Origin: Bugula neritina
Taxonomy: Eukaryota; Animalia; Bryozoa
Assembly (NCBI GenBank): GCA_964035545.1
Contig: OZ037769.1
Span: 14,972,633 to 15,036,632, forward strand
Length of the DNA stretch: 64,000 nucleotides
Reading direction: 5' to 3'
Below, one piece after another: positions 1-64,000 of this stretch (the stretch's first letter is position 1; every line of letters begins with the position of its first letter). A program made the translations under genes and the position numbers. Below the pieces are notes generated by a model. That model saw only the letters and a program-made list of their open reading frames with translations, was not told the origin of the DNA and did not search any database.

Positions 1-36
1 CACCGTCATGTCATATATATAAGTCTTTTACTTTAG

Positions 37-4908
<4,872 letters not shown>

Positions 4909-5821
4909 AATACCAAATAGAGATCATGTGCGACAAAAATATATAAAGTTCAGAAATTGGAAATTTGTTTTAAAGGTTTTGACTAACTTTACGTAAATGA
5001 ACAGCAAAAAATTTTTATCGAAGCTCTTTACTTGATTAGTAATATATATCTTTATACTTTTTCATATATATGCTGCCTGCACTATAAAATTTCTTTGTTT
5101 ACATGCATTTTTCTTACTTGTTTCTTAATTTATTTTTGTATTTAAAATAGAACATTTTTTAGCACAATTATTGGGGAATATATTCAACTGATTTTTATAA
5201 ATGCCTAATTAATTTCACCTAATACACTATCAGCAAGTTGCATGGCTAAAAATATAATGTTTATTTTGCATATACATATGCATGTATATACATAATTTTA
5301 AGTAATACATGCATTCTCTATAAAGTAAACAAATAAATTATAAAAAATTAGACAACTCCTGTTAACATTTTTTCAAAGCCAACAATTATGCTATGATCAT
5401 TAAACTGATGATTATTTGACTAAAGTGCAATAGGAAAAAAATGCTTATTACCAAAAATACATGTGGATCCTTTTGCTTTATTAAGTTATGTACACACCAG
5501 CAATTTAAAGAACCAACAATTGAAATTGCTTAAAAGTCATAAAAATTTAACAGGCGATGATATTTTTTATGATTGTTACAAATATATGCATATGAAAAAA
5601 AGCAACAATAAAGTGCATTTAATTGACATAATAATTTATAATGATTAAAGTTGCATAATAGTAAGCATATATCTCAATTTACTAGAAAATTAGAAAAAGA
5701 TATAGAAAGTCAAGCAGAATTAGAAAAGAAACCTTTAATTATTTAGTTGTATTTGCTAATATACAGTGGAAAGTTATCACATAGCATAATTATTTCAAGT
5801 TGTAAAAGCAGCATAACGTAT

Positions 5822-6174
5822 TGTAGTAATTCGTGCAATTAGTGTGCGTGAGTTATCTACTTGCGTATAGTTAGTTGGTTATTCTGCTAGTAATTACTAG
5901 GGTAGCTGTCGAGTAATTATATTTATTATCCACAATAAAGCATAAAATAAACATCACATCAAATTATCCTATACATCAGTCAACTACTAATACATGTTTC
6001 TCCTTCAAGCCTCCGCTTACAACAACGTAATAAATTGTTAATAACCCGGGAAGTGTCACGTGAATCGGAAGCATATCTTCCGGAGCTGCTAATTGGTTGC
6101 TACATAAGGGTCTTAGTATTCCAGAAGTAGAGAGAGGGCGATTCTCGTATTTGTACTTTGCACTACTCACTACA
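5822..6174 (-). repeat. 3' LTR (353 bp)
   Basis: TGTAGTAATT...CACTACA, near-identical to 10836-11188; PPT adjacent. Confidence 0.96.
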
Positions 6175-6187
6175 CCGCCCCCCCCCC
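6175..6187 (-). other. Polypurine tract
   Basis: GGGGGGGGGGCGG on the - strand directly before the 3' LTR. Confidence 0.85.
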
Positions 6188-6474
6188 AGCAGAAAGCCCT
6201 ACTTTCTGATAACACAATACAAAAAAAACACATAAAGAAAAACTATACAATAATCCAAAAAGAAAAACATACATAAGTAAACCCACAAAGAGTAAGAAGA
6301 GAAATAGTTGAGCACGACAACATTTATATACAGAAGTAAACAGGGTGATCGAACACACACATCTAGTCAGCTATAAAGAGAGAGGGTGCTTACCAGCACG
6401 CGGGCCAATGTCGGAGCACTCGTCACTTTCCAGACGAAATACAGCTCAACGAAAGGTGCCTACCCCAGGCATAC

Positions 6475-7241
6475 TCATTGGGTGGACTCTGACTCTTGTA
6501 GCGAGCGTGCTCTGTGTCGAGCCTGTCGGGCACGTAGCCGCCTCTTCAGTCGCCCCACTGAGTCCTTCAACTGGTATAGACCTGTCGTCGTATCCAGCAA
6601 GTCAGGGGCAAGTTGTGTGAACTCGGCTTGCAGTCTTACAAGCTGCTCTTCTACATTAGCCAGCTGGCTAGGCCTTGGCGGGGTTGTAGTAGTCTCTGTT
6701 AGAGGGGGTATTGTTGTTCTTTCTACTTCGGGGGTGTTGCTAGGGTTGACGGGGGTAGGAGACGGGCCCTGAACCATAGGGGACTTATGGCGGGCGGATA
6801 ACAGCAGTACTTGGAACCCTGACGCTAGTGCGGCCAGGGTGATAGCCTTCCTGATGATTGGCTTGATGGTATCCAGGTATTGGGGGAAACTGTCCTCATC
6901 GACAGTATGGTTCTCTCCGGCGAAGCAGCTCAGCTTATAGACTGTCACGGGATACGGGTATACGTCGTGGAACCCGCATGGGCAGAAGTGGAGTAGAAAA
7001 TGGGCGTCTACATGTAGACGCAGGGAGCGGTGTGACGGGCACTCCTCAAAGCAGACCTGGCAGGTTCGGTGGGGTTCGCTGGGTCCCCAGGCTTCCTCAA
7101 TTCTCCTTTCTGTCGTGGGTGACACCCAGCGGTGTCGTCGACGGAGCACCACGGGTATGCCATTCTCCATTACAGGTTCCTCTTCCATAGGCAGAGAGGT
7201 TGGCTGGTCCCGTGACCGGGAGGTGGTCACTCGAGTGTGAT
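6475..7241 (-). CDS. Retroelement ORF3: Cys/His zinc-finger-like plus C-terminal coiled-coil protein; probably the 3' exon of a spliced mRNA whose first exon is 10758-10800
   Basis: 251-codon open frame with CQVC-x12-H-x3-H followed by CPCGFH, a Pro/Thr linker and a heptad-rich C-terminus (LANVEEQLVRLQAEFTQL...LKDSVGRLKRRL). Acceptor ctctttcag|AT at 7242/7241 is phase-compatible with a donor in gag. Confidence 0.7.
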
Positions 7242-7555
7242 CTGAAAGAGTAGCAGTGTTAAATATTATACACTGAGGTACCGTCGGCGTGTACAGCCTG
7301 ACCGGTACTCTGTTCAGTTACACTCGTGAGATTCAGACTAATGAATAGTTGATGGAGAACACACTCGCTATGGCAGATTATTTAAAATCAAAGTCGACGT
7401 GTATTCCCACCACTGTTTATCATTATCGAATCTCCGGCTCGCTAGCTAGTGTAGCTAAAGCTGACTGATGCAGTCTAGTTATTGTACCAAAAACATAATT
7501 AACTCACCCTTCGATCCAGAATAGTAAGACATTTTGGAATGAGAGCGGTAAATGA

Positions 7556-9901
7556 TTACTGTTTAGTGGCACGTCTACTCTTGACTGCATCAACGTAGGA
7601 AAAGACCGGACAGCGTGGTTGTGCAACGTGACTAGGGCTTTTCACTTCCAGCGGATGAATCTCGTGTGAGATTCCGCCGAGGCAAAAGTTGAGATTTTCG
7701 TGGTGTTCACAACTCCCACGTCTCTTTGCCTGTTTTCCCATGCGAGGCCTCTCTAGACTTTCGTTACTGCCGCTTATACCGCGGTCACGTACACAGTCTC
7801 TGAGACACGCTGGAAGTTGCCTAGTGTGTGGTCCTGGAGGCGTCGTCACTGTGGGAGGCGGTGTGCTCACCTGTGGACTGTTATGTCTCATGGGTGGTTT
7901 TTCCAGCCTGTTTGTGACGGTTGTTCCTACGTTGGTATCTCCTTGCGGAGCCCCTCCCACGGGGGGTTTTTGCACTTCCGGACCCGTTTCTGGTTCCGGA
8001 AGTGGTGGTGATGGCAGGCTTGACGTTGGGGGCGGTGGGCGCACTTTCAAGGACGGAAGTGGCCTTTCTCGCCTCGCCAAGTTTTCCTGACGTGTCATGG
8101 AGGTGTTTCCGGCCAGGATGACAGTCTCCGCTTGCCGAGACCTTCTCGCACAATGCGTCTGCCGCCCCGCTTCACCAGGGAGACGGCTATGCTTGTTGGT
8201 CTGGCAAACTTTGCACCGTCTCACTCTGCGCCGGATATCCCGCTCCATGTTGGGCCAGTACCACCGGAGTTGTAGCTTGGTGACCACCCCTTGGACTCCT
8301 CCGTGAGTCTCCTCGTGGGTGTCTTGTATCAACTTCCGGCGGATGGCAACTGGGCAGACGGCCCTCTTCCTGGCTGGCTGTCTGTTGTTGGCGGCCAAGG
8401 TCATGGTCAGCAGACCATCTGGCCCGACCCGCAGAGAGCTCCAACGTTGACAGTACAGCCGTAACTCGGCGCATCCCTGTCGCTGTTGTTTACTACTGGG
8501 TCGTCGCCCTTCCTGTTTCGTTCGGTACACGTCGGCTACCACCCCAGGAAGGCTTTCCTGGAGCTTTGGCAGCTCCCTAACGTTACCAGCCCATACAGGT
8601 TTGGCGCGGAGGCTCTGGGCAGCCTCCGGGGGCGTGTCAGCCCTCTGTTGGAGTGGTTGAGCAGGGGCGGTCTTCGCCGCCCGTGGTACCTCACGACAGC
8701 CTGCTCTATTTAGGCGGGCGTCGTGGTCCGTGTGGCGGAACGCCTCACTGTACCCATGTGGCAACCTAGCCATAGCCTGGAGCTTTCTGTTGCCTGTGCA
8801 GCCACGCGTCCCTGGAGGATGGGAGGCGTGGGTTGGGACGGTCCTCCGCCCTTGAGACGGGCTCTGCTGAGGACCTTCCGTCGTAGCTCCCGACGACGGC
8901 CCAATGGCTTCCTCCTGGACAGGATGGAAGCGGCCCAGCATGGATCTGGGTGGTAGGTCTACTGTCTCTGAAGAGGGGTTGACACACTGCACTGAGATCT
9001 CTCCTTGTCCCGCAAGCCGGCTAAAGCTATGGGCAAGTTGGACTCTCGAGTGCGTACTTTCGACAACTCCCAACTTAGAGGTTTGGCCACCGTCTACCTT
9101 GCAGCGGACGATAGCCCGGGAGTGGCCTGGTATAGTACAGCTCCGTACCACCTGCACTGCTCCCGCTAGAGGACGACCAAACTTATCGACACAAGCGAGC
9201 TCCTTGTCGCCCATGATCATCGCAGATTTACTGAAATCGGTGCGACATCCAGGTCGTTGTAAGAATGGCATCCCGAGGATAGCGTCCTCGTTGAGCTGCC
9301 CGATGATAAACGTCTCTTGGATGGCCTGGTTACGGACGTAACCAGTTAGCTCAATAATGCCGTAGAAGGGGATGCACGACCCGTCTGCCAGGGTGCCATG
9401 ATCCCCCTCATACGGTGCCAACCCGTCCTTGACCTTAGCGCCGAGGGTGTCAAAGAATTGACGGCTAAGGAGGTTGGTGGTGCAGCCTGAGTCCAGGAGG
9501 AAGTTGGCAGGCTTGCCGGCTAGCTTTCCTGGCAGGAAGTAGCCACTTCCGTGTGGCTGCAGCTGTGTGTGCCGTGGTTGCACCTCCCTCGCTGTGGGTC
9601 GTGGGGTCCACGGTTGGCGACGACTATTGACCAGCTGCCGAGGTTGGGGCGGTACGCCTTGTGGCGCCTGTACCGTTTCCCTCGCAGGCTCTGAGGTCAA
9701 CCGTTTGCCGGCTCCGTGTTGGTGTTGGAGTGGCGTAGAGGACCCAGGCGGCGAGTGGCTTGAGCCTACTTGCCGCGGGGGTCGCCACTTCACAGCATCT
9801 CCGCGCGGCGCCCAGCGGGGCGACAGACGCGTGGGCCTCCCTGGGTGATTTACAGACGGCCCGCAGGAGGTGGGAACATCTGCGGGCCGTGGTAATTTAA
9901 C
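7556..9901 (-). CDS. pol: Truncated pol (-1 frame from gag): aspartic protease plus integrase HHCC zinc domain, with no RT, RNase H or DDE core
   Basis: FLLDSGCTTNLL...ILGMPFL protease; HEETHGG...WYWPNM...CKVC integrase zinc domain; no YxDD. Long uninterrupted frame (ORF track 7556-10003). Confidence 0.85.
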   Translation of the reverse strand, partial: VKLPRPADVPTSCGPSVNHPGRPTRLSPRWAPRGDAVKWRPPRQVGSSHSPPGSSTPLQHQHGAGKRLTSEPARETVQAPQGVPPQPRQLVNSRRQPWTPRPTAREVQPRHTQLQPHGSGYFLPGKLAGKPANFLLDSGCTTNLLSRQFFDTLGAKVKDGLAPYEGDHGTLADGSCIPFYGIIELTGYVRNQAIQETFIIGQLNEDAILGMPFLQRPGCRTDFSKSAMIMGDKELACVDKFGRPLAGAVQVVRSCTIPGHSRAIVRCKVDGGQTSKLGVVESTHSRVQLAHSFSRLAGQGEISVQCVNPSSETVDLPPRSMLGRFHPVQEEAIGPSSGATTEGPQQSPSQGRRTVPTHASHPPGTRGCTGNRKLQAMARLPHGYSEAFRHTDHDARLNRAGCREVPRAAKTAPAQPLQQRADTPPEAAQSLRAKPVWAGNVRELPKLQESLPGVVADVYRTKQEGRRPSSKQQRQGCAELRLYCQRWSSLRVGPDGLLTMTLAANNRQPARKRAVCPVAIRRKLIQDTHEETHGGVQGVVTKLQLRWYWPNMERDIRRRVRRCKVCQTNKHSRLPGEAGRQTHCARRSRQAETVILAGNTSMTRQENLARRERPLPSLKVRPPPPTSSLPSPPLPEPETGPEVQKPPVGGAPQGDTNVGTTVTNRLEKPPMRHNSPQVSTPPPTVTTPPGPHTRQLPACLRDCVRDRGISGSNESLERPRMGKQAKRRGSCEHHENLNFCLGGISHEIHPLEVKSPSHVAQPRCPVFSYVDAVKSRRATKQ

Positions 9902-10800
9902 CCTTGTGGGAGTTGAGGGCAGTTCCTCTGGAAATGTCCTGGCCTTCCGCATCCCCAGCAGAAGTTGTGCCCCATGCCTGGTGATTGTACCTGCGGCCCG
10001 CAAGGCTCACGGGCAGTATCTACCTGGCTTGGGGGAGCTAATGTGGCGACCAGTTTATCTAGCATGTCAGTCATCTGTGCGACTTTTGACGCTAGTGACA
10101 TCTGGTTCACATTAGCCACCGCGGAGGGTTCCGCGTCTGGTTCGGCATGAGCAGTAGTGTGCTCCGTGGTCACCTGGCTGGAGGCCACGCGGCTGCGGTG
10201 CATATGAGTCGCCATGAGGTAGGCTTCTCCCACCGCAAGTGCATCTTCGACCGTGGTGACTCCCCTCGCTTGAAATTGATGGTGAAGCCTCAAGTCGTTG
10301 ATGGACTGCACGAAGGCATCATAAGTATACCTCTCACGGTGTACTGGAGGCAGATCGCGGAACGCGATCTGCGCTATTGGGTACACCGTGGCGGCGTGCT
10401 CTTGTAGCGACGTGTGAGGATCACGCCGCATCCTTTGTAGACGGGCCCGCGCATCTATGGGGGAGATGCCAAAGCGGGCCCGCAGAGAAGCAAAGATTCC
10501 GTCTATGTCAGGTCCCGCTCCGTACGGCTTAGCCTTGTCCGTCAGCGCCATCCTGAGCTTGAGCAACGCCACCCTTGGCGGCCACTGTGCAATCTCCATC
10601 ACATCTTGGAATTCTTGGATAAACTGCTCCACTGCTTCTTCGCCTGTGAAGGTGGGCGCCTTCAGCCGGTATCTGTCTTCACCATGCTCCCTAGGAATTC
10701 TCACTTCTTCTTCTAACACCACTGGTTCCACAGGTATATCAACATTATCTCTCTCACCTTCATTCAGTGGAATGGGTAGCTCCGTGCCGTCTTCTGCCAT
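9850..10800 (-). CDS. gag: Gag with CCHC zinc knuckle (first ATG 10800)
   Basis: Capsid-like KAPTFTG...FIQEFQDVMEIAQW segment and CWGCGRPGHFQRNC knuckle; lies just downstream of the PBS. Confidence 0.92.
   Translation of the reverse strand: MAEDGTELPIPLNEGERDNVDIPVEPVVLEEEVRIPREHGEDRYRLKAPTFTGEEAVEQFIQEFQDVMEIAQWPPRVALLKLRMALTDKAKPYGAGPDIDGIFASLRARFGISPIDARARLQRMRRDPHTSLQEHAATVYPIAQIAFRDLPPVHRERYTYDAFVQSINDLRLHHQFQARGVTTVEDALAVGEAYLMATHMHRSRVASSQVTTEHTTAHAEPDAEPSAVANVNQMSLASKVAQMTDMLDKLVATLAPPSQVDTAREPCGPQVQSPGMGHNFCWGCGRPGHFQRNCPQLPQGLNYHGPQMFPPPAGRL
9856..9901 (-). other. Putative programmed -1 frameshift signal: G_TTA_AAT slippery site plus 11-bp GC-rich stem-loop
   Basis: Minus strand reads GTTAAAT-TACC-ACGGCCCGCAG-(13 nt)-CTGCGGGCCGT. 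The pol frame is -1 relative to gag. Confidence 0.72.
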
Positions 10801-10816
10801 GACTGCTATACGCAAG

Positions 10817-10834
10817 ATCCCACCGCTGCCACCA
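10817..10834 (-). other. Primer binding site, tRNA-Leu
   Basis: TGGTGGCAGCGGTGGGAT one nucleotide after the 5' LTR; complementary to the tRNA-Leu 3' end ATCCCACCGCTGCCACCA. Confidence 0.88.
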
Positions 10835-10835
10835 C

Positions 10836-11188
10836 TGTAGTAATTCGTGCAATTACTGTGCGAGAGTTATCTACTTGCGTATAGTTAGTTGGTTATTCTG
10901 CTAGTAATTACTAGGGTAGCTGTCGAGTAATTATATTTATTATCCACAATAAAGCATAAAATAAACATCACATCAAATTATCCTATACATCAGTCAACTA
11001 CTAATACATGTTTCTCCTTCAAGCCTCCGCTTACAACAACGTGATAAATTGTTAATAACCCGGGAAGTGTCAGGTGAATCGGAAGCATATCTTCCGGAGC
11101 TGCTAATTGGTTGCTACATAAGGGTCTTAGTATTCCAGAAGTAGAGAGAGGGCGATTCCCGTATTTGTACTTTGCACTACTCACTACA
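10836..11188 (-). repeat. 5' LTR (353 bp)
   Basis: Direct repeat of 5822-6174 with TG...CA ends. Confidence 0.96.
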
Positions 11189-13083
11189 GTATAATGAATA
11201 TCTAGCAGTTTATTAACCATTCAGCGTTGCGTTTAGCGTAACGTTTCACTCAAATAGATTATCACATCACGTGATTCTTGCCTATATACGCAACGCAACC
11301 ACTGCAATAGTTGTCAATTCACTAATTAGATAACAGAACGCCCTCGCCCATTGGCTGTGGCTTTACGTCTTGGCAGCCCGGATGTTTCAGTGCAGACGTT
11401 GAACCTACAGTTAGTAGAATAGTAGCACGCTAGCAATGCAAGTTCTATCGCACAAATAACAATCAATTTCAATGATATAATTAACAAAATATAATGAATT
11501 AGAATTGGAATTAACTTAAAGAGGCACAGGTTAGTTTTGTTTTTTCAGTATTTGTAGGCTAATAGTTTGATGCTTTCCTTAAGTATTTTTATCTATTTCA
11601 ACTTAATAATAAATATTTAGTTTATTTAACATGTTTAGGAGTTTAACAAGTTTGAAATGCCAGTGTGGTCAGTGCATGGTAGAATTCATGGCTATGTGTT
11701 TACTTTATTATAATATTATATTTCTCATAAAATTGCAAATTCTTAAGGCAGGCTTTCCAGTTATTAATCAGATTGTCACAGGATAGAACCCTAATTTGTA
11801 ACTTAAAGTTTTACTTTTACTCATAACAGTAATTCATTGCACCTACCAATTCAAGTCAGCTTTGAATACAAGTTCAATCTTTGTTTATGTGATACATGCA
11901 CTAATACTTGTCTTAACTGATAATTATAATTAACTTTGTCTATGGCAGTTATCATTTAATGTCATTCTTATTATAAACTTTAATATTTTTAGTAGACCTA
12001 CAATGTCATTTTCTAGAGTCAAACTCACCTTAGCTAGCCACTAAAGAAATGCAAGAGGTGATTAATCTAAAATCTGCATATATGTTTGAATACTTTACAA
12101 TGTCATAAATAATTTTTTTTTTTCTGTTTTAAAAACCTATTATAATTGTATATATTAACCTACTTTTATAGTTTCTTACGGCAGTTGGAATAAGTAAAAA
12201 TAAAGTTACAGTACAAGTACAACTCACCTATAATAGTTAGTGGCCACGCTACATACAGTTCGGGGCAAAAAAATATAATAGCAGCTAAATTATTATATGA
12301 ACAATAGCCAAAAATATAGAGATATCGAGTGTTTATAACTAAATCAAGCAAATGTGTGTGTTTATTGAGTTGCTATAGCTGACAACTGTAAGACTATAGC
12401 AGCAAGTGATGAAAGGAAAATTATTTTGCTTGTAGTTGTCAATTGCAAATTCATAATAACTCTCAAAAAAAGATGCAAGAGAGGGTAAATCTTATTCTTA
12501 AATACTCATTCTTAACGCACTTCCTCCAAAATAGCAAAATCAACATGCACAGCTGCCATGATCATCATAGAAGTGCATGTGGGAACTCTCGTGACCCCTA
12601 TATGACCTTGATGGTTGCTAAAACATTCAAAAATCTGTTTACTTCAAGACAGCCAATGAAAAGCTAGAAAAACAATTTCAGTTATTTATAAGGGCTTCTT
12701 AGCTGCCAGCATAAACAATTGTTGCAGCCAAAAAATAATATTCTAGCTAATAGTATAATAGTTATAATGACTGATTACTAGTTTGCTATATAGTATATAA
12801 TTGGACAGTCAGGACTATACTGGTAGCATGAGGCAAGTGCTGTTCAGTGTATTTCAGTGCTAGTAACAGGGAAGTTGGCTGCATAGCTCATCAAATAGTC
12901 ATTCAGAGTTTGTTGATAAAATCACTCTTGATTATAAAGCCAAGTCAAATACCATCTGGTCACATAAACCAGATTGACTCGACAGCAAAGGTTGTCTATA
13001 ACTTTTTCTGCCAGGAGAAAGTCTGTGCTCTACAGTATATCACGTCTACTTCTGCTGCTACTCAGTGATTAGAGCTAGCTACC

Positions 13084-16000
13084 ATGAAGCTTTTGAAAAA
13101 AGCCTTTTTGCTTTTTTCTGTTTTCTTCCTTGCACGAAATGCAGCTGCTTCAAACATTGGAGGTACAAGGCAAGACATTCCGCAAAATCAATATGGAGGC
13201 TATGAAAACCTCCTCATTGCAATCAGCAAAGCTGTGCCTGAAGATCTCAGTCTTGTTGAAAAACTGCAGGTAAGTGTGTATACCAGTTGCCATAGAAACC
13301 AGTCACAATTACAATATTATAAATATAAGTTTGCAGTATTGTAAATTTGTAGTTTGTAGTATTTTACTGCATTTCATTTAAGTTTGAAAATGTACACCTG
13401 CATATGAAGATTTGCGCTCAGTCTGAGTTTGATCCATCACTTTACTATTTTAATTCGACTCCAGGACTTTAACCTGCAAACCTATTTAAGATCTAAGATT
13501 ACCTGGGTGATTTATTAAAATTGTATTATTATCTTGCATAAAACGTGTAAAAAATATTTTCTCAGTGTTTATGGACTTCTTTGGAAAACTCAAAGATTAA
13601 ACTGTTCATTACTGTGTGTGTTAGCTTGCATTTTATTTGAATAGTTCAGATTTAGGTTGTTGCAGCTTTTATCTATTATTAGGTAGATTAGGTCAACGTA
13701 TAAATAGCAATCGAAATTCCCATTCATCAATATATCAAAATACATATATTGCATGTACATCATTATATCAATATTTCAATACTTTACGTATTATAGATAT
13801 ATATCTATATATTTATTTATCAATTGTCCAAAGCTTTCAAGTACAGCAGCGAAGAAATTGAAAAGTATAGCCTAAGCTCTTTAGTCTTTATGGTAATTTA
13901 GGGCAAAATTCAAATTTCTTGAGAAAAAAATAATTTGGTTTGATGCATTTCCAATTCAAATACAGGCTTTTCTCAATTTCTCTGTCACTGTATTATACAT
14001 ATATTTCATATGATTACTGCAGGTTATATAAGCCATTCAGTATTGACGTATAATATTCTGTACTATGAGCTGAATATCTAGCAGCTATAACGAGGTTATC
14101 ATAATTATTTAGTAAGCAGCCGTGGTCTATTATAACCACAAGATCATGGGTTTGAGCCCAGACAAAAACCATTGAATGTTATGAAGAGCATCCAGTCACT
14201 ACTGTGCCTCATCTAAACTTAAGTCCTTAGCCTGATATAAACAAAAACCCTTTCTATATCAGGGGTTTCTCACATGGATAGCGACTATAAATTTGTGCTC
14301 GATTATAACCAGCTCATTTTTTCATTTTGTATGCAGAAGTAGCCTATTGGGAAAAATTAATTATAACTCATGTATTATAGTTGAATATATACTTTCTTGT
14401 TGTTTTAGAAACATTTCCGAAAAGCATCAGAGGTTCTATTGGCAGCCACAAATAATCAGGTGTATTTCTCTAGCATCACTATTCTGATACCAAACACTTG
14501 GACACTGAACAGCTCATGGGAAGTGGTAAGAATTCTATAACCGATTATATATATACACTGATATAAAATCTTGCATATATAGTTTATAGTAACAATCCTT
14601 GTGAGAACTTGTGATGAAAAGGGTTTTTAACCCCATGGCTATAAGGACTCTTTTGTAATTTGGCACAGGGACAATTATGACTTCATGACTTTTCTAACAT
14701 TATTGCTGGTATTTATTAAAAACTAAACGTGTGTTTACTAGGCCTACACTTTAACTACCACAGCTGCTCTCTATAATAATTATACACACTGATATATACA
14801 CTTTTTTATGTACATGCCAGTTTTAACTGCAATAAAAATTAAACCACTTGTTACTTCTGCTACTCTTAGGTCTAGAACACTGTTGGCTTGCTTTCTCTGT
14901 TTTGGGAATACGTAGATACTTTGATGTTGTATGTATCTACAACTGCAGTAATTAGAAATTCATAGTTTAGTTATAGTTATGTTTATAATAAGTTTTTTTT
15001 TGCAACAGTGCTGACTTGAAGAACTATTTTAGTAGTCTTAGAATCTAGACAAAATGAATTCTGATGATACTGTGAATTAAACCATATAAACAAAGCAATG
15101 GTATATTGCACGTAGAGCTAATTGTATTGATTGTAATAACAAATGGGTGCTGAAGCTTCAATTAAACTACTAATTAGAATAGCAACTATTGACTTGCTTC
15201 AAATGAAAACATGTTTTGGCAAATGTGTTTTATTGATGGATGTCAGTGCAGTGTCATTGCATTGTAAAGAAATTAACTTTATCATCATGTAAATCATTAG
15301 TTTAGAAACTTTCACATGATTGTGCATAACAAATATAGAACATTTATTAGGTTAGGGCATTGTTTTTCTACTTATTGTCAAACAATTTCTCAGCTATTTC
15401 TAAAATAAATGTTTGCTGAGAGAATATTATCCCATAAATTGTTCTGTTCTTGCTCCCAGGCCACAAAAGAAGCTTTCAGTACAGCCCGAGTTTTGATAGG
15501 CCCAGCTAACAGAGCTTGGGGGGATGTTCCCTACACCCTCCAACCTGGTTTGTGTGGTATTGAAGGAGATTACATTCATCTCACACCAGATTTTATAACA
15601 ACTACTACTACAACCCAAGACAACCCTGTTCTAGGTCAGTAAGTGTGTGACAAATAATTGTAAATTAAATATAACGATTTGTTGAGCTATACCTAATATG
15701 TTTGTAGTGAAATTAGCGCCATCATAAAGTAAAGCAAACAATTGACAAACAATGATAGCATAGAATATTCTGCCCACCTGCATGGTTTTTATTGTAGCAC
15801 ATATTTTTTAAAAAGTGTATTATAAATTAGATGCTTATAGCAATGAAGAAATTGAGTAAAGCCTGTGTTCTTGATTAAAAATGTAGTAAAAGAATTTATG
15901 ATTCAACAATAATCTCAACCTGTGCCCAAACCAAAATTAGATAATGAAATTAAAAAACTTATGCTTTCTCAATTTTCCTCTACCGCCCCTACTAATGCTT

Positions 16001-19000
16001 TTTATGCTCAACAATTTTTAGCTTCAATGGAAACTGTGGCATATTATCTATTTTTAGTAATTTTATGAAAGTTAACTGGTCAATCACTAACAAACCTAGC
16101 TGTGTATATAATTAAAAACATGTTTATACAAATCATATATAGTAGTTTTGGAATTCATTGTACCAGCATTATTTGTAAAACTGTTATATATTTGGTGTTG
16201 TGTATAGTGGTATTCAGTGTATAGGTATGTGACAGTATGTGGTTGCAGAGTTGTAATGGATTATTTTGTAGATTTATTAAGTACAACTATACTAAGAATA
16301 TAAATGTAGCACTGTGGAATGTAAAGACTAGATTCTTAGCAAGAAGTTCCGCCAATATTATGTATAGATGATGACTAACATGACAATAACAAAGGGGCAT
16401 ATATTACTCACATAGATCTACTATAATAATAATATCTATTAGTTTAGTTTGTATATGAACTCTAGTTGACCTTATGAAATAAACTATTAGTCACTGAAAG
16501 CTTCAAGGATCTAAACTAAGCAGTTCTTATAGATATAAAACTATCTTGCTAAAATATTTAGACTATTTTCAGTTTACTTTGAGGCCATTTTTGAATAATT
16601 GCAGCTATTATTTTGTATCTGAGGAAGTGCCAGCAATGTATTACCTAATCATCCTTTGTTAGCTCATGGCTTTCATTTTCTTTAAAACTTGAAGCAATCT
16701 GTTACACTTTCAGACGTTATATGCTATAATGAAACTTATATGAAAAGACATAGAATAGAATTTTACAGCATATAATATCTTCGAATGCCGAGTGTTTTAC
16801 CTGCACGTGGTGTTGTGTTCCCCTGCATGCAATAGAGAGGTTCTTTTTAATTTCTTTGAAAATGAGTTAGATGGCATTTTATGACTTTAAAATTAAAAAC
16901 ATTTCATCATTCCTGTTGGGATCAATATTCTCAATATTCCCCTTTTTTCCTGCATGTGATGCAGGTTTATGCCAATACAAGTTTTACCAGTTCCTGCAGT
17001 TTAACACTTTATTAAATTTTGCAGCTATTGAATTTAATTCACATATAACTGGGATAATAGTTTGTTATTATGGAGTGACTTTGAAGCATGAAAAATCAAC
17101 AACTGTGGTTTCATTTTATACTACAAATCATCTCCATAAAATATGGTTTTTCTATTAAAGACTTGACAATATCCACAGCAGGCTCTATGTGATAAATATA
17201 TAGCTCTTTAAATTTCATATTTATGATATTTCAATCATTTACATAAGCAGTTTATCAAAACAAAAAACTTCCTTATTTACTGCTTCAAATATAACTTTTA
17301 ATTGTCGTTGGCATTTACATCTCCTTGTGATTTCTTTGCTGCAGAAAAGAATATAGTAAAGGAGTTTGCTCATCTGAAATGGGGACTCTTTGATGAAGGT
17401 GTGTCTGTAACTGACGCTAAAACACCAGTGTACTACTCTGTTGATAGTACTTACAAACCAACAAGGTTAGATACATTTCGATGACATTTTAATTGGCTCA
17501 TTACGCAAAAGAGATGGTGCTATGATTTTCTAAAGAACATTTTTCTATGTATGTTTACTTGTTTTTCCACATAGTTTATAACCCAGATTAAAATATTAAT
17601 GGCAGTATTTTTTCTTTGAACAGCTGGAAAATAAGTTTTGTGCATTAATACTTTTTTATCATGCATTGGGTGTACATACATATAGTTGTCATATTGAATA
17701 CGCACGCACGCACGCACACACACACGCACGCACGCACACACACACACACAGACATACGCATGCACACACAGACACACACGCACACACACACAGACATATA
17801 TACACATATATACACACATATATATAAACACATAGATACACATATGTATACACACGTAGGTGCGGAAATCAAGCGTATTATGGAAAACGTATTAACACAA
17901 ACTCCGAGATCTACTGTGATGATTCAACCATAAAGACCAGCGAATACTGCCAGTTTGTGCCATCTTTAACTTTTGGCAATGTCTCTCTTTTGTATGCTCA
18001 TCAATTGTCAAAGGTAAGTTGCTGTATGTGAACTTTTTCATTGTATAACTGTTTGTTCATAATACTCGCACAAGTTTATAGCCCTGCGAGAAACCCCTGA
18101 TGGAAAGGCTTTTGGTTAGAATGGGCTATATGGATTGTTCTTTATAATGATCCTTTCGAATAACAAAGGTGATCAGTTTCAAGTTTTGACAGTTTTGCTG
18201 CAAGAGATCAAAATTTTTATACAAAGGTATGTATTATTGTTGTGGAATTGATTAATTAACAATATGAGTTTCTGCTGACAGAAAATTGGTTGATTTACAG
18301 GTAGAAAAATTCTGTTCTGAAGAAGATCATAACCGAGATGCGCCAAACCGCCAAAACAGACTTTGCCAAGAAAGAAGTGCTTGGGAAGTTATGACAAACT
18401 TACCAGATTTTGGTATGAATGTTCAAATTTATTTATTTTAGATAAGAGATCAATTTTGTGTTCTTCTAATCAAAGCAAGATATTAACTTTATGTGACCAT
18501 AGTTCAACTTCATTTTTGATAAAATATTCATTAATTGTTGTTCAATGTATGTGTTGTTGACTATAGTTGTCTATTGCATAGATAAGGGTTTCAACATGCG
18601 TAAACAGTTGGCAGCTCTAGTTTTATATCATTAAAAGGATTATATTATATATATATGCTGTTTTTTAATTTGACAGCAATTACATGAACAGCATTTTATA
18701 TATAGCAAGCAATGCCTCTACGGTCGTCTTAGTTTATAGTTTTGATCAAAACTCATACTTTGTTCATATCCTTAAATAATTATTGTATAAACTTTAAATG
18801 GCCAAGATATTTAAATGGTGCACTTTGTCAGCAATATAAATTCATACTAGTTCAGGAAACATTAGGAAAGAAGATAACTCTAAATAAAGATTGTTGTGAA
18901 ACCAAATTCATTTTAGCATCTCGACTCATTAAGTTGCAATTATATATATTCTTTTAGTTGGGCATTTTACCTACAGAAAATTGTTGAGTTAAATGTTTGA

Positions 19001-22000
19001 AACCTACTGAAATATTTTACACAATTGCACCTATATATGCGTTCTACATGCATATATATGCTATTGGAAGATTTATTCTGTGTAGTTGCTGCTATAATGA
19101 TACCTATATGAATTACAGCAGTTACTTTGACTATGAGTACATCATCTATGTAGCTGCCAATTAGGTCATAATTCCTATTGGTTACTATTATGCAATCAGC
19201 GGTTAAGTAATCATAACACCGAACTTTTGATGAGTGACTTTTACAATGCGAGGTAACTCAGTGAAATTTTAATTCGGCTAAATTGAATTTCTGACTGAAA
19301 ATCATGAAGGTCTAAACACAATTTTACTCTGTTCGCTGCTACAACACAATCTATAACTTAAAGCAGTTACTTTCACTTTAAATTTAATAATCTTATTTAT
19401 GTTTATATTGTATTTGTAGATACTGATTATTACTCAGTGCGCAATGCTGCTGAAATCATCACTTCATCTGGTCCCACATTCAACATCATTCAAGAACCTG
19501 GAGCGCTTGCAGATGAAGAAACGACGACTACGGAAACAACTACAGCGACAACTACGGAAACAACTACGACCGCCTATGTTCAAATCAATACGACATCTAC
19601 AACACAAAGTGAGGTAACCACACAGCTGGTGACAACAACAACTGAAGAGGTTGAGGAGGACACACCTGTTACCATAGTGTGTCCACAAGATGTTGTGTGC
19701 ATGGCTTTAGATGTCTCTGGAAGTATGAGTGTATGTAAATTTACAAGTTGTTTAAAGTCATCCTGTATATAAGCATTAATGTCAGCTGACATTAATGTTG
19801 ATTTGCATGATTTTTACTTTATGTTGGTTAAAGATACTTTTCAACATAAACGATTTTTATACATTATTTTGTAGGTTTGTGAATCAATAATAAATCACAT
19901 TGATTTTATTGGTAAATCGTGATCACCTCATTTTGTTTTATTTTAAATTATCATTTATATATTGTTCTTCCATTGATTAAATACTTTATAGAAATAAAGA
20001 TTAAGAGTCACATGCCGCTTTTTTTAGTATACCTAAGTTATATAGCTTCATTACCAAAATGCTAATTCATCAAACTGCATGTTAAGTGAATAATTAAATC
20101 GTTTTTACCAGGCTTTAATTATGAAATTATTGTATCCTAAATATATCAAAACTTTAATATTGCTTATAGCTTTCATTTCCATGCATTGTTAATTATGATA
20201 TTGACAAATTGAGACTGACAACAACTTTTAATCTACTGCAACCTTATAAATTGCTATTTTATATAATTACTTTGAAAAGAGTATTGTGATCACTGGTTAT
20301 AGAGTCAAAACAGAGTGAACAAGATGAGTGAAGCTGTCGCCACTTACATCCACGAGTACCTGAGAAATGGTACAGCGGCTGGTATTGTGTTGTTTAACAA
20401 TGCTGCAAGAACTCTAGCTAGTATGACAGTGATAACCAATGACCAAGTGAGGTCAAACTTAGCCTCAGTGTTACCGCAAACAGCAGGTGGTGGAACTTCC
20501 ATAACAAGTGGACTAAACACTTGTATACAGGTTTGTTCGGACTAATATGATGTGAAGTTGTAACAGCAGTGTTCTTAATATGAGTCTGAGACGTGACCAA
20601 AACAAAGTTTTAAAGTTTTATTTTCTTTATTTGAACACAAAAGAAAATCTTGTAAAATTATGCAGTTTCTTAACATTCTGTTATAAATACTTTATTCCTA
20701 TTACACATGCTACCAATTCCTTCTATCATTTTCTAACCGCCTGGCTAATTATATTGTTTTTATCTATTGACAAAATGATCACAAAAGATAAAATTTTATT
20801 TGCATCATATATTGCATTGGCCATGCAAATTTGTTCACCATATCAAAATGTGACTAGGAATTGAAGCTTATATATAAACACACTAAAAAGTCACTGAACA
20901 TAATTGGCTGCTAACGAATATTCATTTGCTTCTGCAATGTTTCAGATGGTTCAATTTTATTCTGGAAGCTCTATAAGTAAAAAACGCATTTTACTCCTGA
21001 GTGATGGGCAAGATGGCTCTGCAAAAGACATTCTCCCAGAGTTGCCTAATTTAAACATCACTATTGATACAATTATATATGGGTAAAATATAGTTTTATT
21101 ATTGCAATTACAAAGCATCTAACAATGCAGTGTAATTTTATGGAATGGTATATAAAATGAATACATAGATTCAAACCATCTTTTGTCTTTTAGACAAAAT
21201 ACAGATCTAGCTGTACCTAAGATTGCTGAGGAATCAGGAGGGGAATCTTACTTTGTTGATGATGCCGACTCCGAGATCAATTTACAGCAGGCTATGGTTG
21301 ACACTTCAACTCAGGGATGCTTTACAAAAGCAATTGTTTCTGTAAGCCAACTCGTGTATCTTTAAACAATTATAATCTGTAAAGAAATTTGCCTCCATTG
21401 AGAATCAAACCCGAGACCTCTATAGCAGGCGATAGCAGGCGCTATAATCATCAATTGCTTTGAAATATTTACTTGAAACCCCAAATAACATGTGTCTGAA
21501 CTTATTTTATCATTAATTAGTTATTGGAATTATAAAAATTGAGCCAACAAATATTTTTAAAGCTGACTAACAATATCTTACAAATTTCTAAAATGACATG
21601 ATAGAAAAAAATTTGCTTCAGCTACACCAACTTAAGTTTATGATGCTCATTGTTTAGATTGCTAGTGAGAAAAAGACGTTATCTTCTACTGATACCTCAC
21701 TCAATGAAAAAGTTTCCTTCGATTCAACAATTGGTCAAAACACAACATTAGTTTTCTCTTACTCTGGAACTACTGACATTGACGTGAATGTTACCTCAGC
21801 TAAGGGAAACAACATCACTATAACCAAAGACTTGGCTGCTAAAGTAGTGAAAGCTACAGTGGAGGGGCAAGCTGTAAGACTTCTAATATTTCAATTTACT
21901 AACTGCGATATTCATTTTGTATTCAGGCACCATCAGTATCTCAATAAAAAACTCAAACTGTTTCAATTTTACAATTAATACATATTACTGTTAGCTTGCT

Positions 22001-25000
22001 ATAACTATAACAAATTGGAATATTATAAATTTTTTATTGCAAAATGATATGTTTTTGATACAATGGCTGACCAAAACTTTTGACAGCAATTGCGCTAAAT
22101 TTTCACAAATTCTTTCTCATAAATTTAGCTTATCGTAAAATGCAAAAATTGCAAAAGTTCACTGTACACCAAACACTATGAATTGATATTAATCAGCCAC
22201 CTCAAGTTTTGTAGCAGTGCAGGAAAGCCAAATGCAGTAAACAATATGACGTCTTGATTGAAGCAACTAATTTGCCCTTTCATGATTTGTAGAACGATGA
22301 TGATATTGAATACACCATCACCAAAGCTAATCCAAATGATGTGGTAGATATTGTAGTTTCTGTTACATCTAAACCCATCCCAGACGTTGATCCAATTGAG
22401 ATCAACACCAGACTTAACAGCCTTGATATAAGCTTTGACGAAGAATCATCTGTAAGTTTGCTTTCTTGAAAAGAAGCATTGTTTTTTATTTATAAGGTTT
22501 ATCCTCTGTACAGTAAAATCAAATAGACACTTGAAATACTTATTTACATGGCGTATGCATGGCAGTCATAGTAATAGGGTGACAGCTGTTTAAGATATTT
22601 AATTTTAGCTACCACCTTTTGCAATATTAATGATATTACATACTAATCAAGAAAATATAACATGTTGCAAATCCTTAATAACCAATAATACAATCATATG
22701 TTATTATCATAATTTGTAAACCATAATTTTTTTATTTATCCCTTCAACTATTCAAATATATTTTAGCTTGTCCTCTACACAGATATATTTCAAGGTCTCA
22801 CACCTGTCTTAAACCTTACTGTGTACAACATCATCAAAACATCTACTGGCGATGAGCTTGAGCTAAAAGCTTTAGATGACGGCACAGGTTAAATTATTAT
22901 ATAATATCACTTTTTTTGTTAATTTTGTTGTTGTAAAAACCTGACCTGTAGTACATTTTGGAGTTGCAAATAAATTACCTGTCTGAATGCTATACATGGC
23001 CAACATGGGATTATTAATTGAAAATTGTTGCATCTTTTACAACAACAAAATACAATCAATAGAAAAAAAATGTTCTACACTTTTTCTAAATTAGCCAAAA
23101 CACTCATAGAAAGTTATCTAACAAATTGCAGCAAAATTAGAAATTAAAAAAACTTACTTTAAATTGAAGTGCATCAGCAAACAGCTATAAGCCGCCACAG
23201 TTTGAGTAAAGAAAAACTATTAGATGAAAAAAATAATTATTTTGTTAGAGTAATTTTTGTTGGGAATCCAAACAATTTAGCTTTGGTAATTCAAAAAGAT
23301 GAACCTGTTACTTATGCTGTATTGCAATTATATAAATTATTCAATTTCCGTAGTATTTTCACCCTGCCCTGCAGCTATAACAATTAAAGCAAAAGCAGAA
23401 ATTTGAGAACATAGTTATCTACTTTATAAATTTGTAAGTGACGATCAACACATGCAGTTAAACTATTTCTTTCATTTTTTTAGGAAAGGATTCAACCCCA
23501 GATGATGGTATTTATACAGCTGTACTATTACCTCACCAGTTTGCAGGCGATGGGTATTACAGCATACAGGTATATTAATGAAAATACTCCTGAAGTGAAC
23601 TAGTCTGATAGATAACAATGTGTACTGTTTCCTTTCAATTTTTTACTTTAATATAAGTACACTCCAATTAACATATTATGCTCTAATTGCTACTTATATC
23701 AAAAACATTATAATTGTGAGATTTTATAAAGCTAATTGAGTAAATAATATCATCATTAGTTATAATAATAATTCTTTTGAACTGTATAGATGTGTCTATT
23801 TAAACCAGCTAATAGTATATCTCACTGCAAATGCAATAGGTACACATTCCATTTGTTGTTATTATTTGTGTCTGTAATTATTTAAGGTTGAGATTGATGG
23901 TGAAAGCGTGCTACCTGGTTCTCCCACCAATCGGGTCAAAAGATGCGTAGATTGCGCTCCAAGTAGTCTTGGTACAGTGCAGAGAACCAAATCTGGTAAA
24001 TGTTTTCTGTTTGCTTTTAAAAAAGCAATATTTTCTTGAAAAATTATATTAGATCATCACCTTCTATTCTTAAAAAATCTTTAAAACTTTTTGAATGCAT
24101 TAATTTGTATTAAACTAAAACATGAAAAGAAGATATTTAAGCTTTTGTTTTGTTTAGGCTATCTGCGCTGCCCTCTGAATTTCTTGTTTTTCGATTGATA
24201 ACTTTAGCCTAATAAGTAAATAAACTTAAATATATAAGTAAAATATAGAAAACCAATGCATTTCTTTAATTGGCATAATTATGTTGAAAGTGACACTGCA
24301 TGCTGTTACAAAATTGGGCAATATGTTATACATAGATAAATGTCTATTAGTTTTTATTGCACTTTATGCAATTTCAAACGATGTTTAAATATGCATGTCT
24401 TATAAGCCTTTAATAAATATTTTAAATGTGACTTGGCGACAAAAATATTTGAAAAATATATTTTGATAATCCGATGATCCATCATTCATGCAATCAAGTT
24501 TAAGCAAAATTATTGATTGCTATTTTTGGTTTACATCAATGCAGTGATTTGAAAAAGTCATAAAAAATAAACTAAATAAATTCAGTTTTTAAAAAAACAA
24601 TATTATTTGAAATGTGCTAAAATTGCTATTTTAATGCTAATACAGGAGGAGTGATTACCGTAGCAAACTATAGGGTTGTTCCTGACACGACCCCTCCTGA
24701 GAGAATCAAAGATCTGGTAGTTGACTCAGGAAACACAACAAACAACACAACTATATTCACTCTCTCTTGGACAGCTCCTGGAAATGATCTAAATGTTGGA
24801 AGAGGTGAGGTCTTGGATACAGTCCCAGTTGTTTTATTCTATGTATATGTTCTATGTTTGCTTTCTTTGAAATAGATAATTTAAAAATTCAAGTCTAATT
24901 ATAACAGTGGTTTCTTCAATTATTATCAAATTTTAGTCATCTTTAAGTTGTATTATTTGCAATATTTTTACTGTACATAAAAACTGCTAAAAATTATTCC

Positions 25001-27641
25001 AGATATATCAGGTATACATTAACAAATGATTTATTTACTATTCAGGTATATAACTATTTGCATTTAAGTAAACTCTTATAAACTAATCCTATAAAACTGT
25101 GTAAACAGTTTTTACACCTCTCTGTCAATTTTATATTGCTATACCAAAAATTTTTTGCAATTTTATAAACTTTAGACAATACAGTTTTCTTCAATTCTTG
25201 TGCAGAGTGTTACAAATAAGATTTGAGTTTTTGCTTTTCAGGCTAAAGCCACTTGACCGCTAGGCGCAATAATATATTTACACTTTTCAATATTGACACT
25301 GTACACTTTCTGCTAACACTATAATGTTACTTATATCATATTTTATTTTCTCTCAGCGGCGGCCTACACCTTCTTTGTATCCAATGACTCATCACTAAAC
25401 AATCTACAACTGTTACCCAACAATCACAAGAGTATCATAACTAATGTCAGCAGTCTTTTAGTTGATGCCGGTACAAATCTGGAACTCAAAGTAGATTTTG
25501 GTGAGTCTATGTAGAAGTTAGATATCTCTTTAGTATCTAAGAATGAATTTGAAGATGATAAATGTCTGTGTGTTTTAATTTATTTTAAGAAATCATGTCA
25601 ATAAAACTTTTGGTATTATATTGTAATTTGATGTGATAAAATATTACAAACATATAAAATTATATAATAATAGATTAGTATATATAATATAGTATAAATA
25701 TTAGAGTATTATAATATAATGAAATTCAACATGATTTAATATAATACAATATTATAACCTCATAATATAATATAATTAAATACAATATAATTACTCACAA
25801 ACAACGTGTGGTTTAAGAACTCCAGTCTTAAATATTATACTTGATATAAGTTTTATATATTTGTTATATATACACTTCACATTAAGTAATTTTTTATTAT
25901 AATTGGTTTTTTTTCTTTTTTTAGAGCAATTAGAGTTTGGTGATGGATCTAATGTGACCCTTAACACCTATTATATAAGGATGATAGCAGAAGATGACAA
26001 AGGAAATCAAGCAGAGCCTTCTAATCCAGTAGCACTGACCATAGCTGACCCACAGACCATCAATTTGTGGGTGAGTTTCCTGTTCGCTTTCTTCTGGTGG
26101 AAATATTTTAAAATGTTAAATTAAACGAGCCTAAAGTTTATTGCAATGAAATCAGTATTTAATATAAAGTTTATGGATCGATTTCGCTAGGATTCAAATG
26201 CCTAGTAATACTGACAGTTTTGAAGAAGCAAAATAAAATTTGACAAACATAAATATACTATGAATTTGTAAACTTATAGCCTTATTTGATATGACTCATA
26301 TTTACAATATGCATTTGTTTAATACGATACATGCACACACACACACACACTCATTCACACACACACTCACACACGCAAACACACGCACGCATGCACTCAC
26401 GGGTACACACAATAAATGAATGTATATATGCAAAACAGAAACATAATATATGCCAAGTGAATATTTTAAATGAATATGCAGATGTAGTATTAAAATATAA
26501 TTTGTATAGTTATACTGACATATCTGTTGTTATATTTCAATATCAGTGTTTATATATTACTTCTTTAATGTGAATGCTATTGTTCTGTTAGCTACCTACC
26601 ACTACCACCAGCACAACTACCAGCACCACTGAGGCCACCACTACCACCGCCAGTGCCACTACCACCACTTCTTCAATAGACCAGCTGGATACCACTCCAG
26701 CAGATATCTCAGATGTGAAAACAGCGGTTAGTGACTCTCATGTGTATAAGAACACAGCACCATAGCACCATAGCACCTACACTTCTTTTAAAAATTATTG
26801 GACCCTTCCACATGTTCCCAGAATTTGAAAAGTATTTGTCCAAAAAGCTAGTTTGATGATTTTGCGATTGAAGTTTGTGCTAATCAATGGAATTGTAGTT
26901 GAATTTGAATGGCACTGTCCCCATGCATACAAACTTCGTTTCTATAATGATATAGTTTAAATTCGAGCCATGGCGTGTGTTATTAACTTTATAGTAATAC
27001 AAGATCTTGTATATTGCCAAGCAGTCTAATTAAGTCCATGTGGCTATTACAGTTGCGGTTCTCATAACATATATAAATATCTTTATTCAAACTCAATTTA
27101 GTCTTCTCATCTATTGGCAATATTATGTAACTATTTTTAGCCAATTTCTCAACAGATGCTTCTCATCCTGGGACTGGGAATATCAGGAGGAGTTGTCTGC
27201 CTGCTTCTTATTGCTGTGTTTATTATCCTGATAGTGAAACGCAAGAATGGAAAAACGTAAGTATATTTTTTTCAAAAATATAATTACAATATTCTAAAAC
27301 ATGCATGCGTCTGTATATACAGTATGTTATATTAAAATTAGTAAATCTGGCTATTATGTTACATATTGTAAGCTATTTTAGTAAGAAATAATATAGCACA
27401 TGGATATACATAGAGAAAGAAAATATCAATTGTGATGAATGAGACTTTTATGCAATAAGTATAATCGAATGTAAAGTGCAACCTGATTATACTCGTTCAC
27501 TATAAGAAACCTTTCAGTTATGTCCTAAAAACATGTATTTTTCATATAAATGTTATTTTATTTTTTAGGAAGTACTCAATAGTGTTTAAAGGAGAGAAAA
27601 CTGACCAAACTGAAAACGTCAATATTATTGTCTTGAATTAG
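13084..27641 (+). CDS. CLCA: CLCA-family (calcium-activated chloride channel regulator-like) type I membrane protein, copy 1, ~1045 aa, 21 exons: 13084-13269, 14409-14525, 15460-15634, 17345-17465, 17860-18013, 18301-18412, 19420-19730, 20303-20530, 20946-21082, 21194-21341, 21658-21873, 22293-22451, 22767-22887, 23484-23569, 23887-23995, 24646-24804, 25357-25500, 25925-26070, 26592-26726, 27156-27256, 27569-27641
   Basis: Signal peptide; CLCA-N motifs (GGYENLLIAIS, PYTLQPGLCGIEGDYIHLTP, EFAHLKWGLFDE, HNRDAPNRQNRLC); VWA MIDAS (LDVSGSM, GGGTSI, LLSDG); DDGTGKD...DDGIYT; FN3 (PPERIKDL...LSWTAPGND); Thr-rich stalk, TM helix and short tail. All phases consistent, no stops. Confidence 0.93.
14115..14291 (+). 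mobile_element. tRNA-derived SINE copy (CLCA copy 1 intron 1, internally deleted)
   Basis: GCAGCCGTGGTCTA...GGTTTGAGCCC...GCATCCAGTCA; at the same intron position as the 31679 copy. Confidence 0.7.
17697..17857. repeat. Compound (CA)/(CGCA)/(TA) microsatellite abutting the exon 5 acceptor
   Basis: Seen directly; paralogous tract at 35655-35755. Confidence 0.9.
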
Positions 27642-29349
27642 ATCATCACAGCATGCTATAAGTGACACTTAGGTATTTAATAAGTGATACTTGGGTACTT
27701 ATAGTAAGTTTTTTTGCAAAATTGCTTTGAATTTGTTTGAAACTTGGTTTCAAAATTCTATTTAATGTTTTTTTTATCGCAATAATCTTTTTCTTTCAGT
27801 TAGGTGCCTCTAATGATATAATGCAGCTTTGGCTATATTATTTAATGTACTTGTGATTGTATTATATGTAAAATTTGCAAGACATGAACTCTCACGACAA
27901 TGTTGGGTTTTTCTACAGTGATCACAAAGGTGGAATAACATGAAAACCTCCAGCTGCTCAAAATAAATTAACCAAATTTTATTAGCCACCTGCCACAATG
28001 AGCTCCAGTTTGCTTGTTGTAGTATCTAAACGAGTTTATTGTTAAATTATGTTTATATATAACGATCACTTTGGCAAAAAAGTTTTTCAAAATCTGCTCA
28101 TTAGTACCATATACATAATCTGAAATTTTATAATCAAGCTCGTGATCTTAATTTTATGTATTTGCATACACTGTATATAATCAAAGGTATTTTTTGCATT
28201 GACCTTCACATATATTTGCCTTGACATTGGTTATATCATTCTGCGATGAATTATTAAGATTTTATTTTAAATCTAGAGCATATAAATGGTATCATGATAG
28301 CCTGAATAATATTACCTATGTTTGTTGCTATAACTCTGCGCATGATCACAGTAATCATATTTATTGAAATAATATTTGCTCGCAACTTTTATCAACTACA
28401 AGTATAATAATATACTGCAGTTTTTAGTTTCTTCTGTTGAACAATAAAATATATCTCATGGTAATCGTAGAAAATGCTAATTAACTCAGTCATAGCGAGT
28501 GTAATAAGTAAAAGTTTCAGGGCAGCTATACCCTGTCTGTTAAGTGTTAATATACCAATACATAGATGTGTTCGAGAATAATTTGATCTATATGTTTACT
28601 GAACAAGATTTTTGACGATTGCACCCAGTTGTAACATCACCTTCAACATTTAGCAGACATGAAATGTTTTTTGAGGCATGGAATTATCTAATTGTATCAC
28701 TCTTTGTATTATAAAAACCTACGGGTTTGCAAAAAGTCAAGTTTGAATTGAATGTAAATACACAATAAAGTTTTCAATAAATATTGGAGAAGAGGCAGAG
28801 CTTTTCAATGAAATATTAGAATAATTTGTTAAGAAAATTTAATAGAAGCTATACATCTGTGCGTGTCAAGAGCGCAAGTTTCTATTATTTGTCTCCCCTT
28901 GTGTGTGCAAAGTTGAAAATTTAATAAGCCGCTGCATTTGTTAAAATCACAAAAGGCATAGATGGTTTCATAGCCATGGCTAAGTGATGCCGTGGCATGC
29001 TACCCATTAAGGGCTGCTTGGAAATCCCAACACAACAGTTGTGTATATATTATGATCATTTGAGCAGCAAAGAATTAACTTCATGAATAAGCAAAAAAAG
29101 TATCTTTTATTATTTAAAAAGTCTTACTGAGTTTATGAAAACAATTATTAGTAAATTTTTCAGTTGTGATTATAATAACTTAGTTTATATATTCTTTACT
29201 AAAAATTAAAAATAATTGTAACATTTAATAATCATTCGGTTAGAGTGATAATGACTAGTGTTAAGTAATTCTGCAGAACTAGCAATATATTTGAAAAGAA
29301 AAGCTTTCCTAATCAATTTGCAACTTCATCTGCCTTTCAAATGTTGTTC

Positions 29350-29830
29350 TCACTGAATCCACACGCTCTTTACAATCGGTAAGATCACCAAGGCACTGAC
29401 AACTCCACAACATCCTAGAAAAATGATCCAATATCTTTCACCAGCAGTCTGAGCAATGTATGCAATATAAAAATATGTATATACATACATATACATATAC
29501 ACATACATACAGACGTGCGTGTGTGTGCGCGTGTGTGCGTGTGCGCGTGTGTGCGTGTGCGCGTGTGTGCGTGTGCGCGTGTGTGCGTGTGCGCGTGTGC
29601 GCGTGTGCGCGTGTGCGCGTGTGTGTGTGTGTGTTCTATATGGATATATACAAAACAATTCTTACCACCCAGAGGAACAAGCAGGTTTTCGCCCACTCCT
29701 TTCAAAAAACATGTCAACCCAAAAAGTACAGGAAACTGCTTCTTTTTACACAGGTCACCCGCAAACCCCACGTGACTAGCTGTAGCAACACCACTTGTCA
29801 GTCCAAAGTAGCATTAGGATGTAGTACATC
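29350..29830 (-). pseudogene. SLC16-like relic: last two exons only
   Basis: Close to 54299-54898, but with a 2-nt deletion (TTTGG|ACTG vs TTTGGGGACTG), last-exon acceptor AG>TG, and no upstream exons before the duplication junction at ~29950. Confidence 0.85.
29478..29632. repeat. (TACA)/(GT/GC) compound microsatellite
   Basis: Seen directly; equivalent intron tract at 54494-54699. Confidence 0.9.
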
Positions 29831-30627
29831 ATTCGTTTTTATCGAAGAGAAACACGGGCGACAAATGAGATTATCAGCAAGACATTACGAATCACTCAAG
29901 ATTAAATCAACAAAGATCAAAGCTGACATAAATTATAGGCCTATTCTAAATTACCAAATACACATGTGGATCCTTTTGCTTTAGTAGTCTAAGTATGCAC
30001 ATCACAACTTCAAGAACCAACAATTTAAACTGGTTAAATGTCAAAAAAAATTAACAGGCTGTGATATTTTTTATGATTGTTACAAATATGTATATGAAAA
30101 AGCAACAATAAAGTGCATTTAATTGACATAACATGTATATAGTGATTAAAGTTGCATGATAGTAAGCATATATCCTAATTTACTAGACAATTAGAAAAGG
30201 ATATAGAAAATCAAGTAGAATTAGAAAAAACCTTTAATTGTTTAGTTTCATTTGTTAATATACAGTTTGGGGCAAAAAATATATTAGCAGCTAATTTATG
30301 AGCAATTAATGGCCAAAAATTTAAAGACAGTCGGGACTACTGGTAGCATGAGGCAAGTGCTGTTCAGTGTATTTCAGTGCTAGTTATAACAAGGAAGTTG
30401 GCTGCATAGCTCATCAAAAACTCATTCGAATTTATGCATAAGTCAAAGTTTGTTGATAAAATCACTATTGATAAAGCCAAGTCAAATACCATCTGGTCAT
30501 ATAAATCAGATATTAATTCGACAGCAACTTTTTCTGCCAGGAAAAAGTTATTCACTCTACAGTATATCACTTCTGCTGCTACTTAGTGATTAGAGCTCGC
30601 ACACAATCTCCATTTTCAACAGCTAAC

Positions 30628-33600
30628 ATGGAGCTTTTGAAAAAAGCTTTTTTGCTTTTTTCTATTTTCTTTCTTGCACGAAATGCAGCTGCTTCTAACA
30701 TTGGAGGTACAAGGCAAGACATTCTGCAAAATCAATATGGGGGCTATGAAAACCTCCTCATTGCAATCAGCAAAGCTGTGCCTGAAGATCTCAGTCTTGT
30801 TGAAAAACTGCAAGTAAGTGTGTATACCAGTTGCCATAGAAACCTGTCACATCACAATATTATAATTATATGTTTGTAGTATATTGTATTTGTATTCGTA
30901 TTTGTATAGTTTGTAGTATTGTGCCGCATTTCCTTTAAGTTTTAAAGTGAACACAGCAGCATGCAGATTTGTGCTCAGTCTATATTTGGTCTATCACTTT
31001 AATTTTTTAATGTGACTCCAGGACTTTGATCTGTGAACCTATTTAAAATATAAGACTATACCTGGGTGATTTACTAAAATTGTATTATTATCTTGTATAA
31101 AAAGTGTAAACAATATTTTCTCAGTGTTTATGAATTGCAATGTAACATTATTATTTGTAAAATCAAAGATTAAACTGTCCCCTGCTGCATGTGTTAGCTT
31201 GGCTCTTATTTGAATAGTTCAGGTTTAGTTGATGTCCATTTTCATTGCAGCTTTTATCTACTATTTATAAGGTAGATTAGGTCAAAGCATAAAAAGCAAT
31301 CAAATTCCCATTCATCAATATATCAAAATATATAAATTGATCATATCAATATTTCCATATTTCAATACTATATGTCTATTTATTTGTCAATTGTCCAAAG
31401 ACTTTAAGTACAGCAGTGGAGAAATTGGGAAGTATAGGCTAAGTTCTTTATTTTTTATGATAATTTAGGGCGGAATTCAAATTTCTTGTGAGAACATATA
31501 ATTCCATTTGATGCATTTCTAATTTAAAACACAGACTTTTTTCAATTTCTCCATCATTGCATTATATACTTCACATGATTACTGCAGATTATATAGCCAT
31601 TCAGTATTGAAGTATAATACTTATATATACTATGAGCTGGAAATCAAGCAGCTATAGGTATAACCAGTTTATCATTTAGGGAGCAGCTGTGGTCTAGGGG
31701 TTAAAGCTTTGCCTATAGTGAACACAAGGTCATGGGTTCAAACCCCAGCAAAGGCCATCAGTGATGTTAGGAACAGCATCCAGTCATAATTTCTCCTGTG
31801 CCACATTTAAATAAGTCCTTAGCCCGGTTTAACAAAAACCCTTTTCTATCAGGGGTTTCACAGAGGGATATATCGGACTATAATAAACTTGCGTGAGTTT
31901 ATAACCAGTCCATTTTCTATTTTGTATGCAGAAATATAGGGAAAAATGAATTATAATTCATGTATATAGTTAATCAACTTTCTTGTTGTTTTAGAAATAC
32001 TTCCGAAAAGCATCAGAAATTCTATTGACAGCCACAAATAATCAGGTGTATTTCTCTAGCATCACTATTCTGATACCAAACACTTGGAAACTGAATAGCT
32101 CATGGGAAGTGGTAAGAATTCTATAACCGATCATATATAATACACACTGATATAAAATCTCGCATATAGGTTTATTGTGACGATCCTTGTGAGAATCTGT
32201 GATGGAAAGGGTTTCAAAAACTGGCTATAAGGACTCTTTTGTAATTTGGCACAGGGACAATTATGACTTCATGACTTTTTTTAACTTCAATGCTGGTATA
32301 TTTATTAAACACTATAAAACTTGTGCTTACTAGGCCTACACTTCAACTACCACAGCTGCTCTTTATAATAATCATACACACTGATATATACACTTTTTAT
32401 GTACATGCCAGTTTTAACTGCAATAAAAAGTAAACCACTTGTTACTTATACTATACGCTTAGGTCTAGACCCAGAATACTGTTAGCTTGCTTTCTCTGTT
32501 TTGGAAATATTTAGGTATTTTGATGTTGTATGTGTCTATAACTGCAGTTACATGAGTTGGAAATTCATAGTTTAGTAGTTATGTTCATAATAAGTTTCCT
32601 TGCTGGCTTGAAAAACTATTTTTGTAGTCTGAGAGTCTAGACAAAATGAAGTCTTATGATACTGTGAATTAAACCATGTAAACATAGCAATGGTATATTG
32701 CACGTAGAGCTATCTGTATTGATTGTAATAACAAATGGGTGCTGAAGCTTCAATTAAATTACTAATTAGAAAAGCAACTATTGGCTTCAATCTAAATAAA
32801 AACATGTTTTGGCAAATGTGTTTTATTGATGGATGTCAGTCCAGTGTCATTGCATTGTAAAGAAATTAACTTTATCATCATGTAAATCATTAGTTTAGAA
32901 ACTTTCACATGATTGTGCATAACAAATATAGAACATTTATTAAGTTAGGGCATTGTTTTTCTACTTGCCAACCAATTTCTCAGCTATTTCTAAAATAAAT
33001 GTTTCCTGAAGAATATTACCCCATAAATTGTTCTGTTCTTGCTCCCAGGCCACGGAAGAGACATTCAGCACAGCCCGAGTTTTGATAGGCCCAGCTAATA
33101 GAGCTTGGGGGGATGTTCCTTACACCCTCCAACCTGGTTTGTGTGGTATTGAAGGAGATTATATTCATCTCACACCTGATTTTATAACAACTACTACTAC
33201 AACCCAAGACAACCCTGTTCTAGGTCAGTAAGTGTGTGACAAATAGTTGAAAATTAAATATAACAATTTGTTGACCTACCTAATATGTTCAACTGTCATC
33301 ATAAAATGAATTTAACAATTGACAAGCAATGATAGCACATATTCTGCCCACCTGCATGGTTTTTATTGTAGCACATATTTTTTAAAAAGTGTATTATAAA
33401 TTAGATGCTTATAGCAATGAAGAAATTGAGTAAAGCCTGTGTTCTTGATTAAAAATGTAGTAAAAGAATTTATGATTCAACAATAATCTCAACCTGTGCC
33501 CAAACCAAAATTAGATAATGAAATTAAAAAACTTATGCTTTCTCAATTTTCCTCTACCGCCCCTACTAATGCTTTTTATGCTCAACAATTTTTAGCTTCA

Positions 33601-36600
33601 ATGGAAACTGTAGCATATTATCTATTTTTAGTAATTTTATGAAAGTTAACTGGTCAATCACTAACAAACCTAGCTGTGTATATAGTTAAAAACATGTTTA
33701 TAAAAATCATATAATAGTTTTGGAATTCATTGTGCCAGCATTATTGGTAAAACTGTTATATTTTTGGTGTTGTGTATAGTGGTATTCAGTGTAAAGGTAT
33801 GTGACAGTATATGGTTGCAGAGTTGGAATGGATTATATTGTAGATTTATTAAGTACAACTATACTAAGAATATAAATGTAGCACTGTGGAATCTAAAGAC
33901 TAGATTCTTAGCAAGAACCTCCGCCAATATTGTGTATAGATGATGACTAACATGACAATAACAAAGGGGCATATATTACTCACATAGAGCCACTATAATA
34001 ATAATATCTATTAGTTTAGTTTGTATATGAACTCTAGTTGACCTTATGAAGTATTATATTTATCTCTGAAAACTTAAAGAATCTAAACTGGGTAGTTCTA
34101 CATATAAAACTATCTTGCTAAAGCCTTTCGACTATTTTCAGTTTACTTTGAGGCCACTTTTGAATAATTGCAGCTATTATTTTGTAACTGAGGAAATGCT
34201 AACAATGTATTATAGTGAATTTACGAATCACTATAATTTGTGGGTCTACTTATGCAAAGCCACTTCACCAGATTTCGTACAAATTGAGTAGACTTTATTA
34301 TTGCAAATTATACAAGAAATCAAACTGTTAACACTAGCACACACGATTACATAATATAGAGTGATTTACACACAACTTCACATTGTTAGAGTTTGATTCA
34401 CTCTGCCGGCTATGCTGCCTAACAAGCTTCCCTACACATTTGCAGCTCCGCCTACTAATTAATTTTTAGTCACATCCCATTGGTCAACACGGTAGTGCCA
34501 TCCTGACGATATGATGCTGACTGCATCATGTAACTGTCCGAGTGAGAGTTATCCTTTCGATATAAACTAATGCATTACTAAAAACTCTTACAGTAATCAT
34601 CCATTGTTAGCTCATGGCTTTCATTCTTTTTAAGACTTGAAGCAATCTGTTACACTTCCAAATGTTATAAGCTGATGAAACGTACATGAAAAGATATTGC
34701 ATAGCAGTTTACAGGATAATATCTTTGAATGCCCAGTGTTTTATCTGCATGCCCATGATGTTGTGTACTCCTGCATGCAAAAGAGAGGTTCTTTTTAATT
34801 TTTTTGAAAATGAGTTAGATGGCATTTTATGACTTTGAAATTGAAAACATTTTATAATTGCTGCTGGAGATTGATATATTATCCTCAATATTTCCTTTAT
34901 TCATGCATTGATGCAGGTTTATGCCAATACAAGTTTTCCCAGGTCTTGCAGTTTAAAACAGTTTTACATTTTGCAGCTATTGAATTTAATTCACATATAA
35001 CCAGGATAACAGTTTGTTATTATGTAGTGACTTTAAAGCATGAAACATAAAAAACTGTGGTTTCATTTTATGCTGCAAATCATCTCCATAAAATATGGTT
35101 TTTCTATTAAAGACTTAGCAATATCCACAGCAGGCTTTATGTGATAGATATATAGTTGTTTAAATTTCATATTTATGATATTTCAATCATTATAAGTAGT
35201 TTATCAAAACAAAAAACTTCCTTATTTACTGCTTCAAATATAACTTCTAATTGCTTTCGCAGCCTTAAATTTACAGCTCCTTGTGATTTCTTTGCTGCAG
35301 AAAAGAATATAGTAAAGGAGTTTGCTCATCTGAAATGGGGACTGTTTGATGAAGGTGTGTCTGTAACTGACATAAAGACACCGGTGTTTTACCCTGTTGA
35401 TGGTGCTTATCAACCAACAAGGTTAGATAAATTCCTATGACATTTTGATTGGCTCATTACGCAAGATAGATGTTGCTATGATTTTCTAAAGAACATTTTT
35501 CTATGTATGTTTACTTGTTTTCCCACATAGTTTATAACCCAGATTAAAATATTAATGGCAGTATTTTTCTTTTGAACAGCTGGAAAATAAGTTTTGCGCA
35601 TTAATACTTTTTAATCATGCATTGGGTGTACATACATATAGTTGTCATATTGAATACACACACACACGCGCACGCACGCACGCACACACACACAGACATA
35701 TATACACACATATATATATACACATAGATACACATATATATATATATACACACGTAGGTGCGGGAATCAAGCGTATTATGGAAACTTAATTAACACAAAC
35801 TCAGAAATCCACTGTGATGACTCAACCATAAAGACCAGCGAATACTGCCAGTTTGTGCCATCTTATACTTCCGGCAGTGTCTCTCTTTTGTATGCTCATC
35901 AATTGTCAAAGGTAGGTTGCTGTATAAAAACTTTTTCATTGTATAACTGTCAGTTCATAAAACGCACACGAGTTTATAGCCCTGCGAGAAACCCTTGATG
36001 GAAAGGCTTTTGGTTAAAATGGGCTAAGGATTGTTTTTAATAATGATCCTTTTGAATAACAAAGGTGATCAGTTTCAAGTTTTGACAGTTTTGTTGCAAG
36101 AGATCAAAATTTTTAAACAAAGTTATATATTATTGTTGTGGAATCATTTAATTAACGATATGAGTTTCTGCTGACTAAAAAATTGGTTGATTTACAGATA
36201 GAAAAATTCTGCTCTGAAGAAGATCATAACCGAGATGCGCCAAACCGCCAAAACAGACTTTGCCAAAATAGAAGTGCTTGGGAAGTTATGACGAGCTTAC
36301 CAGATTTTGGTATGAATGTTCAAATTTATTTATTTTAGATGAGATATCTATTTGGTGTTTTTCTAATCAAAGCAAGATATTTTATGAGACCATCGTTTAA
36401 CCTCAATTATATATCTTTGATAAAATATTTGTTAATTGTCATTAAATGTGTGTTGCTGACTATAATAGTTGTCTATTGCATAGATAAGGGCTTCAATATG
36501 TAAATTGGCAGCTCTAGTTTTAAATAATTAAAATGATTATAATATTATATATATATATAATGTAGTGTGTTCAGATTGTTAATGATACATATATATTTTT

Positions 36601-36821
36601 TGAATAATCGGTATGCTTCATAGATTTTATTTATTTTTAGTCTAACACCTGACGAGTGCAGTTTACTGTACAAAACTATATAGTCGTGTGAGATTTTTTT
36701 AAATAAAAAAAATATATGTATCATTAACAATCTGAACACACTACATTATATTAGCTCTGTCACCCGTGATATCGAGCACTTTACTTCGCTGGAACTCCAA
36801 CTAGATTGACAATCAGCATAC

Positions 36822-36866
<45 letters not shown>

Positions 36867-39800
36867 TGTTTTTACTTTGACAGCAATAACATTAACAGCA
36901 TTTTATAACAAGCAATACCTCTATGGTCGTCTTAGTTCATGCCTTTCATCAAAATTCATACTTTGTTCAAATGTTTAAAACTGTATAAACATTAAATGAC
37001 TAAGATGTTTAAATGGTGCACTTTGTCAGCAATATAAATGTATACTAGGGCAAGAAACATTAGGAAAGAAGACAACTATAAATGAATATTGTTTTAAAAC
37101 CAAATGTATTTTAGCATCTCGACTCAATGTTGCAATTATATATTCTTTTAGTTGGGCATTTTACCTACAGAAAATTGTTGAGATAAAATGTTTGAAACCT
37201 ATTGAGATCTTTTACACAATTGCGTACTACGAGCATATGTTAGAAGATTTATTTCGTGTAGCTGCTACATTGCTATAAATTACAGCAGTTACTTTGACTA
37301 TGAGTACATCATCTATGTAATATCCAATTAGGTCATAATTAAACGCCAATATCAACAAGAAGTTATAATTCGTATTAGTTACTATTATGTTATCAGCCAG
37401 TTAAGTAATCACAACACACAACTTTTGAGGAGTGGCTTATTTTACAATAGATACAAGGTAACTCGGCCAAATTGAGTTTCCGATTGAAAATCATGAAGGT
37501 CTAAACGCAACTTTAATCTGTTTACTGCTTAATTAAAGCAGTTAATTTAACTTTGAATTTATTAGTCTTATTTATTTTTATTTTGTTTGTGTAGCAACTG
37601 ATTATTACTCAGTGCGTAATGCAGCTGAGATCATCACTTCATCTGGTCCCACATTCAACGTTATTCAAGAACCTGGAGCACTTGCAGATGATGAAACGAC
37701 GGCAACTATGGAAACAACTACAATTGACTTTGTTCAAATCCATACTAGACTTGACAGCTTAGATATAAGCTTTGAAGAAGAATCATCAGTAAGTTTGTTT
37801 TCTTGAACAGTAGAATTGTTTTCTTATTTATAAGTTTTATCTTTTGCACAGTAAAATCAAATAAAAACTTGAAATACTCATTTACATGGCATATGAATGG
37901 TAGTCATTTTGATAGAGTGACAGCTGTTCAAGAAATTTACTTTTAGCTACCACTTTTTGCAATATTGATGTTATTAAATACTAATCATGAAAAGTATCAC
38001 TTGTTGCAAATCCTTTACAACCTATAATATAAGCATATGTTATTATCATAATTTGTAAACCATAATTTTTTTCTTTATCCCTTCAACTATTCAAATATAT
38101 TTTAGCTCGTCCTCTACACAGATATATTTCAAGGTCTCACACCTGTCCTAAACCTTACTGTGTACTACGTCATCAAAACATCTACTGGCAATGATTTTGA
38201 GCTAATAGGTTTAGATGACGGCACAGGTAAAATTATTATATAATATCACTTTTTTGTTATATTTTTTCTTGTAAAAATCTCACCTGTAGTACATTTTGGA
38301 GTCTTGAATAGACTACTTGTCTGAATGCTATGCATGGCTAACACCGGATTATTAATTGAAAATTGTTGCATCAATAGAAACAAAAGCATTTCTTTTTTGA
38401 AATCAGCCAAAACACTCTTAGAAAATTTTCTAACAAATTGCAACATAATTAGAAATTGAAAAAACTTACTTTAAATCTAAGTGCATCAGCAAATAGCTAA
38501 GCCACCAAAATTTGAGTAAAGAAAAACTATCAGATGAAAAATAATAATCATTTTGTTAGAGTAATTTTTTTTGGAGATCAAAACAATTTAGTTTTGGTAA
38601 TTCAAAAAGATTAACCTGTTACTTATGCTGTATTGCAATTATATAAATTCAATTTTCGTAGTATTTTCACCCTGCCCTGCAGCTATAACGAATAAAGCAA
38701 AAGCAAAACTTTTAAGAACATAGTTATGTACTTTATAAATTTGTAAGTGACTCAACACAGTTAAACCTTTTATTTTTTTAGGAAAGGATTCAACCCCAGA
38801 TGATGGTATTTATACAGCTGTACTATTACCTCACCAGTTTGCAGGCGATGGGTATTACAGCATACAGGTATGTTTATGAAAATACTCCTGAAGCTCAAAC
38901 AAGTGAACTAGTCTGATAGATATTAATGCATGCAAGAGTTTAAATTAGAATTTCTCCATTTTAATAAGGCAAACTGAAATTAACATATGCTTTTTATTTT
39001 GCTTGCATCAAACTCGTACTTTTTAAGATTTTATATAGATTGAGTGAATATCATCATTAGTTATAATAATAATTCTTTTGGACTGTATAGATGTGTCTAT
39101 TTAAACCAGCTAATAGTATATCCTACTGCAAATACATTAAGTACACATTCTATTTGTTGTGATTATTTTTGCCTGTAATTATTTAAGGTTGAGATTGATG
39201 GTGAAAGCGTGTTACCTGGTTCTCCCACCAATCGGGCCAAGAGATGCGTAAATTGCGCTCCAAGTAGTCTTGGTACAGTGCAGAGAACCAAATCTGGTAA
39301 ATGTTATCTGTTTGCTTTTGAAAAAAGCAATATTTTCTTGAAAAAATATATTAGTTAATCACCTTCTATTTTTAAAAGATCTTCAAAACTATTTGAATGC
39401 ATTAATTTTGTATTAAACTAAAACATAAAAAAAGATGTTTGAGGTTTAGTTTTGCTTAAGCTATCTGCGCTACCCTCTGAATTTTTTGCTTTGTGATTGA
39501 TATTTTTAGCCTAATAAGTAAATAAACTTAAATATATAAGTAAAATATAGAAAACCAATGCATTTCTTTAATTGGAGTAATGATGTTGAAAATGACGCTG
39601 CTGTTACAAAATAGGGCAATACGTTATATGTTATAGCTAAATCTTTATTAGTTTTTATTGTATTTCGCGAAATTTTGATAGCATTTCAAACAATGCTTAT
39701 ATGCATGGCTTATAAGCCTTTATTAAATATTTAATATGTGACTTTATATCAACACATACTAAAGCATTTTGAATAATATACATATTTTGATAATTCGATG

Positions 39801-42800
39801 ATTCATCATTCATGAAATTGAAGCAAAATATTTGATTGCTATTTCTGGCTTATATCAATGCAGTGATTTGAAAAGTCATAAAAATTAAGTTATATATCTC
39901 GTCTGTGCAAATAAAATTATTTATTTAAAATGTGATAAAAATTGTTATTTGAATGCTAATACAGGAGGAGTGATTACTGTAGCAAACTATAGGGTTGTTC
40001 CTGACACGACCCCTCCTGAGAGAATCAAAGATCTGGTAGTTGACTCAGGAAACACAACAAACAACACAACTATATTCACTCTCTCCTGGACAGCTCCTGG
40101 GAATGATCTAAATGTTGGAAGAGGTGAGGTCTTGAATACAGTACCACTATATGTATATGTTCTATGTTTGTTTTAAAAATAGATAATTTAAAGTTTTAAG
40201 CTTAAATATAACAGTGGTTTCTTGAATTATTCTCAAATGTTATTCACCTTTAAGTTGTATTATTTGCAATATTTTTACTGTAAATAAAACATTGCAAAAA
40301 GCTGTTTCAGATATTAGGTATACATTAACAAATGATTTATTTACTATTTAGGTATATAACTATTTGCATTTAAGTTAACTCTTATAAACTAATCCTATAA
40401 AACTGTGTAAACAGTTTTTACTCCTCTTTGTCAATTTTGCATTGCTATACAGGAAAATCTTTGCAATTTTATAAACTTTAGACAATAATTTTTTTTTCAA
40501 TTTTTGTGCAGAGTGTTACAAATAAAATTTGAGTTTTTGCTTTTTAGGCTAAAGCCCCTTGACCGCTAGGCACATAATATATTTACACTTTTCAATATTG
40601 ACACTGTACACTCTCTGCTAACACTATAATGTTACTTCTATCCTTTTATTTTCTCTCAGCGGCGGCCTACACCTTCTTTGTATCCAATGACTCATCAACA
40701 AACAATCTACAACTGTTACCAAACAATCACAAGAGTATCCTAACTAATGTCAGCAGTCTATTGGTTGATGCCGGCACAAATCTGGAGCTCAAAATAGACT
40801 TTGGTAAGTCTATATATGCAAAAGTAAGATATCTCTTTAGTATATAGAATAAATTAGAAACTATAAAATATTTGTCTGCGTGTTTTAATTTATTTTAAGA
40901 AATTATGTTAGCAAAGCTTTTGGTATTCTTTTGTAATTTGATGTGATGAAATATTGCTAACATACTATAAAGTTATATAATAATAAATTATTATAATATA
41001 TAATATAGTACATTTAAAAATGCGATATGATACAGTACAGGACAGCATAATATGATTCAATATTATAATATTATATATATAATACTACATTATAATATCA
41101 TAATATGATATAATTTAATGCAATATGTGGTTTCACAACTCCATTCTTGAATATTATGCTTGATATTTTTTTATAAATATTATATAGGCTTTACATTGAG
41201 TAATTTGTTATTATAATTGGGCTTCTTTTGTTTTTTCTCAGAGCAATTAGAGTTTGGTGATGGATCTAATGTGACCCTTAACACCTATTACATAAGGATG
41301 GTAGCAGCAGATGACAAAGGAAATCAAGCAGAGCCTTCTAATCCAGTATCATTAACCATCGCTGACCCACGGACAATTAATTTGTGGGTGAGTTTGCTGT
41401 TCCTTTTTCCTGGTGGAAATATTTTAAAAAAGTTAATTTTAGATTAAATTAAATGAGCCTAAAGTTTATTGCAATGAAATCAGTATTTAATATGAAGTTT
41501 ATGAATTGATTTTCTCAAAATTTAAATGCCTAGTGATACTTACAGTCTTAAAGAAGCAAAATAAAAAGTGAGAAACATAAATATACTATAAATTTATAAA
41601 CTTTTAGTCTTCTTTGATATGACTCATATATTTATAATATGCATTTAATTAATATGATACGCACATGCACACACACACACCCACACACCAACACTCACAT
41701 ACACACGCACACGCATACACATGCATTCACACTCGCACACATGCACGCATACACATGCACGCATACACATGCACGCATACACATGCACGCATACACATGC
41801 ACGCATACACATGCATTCACTCCTACACACACACGCACATACACACGCACACGAACGTACACACGTAATAAATGAATATTTATTATATTGTGGTAAACAG
41901 ACACATAATATGTTATGTGAATATTTTAACTAAATATGTAGTATTGAAATATAATTTATATAGTTATACTCACATTTCTGTTGTTATATTTTAATTAAAG
42001 TTATATTTAAGAGCGCCAATGCATCAATAGTATGTCACATGTTGTCCTCTGAATAATATTTAAAATCCATTGCCCTCCCTTAGAAAATATATTTCTTTCA
42101 TGTGAATGCTATTATTTAACCAGCTACCTACCACCACCACTGAGGCCACCACTACCACTGCCGGTGCCACTACCACCACTTCTTCAATAGACCAGCTGGA
42201 TACCACTCTAGCAGATATCTCAGATGTAAAAACAGCGGTTAGTGACTCTCATGTATATAAGAACACAGGATTATAGCACCTACACTTTTTTTAAAATTAT
42301 TGGACCATAATACCACATGTTCTCAGAATTTGAAAAGTATTTGTCCAAAAAGCTAGTTTGATGAATTTGCGATTGAAATTTGTGCTAATCAATGGAATTG
42401 TGGGTGAATTCGAATGGCGCTTTCCACATGAAAAACTTCGTTTCTATTATGATATAATTTAAATTCAAGCCATGGCGTGTGTCATTAACTTTATAGTAAA
42501 ACAAGATCTTGTATATTGCCAAGCAATCTAATTGAGTCCATGTGGCCATTACAGTTGCAGTTCTCATAACATATATATAAATATCTGTATTCAAACTCAA
42601 TTTAGTCTTCTCATCTATATTGGCAATATTATGTAATCATTTTTAGCCAATTTCCCAACAGATGCTTCTCATCCTGGGACTGGGAATATCAGGAGGAGTT
42701 ATCTGCCTGCTTCTTATTGCTGTGTTTATTATCCTAATAGTGAAACGCAAGAATGGAAAAACGTAAGTATACTTTTTAAAAATATAATTATAATATTCTA

Positions 42801-43157
42801 AAACATGCATGCGTCTGTATATACAGTATGTTATATTAAAATTAGTAAATCTGGCTATATTATGTTACATATTGCAAGTTATTTTAGTAAGAAATAATAT
42901 AGCACATGGATATACATAGAGAAAGAAAATATCAATTGTGATAGATGATACTTTTAGTTTTATGCAATAAGTATAATCGAATGTTATAAAGTGCAACCTG
43001 GTTATACTCGTTCACCATAAGAAACCTTTCAGTTATGTCTCAGAAAACATCTATTTTTCATATAAATGTTATTTTCTTTTTTAGGAAGTACTCAACAGTG
43101 TTTAAAGGAGAGAAAACTGATCAAACTGAAAACGTCAACATTATTGTCTTGAATTAG
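30628..43157 (+). CDS. CLCA: CLCA-family protein, copy 2, VWA-less, ~703 aa, 16 exons: 30628-30813, 31995-32111, 33049-33223, 35301-35421, 35758-35911, 36198-36309, 37595-37788 (fused exon 7/12), 38106-38226, 38782-38867, 39188-39296, 39965-40123, 40660-40803, 41242-41387, 42124-42237, 42662-42762, 43085-43157
   Basis: Exon-by-exon paralogue of copy 1 with identical exon sizes, except the fused exon and two 21-nt in-frame deletions in Thr tracts. All splice sites GT-AG; no stops or frameshifts seen. Confidence 0.9.
31679..31887 (+). mobile_element. tRNA-derived SINE, most complete copy
   Basis: Pol III A-box TGGTCTAGGGG and B-box GGTTCAAACCC, followed by a body shared with three other copies in the window. 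Confidence 0.78.
34211..34592. mobile_element. Copy-2-specific 382-bp segment, possible solo LTR
   Basis: Absent at the equivalent copy 1 site (~16640); ends TATAGTG...CTTACA; flanks GTAT/GTAA; AATAAA on the - strand. Confidence 0.4.
36555..36823 (+). mobile_element. Penelope-like pLTR fragment: 40-bp inverted repeat (36555-36594 / 36712-36751) flanking a hammerhead motif, inserted in (TA)n
   Basis: Absent from copy 1 intron 6 (~18640); perfect 40-bp inverted arms; hammerhead followed by AATAAA. Confidence 0.7.
36641..36693 (+). ncRNA. Minimal type I hammerhead motif with GAAA>AAAA core mutation (probably inactive)
   Basis: TCTAACAC, CTGACGA, GTGCAG-TTTA-CTGTAC, AAAA, C-TATATA-G, TC, GTGTGAGA; palindromic stem III region ACTATATAGT. 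Confidence 0.75.
41657..41865. repeat. CA-rich microsatellite with ATGCACGCATACAC 14-mer tandem units
   Basis: Seen directly; expanded relative to 26331-26410. Confidence 0.9.
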
Positions 43158-44499
43158 ATCATCACCATAGCATGCTATAAGTGATACTTAGGTATTTAAC
43201 AAGTGATACTTAGGTACTTATAGTAAGTTTTTTTTGCAAAATTGTCTTGAATTTGCTTGAAACTAGGTTTTAAACAGATATTTATTGTTATTTTTATAGC
43301 AAATAATCTTTTTCTTTTAGTTAGGTGCATCCATAATTTAATTTAATGATGCAGCTTTGGCTATACTATTTAGTGTACTTGTGATTGTAAATGTAGATGT
43401 GGCAGGACATGAACTCTCACGACAATGTTGAGTGTTTCTACAAAAGTAGAATAACATGAAAATTTTTAGCTGCTCAAACAACTTAACCAAACAATACTAG
43501 CAACCTGCCACAATGCACTCCAGTTTGCTTGTTGTTTATAGTATCTAAACAAGTTTACTGTTAAATTATCGTTTATATATAATGATCACTTTGGCAAAAA
43601 CTGTGTTTCAATATTTGCTTATGAGTACCACATACATATATTCTGAAATTATATAATTAAGCTCGTTATCTTAATTTTGTGTATTTCAATATATACTGTA
43701 TATAATCAAACGTACTATCTAACTTTTATCTATATTCACTTTGACATTGGTTATATCATTCTGATGAACTATTAAACTTCTATTTTAAATCTAGAGCATA
43801 TAAATGGCATCATGATAGCCTGAACAATGTTGTCATTGTTTGTTGCTATAACTCTTATCACAGTAATCAAATTTATTGAAATAATGTTCGCTTAACTTTT
43901 ACCAACTATAATATTTAAATTGCATTTTTTAGTTTTTTCTGTTGAACAATACAATATATCTCAAGGTAATACTATTTAATTCAGTCATAGCCAGTTTAAG
44001 TGGAAGCTTCAGAGCAGCTGTAAACTGTCTGTTAAACATTCATATTCCACTATAGGTATGTTCGAGATTAATTTAATTTATATGTTAACTGAAACAGGTT
44101 TTTGATGATTGCAGCCATGCAATTGTGACCTCAGTTTGAAAATCTAGCAGACTAAAATCGATCAAAAAGTCCAATAACAATATGACTATAATATTTTAGT
44201 GATGTTCCCATCTGTGCATGTGTCGAGAATATAAATTTCTATGATTTGTCTCCCCTTGTGTAAGCAAAGTTAAAAATTTAATGAGCTGCTGCATTTGTTT
44301 ATATATCACAAAACGCATAGATGGTTTCATAGCCATCGTTAAGTGATGCCACAGCGTGCTACCCAACATGGGCTATTGGGAAATCCCAACACAACAACTG
44401 TGTATATATTATATAGTCATTGAAGCAGCTAAGAATTAACTTCATCAACGAAAAAAAGATTATTTTCAATTATTTTTAAAATTTTATTCATAGTATAAA

Positions 44500-45340
44500 T
44501 GTAATATTATGGTTGCAGATGAAGTAGATTATATTTTGTTAATGAACACGAGCAAGTATTGTATTTAGCATGACGATAATTTTATTCAAACTGAAGGTAA
44601 CCTTGACCTAATAAAAGCGTAACATTATAGCGAGTACATTATAATACAACACCTCCCTTTCTCAAGACAATAATAAAAGATGGGGAGACTACACAAAATT
44701 GTAATACAGCAGAAAACACACATTGGAAACTTATGGATAGTACACAGAGGCATTTTAGTACACTAGTGAAAACAAACACAGTGGTAATACAATACATAAT
44801 AAAATGAAAACAAACACAGCACATAGTCTATTTACAAATCCAAAATCTGTCTAGGTTTAATAGTTCTACCAAAACTAGATTTTTTAGTGACATTATTGTC
44901 ATCAGACAACTCAGTAGTTTGTAATGGCACTAGGTTTGTAACGTTGCGTCTGAGTGGAACACCATTAGTACGTTTAACAACAATTGATCGGGGGCCTTGC
45001 AGGGGAAGTACTAACAACTTTAGCATTCAGATTTAGATCACGCACATGAACTCTATCACCAGGATTTAACAATGGAGGGACCACAACTCGATGTCTCAAG
45101 TCAAATGTATCTTTGCTTTGGGCTCTAGCGTAAGCGTCTTTTTGCTTAACTCGTTCTACATCGGGCTGCTTTGGGGCCAACACTGATGGCATAGAAGGCA
45201 CCGTAGTGCGCAGTTTCCGACCCATCAACAACTCAGCTGGAGAGACACCATTTTCCAATGGTGAAGACCTATAAGCCATCAACCCTAAATACGGATCTTG
45301 TCCTTTCTTCAAAATGTTTTCAACAGTCTGCACCATTTCC
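44500..45340 (-). mobile_element. 5'-truncated Ty3/gypsy fragment: integrase C-terminus (frameshifted), PPT and ~152-bp 3' LTR (44500-44651)
   Basis: LMAYRSSPLENGVSPAELLMGRKLRT...PGDRVHVRD, then PRSIVV...LRRN...SSFGRTIKP in another frame. PPT GAGAAAGGGAGG precedes TGTTGTATTAT...ATAATATTACA, with AATAAA inside. Confidence 0.85.
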
Positions 45341-45354
45341 CTAAGGGTGTTTAT

Positions 45355-45670
45355 AGCAGGCTATGCGCTAGGTATTTATACCAAGTTCTTTAAGTTTGCA
45401 AAATTGCATTGAACTTGCTTAAAATTGGGTTTTAAAATCATATTTATTGTGAGCACAAAAAATAGAATAACAAGAAAAGTTCCAGCTGCTCAAGTCAATT
45501 AACTAAACAGTATTAGCACCTGCCACAATGCACTTCAGTTTGTCTGTTGTATAGTATCTTAATGAGTTTATTGGTAAATTACTGTATATACATAAGAAGC
45601 TGTATAGCAAAGATTGTTTTTGTTATATTATACTAATAAGTAACAAACAAATCTGAAATTATATAGGCTT
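45355..45670 (+). repeat. Third, more diverged relic of the CLCA 3' UTR/flank
   Basis: TTTGCAAAATTGC-TTGAA, CCAGCTGCTCAA and CCTGCCACAATGCACT-CAGTTTG blocks match ~27715-28050 and ~43233-43570. Confidence 0.7.
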
Positions 45671-46283
45671 AGTATTATAATTCTTTATATTTCTATGTAT
45701 TTCATAGCAAAGGTTTATTTCAACTATGACTATTACTTTTCACCTAAAATGAAATTATTTATAATAGACAAAATGAGAAAAGAAAAATCAAACATATCAC
45801 TGACCTATAATAGAAGGTAGAAGGAAGAAATTCGAAAAATTGTATAGTTTTTTATTCTAAGAATTCCAAAGCAATGTTAAGTAATTCTGCAAAACTAGCC
45901 AGGTATCCGAAGAGCAAAAGTCTTTCAAATGCTGTTCTCAAACCTATGAAGGATTTACATCTAGGTTTATCGTGTCAAGTAATTAGTCCAATATTAGAGT
46001 CACTGCTGCACACTCAAGCAATCTGCTTGACAACAGAGGGAATATGAGCATCTTTAATCTATAGATTTGACTAACTCAATAAAATTGAATACAACCAGTT
46101 GGCAAAAGTAGACACAAACCTTTATATATGTTCATATATTTGCTAATTTGATATACTTTTTTACAAGTATAGAGTGTTAAACAGTGGTTTAGCTTTTCAA
46201 TTGTTAATTTGCTTTTCATGTAGTCACGATCTGTGATATGACATTTCAAATGCTGTGAAATTTTCAGACTATGAGAACATATC

Positions 46284-46749
46284 CATACCAACAGATACAT
46301 AGATACATATATAAATACACAGCACATACGCACATACATAAATACACAGCACATACATACATACATACACAGCACATACGCACATACATACATACATAAA
46401 TACACAGCACATACATACATACATACACAGCACATACGCACATACATACATACATACATACATACATACACACATACATACATACATACATACACACATA
46501 CATACACACATACACACACATACACACACACACACACATACACACATACACACACACACATACACACATACATACATACATACACACACACATACATACA
46601 CACATACACACACATACATACACACACGCACACATACACACATACACACATACACACATACACACACACATACACACACATACACACACATATACACACA
46701 CATATACACACATACACATACACACATACACACATACACACATACACAC

Positions 46750-46793
<44 letters not shown>

Positions 46794-46890
46794 ACATACA
46801 CACATACACACATACACACATACACACATACACACATACACACATACACACACACACACACACGCACACACACACACACACACGCACACA
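46284..46890. repeat. Long compound (CA)/(TACA) microsatellite
   Basis: Seen directly. Confidence 0.97.
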
Positions 46891-49800
46891 AGTTTAAGCA
46901 AATGATAAATACAATGAGGTTGATATTTTTTAAAAGGATATAAGAACCAACAGGTTTTATGAAATTATGGTTCCTGTTACAACTTGAGTATATACATAAT
47001 ATTATTCAGCTCTTAAAAGTCATAATTAATATAACCACCAATTAGATGCTTTATTAAAGTCTATTGGAAGTTAGGTTCTTTTGTAGTGGCAGGTTGTTGT
47101 CCATTCATGCAGTAATGGCCAATCCATGGGTTTATGTGATCAATTACCAGAAGCAATAGAGCTTGACAATAGAATCTAGCTACATATCTACTGTGGCTAT
47201 ATCAATGGCATTACAATAAAACTCTAGTGGCTCTTGCACTTTTTTCTTGCTGGCAAGTAAAGTGAAGTAAAGTACAGTGAATGGCATAAAGACTTTTATT
47301 AAACATAATATAATCGTTTGCTATTTTTACTTATTTATGGTACACAAATTTCTTAATAGGCTCATAATGCTTATGAGAGCTTAACATGGTGAGATATTTA
47401 TTTGAACTTTTTATAATAATGTTTACAGTGTATTTACAAATTATGCACAAAAGCCAACTATAGTTGAAGATTTTAAGTGCATGCTTTAAAGTATAGGATC
47501 TTTCAGGCTTCAACAGTTATAACTGTGTCACATTGTGATTTATTTGTAAGCTACTTAACGTAATATAACATGGTTTATAGTGTGGCGATTATATTAACAA
47601 ACAAAGTGATTTGACTCATGACATTTGAGCAATTTATAAGCATTATGCATGGTTGACTAGGTATCTCTTGGTTACTAGGTACCTCTTGGCTATCAAGAGA
47701 GTTAGAGTAAATTGGCATCAATACAAGGGACTGTCGTTTACTAGGAACTAGCCTGTCTATAGCAGCTGTGAACTCATGGCTGTAGCATAGAGCTGTCATT
47801 AAGATAATCGACAGTCGGTGAAGCTGGTTCGTATATAACTACATATATAAGTAAGGAACCAACAATCATTTGCATGGAGTACTTATACAGATAAATAATC
47901 TCTGACTCCAATGATTGTGTGTATTTCAAAATTTGCGTCTTCAGTCTTATATACATAAGATTGGTTTTTAGCGCAGATAATTAGAAAGTTGGTTATAGAA
48001 AATAGTTGAATTAGTTATATATATATTTGCAGATTGTTGGGCAAGCCTAAAATGTGTGCCACAATGGCGTCACATAATATATACTCGTAGTAGAAATAGG
48101 TTTAATGAAGAAATCAGTTTTTTAATTTTACTTGTGGTGATGTTAAAACCGATCATAGTGAGATATTACAATTCATGAGATTTATTTATTGAAAAACTTA
48201 ATGATGACGTTCATAGTGACACTTTAACTCCTTATTTGCAAACTCATTCTGAAAAGAGTGAGACTGCTTACTTAATATATTCGAGCTGAGATAGCGATTT
48301 TATCTCAAGCATGTGATGTTATAGACTACAGTAGTTAGAAACTTTGCCACATATGCTAAGAAACAATAGGGAATATGTGTTGATTTTAGTAGCTATTTTA
48401 GATAACTTTAAAAAGAAGTATGCTATTGCTATTACATAACTATACTAAAAATATATATGTGTCAATATTTTAGTCATGGGCAGTATTACAGCTTCAAAAG
48501 TAACTAAGGACGAAGGGTATTCCTGAGTCATAGTTATAGCGTCTTTTCTCTCTCACTTTTCAAATATTGGGTTCAGTTTCGGAATTGCCGGAAACTTGAC
48601 GGTTGCTCACTAAAAGTTCTTCAAAGTAGATCTTCAGGAAGCAAGCATTGTTGGAAGTGTGCATGTTTGTACACTATTTTTATTTGGTGAGAAAGACTTG
48701 TCATCATGATTAATTCTAAACTTGAAAATAACGCTTTAAAAATACAAATCCAATGAATTATTTATAATTTTTGCTTATCTTAGTGTTACAATGGGTCAAC
48801 TATAGAGAGCGTATGTCTTGCTGTACAATAATAGCTAGAATTATTAGTAGGTCTTTGTGAATCATAAACTTCCTTTTTATTGTCATAGTTAACATCTATA
48901 TAATTATGATGTTTGTGTAGGTCCTGCTAAAGAGTCAGCTTATTATAGTTGCTATAGATCCCACAGCGTTAAAATTTTATATTTTTTCTGTAGTTGCACT
49001 AATTGTAAATCAACCGTGCACATACACCAAAAGTCAGTATATACAATCTCATCACATAACATTTCACATGCCATTATATAACACATAAATATGATATAAA
49101 GTCTACAGGATTAAAATTGCTGTAATAATTAGGCTTCAGATTATATTTATGAATTTTTCACTCCACGTTCTGCCAGTTGATTAAATTACTATATAGGCCA
49201 GAAAGGCGCAAAGGTTGTCTTTCAACTTTATTTTCCTTATATAACAGACCAACCGTGAAACTTTGTGAGTCTATGCCTAGTAGTAGGATACTTATTACCA
49301 GTTTCCATCTACACTTGCTTGCTATAAATAACTATATAAATAGCTATGATAGCTAACAGTAGCTAGTTATACAGCTGAGTCAAGCTAGCTACAAAATTAG
49401 GTTAGTAATAAAAACCAGTGGCAAAATGGGCACAAACCTGAGCCCAGGTGAAGTGCAGTCCCCAAGCCCAGTGTAGTGCAAAAAAGAACTTTATAATGTT
49501 CATTAAATTATGTTTCAGCATGCATGAAATATAGGTATTGCCAAAATGAGTACATGTGCTCTTAATTTTCTGTAAACGATATGTTTTTATATATTTCTGC
49601 AGGCCCAGTGACTTCAGTTTTTGTAAGAAAATTGGGTTGTCGGTTCACAAAGATGTTTGGGGGTTTTCTTCTCATAGCTGGAGTTGGCCTCTCTGTTTTC
49701 TCTAGAGAAATATGGCATGCCATTGTTCTCTATGGTTTCTTAGCGGGTAAGAAAAATTAGTATGCTATATTTAATTTTAATGTGAATAATTTACGTGTTG

Positions 49801-49991
49801 TGCTTTAATTATTGAGAGGGTATTTATAATCAAAGACTGAACTGAGTACATGTGAACTAATGGCAAAGTTTTTGGTTTATAAATAATAGTCATTAGTTAG
49901 TAATTGTGACAGGTTGAGATCAGTCAACGGTAACATAAGATGATAAGTTCTTCATAGAGTTTAAAGATCTTGGGTTTCGGAGAAAGCAAGG

Positions 49992-50202
<211 letters not shown>

Positions 50203-52767
50203 CAGTTTTGAAAAAAATCTAAGTTGTCATTTACTATTCTTTGTTTTAGGCACTGGTGTATCTTGCAGCTACACCGCAAGTTCACAAATCCTAGCTGTTT
50301 ATTTTGACCGGCTGAAATATCTAGCATTTTCATTAGCAATATTTGGTTTTTACATTGGAATGGTGACATGGCCGTTACTCTCTGAATTTCTATTCACGAA
50401 ATTTGGATATTCTTATGCTATGGCCATCATGGCAAGCGCTCATCTACTGCATTTATTAGCAGGAATATCTTTTCTGGAGCCAAGGGAAGATTCACACAAA
50501 GGTAAAAGATAATTTTGCATTTTATTCTAATGCACTAGATTGAGAATGAAAGTTTGACACTAAACGCAGCAACTAAAGTGCTAATTATATCCAAACTAGT
50601 TATAAATACTAGTTTCCTCTTACAACATATGCTTCATACATAGAAATTTATAACACTTATTTGCTACTTTCTCTAATTATTAGTGATTTTTGACATGTAT
50701 TAGGATTAACCCTTTTGCGATCAACTTTAAAGTCACGTAGGGGAAACCTGGGTGATATGGGCCACTTAAGCCCACAGCCCATACTGACTATGGTTGATTG
50801 AAAATTAGTAATTCAACATTTCACCAGCAAAAAACTGCTTGTTTTTTGCATTTTTGGATTTATGCTTTATATTATTTGCAAAAAAAGGTTTTCGTATAAC
50901 TAAATGCAACGTCATTTATAATATGTCATTATAACCAAAGTTGAAGGTTGAAAATAATGACCACTTAAAATATAACCGCCGCAAGTTTTTGCAACAATAC
51001 TTTGCTGTTTTTGCAGAAGAAATCAATGACACTAAAATGGTCACGAGAAAAAGCTCTGAATTTGAAAATGTGAGTATGAATAATTTAGCTATGAAATATT
51101 GCAAGATGAAGCCTAATTATGATATGACAGAAGTTAATCAATGTGAGAAATTTAAAATCAATGAACTTGTGCAACACTTTTACAAGAAAAGACAAGCCTT
51201 CTGTGCAGGATGTGATAATAATAAGACGGTGCGTATTTCTGAAAATACGGGAAACTTAGCTATAAGTAATTTTGTTAGCTATACATACTGTGTCATTTTA
51301 CTTGCAGGAAGATATAGCAAAGAAAAATGTTTCTGAATTGTTTGAAAGTGATGAAATATGTCCAGAAGAGACTGATGAATCATCCCATGAGAGTCTAAAA
51401 ACTACTTTCTTCAACTTGCTTAAATCTTGGAAAGTAAATTATATATACAAGCAATTATAAATTTATCAATATATAGAAGTTGAGCATCGACTTAGAATTA
51501 GACCATATGGCGTTTGCTTCTTATTAGCTATGTCATTTGTTTTTTTTTCGTGTAGTAATAAAAATAATTCATTAAAAGCAAAACATTTTATATAAAACTT
51601 GAGGTAATATTTTTTGAACTAGACTTTATATAAAAGTTCATTTGTTATTGATTTTAACGTCAGAAATGTGTATATATGAGAGTTCTGACTGTGTTTTGCT
51701 AAAAAATTCCTTTTAATTTTTAACTATTGTCACCACTAGGAAAACCAAATGGGCTCAAAGTTTTTTCAAACTATTTGAAAATTGCTGCTTCTGTGCTTTA
51801 GGTACGACTCTTGATGCTAAGCGGAATGCTTTGGTCAAGTAATGACTCCGGTTTTCTAATCTTGGTGAACAGCTATGTTATTCATGACACTGAGATGAAT
51901 GCCAACGAAGCAGCTTTTGGAGTAACTGTAACAGGTGGAGAAATAAAATTAATATTTCTAGTTTTCCGTTCAAAATAAATAATTTGTTATTAATTTCTAA
52001 ATATTTCTATAGAAAGTCAATAAATTCAGATTTTTCACCTTCTATTTTTTTCATATAGCTAAAACTAATTATTTACTAGCTTTTAATTGCTATAAGTTCT
52101 TCAAATTATTCAGAACATCTAAAAAGCAAAAAAGTTGTTTTTGATGACTATATTTATATAGAACATTAAAATATGTATAGAAAGTTGTTTCTAATTACCT
52201 ACGACTGTGGTAGCCTAAGTGTTTGATATGTATGGTAGCTATCTGTACTACTTTTAATTTAATAAGTAATACATGACTACTGTATATTCTTACTTTTATT
52301 AGCCAGTGAGATTATAGTGCAAGTTTTTATAGGTTTATTAATGGTTTTATTCGGTTTTGGTTATTGCAGGATTGGCGAACATGGTCGGGTGTCTCTCAGT
52401 AGCACTCACCAGCTCTCTAAAGTTTAACAGATTTATTCTCTACTGCTGTGCTATGATCTTCTTTGGAGCAGCTGCTATTGCGACATCTTTCTCTAGTAGC
52501 AAAGTATAACTATCATTATCCAAAGTATTATGGTTAACTTAAATGTCTCACGTACTTGAGACCAGTAAAAGTTTGGTTAAACTAATAATTTACCAGACTC
52601 TAGTTTATATGAGCTCTGGCAGTTATTTGGTATTGCAATGGATAAACTGAAACTGTTTATAAGAGTTTTTAAATGGATGACTTGGTGTGCAAAACTCACT
52701 CACTCACCCAAGTTTATAGTTGCTATTCCAGTGAGAAACTCTTGCCAGAAAATATTTTTATTAGAAC

Positions 52768-52912
52768 GGGCTAAGGACTTTTTCAGATGAAGCACAGGAG
52801 CAGTTATGACTGGATGCTCTTCTTAACATCACCAATGGCCTTTGTTGGGGTTTGAACCCATGACTTCGTGCTAATAAAACAAATACTCTAACCCTTAGAC
52901 TACAGCTGCTCC
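52768..52912 (-). mobile_element. tRNA-derived SINE copy
   Basis: Reverse complement GGAGCAGCTGTAGTCTAAGGGTTAG...GGTTCAAACCCC...GCATCCAGTCATAA. Confidence 0.75.
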
Positions 52913-54298
52913 ATGGGCAGACTTAGTATATGAGGCAGCATAATTAAAATTAAAACTAATTACGATGCTTTCAATACACATCTTTGGAAACAGATAAAAT
53001 GCGACTGGCGAGAAATAAAAGCTTGCACTTTTTAGTTCTAGAGCCGGTTCGCATGTATCATAGTTACATGTTGTACTTTTAGGAAATGTATTATGGCTTA
53101 TTAGCATGCTGGGGGTTAGGAGAGAGTGTTATTATAGCATGTCTACTTGGAGTAGTCAGTGATTTGTGTTCTGTCAGTCAAATACCAATTCTGCTTGGAC
53201 TGGAGTTAATGGCCGAGGGTATAGGAGGAATAACTCTGGTGCCTCTAGCTGGTGGGTGCCTAACCATAAAAATTTATTCTTTACCATTGTCACTTTATAC
53301 CCAAAGTTCAAAATTTCTATATACATATGTGTGTGTGTGTGTGCGTGTGTGTGTGTGTGTGTGTGTGCGCGTGTGCGTGTGCGTGCGATCGAGCGAGTGA
53401 GTGAGTACGTGCGTACATGTGTGTATATACATATACCTAACAACGGCTTATTCTGTGCTTTAGCTAAAATAGGAGAAACCACTGATGAAAGATATGGAAT
53501 AATATTTGTTGGTTGCTGTGGACTTTTAGGAGCTCTGGCTATACTTCCTGTAGTTATATTTAACACTGTCAAAGAAAGAAAGGGGTATTCAAACTTACTT
53601 TAAGTCCTCTCCACCTGTTTAATATTGAATAACGTAGTTTTTTATAGTTTTGTAAGTTTTCATAACTCCTAACAATGCTCTGTTTACAATCTGAATTGCC
53701 CTTATGATATTTTTTTTTCTAAGCTGGCTACATTGTTTTGCAACTTGATAATTATTTTTTCAGAAGGTTTTAAAATTTTACTTCCCTAATTGATGCAATA
53801 ATGTATACATTTAAAGTTGAACAATTTGATGGCAGAAAGACACTATGCAACGAAATATAAATGTTCATTATTGTTGGTAAAAACAACCTAGCATGTCATA
53901 TGCGTGCATTTTACTTTATTTTACCTGCTGTGCATTCTCTTCAAACTAAAAGCTGAGCTATAATTGCATAGTTTATGTAAATGTAATGCACCTTATGTTG
54001 TATGTTATATTATTTCATTCACAAAATATATAAGTGTCAACAATTTGTTTAGCCTGTGAACCAGTGTCAGTGTCATATTATATTCTAGCTGCCCAATTTC
54101 TTCCCATATTTTAACATTTTTGCTATCGGTTTAGAAAAATTATTTAAGTTCAACTGTAATTGACATTGGCGACAGTTTTTGAATTACTTTTTCAAAAAAC
54201 AACTTTATACTTTTTGAAAACAATTGTATGATTAAAGATGGTGATGTTGTAAAAGTTATCATGGTATTCAAAGAGCAAAGGCCTTTCAAATGTTGTTC

Positions 54299-54665
54299 TC
54301 ACTGTTTCCTCACACTCTTGACTACAATTGGTAAGATCACCAAGGCACTCACAACTCCGCAACAGCCGAGAAAAATGATTCCATATCTTTCACCAGCAGT
54401 CTGAGCAATGTATGCTAAAACAAATATACAAATATGTTTTATAGCCTGTACTGTTTATATGTTTTTGTGTTTTAGTTCTTATATAACATAATGAGTGTGT
54501 GTGTGTGTGTGCGTGTGTGCGTGTGTGCGTGTGTGCGTGTGTGCGTGTGTGCGTGTGTGCTTGTGTGCGTGTGTGCGTGTGTGCGTGTGTGCGTGTGTGC
54601 TTGTGTGCGTGTGTGTGTGTGTGTGTGTGCGTGTGTGTGCGTGTGTGCGTGTGTGCGTGTGTGCG

Positions 54666-54703
<38 letters not shown>

Positions 54704-57700
54704 ATGGATATAAACGAAATAATTCTTACCACCCAGAGGAACGAGTAAGGTTCCGCCCACTCCTTTCAAGAAGCACTTCATACCAAACAGTAGAGGAAAC
54801 TGCTTCTCTGTACATAAATCACTCACAAAACCCACGTGACTCGCTGTAGCAACGCCATTTGTCAGTCCCCAAAGTGGCATTAGGATGTAGTAGGTTGTCT
54901 GTTTTCATAACAGAAAAAAATTTACTTATGCTCTTACTAATTGATGAAATAATGTTTTCAACACATAAAATTATATACTAACTATGTTTCCAACATTGTT
55001 GAATGTTTTTAACCCTGTTAAGCCCAGGCCAAAAAAGGCATTAGCCAAAATAGATGCAGCCATTTTCAGATTTTCAAAGATCTATTATTAGGTTCTCTAC
55101 AATCAAAAACTAGTAAAAATAATATAATCAGAAAGCAGTCTAAATTCTTAAAGGAAAGGTCAAAGTCAATTTAAATTCTTTATTTGGTTTGATATAGTTT
55201 GTCAAATGTACTAAAAATGAAGGTGTCCAGTTTTCTAGCTCTGCTTTTTATCTTGCTAGTACAAGGGCTGCGCCTTGTAAATATTTAGTTTTATTATCTG
55301 GGTAACATGCGTAAATTATATTTTATGTGAATGAATTATAAAAATGAGTTTCAGAATTGATTGAAATGCCAATTTCAATCAATACAACATTGATCTGAAA
55401 TTTGGAAGAATTTTTACCTCTAACGCCCAGTGTAGCACCGGCACTAAATGACTTTTTGAAAGCCTGAATATTGCTGCTAAGTCAAATTAAGCAATTAGCA
55501 CTTAGTGCACATTTTGAATAACAATTTTACTATTGGTTTATGTAACAAAAATCTAAAATCATTTCTGTCCTGAAAAAATTGAACAAAATAATGCAACTCC
55601 AAATATGTGTTTTGCAAACTAGGTGAACTTCAAATTCTAAACTTGATGCTATACTCATACAGATTGACTAATTAGATAAAAAATGGTACGTATGTGTAAA
55701 ACATGCCTGAAATTTAACTTTACAGATGTATTTTATAACTTTTTATCATTTCGATTATAATCATTAGACATGCATTGAAAGTTGATGTAGCATATATGCT
55801 ACACCGTGCCTAACAGGGTTAAACCGCAAAAACATGTTCTGGTTATAGGAACGCCATATGGGAGTTAGATACGCTTTTGTTATCTTACCTTGTCAATGGT
55901 AAAAGCTGTAATTAGAGTTAGGATACCAGTGAGTGCAAACACAGAGAAATAGAGAATAAATCTGTTGAACTTGAGTGATCCCGTCACAACCATACTAAAG
56001 CAAGCAACCACACCTCCAATTCCTAAATGGAAATGTACCAAATGAGTGTAGATTTTTGAAAAGGTCATGTGGGCTACAGAGTGTGCTTTTTAAAAAATAG
56101 GTTTTGTATAAAATTTGAATACGCTTATAGTTTTATTGAGCAAATTTATTTTGTAATTAAATTAAAATAGCATTGCATAGATGAAAGCATACTTTGTTAG
56201 GCTGTATTTCAAAGTGAATATTGTTTTCAATTCATCAATACATATATAGATTTTTATTGTAATTGCTTAGAAATAATCTATTATACTATATCTTGCAATT
56301 ATAATTGATATAAGCAATTTGTAAAATAATTCGAGGCTTTTAAGCTACTGTCAGCTTTTGAGCAACTATATTTGCTTAGAACTTTATGCCTTAAATTATA
56401 TATATTTTGTTTTATGTGCTGTTAGTAATTTCTTCGTGCTAAATACATTGAGTACAAAATATCATTAGGGATGAGAAAGTTTTTTATAATAAATTCTTAC
56501 TCAGATTTTCTTAAAGATTATGTAATCTTGTAGCTTTTTTATCTTATTATGTGTAATATGACAATTTTCATGTATGAAAAAGTTACTAACTTGTCTTTGT
56601 GAGTCAGCAAACGCAATGCACCTTACAACTGGCTCTTTAGTGCAGCTATTAAGTGCTTTAAACATTCTTACCCAATAGTGTGATGCCAAATGCTGCTTCA
56701 TATTCGTTAACATTGTCAGCATTGTAGAGAATGTAGTCATTGATTAGAACGAAGAATCCCACATCAACCACGGCCCAAAACATTCCACTTATCAAAATCA
56801 TCCAGACCTGTTTTAATAAAATAACAAAGCTGATCAATAAAGAATTTTGTCTATTGTAGTGTTTTTTTTTTCTATCAAATAATAAATATTTTGACTGAAA
56901 TAAGTTTTCACCACTTCTAATGCAGTCAGTACAGAGTAAAATTTTTAGAGGTACTATAAAATTTATAAAACCATTGCATGTCACTAACTAACCATGTGCC
57001 AGGAAACCCATATCTAGAGTTAAAAGTTTACTGAATAAAAAATATGTAAAAGCAGTTTTCAAGTTAACACAAAGCTTAAAGAATCCCTGACAGAGATGGC
57101 TTGAAAGTTTGAAAGTTAAACTTTCAAGCCATATCAGTGATTATGCTGTGCAGTGCAGCAGCTACAACAATAGCATGTAATAAGAGTTAGCTATAACTAG
57201 TATAAGTTTTATAGTATCAGTAAAGTCAGAGCTGACTGAAAATTTCATTTCCATGCAATCAGAAATCCCGAATCATTTCAGTACATACTTGCACAAGATT
57301 CATTATAAAACAAAATTTTTTAGTCATTCAACCTTAAAACAGTATGCAAATGAAAACTAACATATGTAAGAATATTTTAGTACTGCATAAGTGAAGTGTG
57401 TCAGGGATTCTTTAAAGAAAGTGTATATACATATAATTATTAAAACAAAATCTAATATAAATTTGATTTTTGTTTTTGATACGGAATTCAAATTTTTAGA
57501 AAGTAAAATAATACATAATGTATATTATATCAATCAATACTTATGCCTTATGTTCAGTAACTTTTCATGCAAATATTTATAGAAAATTGCACATATATTT
57601 TTACAAAAGCGAATATTTATTATTCTACTTTTGGTAGTATTAGCAACTCTTTGAATTCTTGTTTTAGATTTTTTTCCTGCACATTTTCTGTTTTCTCTTC

Positions 57701-59867
57701 TGATTTTGTTCCTTCTTTTTTTACTTTCACATCATCCTGGAACAATGAACTCATTTGTTGTCATGGAAATTCATTCACTTTTACTAATAATTTTTACCTC
57801 CGCTTTAAAAAACATAAAGTAAAGCAATTAAATTATATATAAAGATATTTTCTTAGTTGTGTTAAGTGCTCATTTGTTTGTGCAAGACATTTGCTTTGAA
57901 ACTATAACAAGAAAGAGTTTGTTGTGCAATTATACATGCTTATAAGCATAATGAGGTACGTGTATATAGAAAATTGTGCTTCTATAAAAAACACTGGGTT
58001 ATCAAAATACAACGTTACACTGCTATATATTGCCACTATTGACATCATAAATAGTGCTTTTAATGATTCTAATGGGCATTTAGATATTATAGCAAATGTA
58101 TCTATTGTTGGTGACGGAGCTACTTTCAACTTTTTAAGATTGCAATCATTGATCGCATAGGTGTATACTTTTCCTTAGCAATTTTGGTGGTTGTTTACTA
58201 AACCAAATTCACCTTACCTGTTTATATAACATGCAATATTTCCTACACACAAATGACAATATACTATTATTCAATACACTTCGCAAATCGTCATTAGCTA
58301 AGATGTATCCACATATAAACAGAATAATTCACTCACCTTGCTAATCTCTAGACCATGGTTATCAGCTCTAGTATTAGGTTTTTCTTCTAAGGATTTTATC
58401 TTATCTGGTGTAGAAGCAGCTTTCTTGTCTTTATATGAAATCATTTCACAAAAACTTGTCAACATATAATAATAGAAACTGATGCAACAGAAGTTTTAGC
58501 AACTATCCAGCATTTTTGGCTATGTAAAGGGAGACTAATATTATTTGTAATACTCGATAAGATCTCAGTTATATTCAAAAAAAATATTCATGAAGTTAGC
58601 AATAAATACACACGTTATATATTAGTAACAATAGTATTGCACTTGTGTATTTACCAAACGGTTTGCCAATATGTGGTTCCACAAACAGAATTCCAGCAAT
58701 AATATTGACTAAAGTAAAAGTGGATATAATCCCCATAGCATAGGAATATCCAAATTTACTCAGCAAATACTGTGACAAAAGTGGCCATGTTAATACTCCA
58801 ATGTTGTATCCTAGCATTGATAGAGCGAATGCAATATACTTGAACCGATCAAAGTAAACAGTGAGGATAGCTGAATTTGCATTGAAGCAGAGAGACGCAC
58901 CAAGTCCTACAAAAGACATTTCATTGCATTATATAGTAACTGTGTTTAATTTTGTAAAGGGGCTAAATATGCCATGACAGTAGTAAACTTACAAAGCATC
59001 AGAACTGGTTATTTATTGCGTTTGGTAACGCATATAATATGTAGAATGGCTTACAGAACAGTGCTTTGAATTCTACATGATGACCGTTGCTGAAAATAAA
59101 AAACGTTATCTATCTATTCAAAATATTTTAGACTTTTTAGTCCATATTTTGGCAATTACATCGTATTAGGAAAAATCCATACAAGTTTGTAGCCCTGAAA
59201 AAACTATTTCCACAGCGATAAATTGTTACCAATTTTTTTCAAAATGAAGTAATATTGCCATGTTGTACACCTAAATTGAGAAAAAGTTCTCCAAAATAAG
59301 CAGTGAAAAGCAAGATTTATCTTTGTAGGTATGTTAGAATTAGCTTTTATACCTGCAAGAACACTGTACAGAATGATAACATGCCACAACTGTCTAGACA
59401 GTTTTGAAAGAGAAAAGCCAAGTAAAATGCAGGTTCCTCCAGTTATCTGGGTAACTCTGTAGCCAAACTTCTTTATTATGACAGAAGCCAAAGGACCTGA
59501 AAATTGATAAAAAATATTAAAACAAAAGAAGCGATGTCTCTGCCATGTCCAAATGTATTTGAAGATTTGATGCCTAATGTCTTTATTGAAAAAATCTAAT
59601 AATTTAACAAAAACAGTGATAAGAAATAATGCATTTTTAAGGTAGGTGCATACTGAGCATTAGGAGACATCCAAAATGTATAGATCCAGCCAGACTTCCT
59701 TTCTGAAGGTCGATGTTGAAGAACTGCTGATGAGCTATAGTCAAGTTACCAACAACTCCATAACTCAATCCATAATGAGTAAAATAAGATAGGAATGATG
59801 CTACACCTATAACCCATGCGTAGCCTTTGTCTTTCTTAAAGCCAGGCTTATTGCAAGGTCTCTTCAT
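54299..59867 (-). CDS. SLC16: SLC16/MCT-like MFS transporter, intact, ~454 aa. Exons 59867-59654, 59496-59353, 58906-58655, 58428-58337, 57736-57629, 56807-56672, 56022-55889, 54898-54730, 54414-54299
   Basis: [15 protein letters not shown]-terminal MCT motif, [18 protein letters not shown] and multiple TM segments; all phases consistent. Acceptor at 59888 indicates an upstream 5'-UTR intron. Confidence 0.9.
54494..54699. repeat. (GT)/(GTGTGTGC) microsatellite
   Basis: Seen directly. Confidence 0.95.
55013..55818. mobile_element. Non-autonomous piggyBac-type DNA transposon (MITE), 806 bp
   Basis: TTAA on both sides (55009-55012, 55819-55822); termini CCCTGTTA(A/G)GC... and ...GCCTAACAGGG; no ORF. 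Confidence 0.8.
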
Positions 59868-59981
59868 TATAACTTGTTTAAGTTATCCTGCAATACACAC
59901 AGTGAAAAATTCAATTAGGATGCAGCTATAACGCATTTACCTTTGCAATTTAACTAAGATGACCTTACAGTGTATTTAAAC

Positions 59982-60409
59982 TGGGTCATTTTACTTATTT
60001 TAGTAAACGCTGGAAATCTCCAGTTTTTAGCGTTTTTTCACAATTTAACTGCTAATGAACATAGTTTTTTGGCAAAAACTAGTGAAATATGAATGGATAC
60101 ACTTAAATAATTAAAGGTTCTTTTTAATTTTGCTTGATTTTCTATGTTTTTCTCCTAATTATTCAGCTACTTTTGATTGCAGAATGTTATGAAAAAACCA
60201 TAACTCTCCGAAATCAAAAGTAGTAGAATAATTAGAAAAAAACATGGGAAATCAAGCAAAATTAAGAAGAACCTCGATTAATTAAGTGTGTTCATTTATA
60301 TTTAACTTATTTTGAGCAAAATAACCATGTTCATTAGCAGCTAAACTGCAAAAAATAGTTAAAAACTGGAGATTTCCAGTGCGTATACTAAATTAAATAA
60401 AATGACCCA
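59982..60409. mobile_element. Foldback/MITE-like imperfect hairpin (~430 bp) in the SLC16 5'-UTR intron
   Basis: TGGGTCATTTTA...CTGGAAATCTCCAGTTTTT mirrored by AAAAACTGGAGATTTCCAG...TAAAATGACCCA; inverted similarity extends to a centre near 60195. Confidence 0.78.
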
Positions 60410-61496
60410 TGCAACTTTATCACATTGACAACAAAAACGTATGCTATTTTTATATCATGATTTTATACCAAACACATATTTAAAAAAAAGAAATTAAGAT
60501 TTTATCTGTAATACACTAAGCTTTTTGCATATATAAAAAGGCCTGAAAGGACTACAATAGTTGCGTTGAGAAACTCAAGTACAAAAGACCGTACGCTATA
60601 GTCTGGCAGCGGCTATATTATATCAGGCATCAATTTAAACATGTATATTATATTGAAAGTTTGTTTCAATCAAATTTGGGTTAACTATAATAGTTGCAAA
60701 AAAACAATAAAAAATAATTCTCCTTCTGAATTTTTTCAACTATACACACTATAATGCAAATTGTTGTCAACAAATGCTTCACAATTTCAAATATTATGTT
60801 TTAGTAGAATATGTATAATTTTCATTACAGTAATTTCCACAATTTTATTAACCTCCTACAGCATTGTTTATGCTTTTATAATCTTTTAATTCAATAGTAA
60901 AATCCTTGGTTGTTTTATGCTGACAGTGGTATCGTACTTGTGCATGGCTTTAACATATTGCATCATCATTGCATAATCTTTGTGGCTATAACTTAATGTA
61001 CTGGTATCACGTACTGGCATGGCATAATGGCAGCACATAATGGCAGCACGTAATGGCATCACTTGATAGCATCACACTATGTACTTACACAAGTAGACCA
61101 GTTGAAAGTTATTACTACAGTCATCAGAACATAGTTTTTATACACTGATTTGCAAAAGAATATATACAGTCAACTCAAAGAATAATATAGTTAACTGCAT
61201 CTCATCATGTGAGAGCAGCTCAGCTATGTGTACATTAATTGCTAGGTGCATTTTTACTGCTACTGTGAATATTATCTTTTTTGTGTTAGGCTAATTGCTT
61301 TGAAATGTTGCAATATTTAGATTTATATAGATTTGTTGAAGTCACTTAGATGCAGGTTCTGTTCATGTATATATCTTATGTTTTGTTTTTATAGTATTCA
61401 TTGGTTAACAAAGGGTAAACAAATGGTTATTATTAAAGTTACATCAAATCAAACATATATAAACCCTGTCGAGACTTGTTATTGCCAATATGGGAA

Positions 61497-61498
<2 letters not shown>

Positions 61499-61584
<86 letters not shown>
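61499..61584. repeat. (TA)n microsatellite
   Basis: Seen directly. Confidence 0.97.
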
Positions 61585-62017
61585 AAAGACACAGGTGTAG
61601 AGATTAGTGAGGTGAATGAACTATTCTGTATAATATTATGATTAATGATTAATATTAATTGCGCAGTGTACTGAAATATAGTGTAAGGATTAGTGTTTTC
61701 AGAAAATGTAAATATGACCAGGTGAAATGAATTAGACTTATAGTATATAAGTAGTCACCAAAACAGCTGAAATGAGTTATACACCTATACAGTAAATAAT
61801 AGTAATTTAAAAACATTGAGAGTGGTTTCACCACCTACAATAGATACATTCTTTCTGTTTAAATGCTTATTAGAGTACTGTTGAAAGAACTATTTGAATG
61901 TCAATAGTGTAATAGTATATATAAGCAATGTAATATGATAATGCAGTTTTTTTGAAGAACAACTTTCCATACGTGACTAATAAGTATGTATGTTGTGTGT
62001 GTGTATGTTTATTTGTT

Positions 62018-62049
<32 letters not shown>

Positions 62050-62292
62050 GTTTCTATAATTAAAAATGAATCAAAAGAACTCAATATTTCGAAAAATAGA
62101 GTATTTATATTTGGTACTAATACAATTTTGGATATGAAAATAAACTTAGATCTTCATTCTATTGACTACAATATTGTAGTCAATAGAATGAAGATCTAAG
62201 TTTATTTTCATATCCAAAATTGTATTAGTACCAAATATAAATACTCTATTTTTCGAAATATTGAGTTCTTTTGATTCATTTTTAATTATAGA

Positions 62293-62295
<3 letters not shown>
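62050..62295. repeat. Perfect spacer-less 246-bp palindrome flanked by (TA)n
   Basis: Centre CAAT|ATTG at 62172/62173; arms mirror out to GTTTCTATAATT... / ...AATTATAGAAAC and into the TA tracts. Confidence 0.95.
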
Positions 62296-62384
<89 letters not shown>

Positions 62385-62391
62385 ATATATA

Positions 62392-62870
62392 TATATTTAC
62401 ATTTTCTGAAAACAATAACCCTTACACTATCTTTCAGTACATTGAGCAATTAATCATTAATCATTAATCATAATATTAGACAGAATAGTTCATTCACCTC
62501 ACTAATCTCTACACCTTGGTAATTATTAGCTCCAGTCTCAAGACTTTCTTCTGAAGGTTTTAAATTATTTGGTGTAGAAGGATTTTGCCCCTTTTTATGC
62601 AAGCAATTCAGAAAATTAGGTGATATAACAATGCCTTTTAACAGAAACTGATACTATATAGTTATAAGCAACTTTATAGCATATTTCGCTATATAATAAA
62701 AGTAGTACTAACATTTATTGTAATACTTGATAGGATTTCAATTAGATCCATAAACATGTTTTTGATGTTGGTCACAAATACACACATTATATTAGAGTAA
62801 CTTAACTACCTAACACTTTTACATCCTGTGGTTCCACAAAAGGAATTCCAGCAATAATATTTATTAAAAG
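62392..62870 (-). pseudogene. Degenerate SLC16 relic (end of coding exon 3, intron, exon 4, start of intron 4)
   Basis: TGTGGTTCCACAAA-GAATTCCAGCAATAATATT matches ~58672-58708; CACC-CTAATCTCTA-ACC-TGGT matches ~58334-58360. A partial inverted copy lies at 61593-61716. Confidence 0.65.
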
Positions 62871-64000
62871 ACGTCCACCAGTGTGGTGGTTGCTATATTA
62901 CATGCAGTTTACATTGAAGGCTATAGCTTTAACCAAATTGTGGTTAAATGACAGAAGTGAAGAAACAATAAAAACTGAGGCTCTATTTGTTTTGCTCCAT
63001 ACCATATTTTGCGCACACATTGACAATTCAACCAACAATGCAACATAACTGGAAAATATTCACAGAGAACATAGGTATTTACAGACGAAACAGCAAGAAA
63101 AGAAGTAAAGTTACCTCTATATGTTTCAATCCTTAACTGGTTTACTTAGTGTAAGACCATGAGTCTATGTATACATTTAGGCTTATCATGCCAAGCAGCA
63201 AGTACATATAGCGCAACTCCAACGCACTGAGGCAACCTGATTTGATGTTAGCAACAGAGCTAAGTAGCTTTCCATTACCTATGTGTTCCACGAAACTAAT
63301 AATCAGTAATATAAAGTCACTGGCTGTACAAATCAGCTTCAAAATGCTAGCTATATACTCTCCAACACAAAATACATAGTGTGCAATGCAAACATATAAA
63401 TTTGACAAAACAGCATAAATTGAAATAGTTCTACTTTTATGCTGATAACAACATGAAAGTTTTACAAAAAAAATTACATACCTGCACTTTTCAGTATATC
63501 TCTTATCCTATACCACTAAAGTAGTCATAGAAAATTTTGAGACAATCAGTGCTGATGGTCCTTGTATTAAATTAAAATATAGAAATTGTTACCAACCCTT
63601 GCAGACGAGGAACAATTACAATGACTAACTGATTGGGAGTAACTTTAACCAGTTCAATTTGATTGGTCAGATAACAATCATAATAATTTAAACTAGTAGT
63701 AGATAAAGTTAGGATTTATGAATGATTACAGCTACTTCTAGCAGTAATTTGTATTCTAGAACAATTTTTTTATCCAGAAGATTTTAAGAGCTACATTATG
63801 AGTGACGGGTAAAAATAATACGAAATACTATTTTTGATTGACAGGTATCAAAAATGCAGGGCTGATTTCTTATTTAAATCCTCTCCTTTTAAACTTTGTT
63901 CTAAAGAATATCTCTTAACACTGTAGCTATTGGATAAGAAATTAGTCTGGTAACTTTACTCAAAGTTTTCTCACTTTATTTTGGTAATGTAAATTTATAA

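What the first reader, a model, noticed from the sequence alone, without database searches (positions are those of the whole stretch)
37595..37788. New protein architecture: VWA-less CLCA made by in-frame exon 7/exon 12 fusion
Seen: copy 2 joins exon 7 (...GTT CAA ATC) to exon 12 (CAT ACT AGA CTT...) at 37740/37741. In copy 1 the breakpoints share ATCAA(T/C)AC (19584 and 22401, 2817 bp apart), implying microhomology-mediated deletion. It removes 328 codons, five introns, the entire VWA/MIDAS domain and part of the following beta-rich region. The other 15 exons keep frame and splice sites while the introns have many indels. Known: the VWA/MIDAS domain of CLCA1 engages TMEM16A. Inference: a retained, possibly neofunctional or decoy paralogue beside the full-length gene.
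Basis: partly seen in the sequence, partly recalled or inferred. Interest (0 to 1): 0.8.

Follow-up and report, generated by a model that had tools for sequence, protein, structure and literature searches.

The report
Old domain-deleted CLCA gene copy
One of two neighbouring CLCA-like genes, probably in a bryozoan, lost its ligand-binding VWA domain and the next domain through one clean in-frame deletion, and has stayed intact since, though nobody has yet shown that it is expressed.

Summary
The window holds a tandem pair of CLCA-like genes. Copy 1 has 20 exons and 1027 aa. Copy 2 has 15 exons and 685 aa.

- **The deletion.** Copy 2 lacks exactly 2817 bp of copy 1, from inside exon 7 to inside exon 12. 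The deletion is in frame and removes 328 codons. Both breakpoints lie in an 8-bp microhomology (ATCAAYAC).
- **What is lost.** It removes the VWA/MIDAS domain. By inference it also removes the whole beta-jellyroll (BSR) domain, so both breakpoints fall in inter-domain linkers.
- **State of copy 2.** The reading frame is open and every splice site is GT-AG. It has no frameshifting indel, where about 12 are expected if it evolved neutrally. The copy 2 branch has dN/dS of about 0.31.
- **Age.** A metagenome contig from a diverged relative, probably a Bugula neritina sibling lineage, carries the same junction with frame and splice sites kept. It is sister to copy 2 (support 99/99). The deletion is therefore old and is neither an assembly error nor a rare allele.
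- **A second case.** An older paralogue 430 kb upstream also lacks the VWA exons.
- **The clade.** All paralogues in this clade have KEFAH in place of the HExxH zinc site.
- **Not shown.** Expression of copy 2 was not seen. The one RNA run shown displayed only full-length-type transcripts at the junction.

Verdict: a real new variant of a known family, of moderate interest. The earlier notes of this scan that I retrieved do not report the deletion on other DNA.

The parts
13084..27261 (+). Copy 1: full-length CLCA-like gene, 20 coding exons, 1027 aa. It has a signal peptide, a CLCA_N domain with KEFAH, a Cys-rich region, a Thr-rich linker, a VWA domain with DxSxS MIDAS, a beta-rich region, an FnIII-like region, a Thr-rich stalk and a C-terminal TM helix.
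   Evidence: Exon model from conserved GT-AG sites, phases and RNA-contig joints. Pfam CLCA and VWA hits on exons. Exon 8 matches the human CLCA1 VWA structure 6PYO at E = 3.9e-8.
19420..19730 (+). Copy 1 exon 7. It encodes the Thr-rich linker and the start of the VWA domain, including DVSGSMS. The left breakpoint microhomology ATCAATAC is at 19584-19591.
19587..22403 (+). The 2817 bp of copy 1 that are absent from copy 2. This covers the 3' part of exon 7, exons 8-11, five introns and the first 37 codons of exon 12. The position is ambiguous by 8 bp because of the microhomology.
   Evidence: MAFFT gap, BLAST offsets, codon count of 328.
20303..21341 (+). Copy 1 exons 8-10 (20303-20530, 20946-21082, 21194-21341): the body of the VWA domain.
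   Evidence: Pfam VWA_2 and VWA on exon 8; match to 6PYO.
21658..22451 (+). Copy 1 exons 11 (21658-21873) and 12 (22293-22451). They hold about eight predicted beta-strands followed by a Pro-rich linker. I infer this is the BSR jellyroll. The right breakpoint microhomology ATCAACAC is at 22401-22408, just after the linker.
   Evidence: Translation. Domain description of CLCA1 in bioRxiv 10.1101/2025.10.18.683246. The mapping onto these exons is inference.
30628..42767 (+). Copy 2: VWA-less CLCA-like gene, 15 coding exons, 685 aa, open frame from ATG to stop, all introns GT-AG.
   Evidence: dN/dS. Indel statistics.
37595..37788 (+). Fused exon 7/12 of copy 2 (194 nt, phase 1 in, phase 0 out). 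The junction block ATCCATAC is at 37738-37745, with the join at 37740/37741.
   Evidence: A 395-bp read-derived contig of run X1 covers 37669-38063 with no mismatch. The same junction is in metagenome contig L046.

Best explanation
Copy 2 is a real, old and selectively retained paralogue of a bryozoan CLCA-like membrane glycoprotein gene.

**How it arose.** Soon after the tandem duplication, one microhomology-mediated deletion joined the Thr-rich linker in exon 7 to the linker at the end of exon 12. This took out two whole domains, the VWA/MIDAS domain and (inferred) the BSR jellyroll, and kept the frame.

**What it encodes.** The predicted product has a signal peptide, a CLCA metallohydrolase-like domain with a Cys-rich region, a short Thr-rich linker, the inhibitory-type domain, an FnIII-like domain, a Thr-rich stalk, a TM helix and a short tail.

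**How it most likely works (inferred).**
- All paralogues of this clade have KEFAH instead of HExxH, so the head is most likely not a zinc protease.
- A conserved R-x-K-R motif sits in the loop where vertebrate CLCAs cut themselves. This suggests cleavage by a furin-type convertase.
- Copy 2 would keep the compact head/inhibitory-domain/FnIII core and its membrane anchoring, and would lose metal-dependent ligand binding through the VWA domain.
- It could then act as a non-binding variant or competitor of the full-length neighbour, or have a narrower role of its own.

**Shown:** the structure, the age and the sequence constraint. **Inferred:** the domain mapping, the cleavage and the function.
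For: - **Deletion and frame:**
- **Microhomology:** the flanks are identical in copy 1 and paralogue P3, so it is ancestral.
- **Reads:** a contig from run X1 crosses the junction with no mismatch.
- **Independent junction record:** the ORF P0001 on JGI contig L046 carries it.
  - L046 is colinear with copy 2 across the junction and aligns to copy 1 in two pieces.
  - It shares ACT (against ACC) at the junction and an intron indel with copy 2.
  - It is sister to copy 2 at 99/99. The shared branch is 0.026 and the copy 2 tip is 0.064.
  - Exon 6, the fused exon and exon 13 in L046 keep frame and AG/GT.
- **Constraint:**
  - Pairwise dN/dS is 0.265, with dS of 0.166 at or above the intron distance of 0.124.
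  - The copy 2 branch has dN/dS of 0.31, bootstrap range 0.20-0.51.
  - Exons carry 3 indels against about 33 expected, all multiples of 3. P(no frameshift in copy 2 if neutral) is 9e-6, or 3e-4 if only 71% of the branch is counted.
- **Second VWA-less paralogue:** P4 has in-phase exons.
- **Motifs:** KEFAH and RxKR.
- **Domain layout of CLCA1:**
Against: - **No transcript of copy 2 was seen.**
  - In the only RNA-like run, the contigs shown at 37698 and 37740 continue as full-length exon 7.
  - No transcript-derived peptide with the junction is in the protein collections.
- **The strictly post-deletion comparison is weak.** Copy 2 against L046 over 142 codons gives dN/dS of 0.53, not significantly below 1 (p = 0.09).
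- **Copy 2 may be somewhat relaxed.** It has 27 private amino-acid changes against 15 in copy 1 (p = 0.06), with a cluster next to the junction.
- **Gene conversion has occurred among paralogues**. This blurs branch estimates.
- **The fold of the shortened protein was not tested.**
Confidence: 0.62

Rival explanations
1. Copy 2 is a silent or dying gene. The deletion inactivated it, and its open frame reflects too little time or chance. It makes no functional protein.
For: - No transcript evidence.
- dN/dS between copy 2 and L046 is 0.53 and not significantly below 1.
- Copy 2 has more private amino-acid changes than copy 1.
Against: - About 8-12 frameshifting indels are expected in its exons at the intron rate, and none is found.
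- All 28 splice dinucleotides are intact.
- The branch dN/dS of 0.31 excludes 1.
- At least 71% of that branch postdates the deletion.
- The sister copy in another lineage is also open and spliceable in the three exons visible.
Confidence: 0.25
2. Copy 2 is non-functional, but gene conversion from the functional neighbours keeps it looking intact.
For: Tree topologies differ along the gene. In the exon 17-19 region copy 1 groups with P3, and in the relative L047 and L048 group together. Conversion therefore does occur in this family.
Against: - Synonymous divergence between copy 1 and copy 2 (0.17-0.18) is as high as intron divergence (0.12). Exons have therefore not been recently overwritten.
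- Conversion from a full-length donor across the junction would tend to restore the deleted segment, yet the junction has persisted in two lineages.
Confidence: 0.08
3. The junction is an assembly artefact or a rare polymorphic deletion of one individual.
For: Run X1, which supports the junction perfectly, may be the sample the assembly came from. The rows shown for runs X4 and X7 do not include a junction-spanning contig.
Against: An independently assembled metagenome contig, about 10% diverged, carries the same breakpoints and a shared junction substitution. Its ORF was recorded on two contigs.
Confidence: 0.03

Closest known systems
Vertebrate CLCA proteins (CLCA1, 2 and 4): metallohydrolase, Cys-rich, VWA, BSR, inhibitory and FnIII-like domains. 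They cut themselves, and CLCA1 engages TMEM16A through its VWA domain.
   Same: - CLCA_N domain over the Pfam cut-off.
- In copy 1, the same order of domains, with a VWA that matches the CLCA1 VWA structure 6PYO and an intact DxSxS.
- A C-terminal TM helix, as in CLCA2 and CLCA4.
   Different: - Copy 2 has no VWA and, by inference, no BSR domain.
- The zinc motif is KEFAH, not HExxH.
- There are Thr-rich, mucin-like linkers.
- An RxKR motif lies where the self-cleavage loop is expected.
- No link to TMEM16 channels was tested.
CLCA_N family members with substituted active sites (Lenart et al. 2013, PMC3650047)
   Same: That paper reports several independent losses of HExxH in CLCA_N, with His often replaced by Lys or Arg, and lineage-specific expansions in invertebrates. 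The chromosome 5 clade here fits this pattern: KEFAH, with at least 6 paralogues.
   Different: The paper describes the typical architecture (CLCA_N, VWA, DUF1973, FnIII) as conserved in Metazoa. In the passages I read, it does not describe a retained metazoan form without VWA.
Naturally occurring CLCA deletion alleles and truncated CLCA genes in mammals, such as pig CLCA4b (PMC4608703, seen by title only) and human CLCA3P (from my own knowledge)
   Same: They are lineage-specific structural changes in tandem CLCA clusters.
   Different: As I understand them, without having read them here, those are frame-breaking or truncating changes that behave as null alleles or pseudogenes. This one is an in-frame excision of whole domains, conserved between lineages.
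Catalytically inactive ADAM paralogues proposed to act as decoys or accessory proteins
   Same: They have an inactive metzincin-like head on a membrane-anchored multidomain ectodomain. The decoy idea is raised for such proteins in PMC3650047.
   Different: They belong to a different family. No experimental evidence bears on this gene.

Membership tests
CLCA (Pfam PF08434 CLCA_N-containing proteins) | N-terminal CLCA_N domain detected above the curated cut-off | tested here: met
   Copy 1 exon 3 scores 37.8 bits and exon 6 scores 44.4 bits (cut-off 25.6). Copy 2 exon 3 scores 37.7 bits. Copy 2 exons 1-6 are 87-97% identical in protein to copy 1.
CLCA (as active zinc metallohydrolases) | HExxH zinc-binding and catalytic motif | tested here: not met
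   Both copies and paralogues P3, P4, P5 and the 11.93-Mb gene read KEFAHLKWGLFDE. The chromosome 1 cluster keeps HEWGHLRWGLFDEY. About 28% of CLCA_N members lack HExxH according to PMC3650047. This therefore argues against catalysis, not against family membership.
Canonical metazoan CLCA architecture | VWA domain with a MIDAS motif after the Cys-rich region | tested here: not met
   The feature is present in copy 1: Pfam VWA_2 and VWA, a 6PYO match and DVSGSMS. It is absent from copy 2. No exon 8-11 homologue lies between 36309 and 38106, and genome searches with exons 8 and 11 do not hit copy 2.
Canonical metazoan CLCA architecture | Beta-rich region (BSR plus inhibitory domain) and FnIII-like domain after the VWA | tested here: inconclusive
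   Pfam finds nothing on single exons 12-18, and PDB sequence searches find nothing. I assigned these domains by position and by resemblance to the Ca-binding loop of the CLCA1 inhibitory domain. That resemblance rests on my memory of the human sequence and on the description read. The full spliced protein was not searched or folded.
Canonical CLCA processing | Autocatalytic cleavage into N- and C-terminal products | not testable with these tools
   Only a conserved R-x-K-R motif in exon 15 of all paralogues was seen. It suggests convertase cleavage but does not show it.

The most novel reading that the evidence does not exclude
Bryozoan CLCA-like genes have at least twice given rise to 'mini-CLCAs' and kept them under selection. 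Copy 2 is the recent case and P4 the older one. Both lack the VWA-BSR arm. This would mean that the head/inhibitory-domain/FnIII core is an autonomous functional module, and that the VWA-less forms modulate or compete with their full-length neighbours at the cell surface. It would be a natural domain-deletion series for a family whose molecular function is still debated.
Probability: 0.4. Interest if true: 0.6.

Novelty: new variant of a known kind. Interest (0 to 1): 0.45.

Why it matters
How CLCA proteins work is still unsettled: as proteases, as channel regulators through the VWA domain, or as mucus components. Engineered truncations have often failed to express.

A natural in-frame excision of the VWA domain, and probably the BSR domain, that has survived in two diverged lineages shows which part of the protein can stand alone. 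A second independent VWA-less paralogue in the same genome supports this. Both give ready-made constructs for testing the role of the VWA domain.

It is also a clean, datable example of a microhomology-mediated deletion that creates a new domain architecture within a tandem gene family.

Tried and rejected
- **Read laying.** I used a 90% threshold. Most contigs of runs X4, X7 and X8 turned out to carry copy 1 bases (31 of 40 listed differences). They therefore cross-map from full-length paralogues and say nothing about copy 2.
- **Metagenome scan.** The search for related loci on metagenome contigs with the fused exon returned nothing, although L046 exists. The collection seems not to serve those records.
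- **Search for a P4 orthologue.** No candidates.
- **Search for junction-bearing peptides from transcript assemblies.** Only the genomic ORF P0001 came back.
- **Pfam and PDB sequence searches on exons 11-18.** No hits, so the BSR/inhibitory-domain boundary could not be fixed by a tool.
- **Extending the post-deletion dN/dS test with contigs L047 and L048.** I rejected this because their trees are mosaic, so orthology to copy 1 or copy 2 is ambiguous.
- **The chromosome 1 cluster and the chromosome 3 locus.** They are too diverged (30-40% identity) to judge VWA presence by tblastn, and I did not pursue them.
- **The full spliced proteins.** They were built only inside scripts from stored files.

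Full report
**Observation.**
- A self-comparison of the window shows a tandem duplicate on the + strand. Copy 1 is at about 12804-29126 and copy 2 at about 30326-44486, colinear and about 85% identical. The one large difference is that copy 2 has nothing matching copy 1 19545-22400.
- A global alignment gives a single 2817-bp gap.
Copy 2 reads GTT CAA ATC CAT ACT AGA CTT, with the join at 37740/37741. Copy 1 reads GTT CAA ATC AAT ACG at 19578-19592 and GAG ATC AAC ACC AGA at 22398-22412.
- The two ATC codons are 2817 bp apart and both are in frame.
- A third paralogue, P3, 195 kb downstream in the same genome, has exactly the same flanks at both sites. The 8-bp microhomology ATCAAYAC is therefore ancestral and not a chance feature of today's copy 1.

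**Gene models.**
- I built them from conserved GT-AG sites, intron phases, and splice joints shown by contigs of an RNA-like run.
- Copy 1 has 20 coding exons and 1027 aa. Copy 2 has 15 coding exons and 685 aa.
- Copy 2 is open from its ATG at 30628 to the stop at 42765-42767, and every intron is GT-AG.
- Pfam finds CLCA_N on exons 3, 4 and 6 and VWA on exon 8. Exon 8 matches the solved human CLCA1 VWA domain, 6PYO.
- Copy 1 has DVSGSMS, a DxSxS MIDAS start, at the end of exon 7.
- The spliced proteins were assembled only inside scripts. All database searches were done exon by exon by reference, and the joined search and fold steps were left out.

**Is it real?**
- Contigs made from the reads of run X1 include a 395-bp piece covering 37669-38063 with no mismatch and no gap. 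X1 may be the sample that was assembled, so on its own this is weak support.
- Independent support came from a protein search with the fused exon. P0001, a 72-aa ORF, reads ...TTDSVQINTRLNSLDISCDEDSS, which is exon 7 joined to exon 12.
- P0001 lies on a 2024-bp JGI metagenome contig, L046. It is recorded on two contigs.
- L046 aligns in one piece across the copy 2 junction, and in two pieces to copy 1 that meet in the same 8 bp.
- Its junction is GTTCAAATCAACACTAGACTT. It shares ACT (against ACC in copy 1 and P3) and an upstream intron deletion with copy 2.
- In the whole genome, only copy 2 matches P0001 end to end.
- On 1.3 kb upstream of the junction, L046 is sister to copy 2 with 99/99 support. 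The shared branch is 0.026 and the copy 2 tip is 0.064.
- The deletion therefore happened once, on that shared branch. At least about 71% of copy 2's history since it split from copy 1 is post-deletion.
- The contig names carry AY690838, the GenBank accession of the Bugula neritina mitochondrial genome.
- The same metagenomes hold an orthologue of P3 about 7% diverged (L049, L050) and a full-length-type copy (L048).
- I read this as a sibling lineage of a bugulid bryozoan that carries both the full-length and the deleted genes. The organism names are inference.

**Is it under constraint?**
- Copy 1 against copy 2 gives dN 0.044, dS 0.166 and dN/dS 0.265. The intron distance is 0.124. Exons are therefore not simply homogenised.
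- With P3 as third taxon, the copy 2 branch has dN/dS of 0.31 (bootstrap 0.20-0.51). The copy 1 branch has 0.22.
- Introns carry 141 indels in 8896 aligned bp, and 71% of them are not multiples of three. At that rate the 2059 aligned exon bases should hold about 33 indels. They hold 3 (21, 2817 and 21 bp), all multiples of three.
- For copy 2 alone, about 11.6 frameshifting indels are expected if it were neutral since the duplication (P of none = 9e-6). About 8.2 are expected if it were neutral only after the deletion (P = 3e-4).
- In L046, exon 6, the fused exon (24 nt longer, still in frame) and exon 13 keep frame and AG/GT.
- The strictly post-deletion comparison, copy 2 against L046, covers only 142 codons that include the fast Thr-rich linker. 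It gives dN/dS of 0.53, not significantly below 1 (p = 0.09).
- Copy 2 has 27 private amino-acid changes against 15 in copy 1 (p = 0.06), with a cluster just after the junction.
- Trees from the 3' half are mosaic, so gene conversion has occurred in the family.

**Expression.**
- Expression of copy 2 is not shown.
- With a 90% threshold, most contigs of runs X4, X7 and X8 that lay on copy 2 carry copy 1 bases (31 of 40 listed sites).
- In the RNA-like run X8, the contigs shown at 37698 and 37740 continue as the full exon 7 of full-length paralogues.
- No transcript-derived peptide with the junction exists in the protein collections searched.
- This is absence of evidence from one run of a related lineage. 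It does not show that copy 2 is silent.

**What the deletion removes.**
- A cryo-EM preprint on CLCA1 (10.1101/2025.10.18.683246) shows that the region after the VWA is two domains: an eight-stranded BSR jellyroll and an FnIII-like inhibitory domain that holds the self-cleavage loop.
- The same preprint shows that head, inhibitory domain and FnIII-like domain pack together.
- In copy 1, exon 11 and the first 36 codons of exon 12 show about eight beta-strand-like stretches followed by KPIPDVDPIE. The breakpoint follows at once.
- The left breakpoint lies in the Thr-rich linker before the VWA domain.
- I infer that the deletion excises VWA and BSR whole and joins linker to linker. This would explain why the product can be tolerated.
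- The mapping rests on sequence pattern and on my memory of the human sequence. No tool confirmed it.

**Family context.**
- The genome has many CLCA-like genes.
- All members of the chromosome 5 clade that I read have KEFAHLKWGLFDE. These are copy 1, copy 2, P3, P4, P5 and the gene at 11.93 Mb. A cluster on contig 1 keeps HEWGHLRWGLFDEY.
- Lys or Arg replacing the first His is a known pattern in CLCA_N (PMC3650047).
- All clade members keep an R-x-K-R motif in exon 15. This is compatible with convertase cleavage replacing self-cleavage, which is inference.
- An older paralogue, P4, lies at C5:14.538-14.549 Mb and is 40-79% identical in protein to copy 1 by exon. It also lacks the VWA exons. 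A short exon 7 (L032 7241-7401, in phase) is followed directly by a complete exon 12 (7892-8050), and no exon 8-11 is found.
- The P4 exons I inspected are open and in phase. I did not build its full model.
- VWA loss has therefore happened at least twice here, with different breakpoints.

**Verdict.**
- The best reading is a retained VWA/BSR-less paralogue (confidence 0.62).
- A silent, slowly decaying gene remains possible (0.25).
- Maintenance by gene conversion (0.08) and artefact or rare allele (0.03) are unlikely.
- This is a new variant of a known family, of moderate interest. It needs transcript evidence above all.

Noticed in passing
window 17345-17465 and 35301-35421; L008, L009, L014, L015, L022; compare L001, L002, L004: The zinc motif HExxH reads KEFAH in both copies and in every chromosome 5 paralogue inspected. 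The four-gene cluster on contig 1 (26.32-26.35 Mb) keeps HEWGHLRWGLFDEY. The chromosome 5 clade is probably a set of pseudo-proteases.
   Followed up: partly
G000:C5:14538000-14549000 (L032 and L035); exon 7' at L032 7241-7401, exon 12 at L032 7892-8050: An older CLCA-like paralogue, P4, goes from a short linker exon straight to exon 12 and has no exon 8-11. It is a second, independent VWA-less gene with different breakpoints. All exons inspected are open and in phase.
   Followed up: partly
window 23887-23995 and 39188-39296; the same exon in P3, P4, P5, L048 and L049: A conserved R-x-K-R motif (NRVKRC or NRAKRC) sits in exon 15, where vertebrate CLCAs have their self-cleavage loop. It may be a furin-type cleavage site.
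   Followed up: partly
G000:C5:15200000-15218000 (L031, L034, L044, L045): The full-length paralogue P3 has intact exons 2-18 and 20, but no exon 1 was found within 7.6 kb upstream. Its intron 3 carries an insertion of about 5.3 kb.
   Followed up: partly
window 25269-26400 against 40573-41865, and P3: In the exon 17-19 region copy 1 groups with P3 rather than with copy 2. In the relative, the two copies L047 and L048 group together. These mosaic trees point to gene conversion among paralogues.
   Followed up: partly
window 36401-36870 and 37401-37600: Read-contig depth is 20-200 times that of the neighbouring sequence in all DNA runs. Copy 2 has a 307-bp insertion at about 36562-36868, and a 379-bp one at 34214-34592. 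These look like high-copy repeats inserted in copy 2 introns.
   Followed up: no
window 37741-37746: The copy 2 junction block (CAT ACT) differs by 2-3 bases from the expected product (AAY ACC). The sister contig L046 has AAC ACT. So one change is shared, possibly made at repair, and two are private to copy 2.
   Followed up: yes
window 45449-45665: This short stretch is 75% identical to copy 1 27918-28132, which lies downstream of the stop. It may be a remnant of a further partial duplicate or a shared repeat.
   Followed up: no
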